Of a DNA stretch of 64,000 bases, positions 1 to 64,000 are shown piece by piece. This stretch comes from Tissierellia bacterium (GTDB lineage: Bacteria; Bacillota; Clostridia; Tissierellales; Peptoniphilaceae). The notes under the pieces are model-generated. The model had not been told where the DNA came from. It worked only from the letters and a program-made list of their open reading frames with translations, and made no database searches. A program made the position numbers and the translations under genes. The stretch spans positions 967 through 64,966 of the forward strand of contig JAAYFG010000055.1 in assembly GCA_012728335.1 (NCBI GenBank), written 5' to 3'. How positions within the stretch are numbered: the first letter of the stretch is position 1; each line of letters starts with the position of its first letter.

Positions 1-22
1 ATATTAGACAACAGTCTAATAT
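1..22. promoter_or_regulatory. Perfect 9-4-9 inverted repeat ATATTAGAC-aaca-GTCTAATAT immediately upstream of the -35 of the first operon. Candidate operator; may extend beyond the window edge.
   Basis: Arms are exact reverse complements, read directly. Located 6 nt upstream of TTGACA at 28-33. Confidence 0.3.
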
Positions 23-27
23 ATGGA

Positions 28-56
28 TTGACACAAACCTAATATGATTGTATAAT
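28..56 (+). promoter_or_regulatory. SigmaA-type promoter (TTGACA - 17 nt - TATAAT)
   Basis: TTGACA 28-33, 17-nt spacer, TATAAT 51-56. Lies about 28 nt upstream of the start codon at 84. Confidence 0.55.
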
Positions 57-83
57 ATAAAATAATGAACGGGGAGATTTATT

Positions 84-1187
84 ATGGAACTAATATTACA
101 TGAAAAACCAAATCTTTTAATCGAAGCAGTAAAACTTATAGATGCAGCCAATGAACACATTATTGGTGAGGAAGTAAAATTTATAAATAAGCCATATAAA
201 GTTGGAATGAATGAAGAACAAATAAAAGAGAGGTACTCAATCTATATTAATCACAGACAAATATTACTTGATAGGACTAAATCTTTATTAGACCAATATG
301 AAATGTTAAGACCATATCTAGATATGAAAACTGTTGATACTAAAGGAGGAGATAGCTTATTAGCCAGTTCAGTTCTAATCAGTAACATGAATGATGTTAC
401 TAAATTTAGTTTTGAAGAGTTTCTATATAATTCACTTTACGAATTGAGTGGTTATAAGTCTATTGATGACGAAGATTATGAAGAAATAAGAGCAATGAGT
501 ATAGAAAGAGACTTTAGACTAATCTATCAAATGATCCAAATGTCTGGAGTAAACAATGACAAGAAGAGCATCTATTTAGACTATTTTGACAATTTAGAGC
601 TAATTTATAGCAACTATATAGAACTATTAGAAAAAGTATCAGAAGTATATTTAGACAATTATTATATGGTTGAAGAAGAAGTAAATAAACATATTGAAAG
701 TCTAAGATCATACGATGATTTACTTGAAGAATTGGTATATCCGATGTTCAATATAGATAAATCCATATTTAGAGAAGCGAAAGTAATAGACTACTATGTT
801 TCTATAATTGGATTTAATGGGTTTTCATTTGTATTTGCAGATATGAAAAATAAGAGAGGTTATTTAAATGAAGGTATACTAGTTTTTGAACTCAATGATT
901 TTACAATGAAGAATAGCGGAGAAATAGAAAATATCAGTGAAAAATTAATAGCTTTAGGTGATTCAACCAGACTAAAAATTATTTCCATATTAAATCATAG
1001 TCCTAACTATTTGAAGGAATTAGCAGATAAGCTTGAACTAACTCCGCCAACTGTATCACATCATATACAGGTATTATTAAACAATCAGTTAATTAGTGGG
1101 AAATCAGAGGGTAGAAAAGTATATTACTATATAAATAAAGACACTATGATGAGTATATCTAAAATTTTTGCTCAACAGGGGAAATAA
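84..1187 (+). CDS. ArsR/SmtB-type winged-HTH transcriptional regulator with a large (~280 aa) uncharacterised N-terminal domain
   Basis: C-terminal LGDSTRLKIISILNHSPNYLKELADKLELTPPTVSHHIQVL matches the ArsR HTH signature. GGGGAG SD lies 7 nt before the ATG. The N-terminal region has no motif I recognise. Confidence 0.7.
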   Translation: MELILHEKPNLLIEAVKLIDAANEHIIGEEVKFINKPYKVGMNEEQIKERYSIYINHRQILLDRTKSLLDQYEMLRPYLDMKTVDTKGGDSLLASSVLISNMNDVTKFSFEEFLYNSLYELSGYKSIDDEDYEEIRAMSIERDFRLIYQMIQMSGVNNDKKSIYLDYFDNLELIYSNYIELLEKVSEVYLDNYYMVEEEVNKHIESLRSYDDLLEELVYPMFNIDKSIFREAKVIDYYVSIIGFNGFSFVFADMKNKRGYLNEGILVFELNDFTMKNSGEIENISEKLIALGDSTRLKIISILNHSPNYLKELADKLELTPPTVSHHIQVLLNNQLISGKSEGRKVYYYINKDTMMSISKIFAQQGK

Positions 1188-1208
1188 GTCATTTGAGGAG
1201 GCGATAAT

Positions 1209-2936
1209 ATGTTGGAACAAATAGAGTTTATGAAGAAAAGCATAAGTGATGCAATGTATTATGCTAGACATGGAGAAGTTAAAAGAGATATAGGTATTTT
1301 AGTGGTTTTCTATTTAATAATTTCCATAATCAATATATTCGTATCGAGATTATTTTCTGAACTATTAGATGGAACAGTAAATGGTATAGGTTTTAACCTT
1401 ATAGCGGGAAGTCTAATTGCATATGGTGGTGCAAGGCTATTATTAATCGTAAATGGATATTTAACAAATATTTTGAGTATGAATATGATTAAAAAGCTTA
1501 CTTTTAATTTTAGACAAATCACAGTAAAATCTCTACTGAATGCCGACTATCAGTGGCTTCAATCCAATAGGACAGGAGATTTAATAGGTAGATTACAAGA
1601 AAGCATAGGGAGCCTATCGACGGCGGTAGGGGAGTTCATTCCAGATATAATAAGACGGTTAATAGCTAGTGGAATATCTATAGTAGTATTAATTTACTTA
1701 AGTTTAAATATGGGATTAATATTCTTAGTAGTTGTGTTATTTATGTTGTATTTTCAAATGTTTGGTGGCTTTCACTCTGAAAAACCACTATATGAAATGA
1801 ATCAAAAAAAAGGTGATAGGAATGCACTTTACTACGATCTTATAGCGAATGATAAAACAGTCCAGGTATTTAAGATGGATACATATGTGGATAAGTGGCT
1901 TAATGAAAAAATCAATATTTTTATAAAAGCTATGACAAAAGCAATGATGTTATTGTCTTTATCTTTTACTCCGGCAAGTATGTTTAATCAATTGTGTGTA
2001 ATTGTACCTGCATTGTTGGGAAGTAAGATGGTTTTAGGTAATAGCATAGATTTACAGGAATACATAATGGCAATGTCGCTAATTACAATAGCTTCCAAGG
2101 AATTAAACGGACTTAGCAATGCTTATGCAAATATACCTAATTTATTGTCAAATGGAAAGAGAATAAAGGAAATTTGGGATGCTCCTAAAGAGCAAACTGG
2201 AACAATAGTTGAAAAGAAAGACGAAAAAACTGTAGTAGATATAGAAAATTGTTTCTTCAAATACGATGGGAACGACGATTATACTATTCATGGAATTGAC
2301 TTTAAAGTAAAAAAGGGTGAAAAAGTCGCATTAGTAGGAAAAAGTGGATGCGGCAAAAGCACGCTTTTAAAATTACTATCAGGGATATACCCAAAATATG
2401 ATGGGAAATTCAACTTATGGGGAAATGATTTAAATTCTTATGATAAAGAGTCTTTGTATAGATATATGGGCTTTGTACCTCAGGAATCAAATTTATTTAA
2501 AGATACCATTTACAATAATTTAGTCTTAGATAATAATATTTCAGATAGTGAATTGAGAGATGTGCTAAAAAGCTTAAGACTAGAAAGCTTTTTGGATAAA
2601 CTAGATACTGATATAACAGAGTTTGGTGACAATGTTTCAGGTGGAGAAAAGCAGCGTTTATCTATTGCTAGGTCTATACTTCAAAAACCGGATTTACTGC
2701 TATTAGATGAGGTTACTAGTGCATTAGACGTGGCAGTTGAGAAAATTGTTAATGAGTATTTACTATCATTTGAAGAATTGACAGTAGTTTCTATAATACA
2801 TAAACTTCCACTTACTGAAAATTACGATAGGATTATAGTAATGGATAGAGGTAAAATTGTAGAAGACGGTAAATATGATGACCTCATTAAATCTAAAGGA
2901 TTTTTCCATGAACTTATAATGGGAGGTGGACAGTAA
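1209..2936 (+). CDS. ABC exporter half-transporter (fused TMD-NBD, type I exporter)
   Basis: Walker A GKSGCGKST, signature VSGGEKQR, Walker B LLLLDE, N-terminal multi-TM domain. GAGGAGG SD. Confidence 0.85.
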   Translation: MLEQIEFMKKSISDAMYYARHGEVKRDIGILVVFYLIISIINIFVSRLFSELLDGTVNGIGFNLIAGSLIAYGGARLLLIVNGYLTNILSMNMIKKLTFNFRQITVKSLLNADYQWLQSNRTGDLIGRLQESIGSLSTAVGEFIPDIIRRLIASGISIVVLIYLSLNMGLIFLVVVLFMLYFQMFGGFHSEKPLYEMNQKKGDRNALYYDLIANDKTVQVFKMDTYVDKWLNEKINIFIKAMTKAMMLLSLSFTPASMFNQLCVIVPALLGSKMVLGNSIDLQEYIMAMSLITIASKELNGLSNAYANIPNLLSNGKRIKEIWDAPKEQTGTIVEKKDEKTVVDIENCFFKYDGNDDYTIHGIDFKVKKGEKVALVGKSGCGKSTLLKLLSGIYPKYDGKFNLWGNDLNSYDKESLYRYMGFVPQESNLFKDTIYNNLVLDNNISDSELRDVLKSLRLESFLDKLDTDITEFGDNVSGGEKQRLSIARSILQKPDLLLLDEVTSALDVAVEKIVNEYLLSFEELTVVSIIHKLPLTENYDRIIVMDRGKIVEDGKYDDLIKSKGFFHELIMGGGQ

Positions 2937-3085
2937 TGGCTTAAAAAGTAAAAGACAGTAAAAATACAACAATATCTCAAATAAAGAGACTCATTACTGT
3001 AAATAAACCTATTTTTGTCGTTTCGGTAATTGGAGCGATAATAACTTCACTTCCATTTTTTTTCTCTACTTATCTCGTTTCATTT

Positions 3086-4675
3086 GTGCAAAAGCTATCT
3101 ATAGATTATGCTGTTGCAGGGAAAAATGTATTGGAAAATGGACTTATTATATTACTTGCAGTTTTTACGATAAGACTTCCAATGGTCATAGGTTTTGGGG
3201 TGAACTCTTGGGCTAGTGAAAAGGCTTCAAATATGATTCAAATGGATTTAGTGAAGAAGTGGATTTATAGAAATTTAGATAAAGATAGTAAGTATACTTC
3301 TGGGGATATTATGACTAGACTTACTAATGATTCAGATGTTTTATCGCATTTCTATTTTCAAGGTTTTGGATTGACTGTAGTCGAGCCCATATTGTTGGGA
3401 ATTATGTCTATGATAGTGATATATAGAATAGATAGTAAATTTTTAATTGCATCTATATTAATAGGTGGAATTTCGTCGGGAATTTCATTACTTTTTACAA
3501 ATAAGATAAAAACTGCTCAAAACATTAGACAGGACTATAGTGGTAGGTTTACAGATGTGTTTTCCGAAAACCTTAGGAATATACTTACTGTTAAAACTAT
3601 GAATTTAAAGGCTACTAGAATTGACAAGTTCGACTATTATAGTGAAAAAGAAATAGATATGTGGAAGAGGACAGAGTCATATCAAATTCTATTGAAAAAC
3701 TTATCATTATTGACTGAGTTAATCAATTTACTAATCAGCTTTATAATCGGTTTTTACATAGTTGGTTTTAATTTCACCAATATTCTAATTATCGTTCAAA
3801 TGCAAGTGTTTGTGAATAGTATGCTATCTAATTTTGGTAATATGTGGAACTTTTTGGCGACTATATCCGTATATACTAGTAGAATATTTGAAGTTATAGA
3901 CCATTTTGAAGATAGTTCCAATTTAGTGGAGTCTGATATCAAACTAGAAGACGAGTACGATATAGAGATGAGTGACATTAATTATTCATACGGAGATAAC
4001 AAAGTTCTTAATGGAGTAAATATGAGATTGGAAACTGGTAAAATTACTGTGATATTAGGTGAAACAGGTTCTGGTAAATCGACTCTTTTCGATATTATTT
4101 CAGGCTTTAAATCAGATTATAGTGGGAATTATAATATAAATGGAATGGACTTTCGAGAGTATAGTAGAGCAGACAAATATAAGTTAATAAAACTGTTTGA
4201 ACAGACTCCTGCACTATTTAATGTAAGTGTTAGGGATAATATTCAAATAGCATCAAAAAATGCTTTAGACGACGATATGCTTAGCCTATATGCAGATAGA
4301 GTAGGAATGAATAGATTAAAAGACTTGTCTGAAAGATTTGAAACCGAAATAGGAGAATTGGGAACGAGTTTTTCTGGAGGAGAGAAGCAAAGAATTGCAC
4401 TAATGAGACTATTCCCTATAAAAGCACCAATAATACTGCTTGATGAACCAACATCTTCCCTAGACAGTTTAAACGAAGAATTAGTCTGCAAGGCTATCTC
4501 TGAGGAAAAGTCAGGTAAGATAATATTGATAATATCACACAGGATGAAATTGTTAGAAATAGCAGATGAAATATATGTTTTGAAAGATGGAGAATTTATT
4601 GAAAATGGCTCGTATGAAGAGTTAATAAATGAAAAGGGATATTTTTATAAACATTATTATAAGCAAACTTCATAG
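3086..4675 (+). CDS. ABC exporter half-transporter, probable heterodimer partner of 1209..2936. The 5' end is problematic (see finding).
   Basis: Walker A GETGSGKST, signature FSGGEKQR, Walker B ILLDE. The called GTG start has no SD. In-frame upstream codons 2945-3085 encode a typical exporter N-terminus and TM1, but are cut off by TAA at 2942-2944. Confidence 0.7.
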   Translation: MQKLSIDYAVAGKNVLENGLIILLAVFTIRLPMVIGFGVNSWASEKASNMIQMDLVKKWIYRNLDKDSKYTSGDIMTRLTNDSDVLSHFYFQGFGLTVVEPILLGIMSMIVIYRIDSKFLIASILIGGISSGISLLFTNKIKTAQNIRQDYSGRFTDVFSENLRNILTVKTMNLKATRIDKFDYYSEKEIDMWKRTESYQILLKNLSLLTELINLLISFIIGFYIVGFNFTNILIIVQMQVFVNSMLSNFGNMWNFLATISVYTSRIFEVIDHFEDSSNLVESDIKLEDEYDIEMSDINYSYGDNKVLNGVNMRLETGKITVILGETGSGKSTLFDIISGFKSDYSGNYNINGMDFREYSRADKYKLIKLFEQTPALFNVSVRDNIQIASKNALDDDMLSLYADRVGMNRLKDLSERFETEIGELGTSFSGGEKQRIALMRLFPIKAPIILLDEPTSSLDSLNEELVCKAISEEKSGKIILIISHRMKLLEIADEIYVLKDGEFIENGSYEELINEKGYFYKHYYKQTS

Positions 4676-4688
4676 ATAAGTATCGTAT

Positions 4689-4722
4689 AAAAACTAGATA
4701 GTTAAGCTGTCTAGTTTTTATT
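4689..4722 (+). terminator. Rho-independent terminator
   Basis: AAAAACTAGA...TCTAGTTTTT stem followed by a T-run, directly after the stop at 4675. Confidence 0.7.
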
Positions 4723-4760
4723 TAATTATATTGAAATAGTTAAGTAGAGATAAAATACAT

Positions 4761-4789
4761 TTACATACAATTTGTATGTGTGGTATAAT
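4761..4789 (+). promoter_or_regulatory. Extended -10 promoter (TGgTATAAT) overlapped by a perfect 8-1-8 palindrome ACATACAA-t-TTGTATGT (4763-4779)
   Basis: TG 4781-4782, TATAAT 4784-4789, weak -35 TTACAT 4761-4766. Palindrome arms are exact reverse complements. Confidence 0.45.
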
Positions 4790-4817
4790 TTTAGTATTAT
4801 AATTAAGGAGGTATTTT

Positions 4818-6872
4818 ATGAAAAGACGTATTTATCTATTTCTAGCTTTCGTATTTCTATTAACTGGCGTTAATGGAATTACAGCGAATGCAGAAGAATC
4901 AATTAAAGTGTTGATTAATAATGAAGCCACAGAACTTAATAATAAAGTTTTAGCAGAAGATGGACAGGTATTAGTTCCACTTAGAGAAATTGCTGAAAAA
5001 TTAGGTTATGAAGTAAATTGGAATCAAGAAGAAAAGAAAGTAACTCTAAATAAGGATACAGAGGATTTTGAGCTAACTCTGAACAAAAATGCATTAGTAC
5101 ATAATAAAAAAGAAGAAACTATGGAAAATGTAGTTGTAATCAAAGGCGATAACACATATGTACCAGTTGAATTCTTTGGAAATCATTTTGGTACAGTAGC
5201 TGCTTGGGATACGGGAAGAAACACTGTTTCCATAAGCGAAAAAAGAGCATTGAGTGAAGATATATTCAAAATGTCTGCAGATGCAACAGTATCAGGAAAT
5301 CTGAAAAAGTTTATGGAATTATACTCTGAGAAACAAAATATGAGTGGTTCAGTATTGGTTGCAAAAGACAATAAAGTACTATTAAACGAAGGATTTGGCA
5401 AGAGTGATGAAGCGTTAAATATCAAAGCAAATAGCCAAACTAAATATGGTATTGGATCAATGACAAAACAGTTCACTGCAACTGCTATTATGCAATTAGT
5501 AGAAACAGGCAAAGTTGATTTAAATGATAAAGTGTCTAAATATATTGATGGTCTAAAACATGGTGATGAAATAACTGTAGAGCAGTTATTAACACATACT
5601 TCTGGACTTGTAAATGTAACAGATTTACCAGATTTTTATGGAATGACAGACACTACTCCTCAAACAATAGTTGATATGATGAAAAATATGGATTTGATGG
5701 GAGTTCCAGGAGAAAACTTTGTTTACAATAACACTGGTTATATATTACTTGGAATGATAGTTGAAAAAGTATCTGGAGAAACTCTTGAAAACTATTTTAA
5801 TAATAATTTCTTTGAAAAGCTTAATATGTTAGATACTGGTTCAGCATACGGAGAAAAAGAAGGAGACATCCTAGCTACTCCTTATGTAGGGTATATCGAT
5901 CATATAGTGATAGATGATAAACCTCTTTTAGAAAATGTTTATGGCGCAGGAAATGTGTATTCAACAGTTGAAGACATATATCGTTGGAGCAATGCAATAG
6001 AAGGAGAGGAAATTCTATCTAAAGAGTCAAAAGACAAGATGTTTAGTGGTCATTCAGTAATGGGTGAAAATCTAAAATATGGTTATGGATGGATGATTCA
6101 AGAAGATGATGGAGGAGACGTTCATTTCCACGGTGGAGACACACTTGGATATGCTGCAATGCTTATGAAATTACCTGAAACAGATGTAGATATTGTAGTT
6201 CTTACTAACAGAAGACTTAATAATGCAACTGGTATTGCTTTTGCTTTAGAAAGTATAGTTTCAGGAAGTGACACACCTCTAGAAAACATTCCGGAGTTCC
6301 CTACAAAAGTAGATATAAAACCGGAAGAACTTAAGAAATACATTGGAGTTTATAATCTTGCAGATCCAATGACAGGAACTGATTTACCTTTAAAAGTATT
6401 TGTTGAAGAAAATAAACTTTGGGGATTAGTAGAAGGACAAGAAAAGTTTGAACTTATTTATAAAGGCGAAAACTCATTCTTCAATAACTTAACTGATTTA
6501 AGTATAGAATTTGTGTTCAATGAAGAAGGTAAAGCGATACAAATGGTTTACACTCAAATGGGTATGATTATGAAAGGTTACCATGAAGATTATACCCCTG
6601 AAGAAGTTGTAGTAGCTCCAGAAACACTTGAAAAGTATGTGGGAGTATATCAATTAGTAGAAGGATTTGATTTAACTATTACAGTTGCAGACGGAAATAT
6701 GTACGCTCAAGCTACTGGACAAGATGCAATTCAAGTTTTCCCTGCTTCAGATAATGTATTTGAATATACAATAATAAATGCAAATATTGAATTTGTTACT
6801 GGTGAAGATGGAAATGTTAATTCTATAGTATTTACACAAGATGGAAATGTTATGAATGGAACTAGAAAGTAA
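4818..6872 (+). CDS. Secreted multidomain serine hydrolase. Domains: signal peptide, copper-amine-oxidase-N-like stalk domain, class C beta-lactamase/PBP-like domain, two C-terminal ~85-aa repeats.
   Basis: Signal peptide MKRRIYLFLAFVFLLTGVNGITANA. S-x-x-K motif SMTK and Y-x-N motif YNN. Stalk-domain-like VLVPLREIAEKLGYEVNWNQEEKKVTL. Tandem repeats start at PEELKKYIGVY and PETLEKYVGVY. Confidence 0.75.
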   Translation: MKRRIYLFLAFVFLLTGVNGITANAEESIKVLINNEATELNNKVLAEDGQVLVPLREIAEKLGYEVNWNQEEKKVTLNKDTEDFELTLNKNALVHNKKEETMENVVVIKGDNTYVPVEFFGNHFGTVAAWDTGRNTVSISEKRALSEDIFKMSADATVSGNLKKFMELYSEKQNMSGSVLVAKDNKVLLNEGFGKSDEALNIKANSQTKYGIGSMTKQFTATAIMQLVETGKVDLNDKVSKYIDGLKHGDEITVEQLLTHTSGLVNVTDLPDFYGMTDTTPQTIVDMMKNMDLMGVPGENFVYNNTGYILLGMIVEKVSGETLENYFNNNFFEKLNMLDTGSAYGEKEGDILATPYVGYIDHIVIDDKPLLENVYGAGNVYSTVEDIYRWSNAIEGEEILSKESKDKMFSGHSVMGENLKYGYGWMIQEDDGGDVHFHGGDTLGYAAMLMKLPETDVDIVVLTNRRLNNATGIAFALESIVSGSDTPLENIPEFPTKVDIKPEELKKYIGVYNLADPMTGTDLPLKVFVEENKLWGLVEGQEKFELIYKGENSFFNNLTDLSIEFVFNEEGKAIQMVYTQMGMIMKGYHEDYTPEEVVVAPETLEKYVGVYQLVEGFDLTITVADGNMYAQATGQDAIQVFPASDNVFEYTIINANIEFVTGEDGNVNSIVFTQDGNVMNGTRK

Positions 6873-6961
6873 ATTAGAAGAGAATGGGCAGAAATGCTCG
6901 TTCTTTTTTATTGTCCTAATACTAGATTAATCGTATAATATTGTAATGAAAAGAGGTTTAT

Positions 6962-7429
6962 ATGATGGATGGTTATACAATAGAAAAAATTGAAAACAGC
7001 GACAAGAAAAGTGAAATAGTAAATGAAATCTTAAGGGATTTGCCTGATTGGTTCGGAATAGAAGCAAGTTTGAATGAATATGTAGAATCAGCAAAGAATT
7101 TGGAACTATGGGCTGCTAAGAACGATGTAGAAATAATTGGGTTTGTTGCGATTGGAGCAACGAGTGAATATACATGCGAAATCAATTCTATGGGTATAAA
7201 AAAGGAGTTTCATAGAAAAGGTATAGGCAGGAAATTACTAAGTACAGCAGAGAAAGCACTTAAGGATAAATACAAACTCATTCAAGTCAAGACAGTAGAT
7301 GAAGGGCGATATCTTGAATACGATAGAACGATTGCTTTCTATGAAAGTATGGGGTTTATAAGGCTTGAAGTATTTCCAAGTCTTTGGGATGATTGGAATC
7401 CATGTTTAGTTTTAGTTAAGCAGATGTAA
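6962..7429 (+). CDS. GNAT family N-acetyltransferase
   Basis: Acetyl-CoA motif-A-like FHRKGIGRKLL. Size 155 aa. Confidence 0.7.
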   Translation: MMDGYTIEKIENSDKKSEIVNEILRDLPDWFGIEASLNEYVESAKNLELWAAKNDVEIIGFVAIGATSEYTCEINSMGIKKEFHRKGIGRKLLSTAEKALKDKYKLIQVKTVDEGRYLEYDRTIAFYESMGFIRLEVFPSLWDDWNPCLVLVKQM

Positions 7430-7536
7430 GGATACACTTTTGTAATAGTATTTACAATTTAGTGAATAAATATAAGAAAACTTGATTTTGAAAACCTCCT
7501 CTTATATAATAAGAAAATGCAAAAAAGGAGGAGCTA

Positions 7537-8319
7537 ATGAACGAATCTATAGATGTAAAAGAAAAGGGTATAAATGGATTTCAACTTAAGATTATAGGTG
7601 CGATTTTAATGGTTTTCGATCATATACACCAGATGTTTGTGGGGATGGGTGCACCAAAGTTTTTGAATGCATTGGGGAGACCTGTGGCACCAATATTTTT
7701 ATTTATGGTATCGGAAGGATTTCATTATACTAGAAACAGAGGTAAATATTTATTTAGATTGTGGCTAGCTTATGTGTTGATGGGAATAAGCTCTATGGTA
7801 ATTCAAAGAACTTTTCCATCGGAAATAGTACTTATGAACTCAATATTTGGGACGATGTGTCTAAGCGTATTCTATATGTGGATGATTGATAATATAATAA
7901 ACGGTATAAAGAGTAGAGAAATAAAAAGAGTAGTTTTATCGGTAATAGCGATCATATTATCAATAGCGTCTTCTTATATCCTTATTCTATTATTATCTGT
8001 AAATACGACCATAGCAATGGTATTTACTTTTTTATTTCCGTCACCATTTTTAGTAGAAGGTGGTATAGTATGGATTATCATGGCAGTAGCTTTTTATCTA
8101 TTGAGAAGCAAAGGCAGAGTAGCACAAATGTTGCCGATAGTCGTCATATCGATTATGCTTATAACAAAAGGAGATTATTTACAGTCGCTTATGATTTTCG
8201 CAATAATTCCACTGCTATTATATAATGGGAAACTTGGAAAGAAGAGCAAGTACTTCTTCTATATATTTTATCCGGCACATATATATGCACTGTATTTACT
8301 AGCGTATTTTATACAATAG
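7537..8319 (+). CDS. TraX family membrane protein
   Basis: N-terminal FQLKIIGAILMVFDHI motif typical of TraX family. Polytopic membrane protein. AGGAGG SD. Confidence 0.6.
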   Translation: MNESIDVKEKGINGFQLKIIGAILMVFDHIHQMFVGMGAPKFLNALGRPVAPIFLFMVSEGFHYTRNRGKYLFRLWLAYVLMGISSMVIQRTFPSEIVLMNSIFGTMCLSVFYMWMIDNIINGIKSREIKRVVLSVIAIILSIASSYILILLLSVNTTIAMVFTFLFPSPFLVEGGIVWIIMAVAFYLLRSKGRVAQMLPIVVISIMLITKGDYLQSLMIFAIIPLLLYNGKLGKKSKYFFYIFYPAHIYALYLLAYFIQ

Positions 8320-8411
8320 CAATTATCTAAAGCAGGTACTTAAATGTATTTGCTTTATTTTTTTGCCTTTAGGGTAATTATCAAACAATGAAAAATAAAG
8401 GGGTGCTAGAA

Positions 8412-8606
8412 ATGGATAGAAATAAAAGCAGAATTATTGGAGCATTAATGTTGATAATTGCAATATTATTTGTTGGATTTTCACTGTTTAACCCTCAGGC
8501 TAGTTTTCCTTTTAATATTACAGTCACATACTTTATATATGCGATATACCTTAGTATAATGGTGTATTTATTAATTAAGGGATTTAAGAAAAAAGAGGAT
8601 AAATAG
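8412..8606 (+). CDS. Small two-TM membrane protein (start uncertain: 8388 or 8412)
   Basis: ORF with two hydrophobic segments. AAAGGGG SD precedes ATG 8412. The stop abuts the next gene. Confidence 0.4.
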   Translation: MDRNKSRIIGALMLIIAILFVGFSLFNPQASFPFNITVTYFIYAIYLSIMVYLLIKGFKKKEDK

Positions 8607-9050
8607 ATGGATATTATGGAGATTATAGATGATAAAAAAGCTTATATAGATCTACTTTTACTTGGTGATGAACAAGAAGATATGATAGATAAGTACTTAA
8701 ACATAGGTAAGATGTTTGTATTGTTAGATAAAGGTGCTGTAATAGGTCAATGTGTGGTTACGAATGAAGGTCAAGGAGTATACGAGATAAAAAACATTTC
8801 CGTAAGTGTAGCATATCAAAGGCAAGGATATGGACGTGTTTTACTAGATTATGTGTATAACTATTTTGGTGATTTAAATGCCTTATACGTTGGAACTGGA
8901 GATAGTCAAAAGACCATTGTCTTTTATGAAGCATGTGGATTTGTTAAGTCACATATAGTTGAGAATTTCTTTACTGATAACTATAATCATGAAATAGTAG
9001 AAGATGGACATATATTGAAAGACATGGTTTATTTAAGAAGAAGTAAATAA
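8607..9050 (+). CDS. GNAT family N-acetyltransferase
   Basis: YQRQGYGRVLL motif A. 147 aa. AAGAGGA SD. Confidence 0.7.
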   Translation: MDIMEIIDDKKAYIDLLLLGDEQEDMIDKYLNIGKMFVLLDKGAVIGQCVVTNEGQGVYEIKNISVSVAYQRQGYGRVLLDYVYNYFGDLNALYVGTGDSQKTIVFYEACGFVKSHIVENFFTDNYNHEIVEDGHILKDMVYLRRSK

Positions 9051-9060
9051 AGGAGCTATT

Positions 9061-9486
9061 ATGGAAATAAGAGAACACAAGCCTGAAGATTTAGATAGAA
9101 TTTTGGAGATATGGCTTAATTCAAACATTGATGCACATAATTTTATTGATGAATCCTATTGGACAGGAAACTATGAAATGGTTAAGGAGTTGCTACCTAA
9201 GTCTAAAATTCATGTATATACAGTAGATGGAATAATTGTAGGATTTATTGGATTAAAAGAAGGAAAAATAGAAGGATTATTTGTTGATGAAAATTATAGA
9301 AATCGTGGAATAGGAAAGGCCTTAATGGATAAAGTGAAATCTAAAAATAGCAAATTAGAATTGTATGTCTTTAAGAAAAATGAGGAGGCAAGAAGATTTT
9401 ACAAGAGAGAAGGCTTCATAGAAATACTTGAAGAACTTGAAGACGAAAGTGGTGAAATGGGAATTTTAATGAGATATACTAGATGA
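9061..9486 (+). CDS. GNAT family N-acetyltransferase
   Basis: YRNRGIGKALM motif A. 141 aa. AAGGAG SD. Ends with TGA. Confidence 0.7.
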   Translation: MEIREHKPEDLDRILEIWLNSNIDAHNFIDESYWTGNYEMVKELLPKSKIHVYTVDGIIVGFIGLKEGKIEGLFVDENYRNRGIGKALMDKVKSKNSKLELYVFKKNEEARRFYKREGFIEILEELEDESGEMGILMRYTR

Positions 9487-9554
9487 TATATTACATTTGC
9501 GTGATACTACTGTATTAAATGTAGATTATTAAGCCAATCTGTGCTATATTCTAT

Positions 9555-9578
9555 TTAGCTTTATCATGATAAAGCTAA
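9555..9578. promoter_or_regulatory. Perfect 24-bp palindrome TTAGCTTTATCA|TGATAAAGCTAA between a TATATT -10-like hexamer and the MFS gene. Candidate operator.
   Basis: Both halves are exact reverse complements. No T-run follows, so it is not a terminator. Confidence 0.35.
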
Positions 9579-9605
9579 TGACGTACATGGGGAGGCGATA
9601 TTACG

Positions 9606-10832
9606 ATGCGTAAAAATGTATGGTCAAAAGATTTTACACTCATTATTATTGGTACTGTTATTTCCGCCATCGGTGGAGTAGCCATGGGAGTTCCGCTAAG
9701 TCTATACATATTTGATGAAACTGGCTCAGCATTTTTATCAAGTATATTATTTATTAGCGCATTTATTCCACAGACTATTTTACCAGTACTAGTTGCCCCA
9801 ATCATAGATAGATCAAGAAAGAAAAAGTTTATAGTAGGTCTTGACTATCTAATGGGAACCATATATATACTAACGGCTATAATAGTTAGAAATATTGGTT
9901 TTCACTTTGCGTTTTATATGGCTTTAAACTTTGTATTTGGCGCTATAAACACCGTCTATCAACTAGCGTACCAATCATGGTTTCCAGACTTAATACCAGA
10001 GGGATTTGAACAACAAGGGTTTTCGGTATCATCATCTATATATCCGTCAATAATTATAGTGATGTCTCCGTTTGCGACGTATTTGTACAGTATTTGGCAT
10101 ATGTCTAGCCTATTTCTATTAGTTGGCGTATTAATGATTATAGCGGCTAGTTTTGAATTATTAATAAGCAATACATATAGAAATACTATTGCGGAGAAAT
10201 TTAGTTTTGATGACTATAAGAAGGACTTGTTAGATGGAATAAGATTCATTAAGGAAGAAGCAGGAATTAGAAATATCTATTCATATATGTGCGTTTCCAA
10301 TGGCGTGGCAAATGGTAGTTCAATTCTTATTCAGTCTCATTTTCAGACATCAAGTTCTCTTACACTGACGATGCTTGCGTTTCTAAAGAGCATTGAAATG
10401 GTGGGGAGAATTATAGCAGGTTTTATACAGTATAAAATAGTGATTCCTCCAAAGAAAAGATATGGAATTACCAAATTTGTATATATTTTCTATGACATAA
10501 TGGATGGAATATTATTATTTTTACCATATCCATTGATGATGATAAATAGGTTTCTTGCTGGATTCGCAGGAATGACTTCAGCAACGGTGAGGGAAACTGC
10601 TATTCAAGCTTATTTACCACCAGATGTAAGGGCAAAAGTAAATGCACTTTTTAGCGTTGCCGTTTCAATGTCAATTATACTATTTCAATTAATAGCTGGA
10701 AGTATGGGAGATTTAATAGGATTTAGAATTTCTACAGTAATTCTTGCATTGATTACTCTAGTTGGAGTTATTATTTTCATAATAAAACCTACTGAAATCA
10801 ACAAGAAAGTATATGAAAGTTCAAGAGTGTAA
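9606..10832 (+). CDS. MFS transporter
   Basis: About 12 hydrophobic segments, 408 aa. GGGGAGG SD. Confidence 0.65.
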   Translation: MRKNVWSKDFTLIIIGTVISAIGGVAMGVPLSLYIFDETGSAFLSSILFISAFIPQTILPVLVAPIIDRSRKKKFIVGLDYLMGTIYILTAIIVRNIGFHFAFYMALNFVFGAINTVYQLAYQSWFPDLIPEGFEQQGFSVSSSIYPSIIIVMSPFATYLYSIWHMSSLFLLVGVLMIIAASFELLISNTYRNTIAEKFSFDDYKKDLLDGIRFIKEEAGIRNIYSYMCVSNGVANGSSILIQSHFQTSSSLTLTMLAFLKSIEMVGRIIAGFIQYKIVIPPKKRYGITKFVYIFYDIMDGILLFLPYPLMMINRFLAGFAGMTSATVRETAIQAYLPPDVRAKVNALFSVAVSMSIILFQLIAGSMGDLIGFRISTVILALITLVGVIIFIIKPTEINKKVYESSRV

Positions 10833-10848
10833 ATAAAACAAAAAAACC

Positions 10849-10881
10849 AAGGCAAATTGTCAATGTACAGTTTGCCTTTTT
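10849..10881 (+). terminator. Rho-independent terminator
   Basis: AAGGCAAA...TTTGCCTT stem plus T-run. Confidence 0.75.
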
Positions 10882-10949
10882 AGATCATGAAGCTAAATAA
10901 TTTAAGAGAGATGTGCATTATGATAGAATTTTGGATATGAGGTGATAAT

Positions 10950-11453
10950 ATGAAAAAGATACTTAAATTACCATTGTATTTGCTCATAGCAGGAATAATA
11001 TATAGATTTATAACTATGACGAGTATAAGATTTTTGATGAGTATTTATGGACCGCAGTCAGACAAGGTTATGAAGTATTTTGAATACATATCAATAATAG
11101 CATTTTTAATCATATTTGTATTTATTGGCCTTATGGTTAGAAAGAACTATAATATGAAAGAGTGTTTTCAGTCAATTACATTGGTATTTGTATATACTCT
11201 TGTAATGGTAGGGGTAGAGCGACTGTTATACAGTAGTAGCAATTGGGAGTTAGGTATTAAAATTTCTATGTATATGTTTATGCCGACAGAAATATTCCAT
11301 ATACCATATAATTTTATTGCAAATTACATACGTATATTAAATTATAGTGAAATAGGCATATTTGCCGTAGTTTTAAATAATGCATTAATTTATAGCTTTT
11401 TACTATTCATAAAAGGAAATAGAACTATAGACAAATATAAAATAGAGTATTAG
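10950..11453 (+). CDS. Hypothetical polytopic membrane protein
   Basis: 167-aa ORF with several hydrophobic segments. GAGGTGA SD. Confidence 0.5.
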   Translation: MKKILKLPLYLLIAGIIYRFITMTSIRFLMSIYGPQSDKVMKYFEYISIIAFLIIFVFIGLMVRKNYNMKECFQSITLVFVYTLVMVGVERLLYSSSNWELGIKISMYMFMPTEIFHIPYNFIANYIRILNYSEIGIFAVVLNNALIYSFLLFIKGNRTIDKYKIEY

Positions 11454-11457
11454 TTTG

Positions 11458-11488
11458 AAGCAGACCATAAAGTATTGGTCTGCTTTTG
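11458..11488 (+). terminator. Rho-independent terminator
   Basis: AAGCAGACCA...TGGTCTGCTT stem plus TTTT. Confidence 0.8.
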
Positions 11489-11569
11489 TATGTGGAAAAT
11501 GCAGTTAGACGATATGAATATAAGAATTAGACATAGTGATAAATAAAAAAAGTAGGCGACTGCCTACTC

Positions 11570-12226
11570 TTAAACTATATATACGAATCCAATAAAATGT
11601 GAAATTGCAGCTATAAGTACGAAGAAATGCCAAATTACATGGTGATATTTTAGTTTGTCGTATTTATAGAAAAAAGTTCCTGCAGTATACACTACTCCGC
11701 CAAAAACTAACCAAAAAACTAGTTGTGGTGGGAAAGTATTAATTATAGGTTTTATCAAAAATACAGCTAACCATCCCATACCTATATAGATGATTGTAGA
11801 AAGCATTTTGAATTTATCGTAGTTCTTGTAGCTTACAATTTTATAAATCGTTCCTAGAAGGGCTATGGACCAAATAACAGCCATAAACACTATACGTGGA
11901 GTGCCTTCTAACGCCAATAGTATTACAGGAGTAAAACTTCCTGCGATGAAATAGTATATGGAAATATGGTCGAAAACTCTGAGAATTCTCTTAGCTTTAG
12001 GATTCTGTACTCCATGGTAAATAGTGCTCATTAGAAACATTAGAATAAAACAAGCTCCATAAATTGAAAAACCAACTACAGCTAACAAATTTTCAGATTT
12101 GACATTTGCTGCTACTAAATATATTAGAAAACCTATCCCCAATAACACACCTAGTCCATGAGAAATAGTGTTCCAAATCTCTATTTTTGAATCATACTTC
12201 TTATTAATAGTAATTTCACTGCCCAT
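11570..12226 (-). CDS. Hemolysin III / PAQR family channel protein
   Basis: Seven-TM protein with DHISIYYFIAGSFTP and HHVIWHFFVL motifs. Start moved to MGSEI, which has a GAGGTG SD. The longer ORF start at 12292 lacks an SD. Confidence 0.75.
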   Translation of the reverse strand: MGSEITINKKYDSKIEIWNTISHGLGVLLGIGFLIYLVAANVKSENLLAVVGFSIYGACFILMFLMSTIYHGVQNPKAKRILRVFDHISIYYFIAGSFTPVILLALEGTPRIVFMAVIWSIALLGTIYKIVSYKNYDKFKMLSTIIYIGMGWLAVFLIKPIINTFPPQLVFWLVFGGVVYTAGTFFYKYDKLKYHHVIWHFFVLIAAISHFIGFVYIV

Positions 12227-12344
12227 TATCAACACCTCGCATCTAGTAATTGTTACTAGATACATAATATCACTAAAGTTAAATATTTGCAATACTAATA
12301 GTTGTTATTAATTGAAGAAAAGGGTATATAAAAGTTGAGGTGAT

Positions 12345-12854
12345 ATGATGAAAAAGATAGGTATTTTAATAGAGAACCAATTTGATGAACAAGAGTTGAT
12401 TTATCCTTATCACAGATTGAGAGAAGACTATGAAGTCATCTTAATAGGAAGTCAAGCTGGAGTAGAGTATGCAGGTAAGACTGGACTAAAAATGAAGAGC
12501 GACATTGCTTCAAGCGATGTAGATTATAGAGAACTTTCTGGTTTAGTTATCCCAGGAGGATTTTCACCTGATTTCATGAGAAGAACTCAAGCTACCAAAG
12601 ATTTAGTTAAAGAGTTAGATGAAGCTAAAACTCCAATGGCTGCTATTTGCCATGGACCTTGGATGTTTGCTTCGAGTGCAGAAATAGCGGGAAAAGACAT
12701 GACTTCATTTTTTGCAATAAAAGATGATTTAAAGAATGCAGGAGCTAATTGGGTGGATAAAGAAGTTGTTGTATCGGGACACTTAGTAACGTCAAGAACT
12801 CCTAAAGATTTGCCTATATTTATTAAGACGTTTATAGAGCTAGTTGAAGAATAA
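12345..12854 (+). CDS. DJ-1/PfpI family intracellular protease/deglycase (start 12345 or 12348)
   Basis: Nucleophile-elbow motif AICHGPW. About 169 aa, typical of the PfpI family. Confidence 0.75.
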   Translation: MMKKIGILIENQFDEQELIYPYHRLREDYEVILIGSQAGVEYAGKTGLKMKSDIASSDVDYRELSGLVIPGGFSPDFMRRTQATKDLVKELDEAKTPMAAICHGPWMFASSAEIAGKDMTSFFAIKDDLKNAGANWVDKEVVVSGHLVTSRTPKDLPIFIKTFIELVEE

Positions 12855-12892
12855 AAAAAGTCGTGAGTCATTATGCTCACGACTTTATATTT
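12853..12892. terminator. Bidirectional terminator between convergent genes
   Basis: AAAGTCGTGAG...CTCACGACTTT stem flanked by an A-run and a T-run. Confidence 0.7.
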
Positions 12893-12901
12893 TAGTTGTA
12901 A

Positions 12902-13879
12902 TTATGCGTCTAAACTTTGTGCTGCTGTTAATAGTGCAAGTTTGTAAACATCCTCTTCAGAACAACCTCTTGAAAGGTCATTAACTGGACTGTTTAAACC
13001 TTGAAGTATTGGACCAACTGCTTCATATCCACCAAGTCTTTGAGCAATTTTATATCCAATATTACCTGCTTCAAGAGAAGGGAATACAAAAGCATTTGCT
13101 TTTCCAGCTACTTCTGAATTTGGAGCTTTAGATTTACCAACTGACGGTACATATGCAGCGTCAAATTGTAACTCACCATCAATTAATAGTTCTGGATTTC
13201 TTTCTTTTGCTAATTTTGTAGCTTCTTCAACTCTAGTTACTTCTTCTGATGCAGCTGAACCTTTAGAAGAGAAACTAAGCATTGCAATCCTAGGTTCAAT
13301 TCCAAATTGCCTTGCTGTAGTATTACTTAAAATAGCAGTTTCTGCCAAGTCGTTAGCATCTGGTGCAATATTGATTGCGCAGTCAGCAAATACAAGGATT
13401 TCATCACCTTTAGATAGGAACATAACTCCTGAAGTCTTTTTAAATCCTTCTTTCATTTTAATGATTTGAAGAGCCGGTCTAACGGTGTCACCAGTTGAAC
13501 GGGTAGCTCCAGAAACCAATCCGTCTGCTTTGCCAGTAAACACTAGCATAGTTCCTAAATAGTTAGTATCTTCGTTTAGAAGTTTACTTGCACCAGCTTC
13601 ATCAATTTTACCTTTTCTTCTTTCTACAAAGCTATTTACCAATGCATCCATTTCAGCATATTCAGCTGGATCAATTATTTCAAGGCCTGAAATATCAAAA
13701 CCTTTTTCATTAGCTAAAGCACTGATTTCAGCTTTATTTCCCAATACTATAGGATGAACTATTTTATCGTTATGAAGTCTAACACAAGCTCCTAGAACTC
13801 TTTCATCATTTCCTTCTGGAAATACGATTTTTAGTCCTTTCCCATTGATTTTTTCATTAACCGTTTTAAATAAATCCAT
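12902..13879 (-). CDS. pta: Phosphate acetyltransferase
   Basis: MDLFKTVNEKINGKGLKIVFPEGNDERVLGA N-terminus and overall Pta-like sequence (about 325 aa). GGAGGT SD before ATG 13879. The longer ORF start at 13948 was rejected. Confidence 0.85.
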   Translation of the reverse strand: MDLFKTVNEKINGKGLKIVFPEGNDERVLGACVRLHNDKIVHPIVLGNKAEISALANEKGFDISGLEIIDPAEYAEMDALVNSFVERRKGKIDEAGASKLLNEDTNYLGTMLVFTGKADGLVSGATRSTGDTVRPALQIIKMKEGFKKTSGVMFLSKGDEILVFADCAINIAPDANDLAETAILSNTTARQFGIEPRIAMLSFSSKGSAASEEVTRVEEATKLAKERNPELLIDGELQFDAAYVPSVGKSKAPNSEVAGKANAFVFPSLEAGNIGYKIAQRLGGYEAVGPILQGLNSPVNDLSRGCSEEDVYKLALLTAAQSLDA

Positions 13880-14100
13880 AATTACCTCCAATAAGTTTTT
13901 TGTTATCACACTTAGATACATTTTATATCTTAGAAAAAGAAATATCAACCTATTGGAGAAAATATATCAAATATGTTTTCAGGAACAATAAATGACACGC
14001 TGTACTATGCTAAATCACTGACTATTTATGTGAAAACGCTTTACTTTTTTATCATATAGGATATAATTAAGTTAATAATTAAATAAGGAGGAGATATATT

Positions 14101-15417
14101 ATGATGAACCCTGTAATTATTTCGGTTCTAGTGATGTCTGCACTTTGTCTGCTGAAGGTAAACGTTATGATTTCTATTTTAATAGCAGCAGTAGTAGCGG
14201 GTCTTATGTCACCTGAATTCGGAATCGGCATCAAAGAAAGAGTTATCAATACATTTGGAACTCTTATCGGTGGTATGGGTGGAAACTCAGAAACGGCATT
14301 ATCTTATGTATTATTAGGTAGTTTAGCAACAGCAATTAGTATGACAGATCTAGTAAGTTTACTAGCGATTAACATTGGAAATCTTATCAAAGACAAGAGA
14401 AAGCTTTTAGTATTAGCTCTTGCTGGAATCGCTTGTTTTTCACAAAACCTAGTTCCTATACATATTGCATTTATTCCAATATTGATTCCACCACTACTAA
14501 GCGTTATGAACAATTTAAAAATTGACAGACGTGCAGTTGCGTGTGCTCTTACTTTTGGACTTAAAGCACCTTACTTAACACTTCCATTTGGATTTGGTGC
14601 CATATTCCATGGTATTGTAGCAGGATCGCTTACTGACAATGGTGTAGACTTTGCAATGAACCAAGTTTGGAAAGCAACTATTATTCCTGGACTTGGAATG
14701 GTAGTAGGACTATTCTTAGCAGTATTCGTATTCTTTGCTAAACCTAGAGAATATGAAGACAGATCGCACATAGAAATGGGCGAAACAAAACAATTTGGTA
14801 GAAAAGAAGTTGGAGCATTAATTGGTCTTATAGCAACATTTGCAGCTCAATTATTCTTCGACCAATCACTTCCAATAGGAGCTTTAGTAGGTCTAGTAGT
14901 TATGACTATATTTGGCGTATTTAAAGTTTCTGAACTTGATGATGTTATTGCAGGTGGTATTAAACTAATGGGCTTTATCGCGTTTGTAATGTTAGTTGCA
15001 GCAGGATATGGTGCAGTTATCAGAGCAACAGGCGGAGTAGAAACATTAGTAGCTAACAGTGCTGCAATCATTGGTGGAAGCAAATTAGTTGGAGCGTTTG
15101 TAATGTTACTAATTGGTTTAGTTATCACTATGGGTATCGGTACTTCTTTTGGTACTATCCCAGTTATTGCAACTATTTATGTTCCACTTGGATTAGAATT
15201 AGGATTCACTCCTATGGCTATTGCTTGTTTAGTAGCAGTTGCAGGAGCGTTAGGAGACGCTGGATCACCAGCATCAGACTCTACATTAGGACCTACATCA
15301 GGACTTAATGCTGACGGACAACATGATCACATTAGAGATACATGTATTCCTACATTCATCTGCTATAATATTCCATTGATTATTTCTGGAGTAATAGCAG
15401 CAGTATTCGTACTATAA
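14101..15417 (+). CDS. Na+/H+ antiporter-family (NhaC/YuiF-like) membrane transporter
   Basis: 438-aa polytopic protein resembling the YuiF/NhaC superfamily by eye. AGGAGG SD. Substrate unknown. Confidence 0.5.
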   Translation: MMNPVIISVLVMSALCLLKVNVMISILIAAVVAGLMSPEFGIGIKERVINTFGTLIGGMGGNSETALSYVLLGSLATAISMTDLVSLLAINIGNLIKDKRKLLVLALAGIACFSQNLVPIHIAFIPILIPPLLSVMNNLKIDRRAVACALTFGLKAPYLTLPFGFGAIFHGIVAGSLTDNGVDFAMNQVWKATIIPGLGMVVGLFLAVFVFFAKPREYEDRSHIEMGETKQFGRKEVGALIGLIATFAAQLFFDQSLPIGALVGLVVMTIFGVFKVSELDDVIAGGIKLMGFIAFVMLVAAGYGAVIRATGGVETLVANSAAIIGGSKLVGAFVMLLIGLVITMGIGTSFGTIPVIATIYVPLGLELGFTPMAIACLVAVAGALGDAGSPASDSTLGPTSGLNADGQHDHIRDTCIPTFICYNIPLIISGVIAAVFVL

Positions 15418-15425
15418 TTTAACAC

Positions 15426-15458
15426 AAAAAACCCTTCCTTTTCGGAAGGGTTTTATTT
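15426..15458. terminator. Rho-independent terminator (usable from both strands)
   Basis: ACCCTTCC-ttttc-GGAAGGGT stem, A-run before and T-run after. Confidence 0.8.
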
Positions 15459-15671
15459 GTTTAGTGAGAAATAGTATGCTTCTTCAATCCAATCCATCAG
15501 TTCATAATCTATTTCATCTTGGTGAGAAATAATAACATGATGGGTCCACCTATTAGGATATGGTTCCACACTGATAAAAATTCTAGGGCTATCTACTCTA
15601 TATTCCAGTCTAAAGCTTATTATAATATAGACATCAAGTCTTAAGCTTGCCTTTATAAATGGTACTATCTA
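15453..15671 (-). pseudogene. Start-less 72-codon open frame resembling the C-terminus of a DUF5655-like protein. Probable gene remnant.
   Basis: My own translation of the minus strand: IVPFIKASLRLDVYIIISFRLEYRVDSPRIFISVEPYPNRWTHHVIISHQDEIDYELMDWIEEAYYFSLNK-stop. It is bounded upstream by TAG and has no ATG/GTG/TTG near the 5' end. Confidence 0.3.
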
Positions 15672-15716
15672 TAAACACTTTCACCTTTATTAATGATAGG
15701 GTTGAATGAACGTCTT

Positions 15717-16148
15717 TTAGATATCGGAATTCTCCCACATCGCAACTCTATCTTCAAAACTTACCACAGTGTGAATTTCATGTAGCATCCACATATATCC
15801 AAAAGGGTCTTTGAATACAGAATTAGATACACAAAAATCTTCCATTTTAGTTAAATCTTGAATTACAGTACAGCCTGCTTTAATTGCTGCATCGTGAGTC
15901 TTGGCAATATCCTCCACTAAGACATTTAACCACATTGTTTGTGTGGTGTCAGGAGTAGGTGCAAAGAGACCAAATTCAGGATTTTCATCTAAAATATGGA
16001 ATCTAGTTCCGTAGATACTGAAAATAGCTTCATTTTGTCCAACGGGGAAGCTTGTTACCTCTATTCTTTCCACTTCAAAAATAGATTCATATAACTCCAG
16101 TGCTTTCAAACTATCTTTAACTACAAAATCAATTTCTACTCCAACCAT
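15717..16148 (-). CDS. VOC (glyoxalase/bleomycin-resistance/PhnB-like) family protein
   Basis: 143 aa with a PhnB/VOC-like pattern (FGYMWMLHE near the C-terminus). Confidence 0.6.
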   Translation of the reverse strand: MVGVEIDFVVKDSLKALELYESIFEVERIEVTSFPVGQNEAIFSIYGTRFHILDENPEFGLFAPTPDTTQTMWLNVLVEDIAKTHDAAIKAGCTVIQDLTKMEDFCVSNSVFKDPFGYMWMLHEIHTVVSFEDRVAMWENSDI

Positions 16149-16453
16149 TTATATCACTCCTTATTAGTGTTTTATGTACTTTATTATATTTGACTTATAC
16201 CAATTAATATAAGTTTCAAACTCAGGATGGAAGATAATAAGAGAAAACATACCAGTATAAACAAAACGGTATAAATTGAAGTAGTTTAATATAAATAGTG
16301 TGGAAATTAAAGTCAATATATGATATATTAATTGGGTATTCTCTTTACATAAGTAAATATGCAGTTTTGTAGTGGATATTTTTAATAATATCTTCTGCCT
16401 AAAAGTACGGGCAAATATTATTTAAAATACTTGGCAAAAATCCACTATAAGTG

Positions 16454-16482
16454 TTGACATGTTGAAATAATTGTAATAGAAT
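16454..16482 (+). promoter_or_regulatory. SigmaA-type promoter of the rplM-rpsI operon
   Basis: TTGACA 16454-16459, 17-nt spacer, TAGAAT 16477-16482. Confidence 0.6.
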
Positions 16483-16496
16483 GTCTTAGAGTGTTT

Positions 16497-16523
16497 AAAA
16501 GAAGTAGCCCGGAAACTTCTTTT
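16497..16523 (+). promoter_or_regulatory. Leader hairpin with U-run in the rplM 5' UTR (L13-leader-like attenuator candidate)
   Basis: AAAAGAAGT-agcccggaa-ACTTCTTTT. 9-bp stem followed by U-rich sequence, 38 nt before the rplM start. Confidence 0.35.
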
Positions 16524-16560
16524 ATAAACTGAATATCTTTTATAAAAGGAGGTAAGTATA

Positions 16561-16989
16561 ATGAAAAGCTACATGGCTAATGAACAAAATATTACTAGAC
16601 AATGGTATGTTATAGATGCTGAAGATAAAGTATTAGGTAGACTTGCAACTGAAATTGCAATGGTACTTAGTGGAAAAAGAAAGCCTATTTACACTCCACA
16701 TGTTGATACAGGTGATTATGTTATAGTAATTAACGCTGACAAAATCAAATTAACTGGAGATAAATGGAATCAAAAACATTATAGATACCACACAGGTTAC
16801 ATTGGAGGATTAAAGGAAGTTCCATATAATCAACTAATGGAAAAACATCCTACAAAAGCAGTGCAACTTGCTGTTAAAGGTATGATGCCTAAATCAAGAT
16901 TAGGTAGACAAATGTTAAAGAAACTTAAAGTTTATGAAGGAGCAGAGCATCCACACGAAGCGCAAACTCCAGTAAACTATGAAATATAA
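16561..16989 (+). CDS. rplM: 50S ribosomal protein L13
   Basis: Sequence [19 protein letters not shown]..., 142 aa, followed by rpsI. Confidence 0.97.
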
Positions 16990-17013
16990 TTGCTCAAGAG
17001 AGGAGGACTGTAA

Positions 17014-17406
17014 ATGGCTATAGAACAATATAGAGGAACAGGAAGAAGAAAAACTTCAGTAGCACAAGTTAGATTATTACCTGGCAATGGAAACATTGTT
17101 ATCAATGGTAGAGATATAGATGACTTTTTTAACTATGAAACACTAAGAGTAGTAGCTAAAGAACCATTGACGATAACTGAAACAGAAAACAAATTTGATG
17201 TTATAGTTAAAGTTGAAGGTGGTGGGTTTACAGGACAAGCTGGAGCAATAAGACATGGTATTGCTAGAGCTTTGATTGAAAACGACGCTGAACTTAGACC
17301 AGTTCTAAAAAGTGCTGGATTTTTAACAAGAGATCCAAGAATGAAAGAGAGAAAGAAATACGGACTTAAAAAAGCTCGTAAATCTCCACAATTCTCAAAA
17401 AGATAA
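17014..17406 (+). CDS. rpsI: 30S ribosomal protein S9
   Basis: [12 protein letters not shown]... and C-terminal [12 protein letters not shown], 130 aa. Confidence 0.97.
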
Positions 17407-17421
17407 GAATTTGTATATTCA

Positions 17422-17459
17422 AGAACATTGGAAACACCAACTTCCAATGTTCTTTTTTT
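17422..17459 (+). terminator. Rho-independent terminator of rplM-rpsI
   Basis: 12-bp stem AGAACATTGGAA...TTCCAATGTTCT plus a T7 run. Confidence 0.85.
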
Positions 17460-17750
17460 GTCTTGAAATAGAGTATAAGACTTAATTGTTGGGATACATA
17501 ATTTACCATAGTAAATTTGATGAGTTAGTTAAGTAAGAGGTAAGAGTTTAAGGCATAAAATAATGTTTCTAAATTTTTATAGCATAAATTTAATTTAAAG
17601 TGTTTTTTGTCCATGATTTAAGAAATTGTTTTCCCAATAATGAAAATTGTTATTAAATGGCTTTAAAAAGGGAAAGAATAGTAAAAATGATGTAAATTTA
17701 TGTCGTCTTTATGAACGGAGTATGTTATAATAATGGCTAGAGGTGAATAG

Positions 17751-18836
17751 ATGTTTAAGGATGTCCTTGTAAAAACACTTTTGGGTAATGATTTTAAAGA
17801 AAAGATACACTTTAACGCCCAAAAGTGTTTGAGAAATAACAATTTCAAAGACAAATGCACTAAATGCAAAGACATTTGCCCTGAAAAGGCAATTGAAAAT
17901 TTAAATAGTTCAGTTAAAATTGATGAGATTTTATGTACAGGTTGTGGTTACTGTGTAACTGAGTGTTATAGTAGAAGCCTGTCTATGAAATCTAATTTTT
18001 ATGCTAAGGCATATTTAGGTATTTTCAATTCTGTGGAAAGTACTTATAGCTGTTTAAAGAAACCAGGTGATTATGGAATAAATGGTTGTTTTAGACTGAT
18101 GGATTACAAATTTTTAAGTGCTTACAAGGCGACTGGCGTTGATCATAATTTGATATTAGACTTATCGGAATGTGATGATTGTATGTATAAGAATTTGAAT
18201 GAAGATTTTGAAAAGGATATAGAGAAGATTTTCTTAAACTCTGAAAATGGACCACGTGTTACTTTGGTTAATGAAATTAAAGTGGAAGACACAACTGATT
18301 CTCCAGTTAGTCGACGTGAGTTCTTGGAAGTTTTTAAGAACAAGGGAACTGTGGTTAAAGACAATTTTCTTAATGATTTCGTTGAACAGTTTGAGTTCCT
18401 TAATGAAGGGGAGACATATAGAGATGATTTAAATCGTGTAGTATATGCTCTACTCAAATCTAGAGATGATATTGAAAAATATATTGATTCAAATGAATAC
18501 ATTTTTACTCCATCTATTAACCAGAATTGCACAATGTGTAGAATGTGTATTAATCTTTGCCCAAATGGAGCATTGAAAATAGAAACTGTAAATGGTGAAA
18601 GTTCTATTTTACTAGACAGTTCAAAATGTAGTTTTTGTGGACTCTGCATTGAAAAATGTGGTGACAATGCAATAACTAAAGGAGTATTTAAAGGCTTTGA
18701 TGTATTTACAATACATACAAAAGGTGTACAAAAGTGTAAACTATGTAGGTCAAAAGTCACTAAACTAAATGCGAATGGTTTATGTGATACATGCTTTATA
18801 CGAGAGAGAAACAGAAAAACAAAAATAAATTTGTAG
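17751..18836 (+). CDS. Cytoplasmic multi-cluster 4Fe-4S ferredoxin-domain protein (361 aa); first gene of the molybdoenzyme operon
   Basis: Motifs C-x9-CTKCKDICP, CTGCGYCVTEC, CTMCRMCINLCP and CSFCGLCIEKC, plus C-terminal CKLC-x13-CDTC. No signal peptide or TM segment. GAGGTG SD. Confidence 0.7.
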   Translation: MFKDVLVKTLLGNDFKEKIHFNAQKCLRNNNFKDKCTKCKDICPEKAIENLNSSVKIDEILCTGCGYCVTECYSRSLSMKSNFYAKAYLGIFNSVESTYSCLKKPGDYGINGCFRLMDYKFLSAYKATGVDHNLILDLSECDDCMYKNLNEDFEKDIEKIFLNSENGPRVTLVNEIKVEDTTDSPVSRREFLEVFKNKGTVVKDNFLNDFVEQFEFLNEGETYRDDLNRVVYALLKSRDDIEKYIDSNEYIFTPSINQNCTMCRMCINLCPNGALKIETVNGESSILLDSSKCSFCGLCIEKCGDNAITKGVFKGFDVFTIHTKGVQKCKLCRSKVTKLNANGLCDTCFIRERNRKTKINL

Positions 18837-18846
18837 GAGGTATATT

Positions 18847-19401
18847 TTGGCTAAATATGCAATGGTTTTTGATAAGAGAAGATGCGTAGGTTGTAACGCA
18901 TGTGTTGTTGCTTGCCAACAAAATTATTCTATGCCACCAGAGAATAAATTAAACTGGGTGACAGTAGAAGAAGAGGGAGAATTTCCAAATATTAAAATGG
19001 ATTTCGTTCCACAATTATGTGGACATTGTGAAAACACTCCATGTGTTGAAATCTGTCCAGTAGAAGGCGCTACATATAAAACTAAAGAAGGATATGTTCT
19101 TGTAAATGAAGATCTATGTATTGGTTGTGGAGCTTGTTTAAAAGGATGTCCTTATGGTGCAAGAAGTATAAACGCAGAATCTAATAAAGCTGTAAAATGT
19201 ACTTTTTGTGCAGACATTGTTGAAAATGGTGGCAATCCAGTATGTGTAAACACTTGTCCTACAAGTGCACGTATTTTTGGTGATTTAGAAGACCCTGAAT
19301 CAGAGGTTTCTAAATTATTAGCTAGTGGTGATTTAGAAAGATACGATGTATATATTGGCAATGAATCAGAGGGTATAAACCCTAATGTTTATTATAAATA
19401 G
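18847..19401 (+). CDS. Molybdopterin oxidoreductase 4Fe-4S electron-transfer subunit (DmsB/PsrB/NrfC-like)
   Basis: Four Cys groups: CVGCNACVVAC, CGHCENTPCVEICP, CIGCGACLKGCP and CTFC...CVNTCP. TTG start 6 nt after GGAGGT. Confidence 0.8.
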   Translation: MAKYAMVFDKRRCVGCNACVVACQQNYSMPPENKLNWVTVEEEGEFPNIKMDFVPQLCGHCENTPCVEICPVEGATYKTKEGYVLVNEDLCIGCGACLKGCPYGARSINAESNKAVKCTFCADIVENGGNPVCVNTCPTSARIFGDLEDPESEVSKLLASGDLERYDVYIGNESEGINPNVYYK

Positions 19402-19410
19402 GAGGTCGCC

Positions 19411-21144
19411 ATGCTAAAGGAAATGTGGAAAAAAGAGATATCTAGAAGAAAGTTTTTACAGGCATCAGGATTGGCGGCTACTTCATTAGTACTTCTAAAA
19501 GGCTATGAAAAGCTAACAGAAGACGAAGTAAGAGTTGTTAATAGTCCAGATGCACAAACTTATATTCCAGAAGATGTAGATAAACTTTATACATCATGTT
19601 ATATGTGTGCTATAAACTGTGGTGCTGTTGGTGTTGTAAATAAAGATGGAACAGTTAAGAGAATTGAACCTAATAAAAATGACCCAGTAAGCGGTGGAGC
19701 ACTATGTGCAAAGGGTAATGCTGGTATTGATCAGTTATATGATGAAGACCGTTTAAAAACACCTATGAGAAAAATTGGTGAACATGAATGGGAACAAATT
19801 TCTTGGGATGAAGCATTCGATACCATGTACGATCAATTTACTAGAATCGCATCTGAACACGGACCTGAAACAGTAGTTGGATTAAACCGTAGAGGTTACT
19901 ATACAAGCTACTTAAAAGGCTGGTTACGTACTTATGGTTCGCCAAATGGACCATTGGGACAAGCTAGTATCTGTGATGGTGGAAAGAGAATTGCTCAACA
20001 AATAGCAGTAGGAGCTTCTGGTTTATACTGTGACTTCAAGAATTCAAAATACATTATGTTACTTGGAGCTAACCAATTCGAAGCACCAAGATACAGACTT
20101 GGAATGATAGACGATATACTTACTGCTCAAGAAAATGGAGCTAAATTAATCGTAATCGATCCTAGATTTAACTATACAGCATCAAAAGCTGATGAATTTC
20201 ATCCAATTACGCCAGGGACTGACGGATTATTCCTTCTTTCAATGTGCCATGTAATTGCAAAAAATGGAATGGAAGATTCAGACTTCATTGCGAATCATTC
20301 AGCTGGTTATGAAGAATTTAAAAATGAAATACTACAAGATAAATATGCACCTAGAAATGTAGAAGCTGAAGTAGGAATTAGTGCTGATGACATTGAGAGA
20401 ATGGCGATTGAATTTGCTAGTGCAGAAGGCGCAATTGCTGATACTTCTAGTGGTTTAATCATGTATCAAAGTGGAACGGTATCTGACTGGGCGCTATTAA
20501 ATCTAGTTGCTATGACAGGTAATATGTTAAACAAAGGTGGAATTGTTAAAAAGGCAGGAGCTAAAACTAGCGGACCTAAGTTTGAAGTAGACAATTCTAA
20601 AGATAAAGAAGCATTTGCTAAGTATTTAGGATATGTTTCTTATGAAGGTGGAACTGAAAATGGTAATAGAAATATTATTGCCGACTGTATATTAAATCCA
20701 GAAGCAGTGCCGACTGGACCTAGAGTTGCTGAAGATACCCTTAGCCTTTATGGTGGAAAAGGTATTAAGTCAATAATAGTATATAACACAGAACCAATAG
20801 GAGCACAATCAGACTCTACAAGACTAAAAGAAGCTTTTAATGCTTTAGAATTTGGAGTAGTTGTAGATATATATCTTTCTCAAACTGCAGAAGCAATGCC
20901 AGTGGGAAGTTTAGCATTGCCTGAGTGTACTTATTTAGAAAGATACTCTGTAAGAAGTGCAAATGCATATACTCCAGTTCTAAATATTAACCAACCATTA
21001 ACTGAGCCTATGTGGGAATCTAAAACAGGTTATTGGATATTCTCTAAATTAGGACAAAGATTTGGTTATGAAGAATTTGCAGATTTTGATCCAGAGGATG
21101 ATTTGGGACAAGCAATTGCATCTGTTGAAAATGCAGATCAATGA
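19411..21144 (+). CDS. Tat-signal molybdopterin (bis-MGD) oxidoreductase catalytic subunit, N-terminal 577 codons ending at an in-frame TGA
   Basis: Twin-arginine signal ISRRKFLQASGLAATSLVLL. FS0 cluster motif C63-x2-C66-x3-C70...C99. Candidate Mo-ligand Cys188 (SICDGG). Same reading frame as 21145..21771. Confidence 0.8.
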   Translation: MLKEMWKKEISRRKFLQASGLAATSLVLLKGYEKLTEDEVRVVNSPDAQTYIPEDVDKLYTSCYMCAINCGAVGVVNKDGTVKRIEPNKNDPVSGGALCAKGNAGIDQLYDEDRLKTPMRKIGEHEWEQISWDEAFDTMYDQFTRIASEHGPETVVGLNRRGYYTSYLKGWLRTYGSPNGPLGQASICDGGKRIAQQIAVGASGLYCDFKNSKYIMLLGANQFEAPRYRLGMIDDILTAQENGAKLIVIDPRFNYTASKADEFHPITPGTDGLFLLSMCHVIAKNGMEDSDFIANHSAGYEEFKNEILQDKYAPRNVEAEVGISADDIERMAIEFASAEGAIADTSSGLIMYQSGTVSDWALLNLVAMTGNMLNKGGIVKKAGAKTSGPKFEVDNSKDKEAFAKYLGYVSYEGGTENGNRNIIADCILNPEAVPTGPRVAEDTLSLYGGKGIKSIIVYNTEPIGAQSDSTRLKEAFNALEFGVVVDIYLSQTAEAMPVGSLALPECTYLERYSVRSANAYTPVLNINQPLTEPMWESKTGYWIFSKLGQRFGYEEFADFDPEDDLGQAIASVENADQ

Positions 21145-21771
21145 GATGGTCTTAAAGTTGCTTGGGACGAATTGCTTGAAAATGGAACATGGTTTAAGAA
21201 AGATGCTGAAGCTAGAGATTACGAAAACTATACAAAAGTATTCCCTAACGAAAAGTATCGTTTTGCATTTGTTGGTGATGATATTAATGATGACCATAAA
21301 ATGTTCTTAAGTGTGGGTGGAGAAGCATTTCCAACTTACTTAAAGCCATTAGAACTTACAGATGAGTTCCCATTGAGATTTATGGCTGGTGGTAAAGTTA
21401 TGTGGCACACACAAACTTCTACTAGAAATAATAAATACTTAATGCAAACTTTCGACTCTAATGTAATAGTTAAAGATACTAACTATATAGTTATGAGTGT
21501 TGCAGATGCAGCGGAAAGAGGACTTGAGTCTGGAGATATAGCTACAATAACTTCTCCAATAAATTCATTGGAAACAGAAGTATTAGTTACAGAAAGAATG
21601 CCGAAAGGTTATGTTCATATGACTCACGGATTCGGCCATGATGCTCCATCTCAAAAACTTGCAAATGGTGTAGGGGCTAACTGTTCACAATTGACTGATA
21701 CTCATAGAATAGACCTTTATTCAAATTGCTTTACAGCAAAAGAGGAAATATGTAATGTTGCAAGAGCTTAA
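21145..21771 (+). CDS. C-terminal molybdopterin-dinucleotide-binding domain portion of the same oxidoreductase, in frame after TGA 21142-21144
   Basis: Frame continues DGLKVAWDELLENGTWF... with no stop. First possible restart is TTG 21172, which has no SD. Domain-IV-like content (PLRFMAGGKVMWHTQTS..., MPKGYVHMTHGFGH). Confidence 0.7.
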   Translation, partial: DGLKVAWDELLENGTWFKKDAEARDYENYTKVFPNEKYRFAFVGDDINDDHKMFLSVGGEAFPTYLKPLELTDEFPLRFMAGGKVMWHTQTSTRNNKYLMQTFDSNVIVKDTNYIVMSVADAAERGLESGDIATITSPINSLETEVLVTERMPKGYVHMTHGFGHDAPSQKLANGVGANCSQLTDTHRIDLYSNCFTAKEEICNVARA

Positions 21772-22366
21772 TATTGAAAAGAAAATAGAGAGACTAGAGA
21801 TATTAAACGTACTACTTTCAAAACCTGATGATTTTATTAAGTCAAATATTAGCGATGATAAATTAGTTGAGGTATTAAACGAAGTGTTCCCAGAAAAAAA
21901 CTGGGAATGCTTCAATGAAAGTGAGTTAAAAGACAATATTATTGACAATATATCTAGAGACTATCTTTATCTGTTTGTTGGTGTTTCAAAACCATTGGCA
22001 TCACCTTATATGTCTTCGTACTATAGAGCAAACTCCAGATTAATGGATACTCCAGCAAGGGAAATGCTCGCTTTAATGAAGAAGTGGGGAATAGAAAAAG
22101 ATAGCGAATACAAAGATTTACCAGATCATTTCTTGACGATAATTAATTTAATGTCTGTATTATTGAGTAGTTCTTTAGAATTAGAAGAAGAGCTCTTAAT
22201 CGATGATATAAATAATGATATTAGAGAATTAGCTGGAAAGACCTATGATTACTTGCCGAAAGTAATAGAGAAAGTTGTAGAAAATGAAAAGGCAAAATAT
22301 TATTCAATATTTCTTCAATTACTTATGGATGAAATGGAGATTTTAAAGGAACATGAAATTAGATAG
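21755..22366 (+). CDS. TorD/DmsD-family redox enzyme maturation chaperone
   Basis: 203 aa. YLYLFVG....PLASPYMSSYY pattern typical of the TorD family. Overlaps the end of the catalytic subunit gene. Confidence 0.65.
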   Translation: MLQELNIEKKIERLEILNVLLSKPDDFIKSNISDDKLVEVLNEVFPEKNWECFNESELKDNIIDNISRDYLYLFVGVSKPLASPYMSSYYRANSRLMDTPAREMLALMKKWGIEKDSEYKDLPDHFLTIINLMSVLLSSSLELEEELLIDDINNDIRELAGKTYDYLPKVIEKVVENEKAKYYSIFLQLLMDEMEILKEHEIR

Positions 22367-22937
22367 TGCAATCATATTAGCTGGTGGTAAAAGTAGTAGG
22401 ATGGGATTTGATAAACAGTTAATTGAAATTGACGATATGCTCATTGGAGAATATATAGCTAGAGAACTAAGTATGTGTTTTTCTGAGATAATCATTGTCA
22501 CAAATCGCCCAGAACTATATACTGGTAGTAATTATAAAGTGATAGGAGACATATATCCTGGACATGGTCCTATATCGGGAATCCATGCGGGTTTAGTTGA
22601 ATCCAATTCACAATATAGCTATATTACAGCATGTGATATGCCAATAATTTCTAAGAAGTACATTGAAACCATAATTGAGATTGCAGATGATAATTTTGAA
22701 TTCAAGGGGCTAGTAGTAGGTAAAGGCAAAGAAACAGAGCCTATGAATGGTGTTTATTCAAAATCTCTAATAAGTGATTTAGAAAACAGAATAGTAAGTG
22801 GTAATTATAGAATTAGAAGTATAATTGAGGACAATGAATTCATACATATTGATAAATCAATTTTGAAAGAAGTTGAAGGTGATATTTTTATGAATTTAAA
22901 TATGCCTGAAGATCTGAATAGTATTCAGAATAAATAA
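22353..22937 (+). CDS. mobA: Molybdenum cofactor guanylyltransferase
   Basis: N-terminal AIILAGGKSSRMGFDKQLI motif, 194 aa. Confidence 0.85.
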   Translation: MKLDSAIILAGGKSSRMGFDKQLIEIDDMLIGEYIARELSMCFSEIIIVTNRPELYTGSNYKVIGDIYPGHGPISGIHAGLVESNSQYSYITACDMPIISKKYIETIIEIADDNFEFKGLVVGKGKETEPMNGVYSKSLISDLENRIVSGNYRIRSIIEDNEFIHIDKSILKEVEGDIFMNLNMPEDLNSIQNK

Positions 22938-23007
22938 GTTATAATGTAGCTTTTAACATTAATATAAGCTATATTATATATATACAAAACTAAATATAGA
23001 CAAAATT

Positions 23008-23146
23008 GTATCCGAGCTGTATTTCCTAAAGGGAAACCCATGGAAACCAGCCTGAACTTTTAGTTCACAGGGTTATTTGAGAAATTGAATGGCCTTCCGA
23101 TTTGAAAAGGACACAAAGTAGTCATTATCCGTCATAGAGCCGGAGT
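23008..23146 (+). promoter_or_regulatory. Molybdenum cofactor (Moco RNA motif) riboswitch aptamer
   Basis: P1 halves UCCGAGCU (23011-) and AGAGCCGGA (-23144). Conserved GGCCUUCCGAUUUGAAAAGGAC core closely resembles the Moco motif core as I recall it from E. coli moaA. Located upstream of modA. Confidence 0.7.
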
Positions 23147-23151
23147 TTTAT

Positions 23152-23187
23152 AATGCTATTTTGGTCCTGCCAAATAGCATTTTTTTA
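23152..23187 (+). terminator. Riboswitch expression-platform terminator
   Basis: AATGCTATTT...AAATAGCATT stem plus a T7 run, immediately 3' of the aptamer and 20 nt before modA. Confidence 0.8.
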
Positions 23188-23207
23188 TTATGAAAGGGGA
23201 AAAAAGC

Positions 23208-24020
23208 ATGAAAAGGATAATGACAGTATTACTAGTAGGAATGATGATTTTAACAGGTTGTGGTAAAAATGAAGAAAAGCCAGCAGATGTTAAAGTCGAA
23301 GATAAAAAGGAGATTGTAGTTTTTGCAGCAGCGTCTATGACAGAGTCGCTAGAGGAAATTAAGGGAAAGTACGAAAGTGAAAATCCAGCAATTGAGATAA
23401 TATATACTTTCGATTCTTCAGGAACTCTTAAAACTCAAATTGAAGAGGGTGCTGATGTCGATATATTCATATCTGCAGCTCAAAAACAGATGAATGCGTT
23501 GGATATTGAGTCAGACAAAAACGAAGATCAACTAGATTTTATTTATTCAGAATCAAGAATTGACTTACTAAAAAATAAAGTAGTATTGGCAGTAATAGAG
23601 GGAAATGAAAAAGGGCTTTCAAGTTTTGACGATTTGAATACAGATTTAGTAGAACACATTGCATTGGGAAATGCTGATGTTCCAGTTGGACAATACTCAG
23701 AAGAAATTCTTGGGAATATGGGTATATGGGATGCCATACAACCAAAAGTTACATATGGTTCAAATGTAAAAGAGGTAACTACTTGGGTAAGTGAAAAAAG
23801 CGTTGACTGTGGAATTGTATATGCAACAGATGCGTATTCTGCAGGATTAGAAGCAGTAGCTGAAGCTCCAGAAGGAACTTTAAAAACTGAAGTAGTATAT
23901 CCAGCTGCAATTCTTAAAAACTCAGAAAATCCTGATGAAGCAAAAGCGTTTTTAGATTATTTACAAGGTGAAGATAGTAAAGGCATATTTGAATCAGTTG
24001 GATTCACAATGGCGAAATAG
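23208..24020 (+). CDS. modA: Molybdate ABC transporter substrate-binding lipoprotein
   Basis: Lipobox MILTGCG. ModA-like sequence (VFAAASMTESL, FISAAQKQM). Start at 23208 preferred over 23190 (SD GGGGA). Confidence 0.85.
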   Translation: MKRIMTVLLVGMMILTGCGKNEEKPADVKVEDKKEIVVFAAASMTESLEEIKGKYESENPAIEIIYTFDSSGTLKTQIEEGADVDIFISAAQKQMNALDIESDKNEDQLDFIYSESRIDLLKNKVVLAVIEGNEKGLSSFDDLNTDLVEHIALGNADVPVGQYSEEILGNMGIWDAIQPKVTYGSNVKEVTTWVSEKSVDCGIVYATDAYSAGLEAVAEAPEGTLKTEVVYPAAILKNSENPDEAKAFLDYLQGEDSKGIFESVGFTMAK

Positions 24021-24035
24021 AAAGAGGAGAATAAA

Positions 24036-24710
24036 ATGGATTGGTTTCCACTATTGAATTCCATAAGGATTGCAACAATTTCAACGTTTATTACTTTTTT
24101 CTTAGGTATATTTTTTGCATATTATGTAGCAAAATTACCTAAGGCAATAAAAGGAGTATTAGATGTTATATTAACCCTTCCATTAGTATTACCTCCTACA
24201 GTAATAGGATTTTTCTTACTTAGAATAATGGGGAATAATAGTACTTTTGGTATATTTCTCCAAGAGCAATTCGGTATAAAATTGATTATGACTTGGCATG
24301 CTGCAATCTTTGCAACAATAGTGGTAACTTTTCCACTAATGTATAGAACTGCAAGGGGAGCTTTTGAAGCGTTTGATATGAATTTGAAGTATGCTGCTCA
24401 AACTTTAGGTAAGAAAAACACTTGGATTTTTTGGAGAATTCTGATACCAAACTGTAAGACCGGAATAATTGCAGGAACTGTATTGAGTTTTGCAAGAGCA
24501 CTGGGAGAATACGGTGCAACCAGTATGGTATCAGGATATACTCCTGGTAAGACTGCCACTGTCTCAACTACTGTCTATCAACTTTGGAGGACGGGAAATG
24601 AAATGTTGGCATATAAATGGGTTATGATTAATGTAGCGATTTCATTTGGAATATTGATTATTATGAATATGATGGAGCAAAATGCAAAATCAAGTGTAAA
24701 GGTAAATTAA
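24036..24710 (+). CDS. modB: Molybdate ABC transporter permease
   Basis: 224-aa permease with EAA-like loop (ARALGEYGAT). Lies between modA and modC. Confidence 0.85.
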   Translation: MDWFPLLNSIRIATISTFITFFLGIFFAYYVAKLPKAIKGVLDVILTLPLVLPPTVIGFFLLRIMGNNSTFGIFLQEQFGIKLIMTWHAAIFATIVVTFPLMYRTARGAFEAFDMNLKYAAQTLGKKNTWIFWRILIPNCKTGIIAGTVLSFARALGEYGATSMVSGYTPGKTATVSTTVYQLWRTGNEMLAYKWVMINVAISFGILIIMNMMEQNAKSSVKVN

Positions 24711-24711
24711 T

Positions 24712-25770
24712 ATGTTAATAGTAGATATAAAGAAGAAATTAGATAAATTTGAATTAGACGTGAATTTTGAAACAGAAAATGAAGTCATTGGATTACTTGG
24801 AATGTCTGGAAGCGGCAAAAGTATGACATTAAAATGTATTGCAGGTATTGAAAGACCGGATAGTGGAAGAATAGTATTAAATGACAAAGTGCTTTATGAC
24901 TCTTCCAAGAGAATAAATCTGCCTCCCCAAGAGCGAGGTATTGGTTATTTATTTCAAGACTATGCTCTATTTCCCAATATGACAGTTTATCAAAACATTG
25001 CAGTTGGAATTCATAAGAGTGTCAATAAATCAGAGGTTATAGAAAATATACTTCTCGAAATGGGAATACTTGATAAAGTAAACCACTATCCACATCAAAT
25101 TTCAGGTGGTGAAAAGCAAAGGGTTGCATTGGCAAGAATAGTCGTAAATGAACCTGAAATTCTTCTTTTAGATGAACCCTTTTCAGCACTAGATGAATTT
25201 CTTAGTTGGAAGATTGAAATGGATATGATGGAAACTATAGAAAAACATATAAAAAATGCAATACTTGTTTCACACGATAAAGAAGAAGTGTATAGAATGA
25301 CCGATACAGTATGTGTATTGGATAATGGAAAGTCGCAAAGTAAAAGAGATACTAAAGAATTGTTTTCCAATCCTAATACTTATGCATCGGCAATTTTGTC
25401 TGGGTTGAAGAATTTTTCTGAATATAGAAAAGTTTCGGATGATACGATTTTTCTAGAAGATTTTGGAATAAGTATTGATTTACCAAGAGATGTATTTATA
25501 AATGAAATTGGTACAGTGGGCATAAAACATGATAATATTAGAATCAGCGATGAGGACTTAGGGTCGATGAATGTATATAAAGGTTCGATAAAGAGAGTCG
25601 CCGAAGGAATTGAAAACTCAATCTATATTATTGACATAATAGGGACCGAGAGTAAGAAAAGCTTTGTGATTGATTCTAAAGAAAACTTAGATATGGAATT
25701 TAACATTGGAGATATGGTATATTTAGAGATACCTAAATCAAACATTATTATTATAGAAAGTGACGAATAG
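24712..25770 (+). CDS. modC: Molybdate ABC transporter ATP-binding protein with C-terminal TOBE-like domain
   Basis: Walker A GMSGSGKS, signature ISGGEKQRV, Walker B LLLDEP, about 130-aa C-terminal extension. Confidence 0.85.
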   Translation: MLIVDIKKKLDKFELDVNFETENEVIGLLGMSGSGKSMTLKCIAGIERPDSGRIVLNDKVLYDSSKRINLPPQERGIGYLFQDYALFPNMTVYQNIAVGIHKSVNKSEVIENILLEMGILDKVNHYPHQISGGEKQRVALARIVVNEPEILLLDEPFSALDEFLSWKIEMDMMETIEKHIKNAILVSHDKEEVYRMTDTVCVLDNGKSQSKRDTKELFSNPNTYASAILSGLKNFSEYRKVSDDTIFLEDFGISIDLPRDVFINEIGTVGIKHDNIRISDEDLGSMNVYKGSIKRVAEGIENSIYIIDIIGTESKKSFVIDSKENLDMEFNIGDMVYLEIPKSNIIIIESDE

Positions 25771-27028
25771 AACTATGAATTCTGAAATATTAGTACAAAT
25801 ACATCCAGACGAAGCAATTGAGCTGTTGCTAGCACAAGACATAGATTATGAAATGGAAACTATTTCTCTGGATGATGCTCTAGGAAGAGTTGCAGCAGAA
25901 AATATTTACTCCAAAGTGAATGTACCCCCTTTTGATAGAAGTCCTTATGATGGATATGCATTTAGAGGTGAAGACACAATAGGAGCTAGCAAAGACAAAT
26001 GGGTTGAACTTGAAGTGATAGAAGAGATTCCAGCAGGCACTTGGCCAAAGTATGAGATAAGTTCTGGAACTGCAGCTAAAATTTTAACAGGAGGGCCTGT
26101 TCCTGAAGGGGCAAATGTATGTATAAAATACGAAGAAACGGAATTAATAGATAATAGAATAAAGATTTTTAGAGAAATACAACCTAATACAGATATTGTA
26201 TATATGGGAGAAGACAGAAAAAAAGATGAAGTAATCATTGAAAAGGGCGATGTTTTAAATACTGGAGAGATTGGTGAATTGGCAAGCCAAGGAATATCAA
26301 AGGTAGTGGTTTACAGAAAACCTGTAGTCGGTATATTCAATATGGGAAGTGAATTAACACCACCTGAAGAAAGACTTAAAAAAGGTAAGATTTATAATAG
26401 CAATTATAATGCTTTACGAGCTTTTTTGGAGAATATAGGTATGGAAGTAATTGACTTTGGAATCATTAAGGATGATGAAGAACTTGTAGAACAAAAAACT
26501 ATTGAATCATTAAGCTTAGTAGATATTCTCATAACTACAGGTGGCGCATCAGTTGGAGATTATGAATATGCACTATCGAGTATTAAGAATATTGGTGCAA
26601 AAGTTCTTTTTTGGAAGACTGCAATGAAACCGGGAGGCTCAATAGTAGTATCGAATATAGAAGATAAAATCGTCTTTGGACTATCTGGAAACCCTGCAGC
26701 AGCACTTTTGAGCTTATATAGAGTTGGACTACCATTTTTATATAAAGCTTGTGGTAGGAGAGAACTGAAGCCTGAAACAGTAAATGTATTTCTGAAGGAA
26801 GATTTAGATAAAAATAGTCCGGCAGTTAGATTACTTCGTGGCAAATTAGAGATTGACAATGGAAAAGTTTATTTTGCAGAGAATAAAGAACAAGGTAACG
26901 GCGTAGTGTCATCTTTTGTAAAGTGCGATGCATTTGCTGAAATTCCCATGGGAAGTAAAGCTGTTTCTGCTGGAACATTGGTCAAAGCCTATAGGGTAGG
27001 GAGTTTATTTGGAAGTGTTGGTGAATAG
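25760..27028 (+). CDS. moeA: Molybdopterin molybdenumtransferase (start GTG 25760 or ATG 25775)
   Basis: MoeA-like PPFDRSPYDGYA, ILTGGPVPEGA and ITTGGASVGDYE motifs. Confidence 0.85.
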   Translation: MTNRTMNSEILVQIHPDEAIELLLAQDIDYEMETISLDDALGRVAAENIYSKVNVPPFDRSPYDGYAFRGEDTIGASKDKWVELEVIEEIPAGTWPKYEISSGTAAKILTGGPVPEGANVCIKYEETELIDNRIKIFREIQPNTDIVYMGEDRKKDEVIIEKGDVLNTGEIGELASQGISKVVVYRKPVVGIFNMGSELTPPEERLKKGKIYNSNYNALRAFLENIGMEVIDFGIIKDDEELVEQKTIESLSLVDILITTGGASVGDYEYALSSIKNIGAKVLFWKTAMKPGGSIVVSNIEDKIVFGLSGNPAAALLSLYRVGLPFLYKACGRRELKPETVNVFLKEDLDKNSPAVRLLRGKLEIDNGKVYFAENKEQGNGVVSSFVKCDAFAEIPMGSKAVSAGTLVKAYRVGSLFGSVGE

Positions 27029-27970
27029 ATGAAAGATAGATTTAATAGGGATATTAATTATATGCGTATTTCTGTAACGGATTTGTGCAATTACAGATGC
27101 CAATACTGTATGCCAGAAGACGGCGTCGATAAAAAATGTCATAGTGAAATATTAAGCTATGAAAAAATAGAAGAGATAGTAAAAGTTGCATCTGAATTCG
27201 GAATAAACAAAATCAGACTAACAGGTGGAGAACCACTTATTAGAAAAGGCATAGTTGGACTATGTCAAAAATTGAGTGAAATAGAAAAAATTGACGAAAT
27301 ATGCATCACCACTAATGGAACTCTTCTTAAATCCATGGCTAAAGATTTAAAAGAAGCTGGCGTAGACAGATTAAATATAAGTATTGATACACTGAACTCT
27401 GAAAAATATAGAGAAATGACCAGAAATGGAAAATTAGAAGATGTAATTGAAGGTATAGAACTTGCACTTGAGTTGGGGTTTAAAATCAAATTGAATATTG
27501 TGTTAATTGGTGGATTCAATGATATGGAAATCCCTGAACTTGTGAAATTGACAAGAGATAATGACGTTCAAGTCAGATTTATAGAACTTATGCAAATAGG
27601 GGAAACAGCTAATTGGAGCAAAGATAAATTCATTCCAAATGACTTTGTTTTGGAGGCTGTTACCGAATTAAAACCTATAAATATTGAAGGGGTAGCTAAA
27701 GTATACAAAGTAGACGATTGGAAAGGAACAGTCGGTTTAATTAGTCCTATAAGTAGTTGTTTTTGTGATGATTGTAATAGAATTAGATTAACATCAGATG
27801 GCAAATTAAAACCATGTCTTCATTCCAGCGAGGAAGTAGACTTAAGCAATATGACAGAAGATGAGCTTAGAGAAACGCTTAGAACTTCCATATTTAACAA
27901 GCCGGAGAAACATCATTTAGACGAAGATATAAGCGAAAGTATTCGAAATATGAATCGTATTGGAGGGTAA
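27029..27970 (+). CDS. moaA: GTP 3',8-cyclase (radical SAM)
   Basis: CNYRCQYCMPE radical-SAM motif. C-terminal CxxCxRxRLTSDGKLKPCL motif. Confidence 0.92.
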   Translation: MKDRFNRDINYMRISVTDLCNYRCQYCMPEDGVDKKCHSEILSYEKIEEIVKVASEFGINKIRLTGGEPLIRKGIVGLCQKLSEIEKIDEICITTNGTLLKSMAKDLKEAGVDRLNISIDTLNSEKYREMTRNGKLEDVIEGIELALELGFKIKLNIVLIGGFNDMEIPELVKLTRDNDVQVRFIELMQIGETANWSKDKFIPNDFVLEAVTELKPINIEGVAKVYKVDDWKGTVGLISPISSCFCDDCNRIRLTSDGKLKPCLHSSEEVDLSNMTEDELRETLRTSIFNKPEKHHLDEDISESIRNMNRIGG

Positions 27971-27972
27971 TT

Positions 27973-28464
27973 GTGGACGGAAAAAAGGAATTCACTCACT
28001 TTAATAGTGAAGGAAGAGCAAAGATGGTCGATGTAAGTGAGAAAGACCAAACTTTTAGACAAGCAACTGCTTGCGGAAAAGTCTATTTAAACAGGGAAAC
28101 ATATGAACTAGTAGTTTCTAAAGGCATGAAAAAAGGCGATGTACTTCAAGTTGCTCAAGTTGCTGGAATAATGGGTGCTAAAAAAACGTCGGAAATAATC
28201 CCAATGTGCCATCCTATCATGCTTATGGGAGTAGATATAGAGTTTCAACTAAATGACGAAGAAAACTCAATAAAAATATTGGGGACTACAAAGTGTAAAG
28301 GTGAAACGGGAGTGGAAATGGAAGCTCTTACAGCTGTTAGTGTGGCTGCTCTTACAATATATGATATGTGTAAAGCGATTCAAAAGGATATAGTGATAGA
28401 TGAAATATATTTATTAGAAAAAATTGGTGGCAAAAGTGGACATTATCACAAGGGGGAAATATGA
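27973..28464 (+). CDS. moaC: Cyclic pyranopterin monophosphate synthase
   Basis: MVDVSEK, IIPMCHP and TGVEMEALTA motifs. GTG start 5 nt after GGAGGG. Confidence 0.92.
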   Translation: MDGKKEFTHFNSEGRAKMVDVSEKDQTFRQATACGKVYLNRETYELVVSKGMKKGDVLQVAQVAGIMGAKKTSEIIPMCHPIMLMGVDIEFQLNDEENSIKILGTTKCKGETGVEMEALTAVSVAALTIYDMCKAIQKDIVIDEIYLLEKIGGKSGHYHKGEI

Positions 28465-28904
28465 AAGTAGTAGCGGTCTGTATAAGTGAAAAAAAAGGAA
28501 CGAGAAAACATACAGTTGATAGTATTGAACTGAAAATTGACCATGGAATAGTTGGAGATGCTCATGCTGGGAACTGGCATAGACAAGTTAGTTTTCTTGA
28601 TCAAAGTAGCTTTGATAAAATGAAAATAGCATATCCAGAATTGCATCCTGGTGATTTTGCAGAAAATATATTAACTGAAGGAATTGAACTTTTTACACTT
28701 CCAATAGGAACTAGATTAAGAGTTGGAGAAACTGAGTTAGAAGTTACTCAAATTGGAAAAGAGTGCCATAAGGGATGTGAAATAAGAAATATAGTTGGTG
28801 ATTGTGTTATGCCAAGAGAAGGAATCTTTGGGATAGTTACAAAGGAAGGAACTATTTACCCAGATGATGAAATAGAGATTCTGAAGGATGAGGCAAATGA
28901 TTAG
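28461..28904 (+). CDS. MOSC domain-containing protein
   Basis: 147 aa. GDAHAG..HRQVS and GDFAENIL patterns typical of small MOSC proteins in clostridial moa operons. Confidence 0.7.
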   Translation: MKVVAVCISEKKGTRKHTVDSIELKIDHGIVGDAHAGNWHRQVSFLDQSSFDKMKIAYPELHPGDFAENILTEGIELFTLPIGTRLRVGETELEVTQIGKECHKGCEIRNIVGDCVMPREGIFGIVTKEGTIYPDDEIEILKDEAND

Positions 28905-29919
28905 AAAAGTTAAAACTGAGGATGCAGTAGGACTTCCACTATTGCATGATATCACAGGAATATTAGAAGGTGGATTTAAAGGAGTTGTCTTTAGAAGAAA
29001 CCATATAATACAATCTGAAGATATAAGCACATTGAAAAATATTGGTAAAGACCATGTGTACGTTGGTGAACTTGAAGCCAATGAAGTCCATGAAGAAGAT
29101 GCTGCAAAGTTACTAGCTCCCCATGTCGTTGGAGAAAATGTATCTTTTAATGAGCCGACGGAAGGCAAAATTAGTTTAAGTAGTGAAGTTGATGGATTAT
29201 TATCTATCAATTTAGACGGACTAAACAAGATTAATTCAGTAGGAGACTATACTATAGCATCACTTCCAAATTATATGGAAGTTAAAAAGAATCAAAAATT
29301 AGCTGGTTTGAGAATTGTTCCTTTATGGACTGAAAATGAAACCGTTGATACTGCAATAGAAATTGCAAAGTTGAATACTCCAATTTTTTCAGTTAAAGAG
29401 TACCGTAAGTTGAAAGTTGGAATCATCATTACTGGTAGTGAAGTGTATTATGGAAGAATTAAAGACTTGTTTGAGCCAGTACTTAGAAAAAAATTGTCCA
29501 AGTATGATGCAGAAATCTTAGATGTTAAAAAATGTCCTGATGATTTAGATTTCATAAAATCTAGTGCACAGAATTTCTTAGATATGGGGGCAGATTTAAT
29601 TATATTCACAGGCGGAATGTCAGTAGATCCAGACGATTTGACACCTACTGTAATAAAATCTTTGTCTGATGAGATGATTACTCAAGGTGTTCCTATGCAA
29701 CCAGGTAATATGCTTACTATTGGTAAGGTAGGGAAAGCAATACTCATAGGAGTTCCAGGAGCTTCAATTCATGCTCCAACAACGAGTTTTGAAATAACCT
29801 TACCTAAAATATTTGCAGGTGTAGAGATTACTAAAGAAGATATAAATGCGATGGGTGCAGGTGGACTTTGTTTAAATTGTGAAGTATGCCATTATCCAAT
29901 TTGCTTTTTTGGGAGATAG
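28888..29919 (+). CDS. Molybdopterin-binding (MoeA-domain-III/MoCF_biosynth-like) protein with C-terminal Cys cluster
   Basis: GIIITGSEV... and IFTGGMSVDPDD motifs of the MoCF-binding fold. C-terminal CLNCEVCHYPIC. Confidence 0.6.
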   Translation: MRQMIRKVKTEDAVGLPLLHDITGILEGGFKGVVFRRNHIIQSEDISTLKNIGKDHVYVGELEANEVHEEDAAKLLAPHVVGENVSFNEPTEGKISLSSEVDGLLSINLDGLNKINSVGDYTIASLPNYMEVKKNQKLAGLRIVPLWTENETVDTAIEIAKLNTPIFSVKEYRKLKVGIIITGSEVYYGRIKDLFEPVLRKKLSKYDAEILDVKKCPDDLDFIKSSAQNFLDMGADLIIFTGGMSVDPDDLTPTVIKSLSDEMITQGVPMQPGNMLTIGKVGKAILIGVPGASIHAPTTSFEITLPKIFAGVEITKEDINAMGAGGLCLNCEVCHYPICFFGR

Positions 29920-29921
29920 AT

Positions 29922-30422
29922 ATGGGAAATAAATACAATGTTGGAATCATAACTATTAGTGATAGATCTTCAAGTGGAGAACGAGAAGACTTAGCTGGTC
30001 CATTACTTAGGGATTTAGTTGAAGAAGATGGATACAAAGTAGTGAATGAATCCATAGTACCTGATGAAAAAGATTTAATCATGGAAAAGCTTATAGAATT
30101 AAGCAATGATGATAGTATTGCTTTAATATTAACCACTGGTGGAACTGGCTTTTCACCACGAGACATAACTCCTGAGGCGACGATAGAAGTTTGTGAGAGA
30201 CTTACACCAGGAATACCTGAAGTTATGAGAGCTCATAGTAGTAAATACACTAATAGAGCATATTTATCTAGATCTCAAGCTGGAATTAGAAAAAGGAGTT
30301 TGATTATTAATTTACCAGGAAGTCCTAAAGCGCTAAAGGAAAACTTAGAGGTATTACTACCTTTTCTAGATCATGGACTTCAAATGCTAAGAGGAAAATC
30401 AGCAGACTGTGCTAATGAATGA
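29922..30422 (+). CDS. mog: Molybdopterin adenylyltransferase MogA/MoaB family
   Basis: VGIITISDRSS and LILTTGGTGFSPRDITPEA motifs. ATG 29922 follows GGGAGA and the stop of the previous gene. The longer ORF start at 29886 was rejected. Confidence 0.85.
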   Translation: MGNKYNVGIITISDRSSSGEREDLAGPLLRDLVEEDGYKVVNESIVPDEKDLIMEKLIELSNDDSIALILTTGGTGFSPRDITPEATIEVCERLTPGIPEVMRAHSSKYTNRAYLSRSQAGIRKRSLIINLPGSPKALKENLEVLLPFLDHGLQMLRGKSADCANE

Positions 30423-30450
30423 TTCATTGGCACTTTTTTATTTGATATAT

Positions 30451-30468
30451 TGTAAACGATAGTTTACA
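30451..30468. promoter_or_regulatory. Perfect 7-4-7 inverted repeat TGTAAAC-gata-GTTTACA in the mog/tatA intergenic region
   Basis: Arms are exact reverse complements. No T-run, so it is a candidate protein-binding site rather than a terminator. Confidence 0.25.
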
Positions 30469-30693
30469 TTTAGAGAAAAGGACTGTGATATCCTAGTAAA
30501 CATCAGACTTAATAAAAAACATTAGATTTAGATAGTTAAAGTTTTGTTGTATAAGTCAAATTATAATGATATAATAAAGGGCAGAATTTGTGGTTTTATT
30601 TAGTGTTCATACTAATATTTCCACAACAGATAGCATCAAAAAGAGTTGTTTTGATCTATTTGATAAAAATATTAAATTAGTTAGGAGAAAAGT

Positions 30694-30933
30694 ATGTTTG
30701 GGAAATTAGGATTAGGCGAATTATTATTGCTTTTCGGTGTTGTACTATTGCTATTTGGACCAAAAAAATTACCAGAGCTTGCTAGATCTATGGGTCAAGC
30801 TGTAAAGGAATTTAAAAAAGGCCAAGAAGAAATAGAAGAAACACTAAATGCTGATGTTACAGTTACAGAAACTAAGACAACAGAAGAAGTAAAAGAAGTT
30901 AAAGAAGACAAAGAAACTGAAAATAAACAATAG
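30694..30933 (+). CDS. tatA: Twin-arginine translocase subunit TatA/E
   Basis: MFGKLGLGELLLLFGVVLLLFGPKKLPELARSMGQAVKEFKK is a canonical TatA N-terminus. 79 aa. Confidence 0.92.
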   Translation: MFGKLGLGELLLLFGVVLLLFGPKKLPELARSMGQAVKEFKKGQEEIEETLNADVTVTETKTTEEVKEVKEDKETENKQ

Positions 30934-30949
30934 TCGATGAGGGATAATA

Positions 30950-31681
30950 TTGAATTCAAATAGTGAAATGCCATTTTTGGATCATCTTGATGAATTGAGA
31001 AGTAGACTTACAAAAGTTGCATTGCTACACATAATTGTAATGGTTATAGTCTTCACTAAATCTGGTGATATATTGAGACTTTTGTTGAAATTAAACCCTG
31101 AAATGCAATTGGTATTTATTGAACCATCTGAGATAATGGTGGTATATATGCAAATTGCGATGGTTGGTGCAGCCACTATATGTTCGCCTTTTACCATTCA
31201 TCAGATTTGGGCATTTGTTTCTAAAGGGCTATATGATAGAGAAAGACATTTTGTGATTATTGCAATAGCTATGGGGGCAGCATTTTTCGTCATAGGAGTA
31301 GTATTTGGATACATGATAGTAGTTCCTTTCTCTCTGCAGTTTTTCACAAGAATTTCTATTGAAGAAGTTCCGTCCATGGTCTCAGTCAAGTCTTATATCA
31401 GTTTTATATTGACTTTATTGTTGTCTTTAGGAGTAGTGTTTAATATGCCTTCACTAGTCTATGTAGCGACAAAGGTAGGAATATTGAAACCGAGTATGCT
31501 TAAAGAATACAGTAAGATAATAATAGTTATAATTTTTGCTGTTGCAGCAATAGTTACACCACCAGATGTGGTTTCTCAACTAATGATTGCAATTCCGATG
31601 GTTGCACTATTACAAATAAGTATAATGCTTTCGACAAATGTATATAATCGAAAGATGAGAAAGGAAAATAGACAATCATGA
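30950..31681 (+). CDS. tatC: Twin-arginine translocase subunit TatC
   Basis: PFLDHLDELRSRL N-terminal motif, six TM segments, 243 aa. TTG start after GAGGGA. Confidence 0.9.
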   Translation: MNSNSEMPFLDHLDELRSRLTKVALLHIIVMVIVFTKSGDILRLLLKLNPEMQLVFIEPSEIMVVYMQIAMVGAATICSPFTIHQIWAFVSKGLYDRERHFVIIAIAMGAAFFVIGVVFGYMIVVPFSLQFFTRISIEEVPSMVSVKSYISFILTLLLSLGVVFNMPSLVYVATKVGILKPSMLKEYSKIIIVIIFAVAAIVTPPDVVSQLMIAIPMVALLQISIMLSTNVYNRKMRKENRQS

Positions 31682-32337
31682 AAGTATTTGGAGTATCTGG
31701 CACGAGTAATTCAGGTAAGACTACAATAGTAGAAGAAATCATAATTGAACTTGGCAACAGGGGATATTCTGTTGGTTCAGTTAAATCGATAGGTTGCGGT
31801 AAAGATGATGATTATCATGATTCAACCGATAGTTTTTCAATTGACAGGTTTGGGACTGATTCATATATACACAAAGAGGCAGGATCCAAATTAGTGACCA
31901 CATGGGCAGAGAACGAGACTGCATTAATATATCCAAGAAGACTTGAGATTGAAGATATTATTTTGAACTATAATCATGACTTTTTGATTATTGAAGGTTT
32001 CAAAAAATCGGGATTACCGAAAGTCATAACCGGACAATCTAGAGAAGACGTTAATCTTTTAATGTCAGATTCAGTTTTCGCTATATCAGGGAAAATTTCT
32101 GATGAAGAGTCTGAGATAAATGGTATTAAAGTATATAAAACTTTTGAAGAAGTGAATGAATTAGTTGACTTAATAGTTGAGAATGTTCCAGAGTATAAGT
32201 ATTTAGATACAAATATAAATCTAAAGGTTTTCAATAAAGAAGTTGATACTGAGAGTGTAGAAAGAGAATTATATGGACTACTTAAAAAATTAGGAATCCA
32301 TAATCAAGATGTAAAAATTAGTATAAGTGAGAAATAA
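31678..32337 (+). CDS. mobB: Molybdopterin-guanine dinucleotide biosynthesis adapter MobB-like protein with C-terminal extension
   Basis: P-loop VFGVSGTSNSGKTT at the N-terminus, as in MobB. ATGA overlap with tatC. Confidence 0.7.
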   Translation: MKVFGVSGTSNSGKTTIVEEIIIELGNRGYSVGSVKSIGCGKDDDYHDSTDSFSIDRFGTDSYIHKEAGSKLVTTWAENETALIYPRRLEIEDIILNYNHDFLIIEGFKKSGLPKVITGQSREDVNLLMSDSVFAISGKISDEESEINGIKVYKTFEEVNELVDLIVENVPEYKYLDTNINLKVFNKEVDTESVERELYGLLKKLGIHNQDVKISISEK

Positions 32338-32370
32338 AGTGCCAATTAAGATTTAATTAGGCACTTTTTT
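32338..32370 (+). terminator. Rho-independent terminator ending the Moco/Tat gene string
   Basis: AGTGCCAATTAA...TTAATTaGGCACT stem plus a T6 run. Confidence 0.8.
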
Positions 32371-32461
32371 GTACTCAAATTTGTGTAAAACATAGTGATT
32401 TTATTGACAAAATATAAGCACTTCTTTATAATTGATATAATATTGAAAAATGGGAGGGAAT

Positions 32462-33481
32462 ATGGATAGTTTTTTTAAGAGAAAGAATATTTCTCTAAGT
32501 CTAAAAGTATATTTTATTGATGCAATGGGTGCAATGGCATATGGATTGTTTGCATCATTGTTAGTAGGGACTATATTAAACACCATAGGTGGGCAGCTAA
32601 ATATTGCCTTCCTAACTGATGTATTATGGCCAGTAGCACAAGAGGGAACTGGAGCGGCAATGGCAGTTGCAATTGCGTACGCATTAAAGGCTCCAGATTT
32701 AGTTATGTTTTCGTCAACTATAGTGGGGATTGCCAGCTATAAACTTGGTGGTCCAATGGGAACTTTCATAGCGACTATATTTGCTGTAGAGATGGGAAAG
32801 ATGATATCTAAAGAGACGAAATTAGACATCATTCTTACTCCGTCATTGACTATATTAGTTGGAGTAATTATTTCAACATTTTTAGGACCAAGTATTAATT
32901 ACATAATGGTCACATTGGGAAATATAATCATGGCAGCAACTACTAGAACTCCTTTTATAATGAGCATTATAGTTTCTGTCATAGTTGGTTTGGTATTGAC
33001 TTCTCCGATGTCATCGGCGGCACTGTGTATGATGCTTTCATTGTCTGGATTAGCTGGTGGAGCAGCGACTATAGGATGTTGTGCTCAGATGGTGGGATTT
33101 GCAGCAATATCTTATAAGGATAACAACTTTGAGAACACTATGGCAATAGGAATAGGTTCAAGTATGTTTCAAATGCCAAATATTGTGAAGAACTGGAAAG
33201 TATTAATACCACCAACATTGTCAGCGGCTATTATTGCTCCAATTGGCACAATTCTATTTAAAATGGAAAACACACCCCTTGGTTCAGGAATGGGAACATC
33301 CGGTCTTGTAGGGCAAATAGGAACGTATAATGCCATGCTTGAGAGCCGCGGTGGAGGAGAAATACTAATGGCTATACTTTTATTACATATAGTATTGCCG
33401 ATAGCAATATCGCTTATTACATATAAGATAATGATGAAAAAGGGATACATAGCAAAGGGAGACTTAACACTAAAAAATTAA
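32462..33481 (+). CDS. Polytopic membrane protein, PTS EIIC-2-like family (tentative)
   Basis: About 340 aa, Gly/Ala-rich TM segments. GGGAGGG SD precedes ATG 32462. The family assignment is from memory only. Confidence 0.4.
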   Translation: MDSFFKRKNISLSLKVYFIDAMGAMAYGLFASLLVGTILNTIGGQLNIAFLTDVLWPVAQEGTGAAMAVAIAYALKAPDLVMFSSTIVGIASYKLGGPMGTFIATIFAVEMGKMISKETKLDIILTPSLTILVGVIISTFLGPSINYIMVTLGNIIMAATTRTPFIMSIIVSVIVGLVLTSPMSSAALCMMLSLSGLAGGAATIGCCAQMVGFAAISYKDNNFENTMAIGIGSSMFQMPNIVKNWKVLIPPTLSAAIIAPIGTILFKMENTPLGSGMGTSGLVGQIGTYNAMLESRGGGEILMAILLLHIVLPIAISLITYKIMMKKGYIAKGDLTLKN

Positions 33482-33576
33482 GAAAAGTCTGAAAGAAAGT
33501 TTTTCTTTGAAAATTGGAGAATTTTGTGTTTCTAAGTTCTCAAATTTTATTTAAAAATGAGTATATTTATAGTTTC

Positions 33577-33679
33577 TTGAAGGAGAGTGAAGGGAGTTGC
33601 GGTTCTCTCTCATACCCTCCTTCAAACATCCTCAATTAAATACATCAATGATTATCTATCCAAGAAAACTAATAGATAG
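33577..33679 (+). repeat. Structured repeat unit A: purine/pyrimidine-armed hairpin (33577-33625) plus AT hairpin (33653-33679)
   Basis: Outer stem TTGAAGGAG / CTCCTTCAA (9 bp, perfect). Downstream TATCTAT...ATAGATA hairpin. The flank ATCAAtGATTATCTATCCAAG is shared with unit C. Confidence 0.7.
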
Positions 33680-33748
33680 CAGATTAAAAACTACCATATA
33701 TAATCAAAATAATACTATTCCAAAATGTATGAAATTCATATGGTTTAA

Positions 33749-33829
33749 ATGTTTTAGCGTGGAAGGGTTGAAGAGAGAGTTTGAGAGAGAAAAAAGGGAA
33801 CCTACGCAAGTTCCCTTATCTCTCTCAAA
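33749..33829 (+). repeat. Structured repeat unit B (A/T-variant hairpin 33780-33829)
   Basis: TTTGAGAGAGA-aaaaa-GGGAAC-CTACGCAA-GTTCCC-tta-TCTCTCTCAAA. 5' flank GTTTTAGCGTG is shared with units C-E. Confidence 0.75.
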
Positions 33830-34036
33830 TAAGATATATGAGAAGTAGAGCTTTAACTTGTATATCGTGCATTAACACAGTTTAGTATGTAAAATATAAC
33901 ACAGTTTAGTATATAAAATATAATGCATTCAGTATTTTAATGGTTTTAAAGATTTTAGCGTGTGAGGGTGCTATAGGGGGAGTTTGAGGGGGAGAGGGGG
34001 ACCCTACGCAAGGTCCCTGCTTCCCCCTTAAGTAAA
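33800..34036 (+). repeat. Long direct repeat, copy 1 (contains an extra internal 24-nt tandem duplication)
   Basis: Near-identical to 34235-34445 except for the insertion GTAAAATATAACACAGTTTAGTAT and a few substitutions. Confidence 0.8.
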
Positions 34037-34086
34037 TATATCAAAGATTATCTATCCAAGGAAACCAATAGATTTCAAATATTTTT
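33931..34086 (+). ncRNA. Candidate small RNA (paralog 1) containing repeat unit C
   Basis: Promoter-like ATAACA (33896-33901) - 17 nt - TATAAT (33919-33924). Two hairpins followed by a U-rich stretch around 34081-34086. Purely predictive. Confidence 0.2.
33953..34075 (+). repeat. Structured repeat unit C (G/C-variant hairpin 33986-34029 plus AT hairpin 34050-34073)
   Basis: GAGGGGGAG-agg-GGGACC-CTACGCAA-GGTCCC-tg-CTTCCCCCT. Same loop as unit B, with both stems changed in a compensatory way. Confidence 0.75.
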
Positions 34087-34185
34087 ACTTCTACTCTCTA
34101 AGGACTTAAAATCAAAGTGAAAACTATAAAACCTTTGACTCTTGAAAAACACTATGCAAATAAAGGTTTTAGTGTTTTAAAGATT

Positions 34186-34262
34186 TTAGCATGTGAGGGT
34201 GCTATAGGGGGAGTTTGAGGGGGAGAGAGGGACCCTACGCAAGTTCCCTTATCTCTCTCAAA
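34186..34262 (+). repeat. Structured repeat unit D (chimeric: C-type 5' arm with B-type 3' arm)
   Basis: GAGGGGGAGAGAGGGACC-CTACGCAA-GTTCCCTTATCTCTCTC. Arms can still pair on the plus-strand RNA mainly through G-U wobbles. Confidence 0.7.
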
Positions 34263-34445
34263 TAAGATATCTGAGAAGTAGAGCTTTAACTTGTATATCG
34301 TGCATTAACACAGTTTAGTATATAAAATATAATGCATTCAGTATTTTAATGGTTTTAAGGTTTTAGCGTGTGAGGGTGCTATAGGGGGAGTTTGAGGGGG
34401 AGAGAGGGACCCTACGCAAGGTCCCTGCTTCCCCCTTAAGTAAAT
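34235..34445 (+). repeat. Long direct repeat, copy 2
   Basis: Aligns by eye with 33800-34036 from CTACGCAAGTTCCCTTATCTCTCTC through CTTCCCCCTTAAGTAAAT. Confidence 0.8.
34364..34440 (+). repeat. Structured repeat unit E (G/C-variant, near-identical to unit C)
   Basis: TTTTAGCGTGTGAGGGTGCTATAGGGGGAGTTTGAGGGGGAGAGAGGGACCCTACGCAAGGTCCCTGCTTCCCCCTTAAG. Confidence 0.75.
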
Positions 34446-34476
34446 TCATCATAAAATAACAACATACCAACAAAAC

Positions 34477-34514
34477 AAAAAGTGGACTACCAAAAGGCAA
34501 TCCACTTTTTATTT
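34477..34514. terminator. Bidirectional Rho-independent terminator
   Basis: AAAAAGTGGA - 14-nt loop - TCCACTTTTT, with A-run and T-run on either side. Abuts the stop of the minus-strand ABC gene. Confidence 0.8.
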
Positions 34515-36286
34515 TATTCGTTCATATCCCCAAAGCTTCTCTTATAAAGATTAGCATATAATCCATCACTTTTTAGAAGTTCATCATGTGTACCCATTTC
34601 TTGAATACCATCTTCTGTAAGAACTATGATTCTATTGGCATCCATAATTGTAGAAAGTCTGTGGGCAATAGTAAGAGTAGTTCTTCCTTTAGCTAATTCT
34701 TCTAGTGAATTTTGTATAAGTCTTTCACTCTTATTATCAAGAGCAGAAGTTGCTTCATCAAGAATTAGTATTGGAGGATTCTTTAAGAATACTCTAGCAA
34801 TACTGATTCTTTGTTTTTGACCTCCTGAAAGTCTAAGGCCACGTTCTCCAACGTAAGTGTCATAACCCTCTGGAAGTTTATCTATAAATTCGTCTGCTCC
34901 TGCTAGTTTTGCAGCAGCTATGACATCCTCAAGTGATGCACCAGGTTTACCATATGCAATATTTTCATATACAGTTCCAGAGAATAGATAGACATCTTGT
35001 TGTACCATACCAATATTTGAACGTAGACTTTTAATCTGCAAGTCCCTAATATCAGTTCCGTCTATAGAAATGGCACCTTCAGTTACATCATAGAATCTAG
35101 GAATTAAATTGCTTATTGTAGTTTTACCACCACCGGATGGACCAACTAGTGCAATATTTTCACCAGGCTTTATCTCAATATCAATGTCCTTTAAGACATA
35201 ATCATCTGAACTGTCATATTTGAAAGATACATTATCAAATAAGATATGACCTTTAACATCAGTAAGTTCCTTGGCATCTTCAGAATCAAAGATATCTATG
35301 TCCGTATCCATTAATTCCACGAATCTTTCAATTCCAGTCATACCTTTGTGGAAGTTTTCAGTAAATTCAACTATTCTTCTAACAGTGTTTAAAAGAGTAG
35401 TAACAAATAGTACATATGCAACCAAGTCACCAGGTAATATACTTCCATTTACCATGAAGATACCACCGAAAAGTATTACAGTAACATACATCAAACCATC
35501 AAATATTCTAGTAACAGAGTGGAACATAGATAAGTTTTTGTATGTGTCTCTCTTGATATCTAGGAATTCGTCATTTTCTTCTTGGAATCTAGCTATTTCA
35601 TAATCTTCATTGGCAAAACTCTTTACGACTCTAACTCCAAGTAATGTATCTTCAATGCTTGCATTTATATCACCAATGTGATTACGTTGTTTTCTAAAAG
35701 TCTTTCTAACTCTACGATTGATTTTAGAAGCACTGAAAATCATAATTGGAATCATAAAGTAAATTATAAGAGTTAGTGGAATGTTTATATTAATCAGAAT
35801 TATAAACGACACTACTATTTTTATAAATCCTATGAAGTATTCTTCAGGGCAATGATGAGCAAATTCTGTTACATCAAATAAGTCATTGGTGATTCTGCTC
35901 ATTATCTGTCCAACTTTAGTTTTGTTATAAAATGAGTCCGAAAGATTTTGAAGATGATTAAAAGCATCTCTTCTCATATCAGTTTCAATCATAGCTCCCA
36001 TTACATGACCTATATTGTTCATATAGTAGTTTGCAATGATATCTACTACTTTAAGGATTAAATATAGACCTGAAATCAATAAGATAACTTGGATACTAAG
36101 GGCTTCTGGGTTTTCTATGCCCGTATTTGTCAGATATCTAAGTATCATCGGAAGTATCATTTCATTTATAGTAGTTAACATCGCACAGAATAAGTCTATG
36201 AATAATGTAGTTTTATACTTGTAGAAATAAGGTATAAATCGCTGTAAGAGTTCTCTTGTCGTGTATTTTTTGTTTTTTGTGATAAT
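34514..36286 (-). CDS. ABC exporter (MsbA-like fused TMD-NBD). Probable non-canonical ATT/ATC start; the canonical-start ORF is 34514..36181.
   Basis: Walker A GPSGGGKTT, signature LSGGQKQR, Walker B LILDEATS. The 35 in-frame codons upstream of ATG 36181 encode a typical exporter N-terminus (KKYTTRELLQRFIPYFYKYKTTLFIDLFCA). They sit behind a perfect AGGAGG, but the only candidate starts are ATT (36286) and ATC (36283). Confidence 0.75.
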   Translation of the reverse strand: MITKNKKYTTRELLQRFIPYFYKYKTTLFIDLFCAMLTTINEMILPMILRYLTNTGIENPEALSIQVILLISGLYLILKVVDIIANYYMNNIGHVMGAMIETDMRRDAFNHLQNLSDSFYNKTKVGQIMSRITNDLFDVTEFAHHCPEEYFIGFIKIVVSFIILININIPLTLIIYFMIPIMIFSASKINRRVRKTFRKQRNHIGDINASIEDTLLGVRVVKSFANEDYEIARFQEENDEFLDIKRDTYKNLSMFHSVTRIFDGLMYVTVILFGGIFMVNGSILPGDLVAYVLFVTTLLNTVRRIVEFTENFHKGMTGIERFVELMDTDIDIFDSEDAKELTDVKGHILFDNVSFKYDSSDDYVLKDIDIEIKPGENIALVGPSGGGKTTISNLIPRFYDVTEGAISIDGTDIRDLQIKSLRSNIGMVQQDVYLFSGTVYENIAYGKPGASLEDVIAAAKLAGADEFIDKLPEGYDTYVGERGLRLSGGQKQRISIARVFLKNPPILILDEATSALDNKSERLIQNSLEELAKGRTTLTIAHRLSTIMDANRIIVLTEDGIQEMGTHDELLKSDGLYANLYKRSFGDMNE

Positions 36287-36337
36287 TCTCCCCTCCTAAA
36301 AAATGATATACTTCAGACCGAAATCTGAAGTATATTA

Positions 36338-36940
36338 TTAACCATTATTTGTTCCATCTTTTCCTGTATTGTTTTCATCTTCAAAAGCAAAAGCTTCTCT
36401 GACTTGAGTAAGTACCGGATCAGTAGTAGATTTTATTTCGTGAAGTCCGCTTGCTTCATCGGTTAGAATAATACTACCTGTATCTGAATCTATGAAGAAA
36501 ACTAAATATTCTTTATTTGGTTCAATTCCTTTAACTTCAGGAAATTCGATATTTCTTAAACTTCCTTTAAAATCTTCGAGAACTTGTACGTCTTTACCAG
36601 TAGTACCAGTTTGGCTCATTTTTATGATTGAGATATAGTCAGAAGATTTAATTAGATTATTAACTTGTTCTTCACGACTTTGAGCAGCTTCTTGTTCTTC
36701 TTGAGAAAGTTCTGGCTCTTGCTCTTCTTCATCTTCAGTGTTTTCGCCATCAACTTCTTCGCCTTCAGTATTCTCTGGATCGCCTTCTTTTGGTTCTTCT
36801 GTTTCTTTATCTTTGTTATCTTCTTGAGATGCTGCTACATCAGGATTCACATCTTTTTCTTTGTCTTTAGCTTCTTTTTTTCCACAAGATGTCAGTATTA
36901 AAGACATTCCTAATAGTAAAATTATTAATTTATTCTTCAT
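36338..36940 (-). CDS. Acidic low-complexity lipoprotein
   Basis: Lipobox LILTSCG followed by an E/D/K-rich low-complexity region. 200 aa. Confidence 0.6.
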   Translation of the reverse strand: MKNKLIILLLGMSLILTSCGKKEAKDKEKDVNPDVAASQEDNKDKETEEPKEGDPENTEGEEVDGENTEDEEEQEPELSQEEQEAAQSREEQVNNLIKSSDYISIIKMSQTGTTGKDVQVLEDFKGSLRNIEFPEVKGIEPNKEYLVFFIDSDTGSIILTDEASGLHEIKSTTDPVLTQVREAFAFEDENNTGKDGTNNG

Positions 36941-36955
36941 TTCTTCCTCCTTGAA

Positions 36956-38089
36956 TTAGACCAAGTCATTATGTGCTTCTACTAAAGTCTTTATTATTGG
37001 CAGATGTTGTGGACATTCATCTTCACATTGTCCACACTCAATACATTGAGCTGCATCTGAATTTTTCTTTAAAAGATTTTGATAGCTTTTCTTACTTCTA
37101 TCAGCCTCATTAAAAACATACATATTATTATAATACGAAAATACATCAGGAATTGCAACCCCAGAAGGGCATGGAAGACAATATTTACAGTTAGTGCAGT
37201 CTATTTTCAACTTGTCGTTGAGATTGTCTTTAGTCTTGTTTATAGCACTTAATTCTTCGGCGGTCAATGTATTAGGTCTTATTTCATTGCAAGCATTTAT
37301 ATTATCATCTATTTGCTCTAATGAGTTCATTCCACTTAAGATTACGCTTATTTCAGATTGGTTTATTAACCAGCTTAGTGCCCAGTAAGCATTGGATTTT
37401 GAAGAGTCAATGTCTTTCAGAGGTTGTGTTATATCATTTGGTAAATTTGCTAATCTACCGCCTTTTACAGGCTCCATAATTACAACCGATACTCCTTTTT
37501 CCTTTGCATATCTCATACCTTCAAGTCCTGCTTGATAGTTCTCATCTAAATAGTTTAACTGTATTTGACAGAAGTCAAAATCATATGAGTCTATGATTTC
37601 TTTAAATACATCTAAATCATCATGGAAAGAAAAACCAATATACTTAATTTTATCTTCTTCTTTAGCTTTTTCTAAAAATTCAAAGACATTTAGCTGAAGG
37701 CATTTGTCCCATCTGTTTTTATCCAGTGCGTGAAGTAGGTAAAAGTCGATAAAAGATGTATTAAGTCTCTCCAATTGAGTATCTAAAAACTTCTCAAAGT
37801 CACGATGTTCCTTAACTTCCCAAACAGGATTTTTAGTAGCTAAATATATGTCTTTCCTATTTCCATATTTTTTAAAATACTCTCCTAAGAATATTTCAGA
37901 CTGTTGTCCATGGTAGAAATACGCTGTATCTATGTAATTGATTCCATTGGCAATTGCATGATTAAGTAATTCCGAAGATTTTTCGTAATCGATTTTTGAG
38001 TCATCATTATCTATGACAGGTAATCGCATGCATCCATAGTCAAGTAGAGATACTTTATTGCCTTTATTTATGAAACTTCTATATTGCAT
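36956..38089 (-). CDS. Aldo/keto reductase with C-terminal 4Fe-4S ferredoxin-like domain
   Basis: AKR-like GINYIDTAYFY and IGFSFHD motifs. C-terminal CTNCKYCLPCP and CIECGQCEDECP. Confidence 0.75.
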   Translation of the reverse strand: MQYRSFINKGNKVSLLDYGCMRLPVIDNDDSKIDYEKSSELLNHAIANGINYIDTAYFYHGQQSEIFLGEYFKKYGNRKDIYLATKNPVWEVKEHRDFEKFLDTQLERLNTSFIDFYLLHALDKNRWDKCLQLNVFEFLEKAKEEDKIKYIGFSFHDDLDVFKEIIDSYDFDFCQIQLNYLDENYQAGLEGMRYAKEKGVSVVIMEPVKGGRLANLPNDITQPLKDIDSSKSNAYWALSWLINQSEISVILSGMNSLEQIDDNINACNEIRPNTLTAEELSAINKTKDNLNDKLKIDCTNCKYCLPCPSGVAIPDVFSYYNNMYVFNEADRSKKSYQNLLKKNSDAAQCIECGQCEDECPQHLPIIKTLVEAHNDLV

Positions 38090-38104
38090 ATTTACCTCCT
38101 ATGA

Positions 38105-38839
38105 TTAAAATGAATTGAATAATACCATTAAGGATACACCCGCGATGGTAAAAAATATGGCGATAGCTAACCCTAATAGGAGTCTACATATAATGAATAT
38201 TAATGAAAATTTAGCTAATGTGTCTTTTTTCAAGAAAGGTAAAAATAAGACCAATACTAAATATAGGACTACAATCATTGAGATGACTCCGCTTAGTTGA
38301 AAATTTATCTTATAGGGATTAGAAAAATTCAAACTAAAATCCCCGTTAAATACCTGTGAAATAATCATAAGCAATAATATATTTACAGTAGTCAAGCGAC
38401 TAGGGACTATATTATTAGTTGACTTAATCGCTATTTGAATCGGGACTAAAGTAGTTATAAAGTTTATGAAAATAATCAGAATAAACAATAGTAAAGGTGC
38501 AATTGCAAAGATACCATGGAAAAAACTTCCATTGATTGACAGTGTCAAAAGTGGTAAAAAGGACAACAATAAAATAATCCCAAGCATTATTCCAATAGAA
38601 TATCTATAGTTCACAATTCGAATGTGTAATGGAGCAATGAAATCATATGATTTCTCTATGAATGATATGATTGAACCCGAAAAGGCATTATCTGCACTAG
38701 GGTCCTTAAAATCGTTGTCAGTTCTATCATAGGGATTATCAAAATCATTACGATAGCCTTCTTGATTTAATTTAGCACCACAATTTGAACAAAAATTTGT
38801 ATTTTCTGGGTTATCTGTATTACATTTTGGACACTTCAT
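38105..38839 (-). CDS. Zinc-ribbon domain membrane protein
   Basis: N-terminal MKCPKCNTDNPENTNFCSNCGAKL zinc ribbon followed by several TM segments. Confidence 0.6.
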   Translation of the reverse strand: MKCPKCNTDNPENTNFCSNCGAKLNQEGYRNDFDNPYDRTDNDFKDPSADNAFSGSIISFIEKSYDFIAPLHIRIVNYRYSIGIMLGIILLLSFLPLLTLSINGSFFHGIFAIAPLLLFILIIFINFITTLVPIQIAIKSTNNIVPSRLTTVNILLLMIISQVFNGDFSLNFSNPYKINFQLSGVISMIVVLYLVLVLFLPFLKKDTLAKFSLIFIICRLLLGLAIAIFFTIAGVSLMVLFNSF

Positions 38840-38931
38840 ATGCTCACCTCCAATTGTTATATATGGTTTATTATAGCATAAATTGGGTTTTTTTGATATA
38901 ATAGGTCAGAAATTATGAAAGGAGGCAGACA

Positions 38932-40293
38932 ATGGCGGTTGAAAAAGTAAAAGCAAGTGATCGTATGGGAACAGAAGATATGAAATCACTTCTATTAAAA
39001 ATTTCGTTACCAATGATTATATCGATGTTGGTTCAGTCACTGTACAATGTAGTTGACAGTATTTTCGTAGCAAGGCTAAGTGAATCGGCACTTGCAGCAG
39101 TATCGCTATCATTTCCGATTCAAAACTTAATGATTGCTTTTTCAGTTGGAACCTGTGTTGGTATGAATGCGCTTCTTTCTAGGTACTTGGGGCAGAGAAA
39201 TAACAAATATGCAAATAAGGTTTCACATAATACTTTTGTATTATTGTTCATTGAATATTTAGCGTTTTTAATATTTGGTTTATTCTTCGCCGAAAAGTTT
39301 TTCTTGGCGCAGTCGGTAGATGCAGAAATTTTACAACATGGTAAGGCTTATTTAAGCATAGTTACAATTTTTTCCTTTGGTCAGTTTTATCAAATATACA
39401 ATGAGAGATTATTGCAGTCAACAGGACTTACTTTCTATGTACTGGTTACTCAAGGTTTAGGAGCAATTATAAATATTATACTTGACCCAATACTTATATT
39501 TGGCTTATTAGGAGTACCGAAGTTAGGAACGGCAGGAGCTGCTATTGCAACGGTAATAGGACAGATAGTTGAAATGATTATGGGCTTTGTAGTAAATCAT
39601 AAGAAAAATGAAGAGTTGGAAATTAAGTTGTTCGGAATTAAACCTAGTTTAGCAATCATAAAAGAAATTCTGGTAATAGGTATTCCTTCTGTTGCCCTTT
39701 CTTCACTGGCTTCAATAATGACGTTCTTCATGAACAAGATACTAGCAACCTTTAATACTACAGCAATAGCTGTCTTCGGGGTTTATTTTAAAGTACAGAG
39801 CTTTGTTTTCATGCCTGTTTTTGGGCTTACAAATGGACTTGTTCCAATAGTTGCTTATAATTATGGTGCAAAGAACAAAAAAAGAGTCATGGAGGCAATA
39901 AAGTTTGCCACAATATATGCAACTGTTATAGTGACGATAGGGTTTATATTAGTACATTTCTTCCCTGAACAAATACTATATCTATTTAAACCATCAGATG
40001 AGATGCTGAAAATAGGTAGAGCAGCATTAGGCACAATAAGTTGGAGTTTCTTAATAGCAGGATTTACAATAGTGGCAGTTTCAACTTTTCAAGCACTGGG
40101 ACATGGTCTTGCGAGTTTAGTTACTTCATTTACCAGACAGATTATATTCTTGTTGCCAATAGCATATTTAATGTCTAGAACAGGTGATTTGGATTTAATA
40201 TGGTGGAGTTTCCCAATAGCAGAAGCAGTTGCAGCTGTTATGTGTATAATCTATCTTGGTGTACTAAAGAAAAATGTAATAGATCAACTATAA
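38932..40293 (+). CDS. MATE family efflux transporter
   Basis: 453 aa, 12 TM segments, LLLKISLPMIISMLVQSLYNVVDSIFVARL N-terminal MATE pattern. AGGAGG SD. Confidence 0.85.
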   Translation: MAVEKVKASDRMGTEDMKSLLLKISLPMIISMLVQSLYNVVDSIFVARLSESALAAVSLSFPIQNLMIAFSVGTCVGMNALLSRYLGQRNNKYANKVSHNTFVLLFIEYLAFLIFGLFFAEKFFLAQSVDAEILQHGKAYLSIVTIFSFGQFYQIYNERLLQSTGLTFYVLVTQGLGAIINIILDPILIFGLLGVPKLGTAGAAIATVIGQIVEMIMGFVVNHKKNEELEIKLFGIKPSLAIIKEILVIGIPSVALSSLASIMTFFMNKILATFNTTAIAVFGVYFKVQSFVFMPVFGLTNGLVPIVAYNYGAKNKKRVMEAIKFATIYATVIVTIGFILVHFFPEQILYLFKPSDEMLKIGRAALGTISWSFLIAGFTIVAVSTFQALGHGLASLVTSFTRQIIFLLPIAYLMSRTGDLDLIWWSFPIAEAVAAVMCIIYLGVLKKNVIDQL

Positions 40294-40298
40294 ACGAG

Positions 40299-40333
40299 AA
40301 TGACAAACTGATATATATTAGTTTGTCATTTTT
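40299..40333 (+). terminator. Rho-independent terminator
   Basis: AATGACAAAC...GTTTGTCATT stem plus TTT. Confidence 0.7.
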
Positions 40334-40381
40334 AAAAAGGGAGCAATTATTTATGGTATAATCAATAGAAGAGGTGATTAT

Positions 40382-40777
40382 ATGTATACTTTCAATATTA
40401 AGACTAAAGACAGATTTGAGATAGTGAATATAGATAGTTTTATTCGTGAGGCAATAGAAAGTTCAGGAGTTCATAATGGAGCTTTAATAGTCTTTTGTCC
40501 TCATACTACTGGTGCAATTACAATTAACGAAAATGGAGATCCAGACGTAAAAATTGATATGATTAGTGCATTCAATCGTATTTCTCCTGAATTAAGTGAG
40601 TATAGGCATTTTGAAGGAAACTCTCATGCACATGTGCTTTCAAGTCTTGTAGGTGCAAGTGAACACATTATAGTAAATAATGGGAAAGCAGTTTTAGGTA
40701 CTTGGCAAAGTGTTTATTTTTGTGAATTTGATGGACCTAGAAACCGAAAGATACATATAAAAGTGTTAGGACAATAA
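40382..40777 (+). CDS. yjbQ: YjbQ/UPF0047 family protein (secondary thiamine-phosphate synthase-like)
   Basis: 131 aa with HTTGAITINENGDPDV and GNSHAHV motifs. Confidence 0.75.
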   Translation: MYTFNIKTKDRFEIVNIDSFIREAIESSGVHNGALIVFCPHTTGAITINENGDPDVKIDMISAFNRISPELSEYRHFEGNSHAHVLSSLVGASEHIIVNNGKAVLGTWQSVYFCEFDGPRNRKIHIKVLGQ

Positions 40778-40819
40778 TTCATATTGACAATAAATTTTTG
40801 ATATGATATATTAAATCAG

Positions 40820-40980
40820 ATAAAAACCTTTAAGCTTTTCCAGAGAGTTAAGCAAGGATATGGTAGAACCATATTCCTATTTCGATAGGAGGATGTTTTT
40901 CGTGTATATTAAAATGAGAAGAATAAATTTGATAGTGGACTTAGTGTTACTCTAATTGGGTAACACTAGGTCTTATTTTA
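40820..40980 (+). promoter_or_regulatory. PyrR-binding attenuator leader of pyrF-pyrE
   Basis: Binding-loop hairpin CCUUuaaGCUU-UUCCAGAGAGUU-AAGCAAGG (about 40826-40857) carries the conserved UCCAGAGAG core. Downstream terminator-like hairpin TAGTGTTAC...GTAACACTA (40942-40968) plus U-rich tail. Confidence 0.65.
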
Positions 40981-40996
40981 TGTATAGGAGGCATAT

Positions 40997-41854
40997 ATGA
41001 TAATTGATAAACTGTATGAAATAGTGGAAGAAAAAGGCAATGTATGTGTGGGACTAGATAGTAGTTTGGACTATATACCTGAAAGCATTAAAACAAAGTA
41101 TCAAAATATTTCGGATATCATATTTGAATTCAATAAAGAAATAATTGATAATACTAAAGATATAACAGCGATATATAAGCCTCAAATTGCGTTCTATGAA
41201 GCTTATGGAATGGAAGGGCTATTAGCTTATAAGAGAACTGTTAAATACCTTAGAGACAATGGACTTTTAAGTATTGGCGATATAAAGAGAGGGGACATTT
41301 CTTCTACAGCTAAAATGTATGCTCAAGGACATTTTTCTGGAGACTTTGAAGTGGACTTCATAACTCTTAATCCGTATATGGGATTTGACAGCATAACTCC
41401 ATATCTAGAATATGTAGAAACTGGAGATAAAGGTGTTTTTGTACTGCTTAGAACTTCTAATCCTGGTGCGAAAGATATTGAGTACTTAAAAGCGGATGGT
41501 AAGGAAATATATTATCATGTTGGTGATGAATTAGAGAAAATCGGAAGTTCGTATATAGGCAAACATGGATATAGCAATGTGTGTTCAGTAGTTGGTGGAA
41601 CTCATATGGATGAAGCTAAAGAGCTGAGAGAAAGATATGCGAATATGTTTATCTTGATACCAGGATATGGAGCTCAAGGTGGAACTGGTGAAGATGCTCA
41701 AATGTATTTGAAAAATGGAAATGGTGGAGTAGTAAACTCTTCAAGGGGAATAATCACTCACTATAAGAAATTTGAAGATGGAGCAGAAAATGTAGGTAAA
41801 TATGCGAGAGAAGCTGTTGAAGCTATGAGAATAGATTTAGGGTATAACAAATAA
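40997..41854 (+). CDS. pyrF: Orotidine 5'-phosphate decarboxylase (long, type 2 form)
   Basis: 285 aa, with VCVGLDS, DIKRGDI and YGAQGG patterns. Followed by pyrE. Confidence 0.85.
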
Positions 41855-41868
41855 GGAGGAAATTATAA

Positions 41869-42438
41869 ATGATAATCGATCAATTTAAAGAATCAGGTGC
41901 ACTATTAGACGGTCACTTTTTACTTTCATCAGGACTACACAGTAACGGATATGTACAATGTGCTAAATTATTACAATATCCTGATAGAGCAGCAATAGTT
42001 GTTGCGGAAATAGTAAGAAAACTTAATGAAGCAAATGTGAAACCTGATATAATAGTAGGACCAGCGATGGGTGGAATTGTGGTAGCTTATGAATTGGGAA
42101 GACAATTAGGAGTTCCAGCAATTTTCACTGAGAGAGATATTGACAATTACATGACTCTAAGAAGAGGCTTTGAAATAGAAAATGGAGCAAAAGTACTGGT
42201 TTGTGAAGACGTAGTTACAACTGGTAAATCTACAAGGGAAGCTATCAAAACCATAAGAGAACATGGTGGCGAAATAGTAGGAGTAGCATCACTAGTAGAC
42301 AGAACAGATGGAAGTTTTGAATATCCACTTTATTCAGCAACAAAATTAGATATTAAAACTTTTGACCCTGAAAACTGTCCTCTATGTAAAGAAGGTAGTA
42401 CTGCAATTAAACCAGGAAGTAGAAAAGTATTTAGATAA
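41869..42438 (+). CDS. pyrE: Orotate phosphoribosyltransferase
   Basis: PRPP-binding motif VLVCEDVVTTGKST. 189 aa. Confidence 0.9.
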   Translation: MIIDQFKESGALLDGHFLLSSGLHSNGYVQCAKLLQYPDRAAIVVAEIVRKLNEANVKPDIIVGPAMGGIVVAYELGRQLGVPAIFTERDIDNYMTLRRGFEIENGAKVLVCEDVVTTGKSTREAIKTIREHGGEIVGVASLVDRTDGSFEYPLYSATKLDIKTFDPENCPLCKEGSTAIKPGSRKVFR

Positions 42439-42451
42439 GAAGTGTGATTTA

Positions 42452-43624
42452 ATGAATATAGGAATAGATGTAGTTGAAAATGCTAGGATAAAAGAGGTTT
42501 ATTCTAAGCATGATGATAAGTTTTTGGAAAAGATGTTTACAAAACTTGAAATAGACTATATAAAATCAAGAAACAATTCAATAGAAACTATATCAGGACT
42601 TTTTTCAGCAAAGGAATCAGTTGCTAAGGCACTGGGAAAAGGCTTTGGTCCAGATGTTAACTTCCATGATATAGAGATTAGACATGAAGAGTCAGGAGCT
42701 CCTTATGCTATTTATAAGGGTATGAAAATGAGTATAAGCATATCCAATGAAAAAGATTATAGCATTAGCATTGCGATTTCAGATAGTGGGGTAAACTTTG
42801 TTATTCCAGACGAAATAATCAATATAGTTATTCCAAGAGATAAGTATGGGCATAAAGGGACTTTTGGCAAAACAATGGTGATAGCAGGCTCGTTGGGAAT
42901 GATTGGAGCAGGATATCTTTCTAGTAATGCTGCATTAAAATCAGGATGTGGTTTAGTATATCACTATGTTCCAGACGAGATACTTGATGCGATGAGTTTG
43001 AAACAAGTGGAAGTAATAGTTAAGAGATATACCGATTTAATAAATGATTATGGATATATGGATTCCATATTAGTAGGTCCTGGAATAGGAATAGGCAAAG
43101 CGAATTACAATAAGAATTTGGCGATGTTAAAAGAGATTATTAAAACTGACAAAAAAGTGCTTATTGATGCAGATGGACTGACTATATTAGCTGAAAATAT
43201 GGATTTGTTGGAAGAGAGCAATGCAGACATAATTATGACCCCACATTTTGGAGAGTTTCAAAGACTTATGGGAAGAACTATATCCAAAGATGAGGATCTG
43301 TTAGAAATAAGTATCAATTTTGCAAAAGAAAATTCATGTGTATTGGTCCAAAAAGGGCACAATACCGTAGTAACCAATGGAAGCGAGTTCTATGTTAATA
43401 ATACTGGAAACTCAGGAATGGCAACTGCTGGTAGTGGTGATGTCCTTTCAGGAATTATTTCTGGATTATTGGCGCAAGGATATGAAACCTTTGAAGCAGC
43501 GAAACTAGGAGTTTACATTCATGGGCTAAGCGGAGATATCGCTGCAGAAAAAAAATCAGAGCATTCTATGGTTGCAAGTGATATCTTAGAATGTTTAGGT
43601 CAAGCATTTAAATTAATAATTTAG
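42452..43624 (+). CDS. acpS: Fusion protein: holo-ACP synthase (AcpS) domain + ADP-dependent NAD(P)H-hydrate dehydratase (YjeF_C/NnrD) domain
   Basis: N-terminal IGIDVVENARI and FSAKESVAKALG (AcpS). C-terminal HKGTFGKTMVIAGS and GSGDVLSGII (NnrD). Start at ATG 42452; the longer ORF start at 42362 would overlap pyrE. Confidence 0.8.
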   Translation: MNIGIDVVENARIKEVYSKHDDKFLEKMFTKLEIDYIKSRNNSIETISGLFSAKESVAKALGKGFGPDVNFHDIEIRHEESGAPYAIYKGMKMSISISNEKDYSISIAISDSGVNFVIPDEIINIVIPRDKYGHKGTFGKTMVIAGSLGMIGAGYLSSNAALKSGCGLVYHYVPDEILDAMSLKQVEVIVKRYTDLINDYGYMDSILVGPGIGIGKANYNKNLAMLKEIIKTDKKVLIDADGLTILAENMDLLEESNADIIMTPHFGEFQRLMGRTISKDEDLLEISINFAKENSCVLVQKGHNTVVTNGSEFYVNNTGNSGMATAGSGDVLSGIISGLLAQGYETFEAAKLGVYIHGLSGDIAAEKKSEHSMVASDILECLGQAFKLII

Positions 43625-43712
43625 CATTTTACTTTGAAATTTGTGGAGAAAAGTATATAATAAAGGGTATATATTTTATAGCAGTACATTTGAGCTATGA
43701 TAGGGTGTGGTT

Positions 43713-44057
43713 ATGAAGATAAAACGAGGAGATTTATACTATGCCGATCTCAGCCCAGTTATAGGTTCTGAACAAGGCGGAGTAAGACCAGTCGTCATAG
43801 TTCAGAATGATATAGGGAATAAATATAGTCCCACTACGATAGTAGCAGCAATAACGTCTCAATTAAATAAACCTAAACTACCTACTCATGTTCCAATTTC
43901 AGCTCAAAAATATGGACTGCCTAAAAATTCAGTAGTACTCACTGAACAACTGAGAACTGTTGATAAAAAAAGACTAAGAGAAAAACTAGGTAGCGCAGAT
44001 GAAGAATTTATGAAGAGAATTGATGATGCTATAAAGACTAGTGTGGGATTGAAGTAA
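43713..44057 (+). CDS. mazF: MazF/EndoA (PemK family) endoribonuclease toxin
   Basis: [47 protein letters not shown] is close to the EndoA/MazF consensus. 114-116 aa. Confidence 0.88.
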
Positions 44058-44090
44058 TACATAAGGTATGGTATAAACCAAATACATAAT

Positions 44091-44123
44091 AAAAAGAATA
44101 AGCAGAAATGCTTATTCTTTTTT
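44091..44123 (+). terminator. Rho-independent terminator
   Basis: AAGAATAAGC...GCTTATTCTT stem plus a T-run. Confidence 0.85.
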
Positions 44124-44374
44124 ATGTGCAAAATTAAGTAAATCAATAGATTTGAGTTTTGAGGAAATAAGAAGAAATACTTCACATTGTAAGAGTTTTT
44201 AACTAATCAGTATTTCTATATTTAACCATGAGTATGATATTTGATTACGGAGACTAAGAAAGGCTAATAATTAACATTTCTAACTATTTAAAGGTTTTAC
44301 TTATAGTTGGATTTATAGTATAATCTTTATAGTCGTAATCTAAACGACAGACTTTTCCGAAAGGAGGAAATTGA

Positions 44375-45502
44375 GTGAGAATAAAAGTACTTCACTTAAT
44401 AAGTGGAGGAGATACAGGCGGAGCAAAAACTCACATCATTTCGTTATTAAAGGAATTAAAAAATTATGCTGATACTAAATTAGTGTGTTTTATCAATGAT
44501 ACTTTTTATGCAGATGCAAAAGCAGAAGGCATAAATATCGAAGTAATGGAACAAAAAAGACGTTCAGATATGACGATTGTCAAAAAACTCGTAGATGAGA
44601 TAAATAAAGGTGAATATGATATCTTGCATTGTCACGGGGCAAGAGCCAATTTTGTTGCCTATTTTTTGAAAAAACATATTGATATTCCAATGATAACCAC
44701 AGTTCATAGTGATTATCTATTAGATTTTAAGGATAGTTTTTATAAAAATATGATATTTACGCCACTTAATAAAATGGCGCTTAAAAAATTTGATTATTAT
44801 ATTGCAGTTACCAATTCATTTAAAGAAATGCTTGTGGAAAGAGGATTTAAGAGAGATAAAATAGAGACAGTTTACAATGGTATAGATATGAGTGCAGAAG
44901 TAAACTATGTTCCTAGAGATGAATTTTACAAACGATACAATATAGATCCGTCAAATAAATTCGTTACTGGGATTGCAGCCAGATTAGACAAAGTCAAAAA
45001 TCATGAAATGTTGATAAAAGCTGCAAATGAAGCAATAAAAATCAATCCTGAGTTGTTGTTTTTAATAGCAGGTTTAGGAGATGAAGAAACAAATTTAAAA
45101 TCTATGTGCAATGAATATGGAATAGAAGATAATGTTAAATTTCTAGGATTTGTAAACGATCCATATTCGTTTTTTAATGCAATAGACGTAAACACGCTTA
45201 CATCAGTAAGTGAGAGTTTTCCATATGTAATATTGGAAGCTGCAAAAATGAAGACTCCTACAATATCTACTAGAGTTGGTGGAATATATGAAGTAATTGA
45301 AGATGGGGAAAATGGATATCTAGTTAACTCTGATGACTATAAAGAACTTTCGGAAAGAATACTTAATCTTGCAGCAGATCGTGAAAAGCTAAATGAATTT
45401 GGTGAAAAGATATATGAAAAAGTAAGAGATAACTTCTCAACTAAAAATATGGCTGAAGATCAATACAATATCTATATGGACATTCTAAATAAGTGGAGGT
45501 AA
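44375..45502 (+). CDS. Glycosyltransferase family 4 (GT-B, Glycos_transf_1)
   Basis: N-terminal ISGGDTGGAKTH and C-terminal SESFPYVILEAAKMKTPTISTRVGG (E-x7-E region). GTG start after AGGAGG. Confidence 0.8.
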   Translation: MRIKVLHLISGGDTGGAKTHIISLLKELKNYADTKLVCFINDTFYADAKAEGINIEVMEQKRRSDMTIVKKLVDEINKGEYDILHCHGARANFVAYFLKKHIDIPMITTVHSDYLLDFKDSFYKNMIFTPLNKMALKKFDYYIAVTNSFKEMLVERGFKRDKIETVYNGIDMSAEVNYVPRDEFYKRYNIDPSNKFVTGIAARLDKVKNHEMLIKAANEAIKINPELLFLIAGLGDEETNLKSMCNEYGIEDNVKFLGFVNDPYSFFNAIDVNTLTSVSESFPYVILEAAKMKTPTISTRVGGIYEVIEDGENGYLVNSDDYKELSERILNLAADREKLNEFGEKIYEKVRDNFSTKNMAEDQYNIYMDILNKWR

Positions 45503-45507
45503 ACAAA

Positions 45508-45990
45508 GTGAAAATAGTTGATGAAAAAGGTAAGTTATTTGGTCTAGTAAACCTAATAGACTTATTAGTTGTTTTAGTATTAGTGGCAGTAGTATTTGGT
45601 GGAGTAAAAAGACTTGGATCAAGACCTACTGTTTCAGACAGCTCTTCAAAGGGCATAGTAACTTATGAAATAAAAGAAGTAAGACAAGTAACTGTAGACA
45701 ATATAGTAGTTGGTGATCCAATATATCATTATGACAAAGGAACTTATATAGGAACTATCGTTGATAAGAAAGTAGAACCTTTTAAAGACTATGTTGAATA
45801 TAATGGACAATGGGTAAATGCCGAAAAAGAAGGCAGATATGTAGTGACTATTGAAGTTGAAGCTGATGTGAAAGAAAGCACAGAAAATTTTGTCGTAGGT
45901 GGAGAGCAAACGAGAGTAGGAGTTGAGCAAAGACTTAAGAATAAAAGAGCTGCATACTTCGGAAATTGTTTAGGGATAGAATTAAAGTAA
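45508..45990 (+). CDS. DUF4330 domain protein
   Basis: N-terminal KIVDEKGKLFGLVNLIDLLVVLVLVAV pattern typical of DUF4330. GTG 45508 lies 7 nt after GGAGGT. Confidence 0.6.
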   Translation: MKIVDEKGKLFGLVNLIDLLVVLVLVAVVFGGVKRLGSRPTVSDSSSKGIVTYEIKEVRQVTVDNIVVGDPIYHYDKGTYIGTIVDKKVEPFKDYVEYNGQWVNAEKEGRYVVTIEVEADVKESTENFVVGGEQTRVGVEQRLKNKRAAYFGNCLGIELK

Positions 45991-46007
45991 AGAGTCTAGG
46001 TGATTAG

Positions 46008-46559
46008 ATGTATAATAGTATATTCATAGGCTTTGTTATGAAGATAGTAAATTTTGTAAAAGGCCTTTATAGATATAGCTTTATTCATAAATTGATGACT
46101 GCAATCAAGAAGCTTTTTGTAAGACTTGGTAGTGGTTCTAAAGTAATTCATTTTCTAAACAATGAAAATAGCATAATTAAATACTCGGTTTTATATAAGG
46201 TATATTCTAGTTTTTGGAAATTAATAGAGTCTATTGCAACTAAGTTAAATAGATTCTTTAAGAAATTCTATGATTCCAGTATGACTGTAGAATCTATAGC
46301 ATATTATAATAGAGATGAGAGTATGATACTTAGGTTTGTATATTTGTTTATGCTTTTTTCAGGGATAGGTATAGGGCTTATGAGTATTTTCTCCTTAAAC
46401 ACAGGATATGGAAATATTCTTAGTTTGATGCTATTTATAGTTGGACTAATTGGACTATTAGTGAATGGTTACGAAAAGACAATTTTTATGAATTCAAAAG
46501 TTGTAGTATTCATCAGTGATATATTCCGCTTAGATGACGGAGGTGAGCACTGGTGGTAG
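46008..46559 (+). CDS. Hypothetical membrane protein
   Basis: 183-aa ORF with C-terminal TM segments. AGGTGA SD. Sits inside the polysaccharide cluster. Confidence 0.5.
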   Translation: MYNSIFIGFVMKIVNFVKGLYRYSFIHKLMTAIKKLFVRLGSGSKVIHFLNNENSIIKYSVLYKVYSSFWKLIESIATKLNRFFKKFYDSSMTVESIAYYNRDESMILRFVYLFMLFSGIGIGLMSIFSLNTGYGNILSLMLFIVGLIGLLVNGYEKTIFMNSKVVVFISDIFRLDDGGEHWW

Positions 46560-47932
46560 AGAGAAAGAGTAGAATAAATGTAGTACTACCAATGATTCTA
46601 TCATTAGCTGTCATAGTGCTTTATAGATATTTGGAATTAAAGTTCGCTGTGGCGTTAATCGTTGGAATAATTGGATTTGTATTAGTAAATTACAATATAA
46701 AAATAGGTATATTAGGTGCGACTTTTCTTATGCCTTTTATGCCTGATAAAATTGGATTGGCTATGATGCTGTCTTTGAGCGTATTCTTTTTTATAAAATA
46801 TGTATTGATAGAACCAAAGCCATTAAAAGCAACGATTTTTGGTGCGATTATAGGAGTTTATTTTATAATTGCATGTATAGCAACTTTTACTTCCATAAGT
46901 TTAAGCGGAAGTATAAGGGATATAGGGCTTCATATGGGAGGTCTTAGCTATGCATTTGTGGTAATTAATACTATTGAGACTAAAGAGGATTTGAATACTC
47001 TACTTACAGTTTTAATGGTATCGGCTACACTAGTTGCACTATACGGGGTACTACAGTACTTCACAGGTGTTGAAATTGCTAGAGAATGGATGGACGTAGA
47101 AAGCAGTCCAGATATTTCTGCAAGGGTATATTCTGTGTTTGGTAATCCAAATATACTTGCAGAATATTTAGTAATACTGTGTCCTATTGGAGTCGGTATG
47201 ATGTGGCAAACTAAGTCCATTAAGAAAAAACCTATTTTCTTTCTAGGAGCAGTAAGTATGCTTATTGCATTGATACTTACAATGTCTAGAGGTGGCTGGT
47301 TAGGTATTGCATTTGCAGCATTAGTATTTGTGTTATTGGTAGATAGAAGATTGTTACTTCTTGCAATTCCAATCGTTATAGCTGCATTTTTCTTATTGCC
47401 AACATCAATACTAAATAGGATAACTAGTATTGGAAATATGGCTGACTCATCAATAAAACACAGATTTGATATCCTAAATGTAACTTTTAATGTAATAAGG
47501 GACAATTGGGTGGCAGGAGTAGGTTTCGGTTATTTGCCATTTAAAATGGTATTTGAAACCTATAATAGATATATCAATATGTATCATGTTCACAATACTT
47601 ATTTGCAGACGATGGGAGAGTTGGGGATTCCTGCTTTCACAATATTTGCTACGATGTTGTTTACATTTATAAAGTATCCAATATTGAAACTAGTAAAAAG
47701 AAAAGATGATACTTATTATAGATATGTTGGAGCAGGTATAGTTGCAGGATTAGTCGGAATACTAAGCCAAGGGTTTTTTGAAAGTATTCTATATCTACCT
47801 AGAATAATCTTTATATTCTGGACAGTAGTTGGAATTATGATTGCAATGGTAAATATAGCAAGCAAAGACAATGATATTGAGCTTAACAGCATTGATCAAT
47901 CAGTCGTTGTGAAGAGGGGAAATAGGAAATAA
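46553..47932 (+). CDS. O-antigen ligase/polymerase-like (Wzy_C domain) membrane protein
   Basis: About 12 TM segments. LTMSRGGWLG motif in the Wzy_C loop. GTG start after GGAGGTGA. Confidence 0.75.
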   Translation: MVERKSRINVVLPMILSLAVIVLYRYLELKFAVALIVGIIGFVLVNYNIKIGILGATFLMPFMPDKIGLAMMLSLSVFFFIKYVLIEPKPLKATIFGAIIGVYFIIACIATFTSISLSGSIRDIGLHMGGLSYAFVVINTIETKEDLNTLLTVLMVSATLVALYGVLQYFTGVEIAREWMDVESSPDISARVYSVFGNPNILAEYLVILCPIGVGMMWQTKSIKKKPIFFLGAVSMLIALILTMSRGGWLGIAFAALVFVLLVDRRLLLLAIPIVIAAFFLLPTSILNRITSIGNMADSSIKHRFDILNVTFNVIRDNWVAGVGFGYLPFKMVFETYNRYINMYHVHNTYLQTMGELGIPAFTIFATMLFTFIKYPILKLVKRKDDTYYRYVGAGIVAGLVGILSQGFFESILYLPRIIFIFWTVVGIMIAMVNIASKDNDIELNSIDQSVVVKRGNRK

Positions 47933-47933
47933 T

Positions 47934-49046
47934 ATGAAGAAAGTCTTATTATCAGGATACTATGGCTTTGATAATAGCGGTGATGATGCCATATTAAGAG
48001 CTTTAGTCGATGACATAAAAAAATTAAATAGCGATATTGAAATCATCGTACTATCTAAAGATCCTGCTAAGACTGAGAGATTATATGGTGTAAAAGCTGT
48101 AAATAGATTTAGTATTAAAGAGGTCAATAGCGCACTAAACTATGTAGATATGTTTGTGTCTGGTGGTGGTTCGTTACTTCAAGACGTAACCAGTACTAGA
48201 TCGATTATTTACTATTTAGCGGTAATCTATATGGCACTTATGAAGAAAAAGAAGACATATGTAATAGCTAATGGAATAGGTCCTATAGATAAACCTTTTA
48301 ATAGGAGAATGACGAAGAAGATTCTAAACAGGGTTGATTATATAACGCTTAGAGATGAAGATTCTTTTGAGTTTGTAAAAGAGCTTAATGTGAAAAACCC
48401 TAAAATAGAGGTAACATCTGATCCGGTTTTCAGATTAAAGGAAACTAGTGAAGAGAGAATAGATGAAATATTTGAATTGGAGAAGTTTCCTAAGGATAGA
48501 AAACTAGTAGGAATTTCACTGAGGAATTGGAAAAACATCGATAATATAATTGAAAATTTATCAGAGTTTTGCAATAGGATAATAAGCGAAGAAGATGTCG
48601 ATATAGTATTTATTCCTATGCATTTTCCAGAGGATTTAGATATTTCTAAACAAGTTATGGATAAAATTGAGTATAGAGATAATATTCATATCTTGGACAA
48701 TAAGTACTCTGCTGAGGAGATTATTGGGGTAATAAGTAGATTAGATATTATTCTTGCAATGAGACTTCATGCTTTAATATACGCAATCAAATGTGAAACT
48801 CCTATAGTTGGATTGGTATATGATCCAAAACTTGATGGGCTTTTAAAGGAAGTTGAAGTCGAAGAAAAAGTTAATATTGAAGACTTTACCGTAGATGAAC
48901 TTTATGATAATTTTATGAAAGTGTACTCTGATATAGATGGACATCTCAACAATTTACATGATCATAGAATTAGACTTCAATCTGCAGCAAAGAGAAATAT
49001 AGACATTATTGAAGAACTTTTGGAGGGCGAAAATGGAAAAAATTAG
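47934..49046 (+). CDS. csaB: Polysaccharide pyruvyl transferase
   Basis: N-terminal LSGYYGFDNSGDDAIL and GGGSLLQD motifs characteristic of CsaB. Confidence 0.8.
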   Translation: MKKVLLSGYYGFDNSGDDAILRALVDDIKKLNSDIEIIVLSKDPAKTERLYGVKAVNRFSIKEVNSALNYVDMFVSGGGSLLQDVTSTRSIIYYLAVIYMALMKKKKTYVIANGIGPIDKPFNRRMTKKILNRVDYITLRDEDSFEFVKELNVKNPKIEVTSDPVFRLKETSEERIDEIFELEKFPKDRKLVGISLRNWKNIDNIIENLSEFCNRIISEEDVDIVFIPMHFPEDLDISKQVMDKIEYRDNIHILDNKYSAEEIIGVISRLDIILAMRLHALIYAIKCETPIVGLVYDPKLDGLLKEVEVEEKVNIEDFTVDELYDNFMKVYSDIDGHLNNLHDHRIRLQSAAKRNIDIIEELLEGENGKN

Positions 49047-49815
49047 TATTTTCGGTGTAGAAATTTTCAACACTACTCTTGAAGAAACTATGAAAATCGT
49101 AAGTGATTTTCTTGATGGAGAAGATACTAAAGTCGGTTTTACTCCAAACACTGAAATTGTAATGGCTTGTAGAGATGATTTAGAAAATAGAAAATTGGTC
49201 AATTCTGCTGATTTGGTCGTTCCTGATGGAATCGGACTTATCTATGCTTCAAAAATTCATAAAAAACCTTTAAAAGAGAGAGTTACTGGCTTTGATATTT
49301 CAATGAACATTTTAAAAATGGGAAGAGAAAAGCCGATAAAACTTTATTTGTTAGGTGGAAAAGATGGAATCGCGAAAATGGCAAAGGCAAATATTGAAAG
49401 AGATTATGAAGGTATAGAAGTAGTAGGTTATCATCATGGATACTTTAAGGGAAGTCAATTTGATATTTATGACGATGAAAAAGAGCAGAATATAATTGAA
49501 GAAATAAATGAACTTAAGCCAGATGTGATTTTTGTAGGATTTGGTTTTCCTAGACAAGAAAAATGGATAGCTCATAATAGAGATATTTTGAATACTAAGT
49601 TTTTAATTGGTAATGGAGGAGTAATAGATATCTTAGCAGGAGTTACAAAAGAGACTCCAAAGATATTTGTAAAGCTTAATCTAGAATGGTTTTATAGACT
49701 TATTAAGCAACCATCTAGAATAATTAGACAAATTGCATTGCCAAAGTTTTTAATTAGTGTGTTGATAAATAAGGATTCTGTAAAACTAGAGGGGGATGTA
49801 AATGAACAAAGATAA
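49033..49815 (+). CDS. tagA: WecB/TagA/CpsF family glycosyltransferase (N-acetylmannosaminyltransferase-like)
   Basis: VVPDGIGLIYASK and VGFGFPRQEKW motifs. ATG 49033 follows GGAGGG. Confidence 0.75.
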   Translation: MEKISIFGVEIFNTTLEETMKIVSDFLDGEDTKVGFTPNTEIVMACRDDLENRKLVNSADLVVPDGIGLIYASKIHKKPLKERVTGFDISMNILKMGREKPIKLYLLGGKDGIAKMAKANIERDYEGIEVVGYHHGYFKGSQFDIYDDEKEQNIIEEINELKPDVIFVGFGFPRQEKWIAHNRDILNTKFLIGNGGVIDILAGVTKETPKIFVKLNLEWFYRLIKQPSRIIRQIALPKFLISVLINKDSVKLEGDVNEQR

Positions 49816-51784
49816 TTTAACTGTTAATGCAATTAGATTTTTATCAGTAGATGCAATTCAGAAAGCAAATTCTGGACACCCAGGATTACCACTTGGAGCA
49901 GCACCTATGTCATATGCACTGTGGGGGAATCACCTAAATATTAACCCTAAGGATTCAAACTGGTTTAATAGAGATAGATTTATACTATCAGCAGGTCATG
50001 GCTCCGCTATGCTTTATGCTCTATTACATCTTTATGGATTTGATGTTACTATTGACGATATTAAAGATTTCCGTCAATTAAATAGTAGAACTCCAGGACA
50101 TCCAGAACTTGGATACACTGATGGAGTTGAATCTAGCACAGGACCATTAGGTCAGGGAATCAGTATGGCTGTTGGTCTTGCGATGGCAGAAGAACACTTA
50201 GCTGCAAAATACAATAAAGAAGATGCTAAATTAATAGATCACTACACTTATTCACTATGTGGAGATGGTGATTTAATGGAAGGTATCGGCTATGAAGCTT
50301 GTTCATTGGCGGGAACACTAGGACTTGGAAAGCTTATAGTTCTTTATGACTCTAACTCAATTTCCATTGAGGGAAATACTGATATAGCGTTTACAGAAGA
50401 TATAGTAAAGAGATTTGAAGGCTTTAATTGGCAAGTAATTGAAGTTGAAGATGGCAATGATATTGCTAAAATAAGTGAAGCGATTGAAAAAGCTAAATTG
50501 GAAATGAATAAGCCTACTCTTATTAAGATAACTACTGTAATAGGATATGGTTCACCAAAAGCTAATCAAGCAGCTTCTCATGGCTCTCCTCTAGGAGATG
50601 ACAATCTAACTATCACAAGAAATGAGCTTAATTGGAACTATGAACCATTTGTAGTACCAGAAGAAGTATATGCTAATACATCAGAACAATTAGCTGAAAA
50701 AGAAGCTGTATACACTGAATGGAAGCAATTAGAAAGTGAGTATAGCAATAAGTATTCTGAAGATTATAAACAATTGATGAATGATATAAATGGAGTACTT
50801 CCTGAAAATCTATTTGATGAAGAATACTTCACATTCGATAAAGACTTGGCTTCAAGAGCAGCTTCAGGAATATGCTTAAATAGGATTGCCGAAAAAGTAA
50901 ACAATCTTTTTGGTGGATCAGCAGATTTAGGACCATCAAATCAAACAGAGCTTAAAAACTCGAATTGGTTTTCTAAAGAGAATAGAGATGGTAAAAACAT
51001 TCATTTTGGAGTTAGAGAGCACGCTATGGCAGCAATTGCCAATGGTCTTAAATTACATGGTGGATTACACCCATATGTTGCAACTTTCTTAGTATTTAGT
51101 GATTATATGAAAGGTGCAATCAGACTTAGTAGTATTATGAAATTGTCGGTAACTTATGTATTGACTCATGATAGTATTGGAGTAGGAGAAGATGGACCTA
51201 CTCATCAACCGATTGAACATCTTGCGATGTTACGTTCAACACCGAATTTAGTTACTTTTAGACCTGCAGATGCTAAAGAAACAGCAGTAGGTTGGAAAAT
51301 TGCTATGGAATCTAAAGACACACCTATAGCGATGGCATTAAGTAGACAAACACTACCTAATCTAAAAGGAAGTTCCTTAGATGCTGAAAAAGGTGGATAT
51401 ATTATAGCTGAAGAAATTGGAGAACTAGATTTAATACTATTGTCATCAGGTTCTGAAGTTAGCCTAGCTGTTAAAGCTAAGGAAGTTTTAGAAAAAGATG
51501 GCTATGGAGTTAGAGTCGTAAGTATGCCTTCAATGGAAATCTTTGATAAGCAAACTAAAGAATACAAAGATAGCGTATTACCAAGAGAAGTGAGAAATAG
51601 AGTTTCAATAGAAGCGGCATCAACATTTGGTTGGGGTAAATATGTCGGATTAGATGGTATTTCCATTGGAATAGATTCATTTGGAGCATCTGGACCAGGA
51701 AACGATGTTTATGAATACTTTAAAATCACTTGTGATGAATTAGTTACAAAGTCTAAAGAATTGTTAAATAACAATAACAAATAG
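49802..51784 (+). CDS. tkt: Transketolase
   Basis: SGHPG, GDGDLMEG (ThDP motif) and HDSIGVGEDGPTHQPIE motifs. 660 aa. Confidence 0.95.
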   Translation: MNKDNLTVNAIRFLSVDAIQKANSGHPGLPLGAAPMSYALWGNHLNINPKDSNWFNRDRFILSAGHGSAMLYALLHLYGFDVTIDDIKDFRQLNSRTPGHPELGYTDGVESSTGPLGQGISMAVGLAMAEEHLAAKYNKEDAKLIDHYTYSLCGDGDLMEGIGYEACSLAGTLGLGKLIVLYDSNSISIEGNTDIAFTEDIVKRFEGFNWQVIEVEDGNDIAKISEAIEKAKLEMNKPTLIKITTVIGYGSPKANQAASHGSPLGDDNLTITRNELNWNYEPFVVPEEVYANTSEQLAEKEAVYTEWKQLESEYSNKYSEDYKQLMNDINGVLPENLFDEEYFTFDKDLASRAASGICLNRIAEKVNNLFGGSADLGPSNQTELKNSNWFSKENRDGKNIHFGVREHAMAAIANGLKLHGGLHPYVATFLVFSDYMKGAIRLSSIMKLSVTYVLTHDSIGVGEDGPTHQPIEHLAMLRSTPNLVTFRPADAKETAVGWKIAMESKDTPIAMALSRQTLPNLKGSSLDAEKGGYIIAEEIGELDLILLSSGSEVSLAVKAKEVLEKDGYGVRVVSMPSMEIFDKQTKEYKDSVLPREVRNRVSIEAASTFGWGKYVGLDGISIGIDSFGASGPGNDVYEYFKITCDELVTKSKELLNNNNK

Positions 51785-51851
51785 CACAAAAAAGTTGAAA
51801 AAATAAATGTTTAACGGTATAATTAGAGAATAACAGGGGGTGTATTAAGTA

Positions 51852-52208
51852 ATGAATAAAAAATTAAGAGTGAGCCTTGTAATCGCAGCAGGTGCGCTAG
51901 CATTAGTAGGTTGTGGAAAAAAAGAAGCAGCTTTAACTGATGGTACTTACACAGGTTCTGCTGAAGGTTTCAACGCTGAAACTCCAGTAGAAGTTTCAGT
52001 AACTGTAGCAGAAGGTAAAATTTCTGCAGTTGAAGTAGTTAATCATGACGAATCAGTTGATGATCTTGATGTTGTAGCTCAAGCAATTGAAGACGTTCCA
52101 GCATCTATCGTTTCTAAAGGCGGTACAGATGTTGATGGAGTAGCAGGTGCTACTTACACAAGTAATGCTATAAAAGCAGCAGTTGACGCAGCATTAAAAG
52201 CAGAATAA
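51852..52208 (+). CDS. FMN-binding domain lipoprotein
   Basis: Lipobox [22 protein letters not shown]_bind motif. Confidence 0.7.
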
Positions 52209-52268
52209 TTTAAATTCAGAAAGCTTGTCTATTATAGGCAAGCTTTCTCTGTTATATGGGAGAAACTT

Positions 52269-52874
52269 ATGAACTACTATGCAGTGAAAAAAGGAAGAAA
52301 ACCTGGAATATATGGAACTTGGGCAGAGTGTGAAACGCAAGTAAAGGGATTTAGTGGAGCTGTTTATAAGAAATTCAATAATCTTAAAGAGGCTGAATCA
52401 TTCATAGATGGAGTAGAAAAAAACACTGAAGCTAAATCTGAAGATATAGAAATATTGCCAGGGGAAATGATAGCTTATGTGGATGGAAGTTATGATATAA
52501 ATGATATGAGCTATAGCTATGGTGGGGTGTTAATTACTTCTGAAGAAGAAATTGAAATATCGAAAAGGTATATTGCAGATGAATTGTCTACTTTTAGAAA
52601 CGTAGCAGGTGAGTTAAAGGGAGCCATCGCAGCAATAGAAAAAGCTTTAGATATGGGAATTAAGAAGATTTACTTACACTATGACTATACGGGAATAGAA
52701 AATTGGGCTAAAGGGAATTGGAAAACAAATAATATAGCCACACAAGATTATAAGAAATTTATAGATTCAATAAAAGATGATATTGAAATAGAATTTATCA
52801 AAGTTGCAGCACATAGTGGCATTTACTATAATGAAAAAGCAGATGAATTAGCAAAAAAAGCTAGAATTAGTTAA
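52269..52874 (+). CDS. rnhA: Ribonuclease H1 with N-terminal hybrid-binding (viroplasmin-like) domain
   Basis: N-terminal YYAVKKGRKPGIYGTWAECETQVKGFSGAVYKKF. RNase H core AYVDGS ... VAAHSGIYYNEKADELAK. Confidence 0.75.
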   Translation: MNYYAVKKGRKPGIYGTWAECETQVKGFSGAVYKKFNNLKEAESFIDGVEKNTEAKSEDIEILPGEMIAYVDGSYDINDMSYSYGGVLITSEEEIEISKRYIADELSTFRNVAGELKGAIAAIEKALDMGIKKIYLHYDYTGIENWAKGNWKTNNIATQDYKKFIDSIKDDIEIEFIKVAAHSGIYYNEKADELAKKARIS

Positions 52875-52878
52875 GAAA

Positions 52879-53304
52879 CTAATCTAGCTTTTTGTATATT
52901 ATGCCGTTTTTATCGAACAGTTCAAGAGCATATTCATCTACTCTATAACTATTCATATAATAGATTTCACTTATTCCTGCTTGTATCAGTGCTTTAGTAC
53001 AGTTTAGACAAGGAAAGTGTGTAACATAAGCTTTGCAACCTTTTACAGAAATTCCTTCTTTCGCACAGTATAATAGTGCATTCATTTCAGCGTGTATAGT
53101 CGCGATACAGTGACCGTCTCTCATAGTATGACCAACGTCATCGCAATGAGCATTTCCTGCAACTGAGCCATTATATCCAGTAGATACAATTCTGTTGTCT
53201 TCGTTTACTAAAACACAACCAACTAATGCTCTGTCACAAGTAGATCTAGTAGCAACCATTTTTGTAATATCCATAAAATATTCATTCCAACTCACTCGAG
53301 CCAT
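52879..53304 (-). CDS. comEB: dCMP deaminase (ComEB family)
   Basis: HAEMNAL and PCLNC zinc-binding motifs. 141 aa. Confidence 0.88.
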   Translation of the reverse strand: MARVSWNEYFMDITKMVATRSTCDRALVGCVLVNEDNRIVSTGYNGSVAGNAHCDDVGHTMRDGHCIATIHAEMNALLYCAKEGISVKGCKAYVTHFPCLNCTKALIQAGISEIYYMNSYRVDEYALELFDKNGIIYKKLD

Positions 53305-53400
53305 AATATCACCTCTCTAAAATTATAGCATATAATGGGCAGATTATGGGTATTAATATATAGAGCAATAATAAATAAATCATAAATAAGAGGTGTAAAA

Positions 53401-53802
53401 ATGTTAAAAGAATTTAAAGAATTTGCAAGCAAAGGTAATTTTGTTGATATGGCAATAGGTATTATCATGGGTGGCGCTGTGGGAGCGGTAGTTCAATCAA
53501 TAGTCGATATACTTATGGAGATTATTTCTGCATTGGCATTTGGACAAGGATTGGAAAATCTAAGTGTAACTATTGCTGGTGTACCAATTGCATACGGAAC
53601 GACATTGACTGCGCTAATTAATTTTGTTATAATTGCATTTACAATGTTTTTAATCGTTAAAGCTATTAATAGAATGAATGCATTAGTTCCAGCAGCAGAA
53701 GTGGTGGAGGAAGCTCCAACAACAAAAGTTTGCCCTTTCTGTAAAACAGAAATTTCAATTGAAGCAACAAGATGTGCTAATTGTACATCACATTTGGATT
53801 AG
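53401..53802 (+). CDS. mscL: Large-conductance mechanosensitive channel with C-terminal zinc-ribbon tail
   Basis: MLKEFKEFASKGNFVDMAIGIIMGGA N-terminus. C-terminal CPFC...CANC. Confidence 0.9.
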   Translation: MLKEFKEFASKGNFVDMAIGIIMGGAVGAVVQSIVDILMEIISALAFGQGLENLSVTIAGVPIAYGTTLTALINFVIIAFTMFLIVKAINRMNALVPAAEVVEEAPTTKVCPFCKTEISIEATRCANCTSHLD

Positions 53803-53821
53803 TGAATAGGAGGTGTAATTT

Positions 53822-55012
53822 GTGTATGGATTAGTATTAGAAGGTGGAGGAGCAAGAGGTTCATATCATATTGGTGCATACAAGGCTTTGGAAGATTTAG
53901 GAATAACCGATGAGATAAGTGTCGTTACTGGTACATCTATAGGCTCAATAAATGGTGCTATGATCGTTCAAGGCGATGCGGATTATGCCGAAAAAATGTG
54001 GAGAGAAGCTATTTATTCAATGGCAGTAAAAGTAGATGATGAATTAGTATATGATCTTATACATGGGGATAAGAGTATAAAAAATTTGCCAAGAGACCTA
54101 AGTAGTATAGTAAATGTATTCTCTAAAGGTGGACTAGATATAACTCCTCTAAAAGAATTATTGAATGCTAAGGTCGATGAGGAAAAAGTTAGAAATTCTA
54201 AGATGAAACTTGGCTTAGTAACTGTGAATATCTCAGATTTGCAACCACTGGAACTATATATTGATGAAATTCCAGAAGGAGAATTGGTGAATTATCTAAT
54301 TGCATCAAGCTATTTGCCAGGATTTAAAATGGAACCATTAAGTGGTAAATACTATTTAGACGGTGGATTTTATGATAGAATGCCAATTAAAATGCTTAAG
54401 AGAGTAGATGTCGATAAAGCAATAGCTATAAGAACCCACAAAGATAAAGTCGATAAAGAAATTCTTAATAATGAGAATATAATCATGGTGGAACCAAAGC
54501 AAGAACTATTTGGAATATATGACATTACTCCAGAAAATGGTGTTTATGGCTTAAATCTAGGCTATTACGACACTATGCGAACTTTTAAAAACCTATATGG
54601 TGAAAAATACTATATAGAACCATTTGAAGAAAAATTTGCATTTGAGTTCTTCAATCGCGATGTTGAAGTAATGAAAAGAGTAAACGGTATTATGAAAAAT
54701 GAAGAGGGTAGTGTATATAGAAACTATTATGAAAAATCAATACCGACTTTGTTTAAGATATTAAATATCGATGATGGAAATCTAAGCGATTTACTAATAG
54801 CAGCGCTAGAAGTGAGACTTACTAGTTTAGAAGTAGACCAGTTTAAAATATACACAGTAGAGGAATTGCTTGAAAAAGTTAAAGGAAGTCAATTTTGCCA
54901 AATGGAAGATAGAGAATCAATTTTGGCTATCTTGGTATCTAGAATCAATCCAGTAAATATACTAAATAGTGAAGAAATAATAACAAATGTATTAGATATA
55001 CTATTCGAATGA
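53822..55012 (+). CDS. Patatin-like phospholipase
   Basis: GGGARGSYHIG oxyanion motif and GTSIGS (GxSxG). GTG start after AGGAGG. Confidence 0.8.
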   Translation: MYGLVLEGGGARGSYHIGAYKALEDLGITDEISVVTGTSIGSINGAMIVQGDADYAEKMWREAIYSMAVKVDDELVYDLIHGDKSIKNLPRDLSSIVNVFSKGGLDITPLKELLNAKVDEEKVRNSKMKLGLVTVNISDLQPLELYIDEIPEGELVNYLIASSYLPGFKMEPLSGKYYLDGGFYDRMPIKMLKRVDVDKAIAIRTHKDKVDKEILNNENIIMVEPKQELFGIYDITPENGVYGLNLGYYDTMRTFKNLYGEKYYIEPFEEKFAFEFFNRDVEVMKRVNGIMKNEEGSVYRNYYEKSIPTLFKILNIDDGNLSDLLIAALEVRLTSLEVDQFKIYTVEELLEKVKGSQFCQMEDRESILAILVSRINPVNILNSEEIITNVLDILFE

Positions 55013-55076
55013 TTTTATAAAAGCAGTGGTAGATAAGAACTGATCACAGGGATGTAATTTAATAAAAATCCTTGTT

Positions 55077-55129
55077 AATTAGGTTATATTAACTTGACTA
55101 GATGCCGGGTAAGATATAACCTAATTTTT
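55077..55129 (+). terminator. Long-stem terminator
   Basis: 13-bp perfect stem AATTAGGTTATAT...ATATAACCTAATT plus TTTT. Confidence 0.7.
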
Positions 55130-55212
55130 GTATTTATTTTAAAACCTTAAATTACTTGATTTTTAAATTATACTTAAATTTGAACTAATTATTAAATGAT
55201 GATACAATTTAG

Positions 55213-56142
55213 GTGTTAGAACATATATTAACTGAAAGGATGATGAGGATGTTAGTTGTTGATAACGCTAATTATGTATTTTCAAGTAATGGAAAAGCAG
55301 TTGCAAATGTAAAATCTGAAGAGGTTGTTTTATTTGTGACACAAGATTGTTTTGGTGGTCAGATTAAAGACGAAACCCAATTAATTCATGAAATAGATTT
55401 AAATAAAGCAAACCCTACTGCTGGACCTGTGTATGTAGAAGGTGCAGAAGTTGGCGACGTAATAGTTGCAGACATTCTAGATATTAAGGTTGGAGATAAA
55501 GGTTTTGCTTGTTCAGTGCCTGAGTCAGGGCCTCTAAATGATGTATCAGAGATTAGAACTAAAATTATCGATATTAAAGACGATACTGCATATTATAATG
55601 ATATAAAATGGAAGATAGACCCGATGGTTGGAGTTATTGGAACAGCACCAGCTGAAGGTGAAATCCCATGTGGATTAGCAGGGAATCATGGTGGAAATAT
55701 GGACTCTAAATTAATTAGAAAAGGTAGTAGGGTTTATTTACCTGTGAGAGTTGAAGGTGGATTATTTCAACTTGGAGACCTTCATGCAACAATGGGGGAC
55801 GGAGAAGTATCGGGAACAGGAATTGAAATCTGTGGTGAAGTATTAGTAAGACTATCACTTATTAAGAATTTTGAATTGAATTGGCCTGTTACGGAAACAG
55901 ATGATATGTGGTATGTGAATAGTACGGATCCTGAATATGGAAAAGCTTTGACTGAAGCTTCTAAAGAGCTAATGAGACTTATGAAACCGGTTTATGATTG
56001 GGATGAAACGGATATATTCATATATCTTTCGCTTCAAGGAGATGTTGGAGTCAATCAAGGTGTATATCCAATTCACACTCCAATGTTCACACTAAGATTT
56101 GGAATTCCAAAAGTGGTCGGTAAAAAAGCATTAATAGAATAA
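55213..56142 (+). CDS. Acetamidase/formamidase family protein (start uncertain, 55213-55249)
   Basis: About 300 aa. GPVYVEGAEVGD, NHGGNMD and GDLHATMGDGEV motifs of the FmdA/AmdA family. Confidence 0.8.
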   Translation: MLEHILTERMMRMLVVDNANYVFSSNGKAVANVKSEEVVLFVTQDCFGGQIKDETQLIHEIDLNKANPTAGPVYVEGAEVGDVIVADILDIKVGDKGFACSVPESGPLNDVSEIRTKIIDIKDDTAYYNDIKWKIDPMVGVIGTAPAEGEIPCGLAGNHGGNMDSKLIRKGSRVYLPVRVEGGLFQLGDLHATMGDGEVSGTGIEICGEVLVRLSLIKNFELNWPVTETDDMWYVNSTDPEYGKALTEASKELMRLMKPVYDWDETDIFIYLSLQGDVGVNQGVYPIHTPMFTLRFGIPKVVGKKALIE

Positions 56143-56150
56143 GTATAATA

Positions 56151-56188
56151 AACCTGTATGATGAACTGTATTCATACAGGTTTTATTT
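56151..56188 (+). terminator. Rho-independent terminator
   Basis: AACCTGTATGA...TCATACAGGTT stem plus TTTT. Confidence 0.8.
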
Positions 56189-56290
56189 ATGGGATAAAGT
56201 GGAGCAACAATATGATATAATTGCATAATCAAAGATATGATTAGTAGTATATAAATCTAATGCGAGTAATGTAATGGAAGAATTGATGAG

Positions 56291-57535
56291 GTGATGAATA
56301 TTAATAGATTTGATAATTTAATGAGTATAGTTGAAAAAATTAAAGAGATTTATGATATTAAAGAGTCTATGAGAAGTGGATTTAATATTTTCAAAGTTCT
56401 TGATAATATGAGCGATGAAGTCAATTTACATTCTAAATTGATTTGTGAGTTACTAGGTAATAGGAAGTATAATGGTAAATATATTCAACTATTCTTTCAA
56501 TCTATTGGTTTACAAGTAGATGAAAGATTAATAGATAGAGCAGTAGTTATGAGAGAACGTTCCTTCTCGAATGGTAGAATTGATATTTTGATTGAAATGT
56601 ACAATGACAAAGATAAAAAGGCGATAATCATTGAGAATAAAATATATGCTGATGATGTAAGAGGACAATTAAATAGGTATTATAAATCAGTTAAGAATTT
56701 GGGATATGATGATGGTCAAATTGAAATTATATATTTAACACTTTTTGGTGACACACCTTCAGATGACAGTATTAAAAATTTAAAACACGAAGTGAAGTGT
56801 ATTTCTTATTCTGAAGACATTAATAAATGGATAGAAGCGTGCATCAGAGAATCAGCAGAAATACCAGAGGTAAGGGAAATTTTAATTCAGTATAGAGATG
56901 TTATTAAAATCTTAACTTACAGAGAGGAGGACGAGATGGTAAATGATATAAAGATTGAATTGATGAAAAATTTAGAACGATATGAATGTGGTCTAGACAT
57001 ATCAAAAGCTGTTTTAGAAGTAAAAAAGGAACAACAATATGTATTGTGGAGCGAATTGGAAAGACGACTCTCTGAAGTCAATAGTATAAAACTAGTAGAC
57101 GATGAAAAATTTCTGTCAAATAAAAATAAACACTATAGCAAAAAATTGATAAATGATTATTACGAAAAAAATGTTGGTGCAAAAACTTACGGTATTACAT
57201 ACTTCGTGAAAAATATTGAAGATATAGGAGATATATACATAAGAATTGAGATGTCCGATTTGGTTTTCTTTGGTATTAGAAAGAGCTTAGGAACACTTAA
57301 TAAAAGTGAAAAGTACAAATCTCTATTAATTAATTTAAAAGAAGCTGGTTTTAATGGTTTAGATACTCAGTGGTGGGTTGGATGGAAGTTTTTTAACTTA
57401 ACACCAAATCTCTATGTTAAAACTATGAACACTGAGTTAGTTGGAACTTTAATAGACGACGAGAATAGAGATGCTATGATGAATAGAATAGCAGAACAAA
57501 TTGAGGATCTTATAAGATTAATAAATAGAGTTTAA
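56291..57535 (+). CDS. PD-(D/E)xK nuclease superfamily protein (PDDEXK_4-like N-terminal half plus uncharacterised C-terminal half)
   Basis: FNIFKVL...EVNLHSKLICELLG...GRIDILIE...IIENKIYADD...QLNRYY matches the D...E-x-K core layout of this family. Confidence 0.65.
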   Translation: MMNINRFDNLMSIVEKIKEIYDIKESMRSGFNIFKVLDNMSDEVNLHSKLICELLGNRKYNGKYIQLFFQSIGLQVDERLIDRAVVMRERSFSNGRIDILIEMYNDKDKKAIIIENKIYADDVRGQLNRYYKSVKNLGYDDGQIEIIYLTLFGDTPSDDSIKNLKHEVKCISYSEDINKWIEACIRESAEIPEVREILIQYRDVIKILTYREEDEMVNDIKIELMKNLERYECGLDISKAVLEVKKEQQYVLWSELERRLSEVNSIKLVDDEKFLSNKNKHYSKKLINDYYEKNVGAKTYGITYFVKNIEDIGDIYIRIEMSDLVFFGIRKSLGTLNKSEKYKSLLINLKEAGFNGLDTQWWVGWKFFNLTPNLYVKTMNTELVGTLIDDENRDAMMNRIAEQIEDLIRLINRV

Positions 57536-57537
57536 GA

Positions 57538-57566
57538 TAAAAGCCAGATGAATATCTGGCTTTTTC
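57538..57566. terminator. Bidirectional terminator between convergent genes
   Basis: AGCCAGAT...ATCTGGCT stem with flanking A-run and T-run. Confidence 0.8.
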
Positions 57567-57570
57567 TATA

Positions 57571-58281
57571 TTAAATCAAATTAAATACATATTTGAATAT
57601 CATAATTATTCCAATCATACCTAGTGTAGTCACTACAGGGAATAATTTATCTTTGATAGTAATATTGATATCAACATAACTAGTTCTTTTTACATCAGGA
57701 TTAAATCCCCTTGATTCCATAGCTCCTGCAAGTACTTCTGAATGAAGTACAGTTTTTGAAAGCACTGGTGCAATAAGTCTAGGAGAGAAAGGCAATACAT
57801 TTATTCCTAAAGCTTTAAATGCAAGTTTCTTTTTTTTGTATTCCTCATTTATCACGGGCATCATCTGAAATGCTGCAAAAAATCCATATACAAATTTTGT
57901 TGACAGTGGAGTTAGCATCTCCAATGATTTTATAAAATCCATATGTTTAGTAGTAAGTACAAAACACATTCCCATTATTGGAAAACAAATCGCTCTACTT
58001 GCCAAATTCATTCCATTCCAAATTCTATTATCTAAGACTACAATATCTGTTTGTGTTGAACTTGTAAATTTATATCCCGTAATAAACATTGAAATTGCAA
58101 TGATAAATATCCAAATGAGTGGTTTAAATATGTTTTTACTTGGGACTCCTGATATCAATAAAAGTAGTATTGATATGATTATCAGTGCTATATTCACACT
58201 TACATTATAAGTAAATGCCAGTATAATTATAGGAATTATAAGTCCGGTAAATTTAAACAGTGGATTTATTTTATATAGCAT
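57571..58281 (-). CDS. ykoC: ECF transporter transmembrane (T) component
   Basis: 236-aa CbiQ/EcfT-like membrane protein. Last gene of the TPP-riboswitch operon. Confidence 0.75.
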   Translation of the reverse strand: MLYKINPLFKFTGLIIPIIILAFTYNVSVNIALIIISILLLLISGVPSKNIFKPLIWIFIIAISMFITGYKFTSSTQTDIVVLDNRIWNGMNLASRAICFPIMGMCFVLTTKHMDFIKSLEMLTPLSTKFVYGFFAAFQMMPVINEEYKKKKLAFKALGINVLPFSPRLIAPVLSKTVLHSEVLAGAMESRGFNPDVKRTSYVDINITIKDKLFPVVTTLGMIGIIMIFKYVFNLI

Positions 58282-59728
58282 AGTTCACCTCAATTGGTTT
58301 TAGGATTCCATCTACTAGTTCAAAACTATAGTCGGTATATTGTTCTATAAGTTTCTTATTATGACTTATTATTATGACTGTCATTTCCTTATTCATATTT
58401 ACAGAAAGTATTAAATCCATAATTTCTTTTACTGACATGAAATCCTGAGCATAAGTAGGTTCGTCGCATACCAGTATATCGTAATTGGCAGCAAGAACTG
58501 ATATCACTCCAAGTCTTCGTTGTTGTCCTTGGCTTAACATATACGGAGAAAAGTTACGATATTGCCACAAATTGACTTTTTCCAAATAGCCTTTTGCTAT
58601 ATTATCGTCATTAATTCCATTGGCATTTAGGCTTAGCATAATTTCATCCAAAACATTATTTGTTAGGAATTGATCTTGCGGATCTTGGAAGATATATCCA
58701 ATTTTTAGTTCATTTCTACTTTTTTTGAATATTTTAGATTGATTATGTGTATGGGCAGTAATTGTACCTTCATATTCTATATTTTTAGATATAACCTTTA
58801 ATAGTGTTGATTTTCCGGCACCACTCTTTCCGGCAATTCCATAAATTTTTCCTATTTCCAACTCTAAGGACAAGTTTTCTAGTATATATTCATTATACTT
58901 AATAGATATATCCTTAAGAGACATTATTGTTTTCGAGGGTTTATTATTTTTAACCCTACTTATATAATTATCTCCTGGATATTCAATGCCAATGTCATGG
59001 AAAATCTTAATATAATCACTTAAATTGTCTTTACTGACACTTTCACTAATTATACAACCATTGACTCCTAATAATATCATCTTGTCCATATAATCAAGCC
59101 AAGGAGATATTTTATGGTCTATAACGATGATTGAGTATTCATATTCTTCTTTTAAATCATAAAGTAGTTTAATGAATTTTTCAGTACTTTCTGAATCAAG
59201 GTTTGCAAAAGGTTCATCAAGGATTAACCATTTTGAACCTATTGCAAGTGAGCAGGCAAGTGCTACTCTTTGTTTTTCTCCGCCTGAAAGAGTATTTAGT
59301 GAATAGTTTTTAAGGTGGGTAATTTCTGTGTGAGAAAGTACTCTTTCTATTATTAGGTCCATTTCTTCTTTTGGAATTCCAATATTTTCAAGGCAGAAGA
59401 TGATTTCGTTTAAAGGAGTATCTGTACAGAATTGTAAATTAGCGTTTTGAAACATCATTCCTATAAGTTTTGCTCTTTCATTTATTGGAATAGAATGTAT
59501 ATTAATTCCATTTATAAGTATTTCACCTGATTCTAAAATTCCTCCATGTTCAGGATATAAGCCGGACAGTATATAGCATAGAGTACTTTTTCCAGACCCC
59601 GAAACTCCAGTGATTAAAGTGATTTCATTAGGATTGAAAGTAATGCTAAAGTCTTGTAGAATTAAAGGATTGTATTCATCATATCTGAAATTCAAGTTTT
59701 TACATTGAAAACTATTTGAAGAACTCAT
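58271..59728 (-). CDS. ykoD: ECF transporter duplicated ATPase (two fused ABC NBDs)
   Basis: Two Walker A motifs (GVSGSGKST, GKSGAGKST) and two signatures (LSGGEKQR, LSQGQQRR). Confidence 0.85.
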   Translation of the reverse strand: MSSSNSFQCKNLNFRYDEYNPLILQDFSITFNPNEITLITGVSGSGKSTLCYILSGLYPEHGGILESGEILINGINIHSIPINERAKLIGMMFQNANLQFCTDTPLNEIIFCLENIGIPKEEMDLIIERVLSHTEITHLKNYSLNTLSGGEKQRVALACSLAIGSKWLILDEPFANLDSESTEKFIKLLYDLKEEYEYSIIVIDHKISPWLDYMDKMILLGVNGCIISESVSKDNLSDYIKIFHDIGIEYPGDNYISRVKNNKPSKTIMSLKDISIKYNEYILENLSLELEIGKIYGIAGKSGAGKSTLLKVISKNIEYEGTITAHTHNQSKIFKKSRNELKIGYIFQDPQDQFLTNNVLDEIMLSLNANGINDDNIAKGYLEKVNLWQYRNFSPYMLSQGQQRRLGVISVLAANYDILVCDEPTYAQDFMSVKEIMDLILSVNMNKEMTVIIISHNKKLIEQYTDYSFELVDGILKPIEVNYAI

Positions 59729-60602
59729 TTGTAAATCCTTCAGATTTAATCGATAAATCTCTATTCACAAGATTATTCTCATACATCCATTTACTAAAAT
59801 TATTCCATCTAGCAACTTCAATACGTCCCCATTGACTATCTTTGTTAAGATAGATATTTGAAACATATTCTTGACTGGTTTTCCATAGATTTTGACTTAT
59901 ATTTGGTCTTAAATCTGAAAGTAATTTTATGGCTTCATCAGGATGATTTTTTGCCATTTGATATCCTTTTTCAGTAGCGCTTAGAAAGTTAGAAATCAGT
60001 TCTGGATCTTCATCAATCAAAGTGTTTTGAACGAAAAGTGCTGGTGAACAATAATTGAATACTGGATTTAAATCAGGAAAGGCGAAATAGTTTACTTCAT
60101 ATCCTGCGTCTAACAATTCAAAGTACTCCCAACTTTTATAAACCCATGTTGCATCTCCAACAGTATTTAATGTGGTCACTATATCTGAAACATCCATAGG
60201 AACTAAATCTACTTTTGAATAATCTCCTCCATCTTCATTGATGACTTGATTCAAAACTGTATGAAACCATTCTTGGTTCCAATGAGTAAGTCTTTTGGTC
60301 ATAAGTTTTTTAGGTGAAGTAATATCATTTTCTTTAAGTGAAACGATTCCCGAATCATTAATTTGTGTAATGCTTGCTATTCCCGTTAGATTGGCAATTA
60401 TTGGGTTTTCAATACCAAGCACATAAGATGCTTGTGGAGCGCAAATAAAATCTGATCCCGATAGAAGTGTTTCTCCTTCTGCTTCACCATGTATTGTCAA
60501 GTCTATTCCATGTTTTTCGTACAATCCATTTGCTTTTGCCATATAGAAACCAGAATGATTAGTATTAGGTTCCCAATCTAAAGTTAAAACTATTTTTCTC
60601 AT
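59712..60602 (-). CDS. NMT1/THI5/ThiY-like protein without signal peptide
   Basis: Begins directly MRKIVLTLDWEPNTNHSGFYMAKANGLYEKHGIDL, like the first strand of the THI5/ThiY fold. No lipobox or hydrophobic leader. Confidence 0.65.
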   Translation of the reverse strand: MRKIVLTLDWEPNTNHSGFYMAKANGLYEKHGIDLTIHGEAEGETLLSGSDFICAPQASYVLGIENPIIANLTGIASITQINDSGIVSLKENDITSPKKLMTKRLTHWNQEWFHTVLNQVINEDGGDYSKVDLVPMDVSDIVTTLNTVGDATWVYKSWEYFELLDAGYEVNYFAFPDLNPVFNYCSPALFVQNTLIDEDPELISNFLSATEKGYQMAKNHPDEAIKLLSDLRPNISQNLWKTSQEYVSNIYLNKDSQWGRIEVARWNNFSKWMYENNLVNRDLSIKSEGFTNEFFK

Positions 60603-61207
60603 TATAATTCCTCAACTTTCATTAATTTAATATTATCTTTTCCAAGTGGATAACTTTTTAAGATTCCTGTTTTTGCCATTAAATCTCCTACTATTTTGAC
60701 TAACACTCCCGAAAATATCACCGCACTTAATATTCTTACTACCAACATTGAAATAAGCAAACCGGGAGCTAAGTTCGCGTATCCTGATTGAACAAATCCC
60801 CATAAAAAAGTAATTATTGCAGCAAAAGTTCCTGAAAGTGAAAGACTTACTCTATCAAATTTTTTGTATTTAAATGCTGCAAATCCAAGTTCTGTTCCTA
60901 TTCCTTGAAGCGTACCGGCAATTATTACTAGCGGTCCTCCAATATTTCCCATAAATAGTTCCAAAAACGATGCTATAATTTCAGATGCAAAAGCCACACC
61001 CGGTTTTTGCATAATATATGCGGCAAGTGTTGCTGCACTAAACCATATTCCATATATGATTTCATATGCAAAGGGACTCAATCCTAGTGGAGCAAGTGCA
61101 ACTTGTAATACTTGTCCGAAGTAGAGTACTCCTAAATAGATAAATGAAAAAACTACACCAATTCCTCCAACCATAATGACATCTCTTAATTTCCAATTTT
61201 TTCCCAT
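60602..61207 (-). CDS. ykoE: ECF transporter substrate-specific (S) component, YkoE family (HMP/thiamine-related)
   Basis: Resembles B. subtilis YkoE as I recall it (W-K-[VL]-[KR]-[ED]-[IV] near the N-terminus, AYExIYGIWF, MxxKPG, SEIIA). First gene after the TPP riboswitch. Confidence 0.8.
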   Translation of the reverse strand: MGKNWKLRDVIMVGGIGVVFSFIYLGVLYFGQVLQVALAPLGLSPFAYEIIYGIWFSAATLAAYIMQKPGVAFASEIIASFLELFMGNIGGPLVIIAGTLQGIGTELGFAAFKYKKFDRVSLSLSGTFAAIITFLWGFVQSGYANLAPGLLISMLVVRILSAVIFSGVLVKIVGDLMAKTGILKSYPLGKDNIKLMKVEEL

Positions 61208-61280
61208 ATAAATCTCCTTTCAAAAGTAAATAAAAAGAGGCACTCTTTATAGAACTCAATAAAGATTGCCTTTTAGCCAA

Positions 61281-61308
61281 ATAAAAAACTTCATAATATT
61301 TATGAAGT
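61281..61308 (-). terminator. TPP riboswitch expression-platform terminator
   Basis: Minus-strand RNA ACUUCAUAA-aua-UUAUGAAGU followed by UUUUUAUUU. Confidence 0.8.
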
Positions 61309-61320
61309 ATGTTTGATAAA

Positions 61321-61400
61321 CATCCCTACGTCAGCATTATCTGTATCAGGTTCAAAGGGTACTGGACTTATCCATCTCAGCCATAATAGGCGCCCCTGTA
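61321..61400 (-). promoter_or_regulatory. TPP (THI-box) riboswitch
   Basis: Minus-strand sequence CAGGGGCGCC...GCUGAGAUGG...ACCCUUUGAACCUGAUACAGAUAAUGCUGACGUAGGGA carries the conserved CUGAGA and ACCUGAU...GCGUAGGGA elements. Confidence 0.9.
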
Positions 61401-61440
61401 TGTATTTAATTGTCAGCAATAGATTAATATTACTTTAACT

Positions 61441-61469
61441 ATCTTATACCTATTTAAAGCAGTTGTCAA
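61441..61469 (-). promoter_or_regulatory. SigmaA-type promoter of the ykoE operon
   Basis: Minus strand TTGACA (61469-61464) - 17 nt - TAAGAT (61446-61441). Confidence 0.45.
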
Positions 61470-61470
61470 C

Positions 61471-61514
61471 TAATAGAAATATTAAGCGTAATAGTTTGCT
61501 TAATATTTCTATTA
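61471..61514. repeat. Perfect 17-bp inverted repeat TAATAGAAATATTAAGC - 10 nt - GCTTAATATTTCTATTA
   Basis: Arms are exact reverse complements. No flanking T-run on either strand. Abuts the -35 of the ykoE promoter. Confidence 0.6.
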
Positions 61515-61632
61515 TAAATCATAGTATGATATCATAAACAAAAGATTCATATTCCAATGGAAATAGTGTAAATAAATTTGATTAACAGAATATTAATACA
61601 ATAAAATTAGAAGAACAGGTGAGAATATAAAA

Positions 61633-62070
61633 ATGATTAGAAAATGTACAATAAACGATTTAAAAAACTTAACAGAAATGTCAATAAAACTTTGGCCAAA
61701 TCACAATATAGATGAAATGTATAGTGAAATAGCAGATATACTTGTAAATGAAAATTCTGTTTATTTTATTGCAGAAGAAGGCGGAATTGCGATTGGTTTT
61801 GCACAGTGTCAAATAAGAAGTGATTATGTAGAAGGAACTAGTAAAAGTCCAGTAGGATATTTAGAGGCAATTTACATAGAAGAAGACTACCGACTAAAAA
61901 ATTACGGCAGTATCTTAGTAAGGGCATGTGAAGAATGGACCAAAGAAAATAATTGCATTGAATTTGGAAGTGATTGTGAAATTGAAAATACTAATAGCTA
62001 CGAGTTTCATTTAAAAATGGGATTTAAGGAAGCAAATAGAATAATATGTTTTACAAAAAAATTAGATTAA
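61633..62070 (+). CDS. GNAT acetyltransferase, AAC(6')-I-like (aminoglycoside 6'-N-acetyltransferase family resemblance)
   Basis: 145 aa. LWP near the N-terminus, GFAQCQIRSDYVEGTSKSPVGYLEAIYIEEDYR and ASD-like GSDCEIEN..S..FH..MGF layout recall AAC(6')-I enzymes. Confidence 0.55.
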   Translation: MIRKCTINDLKNLTEMSIKLWPNHNIDEMYSEIADILVNENSVYFIAEEGGIAIGFAQCQIRSDYVEGTSKSPVGYLEAIYIEEDYRLKNYGSILVRACEEWTKENNCIEFGSDCEIENTNSYEFHLKMGFKEANRIICFTKKLD

Positions 62071-62097
62071 AAAAGAGTCGATAAAATCGACTCTTTT
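62071..62097. terminator. Bidirectional terminator between convergent genes
   Basis: AAAAGAGTCGA-taaaa-TCGACTCTTTT. Confidence 0.85.
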
Positions 62098-62099
62098 CC

Positions 62100-63326
62100 T
62101 TATATTCTAACTTGATGGAATACTTTTTTACCTTTTTTAATCATTAATTTATTGTCTTCGAAATCTTCTAGTGTAATCACTTGTTTAAAGTCTTTTGCTT
62201 TTTCATCATTTAATTGAACACCATTTTGTTGAATAAGTCTTCTACCTTCACTATTTGATTCAATTAGTTCAAGTTTTGTAAGAAGTTCAAGTATTGGCAT
62301 ACCATCTTTGAAATCAGCTTCATTCATTTCAGTGAAAGGAATACTTCCTTCGTCAACACCACCATTTTCAAATAGTGCTTTAGCTGCTTTTTGTGCTTCG
62401 ATAGCTGCTTCTTCTGAGTGAACTATTTTTGTAACTTCAAAAGCTAATACTTCTTTAGCATGGTTTATTTCTTGCCCTTCAACATTGGTTAATCTTTCTA
62501 TTTCTTCCATAGGTAAGAAAGTCAATATTCTCATAAATTTAGCTACATCTCTATCATCACAATTTCTTAAGTATTGATAGAATTCATAAGGAGAAGTTCT
62601 TTCTGGATCTAGCCAAATTGTTCCGGCTTCAGTTTTACCCATTTTAATTCCACTTGCAGTAGTAAGTAGTTTAAATGTCATAGCATAAACTTTGTCTTGT
62701 TCTAGTTTTCTTACTAGTTCATATCCACTCAATATATTAGACCATTGATCAGATCCACCTAGTTGAAGTTTTACACCATATTCTCTATATAGATGCAAGT
62801 AGTCATAAGATTGCATAAGCATATATCCAAATTCAAAGAAAGTAAGTCCTTTATCTAATCTGTTTTTATATGCATCAAATTGAAGCATTCTATTAACAGA
62901 GAAATGCACACCTATTTCTCTCATGAAATCTAAAAAGTTTAAATCTGCTAACCAATCACCATTGTTAACGAAAAATGCTTTTCCTTCTCCAAAATCTAAA
63001 AATCTAGATAATTGGTTTTGAAATTGATTGGCATTATGGTCAATGAAATCATTACTCATAAGTTTTCTCATATCAGATTTGCCTGATGGGTCACCAATCC
63101 TAGTAGTTCCTCCACCAAGAAGCGCTATAGGAATATGTCCAGCGTTTTGCATATGTTTCATAACCATGATTTGAACGAAGTGTCCAAGTGTTAAACTGTC
63201 TGCTGTTGCATCAAATCCAATATAGAATTTAATCGGTTCTCCACCTAGAAGTTCTCTTAATTCATCTTCATAGGTAACCTGGTCAATATAATCTCTTTCT
63301 TTTAAAATATCGAATACGTTTTTCAT
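62100..63326 (-). CDS. tyrS: Tyrosine--tRNA ligase
   Basis: HLGH-type motif (SLTLGHF), KMGKT (KMSKS variant), C-terminal S4-like domain. 408 aa. Confidence 0.93.
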   Translation of the reverse strand: MKNVFDILKERDYIDQVTYEDELRELLGGEPIKFYIGFDATADSLTLGHFVQIMVMKHMQNAGHIPIALLGGGTTRIGDPSGKSDMRKLMSNDFIDHNANQFQNQLSRFLDFGEGKAFFVNNGDWLADLNFLDFMREIGVHFSVNRMLQFDAYKNRLDKGLTFFEFGYMLMQSYDYLHLYREYGVKLQLGGSDQWSNILSGYELVRKLEQDKVYAMTFKLLTTASGIKMGKTEAGTIWLDPERTSPYEFYQYLRNCDDRDVAKFMRILTFLPMEEIERLTNVEGQEINHAKEVLAFEVTKIVHSEEAAIEAQKAAKALFENGGVDEGSIPFTEMNEADFKDGMPILELLTKLELIESNSEGRRLIQQNGVQLNDEKAKDFKQVITLEDFEDNKLMIKKGKKVFHQVRI

Positions 63327-63334
63327 CTTTTCCC

Positions 63335-63510
63335 TCCAAAAATAAATAAAAAGACTCTACTGAAAGGGCGACTCATCGCGGTACCACCTTTCTTTAGGTC
63401 TTTACTCATACACAATATATGACAATTATCAAACTCCAGATTTGTAATTCCCAACGAGTATCTCAACTAATTGGTACTGATATACTTCATCGTTTCATTT
63501 TTAATTATGA
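63335..63510 (-). promoter_or_regulatory. T-box leader (tyrosine specifier UAC)
   Basis: Minus-strand T-box sequence AAAGGUGGUACCGCG (63377-63392). Specifier-loop-like GGAAUUACAAA with UAC at 63446-63444. Terminator helix ending in GUCUUUUUAUUU just before the SD. Confidence 0.85.
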
Positions 63511-63514
63511 TGCT

Positions 63515-63543
63515 AATATATAATAATTAATTTATATTGTCAA
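63515..63543 (-). promoter_or_regulatory. SigmaA-type promoter of the tyrS T-box leader
   Basis: Minus strand TTGACA (63543-63538) - 17 nt - TATATT (63520-63515). Confidence 0.6.
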
Positions 63544-63576
63544 GTCTTTGGTATAATGTTTTAAGGAGGGATATTA

Positions 63577-64000
63577 ATGTTAAATATAGGATGTCATCTT
63601 TCAATTTCTAAAGGTTATGAAAATATGGGGTTAACTGCTCTTGAAATAGGGGCTAATACTTTTCAGTTCTTCACACGAAATCCTCGTGGTGGTGGAGCTA
63701 AAGCTTTAGATATGGAAGATGTGAAAAAACTTAATGATATATATGAAGATAAGAATTTTGCAACATTGTTAGCGCACGCACCATATACTATTAATCCTGC
63801 ATCAAAAACGGATAAAACAAGAGATTTTGCACTAATGGCAATGAGTGAGGATATAGAACGATTAGATTTACTACCTAATAATTACTATAATTTTCATCCT
63901 GGTTCTCATGTTGGACAGGGAACTGAAAAAGGAATAAAACTAATTGTTGAAATTCTTAATCAAGTAATGAAAGAAGATATGAAAACTACAATGCTTCTAG
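63577..64000 (+). CDS. nfo: Deoxyribonuclease IV (endonuclease IV), 5' partial; runs off the window
   Basis: My translation is MLNIGCHLSISKGYENMGLTALEIGANTFQFFTRNPRGGGAKAL...LLAHAPYTINPAS...NFHPGSH, matching Nfo motifs. AGGAGGG SD. Confidence 0.85.
   Translation, partial: MLNIGCHLSISKGYENMGLTALEIGANTFQFFTRNPRGGGAKALDMEDVKKLNDIYEDKNFATLLAHAPYTINPASKTDKTRDFALMAMSEDIERLDLLPNNYYNFHPGSHVGQGTEKGIKLIVEILNQVMKEDMKTTMLL

Follow-up and report, generated by a model that had tools for sequence, protein, structure and literature searches.

An in-frame TGA at a conserved glycine codon of a molybdopterin oxidoreductase gene in a Tissierellia MAG

Results and Discussion

Organization of the locus

The window, a 64-kb stretch (64,000 nt) of a Tissierellia MAG that was analyzed as a whole, contains a gene for a PsrA/PhsA-like molybdopterin oxidoreductase with a Tat signal (19411-21771), which is broken by an in-frame TGA at 21142-21144. 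The ORF 19411..21144 encodes 577 aa and is terminated by this TGA, after which the same frame stays open for 208 codons up to the TAA at 21769-21771, with neither stops nor frameshifts in the downstream piece (21145..21771). The nine codons directly 3′ of the TGA encode DGLKVAWDE, and the earliest in-frame start beyond the stop is the TTG at 21172. These ORF coordinates, the in-frame TGA, the nine codons and the restart position had been described in the initial annotation and were all confirmed on the sequence. In the NCBI annotation, the locus is represented by two CDSs, NLY20459.1 and NLY20460.1, in the region of locus tag GXZ08_04190. The features considered are the following:

17751..18836, + strand: soluble polyferredoxin, 361 aa, intact (Pfam, NCBIfam)
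18847..19401, + strand: PsrB/NrfC/TtrB-like four-cluster Fe-S subunit, 184 aa, intact (Pfam, NCBIfam)
19411..21141, + strand: upstream piece of the catalytic-subunit gene, 577 aa, with SRRKFL, Fe4S4 and Molybdopterin domains and putative Mo-ligand Cys188 (Pfam, NCBIfam, structure match; NLY20459.1)
21142..21144, + strand: premature TGA stop at codon 578, derived from GGA (Gly) by a G to T change at 21142
21145..21771, + strand: downstream piece, 208 codons in the same frame, domain IV (Molydop_binding; Pfam PF01568, dN/dS)
21149..21168, + strand: incidental 7-bp hairpin GUCUUAA/UUGGGAC with loop AGUUGC in the G-L-K-V-A-W-D codons, most likely not a SECIS (RNAfold)
21172..21174, + strand: TTG, earliest in-frame start past the stop, a poor candidate for independent initiation (anti-SD duplex -3.9 kcal/mol)
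21172..21771, + strand: TTG-started ORF, 199 aa, NCBI "hypothetical protein" NLY20460.1
21755..22366, + strand: TorD/NarJ-family Tat-proofreading chaperone, intact (Pfam PF02613, NCBIfam)
22353..22937, + strand: MobA, intact (Pfam PF12804, NCBIfam)
22998..32337, + strand: support island, intact (Pfam, Rfam, TatA ORF)
22998-23128, + strand: Moco riboswitch (Rfam RF01055, 87.2 bits)
30694-30933, + strand: tatA (TatA ORF)

Pfam assigned Molybdop_Fe4S4 (PF04879) and Molybdopterin (PF00384) to the upstream piece, which carries the twin-arginine motif SRRKFL at its N-terminus, and Molydop_binding (PF01568, domain IV) to the downstream piece. The Cys at residue 188 within the motif SICDGG aligned with SLC of PsrA (2VPW), the Cys of which we take to be the Mo ligand. 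Across both pieces, the three domains and the Cys that define a bis-MGD enzyme of the PsrA/PhsA type were thus present. PsrA 2VPW was the nearest solved structure (E 4e-66); 1AA6 (FdhF/FDH-H) was also among the structure matches, and FwdB gave a faint match in the NCBIfam search. Because the NCBIfam PhsA score of 286.9 bits was under the cutoff of 694, the enzyme was not assigned as a thiosulfate reductase; judged by its sequence, the gene product is classifiable as a member of the DMSO reductase superfamily only.

With PsrA/PhsA, as represented by Thermus thermophilus PsrABC (PDB 2VPW-2VPZ), the enzyme shares the four-domain bis-MGD architecture, the Tat signal, the N-terminal Fe4S4 cluster, a Cys at the Mo-ligand position and an adjoining PsrB-like four-cluster subunit. 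Nevertheless, identity to PsrA/PhsA is only about 30%, and, in contrast to PsrABC, the operon has no NrfD/PsrC-type membrane subunit, the Fe-S subunit instead being preceded by the 361-aa soluble polyferredoxin. No hydrophobic segments were found in this polyferredoxin, and no PsrC/NrfD-type integral membrane quinol-oxidising subunit adjoins the cluster. A further difference from PsrA/PhsA is that the gene is cut off before domain IV in this MAG. The order polyferredoxin, Fe-S subunit, catalytic subunit is kept in related contigs (L001 and L086-L092).

Downstream of the chaperone and MobA genes, the support island comprises modABC, moeA, moaA, moaC, a MOSC protein, two MoCF_biosynth proteins, tatA, tatC and mobB. 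All other genes of the 64-kb window (about 60) are intact, and the window is therefore not generally error-ridden. An Rfam search of the 1-kb non-coding region 33482-34513 at a permissive threshold yielded sub-threshold noise only.

Codon 578 in orthologs and related DNA

The residue aligned to the TGA was compared in 21 full-length orthologous proteins (close relatives 784-803 aa, distant ones 772-797 aa). It is Gly in 17 of the 21 and Ser, Pro or Ala in the rest; the Cys, Sec or gene boundary that the initial annotation had considered for this position occurs in none. The TGA had also been placed in a variable inter-domain linker. For the wider family this holds, since the alignment to PsrA 2VPW is poor here, but within the orthologous group the site lies in the conserved motif ADQ-G-DG.

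At the DNA level, the closest match was a Logan contig from another sample (L083, SRR19859949), which covers window positions 20968-22537 over 1,570 nt without gaps at 99.17% identity. Only 13 positions differ, one of them being 21142 (T in the window, G in L083), so that the conspecific contig reads GGA (Gly) at 21142-21144; the following 30 nt including the hairpin are identical to the window. The GGA allele of this species is present in SRR19859948 as well. Codon 578 was read in 12 further related gene sequences (L001-L007, L081, L086, L087, L090-L092) and encodes Gly in all of them as well as in L083 (GGA, GGC or GGT). The outgroups L081 (89.7% nucleotide identity) and L001 (76%) both carry GGC, that is, a G at the position equivalent to 21142, and by parsimony the T is therefore derived in the lineage of the window. 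Among the sequences compared, TGA at codon 578 is found in this MAG alone and in no ortholog. When contigs of JGI metagenomes were scanned for an exact pattern spanning the codon, no matches were obtained, and a second scan of this kind returned four that matched the pattern only and were unrelated. One further related contig, L082, ends before the TGA site.

The genetic code

A TGA lying exactly at the Gly position of the relatives, in an AT-rich genome (about 32% GC), is superficially what genome-wide reassignment of TGA to Gly (code 25) would predict, and reassignment to Trp (code 4) was considered as well. However, at least four ordinary genes of the window end in TGA (at 28464, 30422, 31681 and 55012), two of them with ATGA stop/start overlaps (28461-28464 and 31678-31681), and the in-frame extensions past these ordinary stops are short. 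TGA is thus a working stop elsewhere in the window, and the code is therefore not reassigned. Furthermore, of about 60 genes, no conserved one carries an in-frame TGA apart from that at codon 578, and the conspecific contig uses GGA. Codes 4 and 25 were rejected on the normal use of TGA stops within the window, and we regard a reassignment as practically negligible.

The hairpin downstream of the TGA

RNAfold reproduced the 7-bp hairpin with loop AGUUGC that had been noted initially, with 21149-21155 pairing to 21162-21168 at -5.9 kcal/mol. A UGA read as selenocysteine with this hairpin acting as a bacterial SECIS has several points in its favor. The hairpin begins within 4 nt of the in-frame UGA and carries G and U in its 6-nt loop. 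Selenocysteine is used by many related Clostridia-type anaerobes, and the superfamily includes selenocysteine enzymes such as FdhF/FDH-H. When compared with the spans after every codon of the gene, the hairpin ranked in the top 3.5% for 28-nt spans, but only in the top 27% and 41% for spans of 41 and 57 nt, respectively. In 44- and 60-nt contexts it reached z -0.76 against dinucleotide shuffles, of which 40-42 out of 200 folded equally well, so that over SECIS-sized spans it is no better than shuffled sequence. The hairpin exceeds chance only mildly. A search for the proposed SECIS gave no Rfam match to the hairpin region at E≤10.

Discovery of selenoproteins has relied on a Sec/Cys pair among homologs and on a TGA conserved in at least two sequences (PMC1088965). 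Here, the UGA faces Gly across the 21 orthologs, never Cys or Sec, and the TGA is unique to this MAG. Since the identical hairpin stands behind GGA in L083, it is older than the UGA and independent of it. The Mo-ligand position is already occupied by Cys188, and neither selA, selB or selD among the about 60 annotated ORFs nor any tRNA was found in the 64-kb window. E. coli FdhF, which belongs to the same superfamily and has a Sec-UGA with a SECIS, resembles the window gene in the in-frame UGA and in a small nearby hairpin with G in the loop. In FdhF, however, Sec is the Mo ligand, whereas the window gene has Cys188 at that position and its UGA stands in the place of a Gly about 390 residues later; moreover, in contrast to genes with a Sec-UGA, the window UGA recurs in no relative and its hairpin stands unchanged beside GGA. 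The initial annotation had correctly judged a catalytic selenocysteine unlikely, while keeping a SECIS-like hairpin with selenocysteine or programmed read-through as an option; this option fails on the conserved Gly and on the GGA beside the same hairpin in L083. Selenocysteine was rejected because of the Gly alignment, the assembly-unique TGA, the lack of significance of the hairpin over SECIS-sized spans and the missing Rfam match, and its probability is minimal.

Split enzyme, re-initiation and read-through

The stop might be real yet leaky or bypassed, either by near-cognate read-through of UGA, with some full-length enzyme being made, or by a restart at TTG 21172, in which case pieces of 577 aa and 199 aa (domain IV) would combine into a functional split enzyme. 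The frame past the TGA is open and conserved, the TTG lies just 27 nt after the stop behind a weak GGGA match resembling a Shine-Dalgarno sequence, and two CDSs are annotated at NCBI. There are precedents both for domain IV as a separate subunit, as in formylmethanofuran dehydrogenase, and for low-level read-through of UGA, which is known from Bacillus subtilis. On the other hand, the anti-SD duplex 5′ of the TTG amounts to -3.9 kcal/mol compared to a median of -7.2 kcal/mol for 62 gene starts of the window, which ranks it among the weakest 25% of real starts; 20% of random positions reach the same level. The earlier statement that TTG 21172 has no Shine-Dalgarno was essentially right. For the next in-frame ATG, at 21301, the anti-SD value was +0.6. 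A restart at 21172 would also lose nine residues, conserved ones among them.

The break resembles that between FwdB and FwdD of formylmethanofuran dehydrogenase in separating the Molybdopterin domain from domain IV. Nevertheless, each of the 21 full-length orthologs (772-803 aa) consists of one polypeptide, in agreement with the earlier expectation that the C-terminal domain normally belongs to the same polypeptide, and the intact orthologous genes at the fetched loci (L001-L007, L086, L087, L090-L092) are all single ORFs. In contrast to FwdB/FwdD, the second piece in the window has no proper ribosome-binding site, and in L083 a sense codon connects the two. Since the TGA is absent from this 99.2%-identical strain, an evolved and selected split design can be dismissed. 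The natural split of the FwdB/FwdD kind that had been offered as an explanation was thus rejected on the unsplit orthologs and the weak Shine-Dalgarno match. Altogether, a leaky or bypassed stop is unlikely, and it is more doubtful still that the stop is real and tolerated with the enzyme still working through appreciable UGA read-through or as a re-initiated two-piece form (577 aa plus the 199-aa domain IV). If this were true, a molybdoenzyme would have been caught while turning into a split, FwdB/FwdD-like enzyme.

Age of the stop

Compared to L001, dN/dS was 0.086 for the downstream and 0.067 for the upstream piece; compared to L081, the values were 0.042 and 0.033, respectively. The downstream piece still has the appearance of being under purifying selection. 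Because dN/dS on both sides of the TGA is similar and no more lesions are present, the stop is very recent, and an old pseudogene was rejected on the same grounds.

Nonsense mutation or consensus error

Two of the explanations offered by the initial annotation, a recent nonsense mutation and a sequencing error, are those to which the evidence points. We favor, with somewhat better than even confidence, a recent strain-specific nonsense mutation, in which a single G to T change at 21142 converted the conserved GGA Gly codon 578 into TGA in the lineage or population from which this MAG derives; the change would accordingly exist in the cells themselves rather than in the assembly alone. Translation would stop after 577 residues, leaving a product in which Tat signal, Fe4S4 domain and Mo-ligand Cys are retained but domain IV (Molydop_binding) is lacking. 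Domain IV closes over the bis-MGD cofactor in structures solved for this family, and since it would be missing, the truncated enzyme is most likely inactive. The outcome would be a young pseudogene or a segregating null allele. Two points speak against this reading. First, the full support system is intact, as for a working enzyme (TorD-like chaperone, MobA, Moco riboswitch, modABC, moa/moe, tatAC and mobB), although the same would be seen if the stop had arisen only days to centuries ago. Second, G to T is a typical artefact of oxidative damage during library preparation.

The alternative is a sequencing or assembly error in the consensus of the MAG, the organism itself having GGA and an intact gene. 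This is a serious possibility, which we nonetheless hold to be less probable. One substituted base suffices for it, the TGA occurs in this assembly alone while L083 (99.2%) has GGA, no decay is seen downstream, and every support gene is intact. A lone in-frame TAA is also present in the same gene of L081 (from ERZ4248467, coverage 2.4x) at window position 20551, and such lone stops do occur in assemblies of these populations. In selenoprotein mining, an in-frame TGA in a single sequence has been regarded as a possible sequencing error (PMC1088965). Against an error, none of the about 60 other genes in the 64-kb window is broken. Substitution errors are rare in short-read consensus assemblies, and real nonsense alleles, which have the same appearance, are frequent in natural populations. 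An ordinary nonsense allele, a young pseudogene and a consensus error in a MAG have in common a one-base change in a single assembly with no decay and intact neighbours, and no feature sets the TGA of the window apart from this class.

Implications for annotation

The locus provides a clean negative for selenoprotein searches, as an in-frame TGA with a near hairpin in a molybdopterin oxidoreductase mimics the signature of a selenoprotein. On the basis of one conspecific contig and the ortholog alignment, this signature turns out to be a one-base accident in a Gly codon. NLY20459.1 (577 aa) and NLY20460.1 (199 aa) should be read as halves of one disrupted gene, and in metabolic reconstructions of this MAG the enzyme should be counted as present only after a check of the reads. 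If the preferred nonsense mutation is real, it would represent a minor case in which an anaerobic respiratory reductase is lost at the strain level, with the full cofactor and export support island still intact.

The Interrupted Gene and Its Surroundings

In the AT-rich window (GC ~32%), ORF 19411..21144 terminates in TGA 21142-21144, beyond which the same frame stays open for 208 codons to TAA 21771, confirming the TGA-interrupted frame described in the initial annotation. The 577-aa product of this ORF matches NLY20459.1 of a "Tissierellia bacterium" MAG at 100%. The two pieces carry the following features:

Upstream piece, residues 11-16: twin-arginine motif SRRKFL
Upstream piece: Molybdop_Fe4S4 and Molybdopterin domains (Pfam)
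Upstream piece: Cys188 in SICDGG
Downstream piece: Molydop_binding, domain IV (Pfam)

The top NCBIfam match was PhsA with 286.9 bits, far under the cutoff of 694 and thus short of the equivalog threshold, and the nearest solved structure was Thermus PsrA (2VPW, E 4e-66). Together with the domains and motifs, these matches identify the protein as a PsrA/PhsA-like bis-MGD oxidoreductase within the DMSO-reductase superfamily, of which PsrA/PhsA are the closest members.

Apart from the TGA, the surroundings form a compact, intact system, and no interruption was found in the ~60 other genes annotated in the window:

17751-18836, plus strand: 361-aa soluble polyferredoxin, cysteine-rich, no hydrophobic segment, upstream of the reductase gene
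Upstream of the reductase gene: PsrB/NrfC/TtrB-like Fe-S subunit
Downstream of the reductase gene: TorD/NarJ-family chaperone and MobA
22998-23128, plus strand: Moco riboswitch (87.2 bits)
Beyond the Moco riboswitch: modABC, moeA, moaA, moaC, a MOSC protein, two MoCF_biosynth proteins, tatA, tatC and mobB

The polyferredoxin gene opens the operon, a position conserved in the relatives L086-L092. In contrast to PsrABC-type systems, the operon has no PsrC/NrfD membrane subunit; since the polyferredoxin in place of this anchor also lacks a hydrophobic segment, the electron path of the Tat-signal enzyme may be soluble or wired in another way. The Moco riboswitch lies just 3' of the molybdoenzyme operon and immediately 5' of modA and the modABC-moeA-moaA-moaC cluster.

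The TGA Position in Orthologs and Close Relatives

A search of 5.8 billion proteins yielded 21 full-length orthologs (40-82% identity, 772-803 aa), all of them single polypeptides. The residue aligned to the TGA is Gly in 17 and S, P, A or P in the remaining four; this Gly belongs to a conserved ADQ-G-DG motif, and Cys was opposite the TGA in none of the 21. The alignment, proposed in the initial annotation, thus gave a residue to record but neither Sec or Cys nor a gene boundary. The fetched loci of relatives (L001-L007, L086, L087, L090-L092) use GGC, GGA or GGT as this codon. A scan of genome contigs matched relatives, namely Peptoniphilaceae MAGs and Neofamilia massiliensis, and exact-pattern scans of JGI metagenome contigs returned no match and then four unrelated chance matches.

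Three closer relatives were found via 90%-identity clusters of neighbouring proteins. The related contig L082 ends before the TGA site, and L081 (ENA contig ERZ4248467, 89.7% nucleotide identity, coverage 2.4x) has GGC there. L083 (Logan assembly, SRR19859949) aligned without gaps to window 20968-22537 with 99.17% identity over 1,570 nt, which places it, by sequence, in the same species. Its 13 differences comprise ten synonymous, two missense and one at 21142, where T in the window is G in L083, giving GGA (Gly). The outgroups L081 and L001 indicate that this T is derived in the window lineage.

A lone in-frame TAA occurs earlier in the same gene of L081, a sister-lineage contig (293-295, corresponding to window 20551-20553, where AAG encodes Lys); it reflects an error due to low coverage or, alternatively, an independent second knockout of the reductase. 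At window 21329, 3' of the stop, codon 640 shows a Tyr to Phe change (TAT to TTT) derived in the window lineage, with Tyr in L083 and both outgroups. This lone conservative change is insufficient as evidence of relaxed selection.

Recoding, Split Genes and Decay

The initial annotation had raised selenocysteine recoding with a SECIS-like hairpin. RNAfold exactly reproduced the geometry described there, 21149-21155 pairing with 21162-21168 around the loop AGUUGC (-5.9 kcal/mol). The hairpin is real and unremarkable: its z-score against shuffles is -0.76 in 44- and 60-nt contexts, and only its 28-nt span falls among the top 3.5% in the gene (27th percentile at 41 nt, 41st at 57 nt). Rfam returned nothing for it at E<=10. 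Three features serve to recognise selenoprotein genes (PMC1088965): homologs that pair Sec with Cys, a TGA shared by two or more sequences, and a stem-loop resembling a SECIS whose apical loop contains G. TGA 21142-21144, which lies opposite Gly in most orthologs and never opposite Cys, and which occurs in this MAG only, failed the first two outright. Above all, the 30 nt past the codon, every hairpin base included, are the same in L083, and since the same hairpin stands there beside GGA, it was not selected jointly with the UGA. It arises from codons that specify conserved residues (G-L-K ... W-D). Selenocysteine was rejected on this evidence. Pfam annotation of the genes in the 64-kb window revealed no selA, selB or selD, and the window holds no tRNA genes.

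A reassigned code was excluded, as ordinary window genes end in TGA, two of them in ATGA stop/start overlaps. The suggestion of a natural split as in FwdB/FwdD was also excluded as an evolved design: besides the unsplit orthologs, the anti-SD duplex at TTG 21172 reaches -3.9 kcal/mol, a value that 20% of random positions match or better, whereas 62 starts have a median of -7.2. An old pseudogene was likewise excluded, since the downstream piece contains no further lesion and dN/dS is alike in both pieces (downstream 0.086 and upstream 0.067 versus L001; 0.042 and 0.033 versus L081). The TGA is part of no recoding system. Judged by the defining tests, it marks neither a selenoprotein gene nor a split enzyme nor an alternative code; rather than a feature of the proposed kind, the TGA is an ordinary lesion or an artefact.

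Origin of the Stop Codon

GGA in L083, the derived T and the lack of decay point to two options already listed in the initial annotation, a recent nonsense mutation and a sequencing error. On balance, we favour a real, very recent nonsense mutation. A single G to T change in Gly codon 578 would have turned GGA into TGA after the split from a strain only 0.8% different. A consensus error of the MAG is somewhat less probable; we weighted the real mutation higher because substitution errors are rare in short-read consensus sequences, the window is otherwise clean and natural populations often carry nonsense alleles. If the nonsense mutation is real, the product would lack domain IV, so the enzyme would most likely be dead, and the cofactor, chaperone and Tat support genes would have had too little time to decay. 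A real stop whose effect is tempered by read-through of the UGA, or by translation restarting at TTG 21172, is improbable, and such an effect would be incidental rather than programmed.

Other Features of the Window

The ~1 kb at 33482-34513, with a PTS EIIC-like gene on one side and an ABC transporter gene in convergent orientation on the other, holds no ORF of at least 100 aa, and Rfam gave only sub-threshold noise there. A TPP riboswitch (61305-61407, minus strand, 69.8 bits) lies 5' of a cluster encoding an NMT1/THI5-like protein and an ECF/ABC-type transporter (60602-57571, minus strand). A PemK/MazF-family toxin gene of 116 aa is located at 43707-44057 on the plus strand.

Follow-up and report, generated by a model that had tools for sequence, protein, structure and literature searches.

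In an uncultured Tissierellia bacterium, five GC-rich hairpin units lie in the 1,032-bp gap between two convergent genes; from the sequence comparisons described below, they may well be a small, fast-rearranging array of paralogous small-RNA ('sibling' sRNA) genes with their own promoters in one Tissierellia lineage, a reading to which we give about an even chance of being right. The gap (positions 33482-34513 of the window, that is, of the whole 64-kb stretch of DNA that was analyzed) has practically the length, about 1030 bp, reported in a preliminary description of this DNA, and all five hairpins listed there were recovered (Table 1). Each hairpin is two-part, and the five copies fall into three types. 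The units follow one another at a spacing of 177-231 bp, with no ORFs between them.

Table 1. Coordinates of the units, modules and bordering genes of the convergent gap.
Feature	Position	Strand	Details
PTS_EIIC_2 gene (PTS EIIC)	ends 33481	+	left border of the gap
Unit A, type 3, inverted, truncated	33576..33633	-	hairpin 33576-33626
Tail module, copy 1	33630..33684	+	includes ATCTAT...ATAGAT 33654-33677; direct repeat of the unit C tail, 84% identity
Unit B, type 1	33740..33839	+	hairpin 33780-33829; loop CTACGCAA 33802-09; leader TTTTAGCGTG 33752-61; homopurine mirror repeat 33771-91; outer stem TTTGAGAGAGA/TCTCTCTCAAA; inner stem AAGGGAAC/GTTCCCTT
Promoter module of unit C	33873..33924	+	-35 ATAACA 33896-901; -10 TATAAT 33919-24; promoter-like site 33896-33924
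Unit C, type 2	33927..34041	+	predicted start ~33931; hairpin 33983-34032; loop 34004-11; leader TTTAATGG...TTTTAGCGTGTGAGGGTG; mirror repeat 33975-93; outer stem TTTGAGGGGGAG/TTCCCCCTTAAG with three G·U pairs; inner stem GGGGACC/GGTCCCT
Tail module, copy 2	34026..34080	+	includes ATCTAT...ATAGAT 34050-73
Unit D, recombinant	34161..34272	+	hairpin 34214-34262; loop 34235-42
Promoter module of unit E	34305..34333	+	TTAACA, 17-nt spacer, TATAAT; kept in L002
Unit E, type 2	34336..34449	+	hairpin 34391-34440; loop 34412-19; mirror repeat 34383-401
Bidirectional intrinsic terminator	34472..34515	both	hairpin between A-run and T-run; -13.3 kcal/mol, z -4.7
ABC exporter gene	ends 34514	-	right border of the gap

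In the proposed layout, an intact unit would consist, in order, of a sigma-A-type promoter, a conserved leader of about 45 nt (UUUAAUGGUUUU ... UUUAGCGUG ... AGGGUG), a single-stranded purine block, UUUG and the hairpin, whose two parts of about 12 and 7 bp are predicted to join a purine-rich 5′ arm to a pyrimidine-rich 3′ arm around an 8-nt loop whose last bases are the invariant CGCAA. The feet of the stem are TTTGAG and CTCAAA or CTTAAG. The types differ in their arms, which are GAGAGAGA/UCUCUCUC in type 1, GAGGGGGA/UCCCCCU in type 2 and AAGGAGGG/CCCUCCUU in type 3, the last being encoded on the opposite strand. The arm sequences given in the preliminary description for units A, B, C, and E were correct on re-reading, and the 8-nt loop is indeed common to units B-E; a 20-nt hairpin core occurs four times in the window and in none of 100 shuffles. 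Types 1 and 2 are neighbors in a pair that is conserved, and B-spacer-C and D-spacer-E form a segmental duplication, so that the five cannot be counted as independent copies.

Unit A had been presented as a fifth unit in the same orientation as the others. This did not hold, as an nhmmer profile of units B-E matches it on the minus strand only, and a covariance model scores it at 55.5 bits on that strand versus 29.7 bits on the plus strand, a difference that arises partly by construction. Read on the minus strand, unit A presents a purine-block remnant (GAGGATG), TTTG, the outer arm AAGGAGGG, the inner arm GAGAGAG, the loop AACCGCAA and the pyrimidine arms; leader and promoter are missing, and a 'tail' module occupies their place. 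Its full-length counterpart is an inverted unit of the third type on the related metagenome contig L002 (1185-1297, minus strand). Judged from these matches, the functional strand of unit A is the minus strand. The second AT hairpin (ATCTAT...ATAGAT) that was said to follow units A and C is present there as sequence within the tail modules, but its fold is thermodynamically insignificant (-3 kcal/mol, z +1.6), and it is not a terminator.

Unit D, which the preliminary description left undescribed, is a chimera. Its left half is of type 2 up to GGGACC and its right half of type 1 from GTTCCC onward, and the junction falls inside 10 shared bases (CCTACGCAAG, 34234-43) within the invariant loop region. 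The hairpin is still paired by way of two G·U pairs, with one C·U mismatch; it folds on the plus strand at -30.8 kcal/mol and is lost on the minus strand. No good promoter was found upstream of unit D. In the favored reading, it is recombination between units that alters their copy number.

Covariation was assessed on eight distinct units in an N-padded, structure-guided alignment, which was used because MAFFT alone mis-registered the low-complexity arms. In this alignment, which is fitted to the structure and leaves the register of the type-3 inner helix ambiguous, 94% of the cells are paired and 8 of the 19 stem pairs are altered on both sides among the types, in support of the compensatory changes proposed earlier. 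The observed covariation score was reached by none of 500 shuffles, and slid controls pair at 40-68%. The register of the outer helix is set by the TTTG anchor, and four pairs there alternate between A-U and G-C across the three types. Cells with G·U far outnumber those with A·C in the aligned units (15 versus 2), which argues that pairing is selected on one folded strand; recounted as independent events, the excess is about 7 to 2 (p = 0.18), such events being few because only three paralogue types from three closely related genomes contribute. In type 2, all three G·U pairs would become mismatches on the other strand. The fold z-scores of single units are modest (-1.0 to -4.7); the case for structure comes from the comparison between types and not from folding energy. 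Taken together, the alignment indicates that the stems are maintained by compensatory change and that their pairing is specific to one strand.

Two related metagenome contigs hold the same locus, with three units (L002) or an incomplete set, and the locus is occupied likewise in both lineages. Between the window and L002, coding DNA is 90% identical and 29.6% of the four-fold sites differ, whereas orthologous units differ at only 2.6% of sites (5/195) and the spacers of the same gap at 13.5% (33/245), giving Fisher p values of 3e-5 for units versus spacers and 1e-16 for units versus four-fold sites. The conserved block runs from the -10 box to the foot of the hairpin, each of the three diverged types has been kept across lineages, and the nearest counterpart of unit E, the L002 unit C′, shows two mismatches over 115 aligned bases. 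These comparisons show that purifying selection acts on the sequence of the units, and conservation, two-sided stem changes and the G·U excess together indicate selection on one folded strand. In relatives whose proteins are 72-85% identical, this place is taken by four protein genes or by other neighbors, and such hairpins are absent; profile and covariance-model scans of their syntenic loci found no unit, and exact look-ups of the neighboring proteins for further strains returned no record.

The promoter-like sites described upstream of units C and E exist (10/12 and 11/12 matches, respectively), but such matches occur in the gap at chance level, with 6 found versus 5.1 expected from shuffles of this AT-rich DNA. 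The distance between TATAAT and the unit is identical in C, E and the L002 unit C′, and the inverted L002 unit has TTGCAA-18-AATAAT plus an upstream TG on its own strand. The promoter module of unit C contains a 24-bp tandem duplication (33873-96 and 33897-920) carrying TAACACAGTTTAGTAT. As for the ends of the transcripts, U-rich or terminator sequences had been said to follow units C and E, and a bidirectional terminator was indeed found after unit E. On the plus strand, no T-run comes directly after any of the unit hairpins themselves; examined as intrinsic terminators, only the minus strand of unit B was flagged. The true terminator is a separate hairpin (Table 1), the counterpart of which is flagged in L002. 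The predicted transcripts of 150-175 nt are plausible for unit E only, unit C having no credible terminator and unit B none at all. That a credible terminator stands after unit E only and that promoter-like matches are at chance level both speak against small-RNA genes.

If the units are sibling small-RNA genes, they would be transcribed from their own promoters, with unit E ending at the shared terminator (~175 nt), which could end both the unit E transcript on the plus strand and the ABC exporter transcript on the minus strand, and unit B may read through into unit C. We would expect such RNAs to act in trans via their exposed conserved parts, namely the CGCAA of the loop, the leader and the free purine block, either by pairing with pyrimidine-rich RNA targets or by protein binding, and the type-specific arms would then set the specificity. 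When four unit segments were compared by duplex energy with the 70 translation-start regions of the window, no target rose above shuffled controls. The likeness of the arms to Shine-Dalgarno and anti-Shine-Dalgarno sequences stands for unit A (AAGGAGG / CCUCCUU) but fails for the other types, in which GAGAGAGA and GGGGGAG are not Shine-Dalgarno sequences.

The statement that the element belongs to no known RNA family was borne out, since no Rfam 15 model matches it at its gathering score. In the window as a whole, the Moco and TPP riboswitches are the only models to pass, and within 33400-34600 the best scores at E values up to 10 are 12-26 bits versus gathering scores of 43-229; the LhrC and csRNA families are absent among the 37 weak matches in that interval. 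Pattern, nhmmer and covariance-model scans revealed no further unit copies in the 64-kb window. An exact hairpin-core pattern, with which type-3-like units are not detectable, gave a single chance match among 185,579 species genomes, in a 65%-GC gammaproteobacterial MAG, and no match in IMG/VR. A gapped leader-plus-loop pattern found seven matches in JGI metagenomes, all of which we attribute to chance as none has the arms. The whole gap gave no blastn match to 72,556 plasmids or to phages.

Sibling sRNAs encoded in tandem are well established (PMC4211561; LhrC1-5, PMC5880928). Like LhrC1-5 of Listeria and the csRNAs of Streptococcus, the units described here are homologous stretches of about 100 nt arranged in tandem in one Firmicute intergenic region, with an apparent promoter for each unit, a copy number and arrangement that vary between relatives, and purine- or pyrimidine-rich motifs related to the Shine-Dalgarno region (PMC5880928, PMC4211561). 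They differ from both in showing no sequence or covariance-model similarity and in having a terminator at one unit only. In LhrC, moreover, the CU-rich motifs are single-stranded (loop, linker, terminator loop), whereas here the pyrimidine tracts are paired and the exposed tract is purine-rich. The C-rich or pyrimidine arms lie inside stems in every predicted fold, the loop being CUACGCAA, and no single-stranded CU-rich (UCCC) seed was found in the loops or linkers of any predicted unit fold; known anti-Shine-Dalgarno sRNAs, in contrast, carry their C-rich motif in loops. That pyrimidine segments resembling known sRNA seeds are locked in a long stem is an observation against the small-RNA reading. 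Some sRNAs, such as RsaI of Staphylococcus aureus and RosA of Bacillus subtilis, use G-rich tracts to bind C-rich sRNAs. The exposed G-rich purine tract of the units could similarly pair with UCCC-type sRNA seeds or pyrimidine-rich mRNA, although type 1 carries GAGAGAG and not a G-tract.

The hairpins could instead stem from a small palindromic DNA element, akin to REP, BOX or MITE repeats, that amplified locally; the hairpin would then belong to the repeat as such, and the compensatory changes would be due to DNA-level palindrome correction or gene conversion and not to selection on an RNA. As with REP/BIME and BOX elements, GC-rich imperfect palindromes are clustered in an AT-rich gap between convergent genes, in both orientations (one unit is inverted) and in variable copy number, with five in the window and three in L002; there is also a patchwork of shared variants among units C, D, and E, and divergence of the window from L003 is higher in the gap than at third codon positions (27/369 versus 7/340, p = 0.001). 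The loop-junction recombinant and the variable copy number would fit a DNA-level element as well as they fit small-RNA genes. We nevertheless consider such a repeat unlikely. The element occupies a single locus in 64 kb, its core turned up in the genome, metagenome and virus collections only by chance, and, apart from the hairpin itself, neither terminal repeats nor target duplications are seen. No transposase, integrase, reverse transcriptase or Cas gene is present among the window ORFs of at least 110 aa, and no RAYT-type, recombinase or HUH nuclease gene in the 64 kb. Unlike in REP/BIME and BOX elements, conservation is far stronger than at neutral sites and reaches about 60 nt upstream of the palindrome, through a long non-palindromic leader to the -10 box of the promoter, and the strand-specific wobble pairing, with its asymmetry of 15 G·U to 2 A·C, is unexpected from cruciform or template-switch correction. 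Strong hairpins protect 3′ ends, as REP elements do, and the hairpins might accordingly act in cis on RNA, by stabilizing or insulating PTS read-through transcripts or as barriers between the convergent transcription units, and would then not be genes in their own right. No convincing intrinsic terminator follows the PTS gene, and units B-E lie in the sense orientation of PTS read-through. Such a cis role also seems to us improbable, in that leader and loop are conserved in sequence beyond what pairing alone would require, three diverged types are each conserved across lineages, one unit is oppositely oriented, and the relatives at 72-85% protein identity do without such hairpins at this place.

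We assign a low probability to an element that would function as a folded DNA single strand, a triplex or an H-DNA-type structure at a recombination- or replication-related site with strand exchange at the hairpin tip. The 10 invariant bases around the loop, in which the unit D junction falls, are too short for ordinary homologous recombination and shorter than assembler k-mers, D-spacer-E is what would be expected if a circle made up of the right half of B, the spacer and the left half of C had inserted into a type-2 loop, and the purine block, TTT and purine arm make a homopurine mirror repeat. However, gene conversion between units of about 80% identity could also place a crossover at one shared block, a protein site would need fixed arms whereas these vary by type, the 64 kb hold no recombinase, HUH nuclease or integrase gene, and the conserved promoter and leader would be left unexplained. 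Other known elements were compared as well. The stem feet do not carry the R″/R′ cores of integron attC sites (RYYYAAC ... GTTRRRY), no cassette ORFs lie between the units, and the window has no integrase. Single-strand origins of the ssoA type, from rolling-circle plasmids, have a CS-6 sequence, TAGCGT, in the hairpin loop, an RSB element and a plasmid rep gene; here, TAGCGT is in the leader of units B, C, and E, the plasmid blastn gave no match and the window contains no replication gene. It is very improbable that the units encode small proteins. ORFs of 83 aa (33597-33848, plus strand) and 45 aa (34363-34500, minus strand) overlap them, and the minus strand of unit A has a 20-22-aa ORF behind an AGGAGG-like sequence, but frames, starts and stops are not kept between paralogues or between the window and L002, the reading frame changes across C/E indels, a search of 5.8 billion proteins with the 45-aa ORF, which lies over unit E, for miscalled genes gave no relative, and the stem substitutions are compensatory rather than synonymous.

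The predicted single-stranded purine block deserves separate mention. Around the central TTT, this block (R1) mirrors the purine arm of the hairpin (R2) at 9/9, 8/9 and 8/9 positions in types 1, 2, and 3, a better match than the best direct alignment, and R1, R2 and the pyrimidine arm (Y) co-vary at four positions among the three types, the changes being from G·G-C to A·A-U, with one U·A-U. In sequence, intramolecular R·R-Y triplexes require a homopurine mirror repeat (PMC4689454, PMC11667243). As regards sequence, the units have what H-DNA requires, a homopurine-homopyrimidine tract with mirror symmetry and a short, 3-nt center beside a complementary pyrimidine strand, and the covariation of the three strands is that expected of G·G-C, A·A-T and T·A-T triads; the units differ from H-DNA motifs in that the arms are just 8-9 nt long and the pyrimidine partner lies on the same strand, where it forms an arm of the hairpin. 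It is conceivable, though we think it quite unlikely, that a unit forms a natural three-strand fold (a purine-motif triplex, in RNA or in displaced non-template DNA) or that R1 and R2 compete for Y as a two-state strand-exchange switch. To our knowledge, purine-motif triplexes made of RNA are not established. The three-way covariation provides a concrete, testable candidate for an unusual fold, and either arrangement, if true, would be a new architecture for a bacterial noncoding element.

If transcribed, the units would represent a new structured small-RNA family in the Tissierellia, a poorly studied group of mostly uncultured anaerobic Firmicutes, caught duplicating, inverting, recombining and decaying at one locus, and thus a compact case for the origin and divergence of sibling sRNAs. 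The type-specific, co-varying purine/pyrimidine blocks suggest a simple specificity code. Narrow distribution and a host without culture set practical limits on such work.

Several further ideas were considered and dropped. A G-quadruplex was rejected, as four G-tracts are found in type 2 only and are absent in type 1, and a CsrA sponge likewise, as the counts of GGA motifs are inconsistent across types. A retron msr/msd was dismissed because there is no reverse transcriptase, despite the presence of a UUAGCG motif. The LytTR/AgrA-type box ACAGTTNAG in the -35 region occurs once per promoter, save for the 24-bp duplication, in which the spacing is wrong, and no LytTR regulator is encoded in the window. 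The idea of a P1 helix within the leader was discarded, since each of the three types uses another part of one conserved strand for pairing. Lastly, kissing between the loop of unit A and those of units B-E was set aside, as their complementarity is accounted for by the inversion of unit A.

Analysis of the convergent gap between the PTS EIIC gene, on the plus strand, and the ABC exporter gene, on the minus strand, showed that it measures 1,032 bp and contains five two-part hairpins (units A to E), in agreement with the preliminary description, which had reported five hairpin elements in an unusually long gap of about 1030 bp. The arm sequences quoted there are correct, the 8-nt loop CTACGCAA is indeed common to units B to E, and the two promoter-like sites given for units C and E are present as described. 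The array is more structured than had been noticed. Units B to E share, in addition to the loop, the upstream decamer TTTTAGCRTG, and the window has four copies each of a 20-nt core and an 18-nt leader motif, all within the gap, compared with about zero in shuffled sequences. The stretches B-spacer-C and D-spacer-E are copies of one segment of roughly 410–430 bp, the promoter region of unit C carries a 24-bp tandem duplication, and a 55-bp tail module follows both A and C. The ATCTAT...ATAGAT sequence of this tail had been described as a second AT hairpin, a claim that did not hold, as the fold is not stable (−3 kcal/mol, z +1.6). A terminator hairpin flanked by an A-run and a T-run (z −4.7) is predicted to be usable by both unit E and the ABC gene.

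Coordinates of the features discussed (window positions unless a related contig is named)
Feature	Position	Strand
PTS EIIC gene	32462-33481	+
Convergent gap	33482-34513	
Unit A hairpin	33576-33626	-
Unit B hairpin	33780-33829	+
Unit C hairpin	33983-34032	+
Unit D hairpin	34214-34262	+
Unit E hairpin	34391-34440	+
Profile match, unit A	33633-33572	-
Profile match, unit A′ (L002)	1297-1185	-
Tandem duplication, promoter region of C	33873-96 and 33897-920	
Terminator hairpin	34472-34515	
ACAGTT(T/A/C)AG boxes	33873-33920; 34306-34329	
ACAGTT(T/A/C)AG boxes (L002)	1345-1370; 1545-1570	
Intergenic region compared with L003	33442-33810 (L003 1141-1509)	
Cluster of changes relative to L003	33515-33545	
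Altered unit B (L003)	1480-1511	
Four-gene PTS-ABC gap (L004)	7106-10077	
Molybdopterin oxidoreductase, split	19411-21771	+
In-frame TGA	21142-21144	+
Moco riboswitch	22998-23128	+
ABC exporter, start region	36182-36283	-
MazF/PemK-type toxin gene	43707-44057	+
TPP riboswitch	61305-61407	-

The same locus was found on two ENA metagenome contigs, L002 and L003. The PTS gene of L003 matches that of the window at 99.1% identity, and the contig includes unit A, the tail and the first part of unit B, where it breaks off. Coding DNA of L002 shares 90% identity with the window, and the gap there, 814 bp long, contains three units (A′, B′, and C′) and a stub. Between the window and L002, 2/115 aligned bases differ for E and C′, 4/115 for C and C′, and 3/80 for B and B′. 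The orthologous units (E/C′ and B/B′) thus differ by 2.6%, compared to 13.5% (33/245) for four spacer segments of the same gap (Fisher p = 3e-5) and 29.6% (92/311; range 27–32%) for the four-fold sites of the two flanking genes (p = 1e-16). The conserved block extends from the −10 box through the hairpin foot. It follows that types 1 and 2, two of the three arm-sequence classes, are old and have been maintained separately. A recent transfer of the whole locus would not give rise to such a contrast in divergence between units and spacers.

In a more distant relative (72% PTS and 85% ABC identity), no hairpins lie between the PTS and ABC genes, and the site is occupied by four genes encoding a DUF454 protein, a hypothetical protein, a catalase, and a Fur-family regulator. 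The nearest other species (L004 to L009) have this gene set, with a protein of 208 aa beside DUF454, in place of the array, so that an oxidative-stress cassette has been exchanged for the repeat array here, or the reverse. In still more distant genomes the ABC gene has other neighbors. Synteny thus breaks at the PTS-ABC site, and only one narrow lineage has the element. When 185,579 species genomes, JGI metagenomes, and IMG/VR were scanned for exact patterns, all matches were due to chance; the patterns were built on the B–E loop and inner stem and so would miss divergent types. A blastn search against plasmids and phages gave no match. We also observed that the intergenic region is only 92.7% identical to L003 despite the 99.1% identity of the PTS gene (27/369 differences versus 7/340 at third positions, p = 0.001), part of this difference being one cluster of changes; this points to an exchange of alleles or to errors in a contig of 3x coverage. 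In unit B of L003, a run of 13 A stands in place of the outer purine arm, and the inner stem belongs to type 2, which may be an assembly artefact, the contig ending within the hairpin.

Type 1 (units B and B′) has the outer arms GAGAGAGA/TCTCTCTC and the inner arms GGGAAC/GTTCCC, and type 2 (units C, E, and C′) has GAGGGGGA/TCCCCCT and GGGACC/GGTCCC. The five hairpins had been presented as copies of one element; the five units stand, but unit A, like A′ of a third type, is inverted, as a profile of type-1 and type-2 units matches it on the minus strand only. Its loop accordingly resembles the reverse complement of the B–E loop. The match covers nearly the full model, including the leader, in L002 (E = 3e-5) and only the hairpin half in the window (E = 5e-3). 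Read on the minus strand, A′ follows the plan of the other units: a leader (TTTAATGGTTTT ... TTTAAGCGTTTGTAGGGTG), a purine block (AAGGGAGGATG), TTTG, the 5′ arms AAGGAGGG (outer) and GAGGGAG (inner), the loop AATCGCAA, and CTCCCTT and CCCTCCTT as pyrimidine arms. Its folding energy is −44.9 kcal/mol (z −4.2), and it has a promoter-like TTGCAA-18-AATAAT on its own strand, divergent from the B′ promoter. In the window and L003, unit A has the tail module in place of leader and promoter, and a stem with mismatches; it looks like a decaying remnant. Unit D is in the type-2 state up to 34233 and in the type-1 state from 34243, which places the junction within the ten bases CCTACGCAAG that the two types share. 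Because this stretch is shorter than any assembler k-mer, a chimera made during assembly is unlikely. On the plus strand, pairing in D is mostly kept through two G·U pairs, with one C·U mismatch; no good promoter was found for this unit.

The proposal that both stem strands change together was borne out in an alignment of eight distinct units with 12 outer and 7 inner pairs: 94% of cells are paired, both sides change in 8 of the 19 pairs, and all 500 shuffles scored below the observed covariation, in an alignment fitted to the structure by the analyst and comprising three paralogue lineages only. When partners were slid by one to three columns, pairing fell to 40–68%. The register of the outer helix is set by the invariant TTTG, and that of the type 3 inner helix is ambiguous; outer pairs 6, 7, 9, and 11 are A-U in some of the three types and G-C in others. 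Because purines make up the whole of one arm and pyrimidines the whole of the other, each transition gives either G·U or A·C. The G·U cells number 15 and the A·C cells 2 (p = 0.002 when counted by cell; about 7 to 2, p = 0.18, when counted as independent events), an asymmetry that favors selection acting on one folded strand, which would be plus for B to E and minus for A. A cruciform or template-switch origin would treat the strands alike, and the asymmetry argues against it.

The single-stranded purine block upstream of the stem also differs by type, reading AAGAGAGAG TTT GAGAGAGAA in type 1, TAGGGGGAG TTT GAGGGGGAG in type 2, and GGGAGGATG TTT GAAGGAGGG in type 3. The blocks on either side of TTT mirror each other at 9/9, 8/9, and 8/9 positions, respectively; the best direct alignment of the two blocks (7, 8, and 6) is poorer, and the mirror match beats shuffles of the left block in each type (p about 0.01–0.03). 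Three strands therefore co-vary: the purine and pyrimidine arms and the free block. The free block may be an alternative partner of the pyrimidine arm, with 7 or 8 pairs possible in every type, or it may be the third strand of a purine-motif triplex, which in sequence requires a homopurine mirror repeat (PMC4689454, PMC11667243). Types 1 and 2 do not separate these readings because their blocks self-mirror, and type 3 inclines slightly to the mirror reading. Overall, an unusual fold involving the purine block has a low probability.

The element is real, selected, strand-specific, and structured, and the array most likely represents a lineage-restricted tandem set of paralogous small-RNA genes. 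This explanation fits best because of the promoter-to-hairpin conservation, the strand-specific compensatory pairing, and the single fixed locus, and because there is no conserved ORF across the units, no Rfam match, in line with the preliminary description, in which the element was not recognised as a known RNA family, and no mobility gene in the window. A REP- or MITE-like repeat would account for the recombinant, for the inversion of one unit, and for changes in copy number. It would not explain why there is a single locus, why the leader is conserved although not palindromic, why the strands are asymmetric, or why the window has no transposase. The weak PTS terminator would suit cis-acting hairpins that stabilize PTS read-through transcripts; sequence-level conservation, three maintained types, and an inverted unit do not. 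The junction in the loop of unit D is what a single-stranded-DNA recombination site could produce, yet a recombinase is absent nearby and the arms are not fixed. Coding for small proteins is excluded, as reading frames are not conserved.

For the proposed small-RNA genes, expression, RNA ends, and targets are inferred. The six promoter-like matches compare with 5.1 expected in this AT-rich DNA and carry no weight by themselves, only unit E has a terminator, and no targets above shuffled controls were found among the 70 translation-start regions of the window. The family is new, while its kind is familiar: the units resemble sibling sRNAs (reviewed in PMC4211561), of which LhrC1-5 is a Firmicutes example (PMC5880928). 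They matched no model of sibling sRNA families, LhrC1-5 included, and are not members; moreover, the CU-rich loops of LhrC are exposed, whereas the pyrimidine tracts of the units are paired.

The DNA in the window is chromosomal and comes from an uncultured Tissierellia bacterium. Its PTS EIIC protein is identical to NLY20475.1. The genes around the gap are ordinary (molybdenum cofactor synthesis, TatC, MobB, PTS EIIC, ABC exporter, aldo-keto reductase, and MatE, and further pyrF, MazF, cell-envelope sugar enzymes, and a thiamine-related transporter), and among ORFs of 110 aa or more in the 64-kb window, none has a transposase, integrase, recombinase, reverse transcriptase, Cas, or LytTR domain. 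The conserved −35 region of the unit promoters contains ACAGTT(T/A/C)AG, duplicated with a 24-bp period in unit C, which fits the 9-bp consensus for boxes bound by LytTR/AgrA-type response regulators; the window has no gene for a LytTR regulator. The annotated start of the ABC exporter (589 aa at NCBI) is an Ile codon 34 codons upstream of the first ATG/GTG/TTG, which yields only 555 aa, and relatives have 584–592 aa. A Moco riboswitch lies 5′ of the molybdate transporter and moa/moe genes, and a TPP riboswitch 5′ of an ECF/ABC-type transporter with an NMT1/THI5-like gene; neither is unusual, and both are placed as expected. A single in-frame TGA splits a molybdopterin oxidoreductase between its Molybdopterin and Molydop_binding domains into two ORFs sharing one frame. 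The TGA could encode selenocysteine, at an unusual position, or be read through; alternatively, the gene could be a pseudogene or the codon an error of sequencing. Finally, the MazF/PemK-type toxin gene lies downstream of an ACPS / NAD(P)HX dehydratase fusion gene, an arrangement shared by the relatives L017 and L018.
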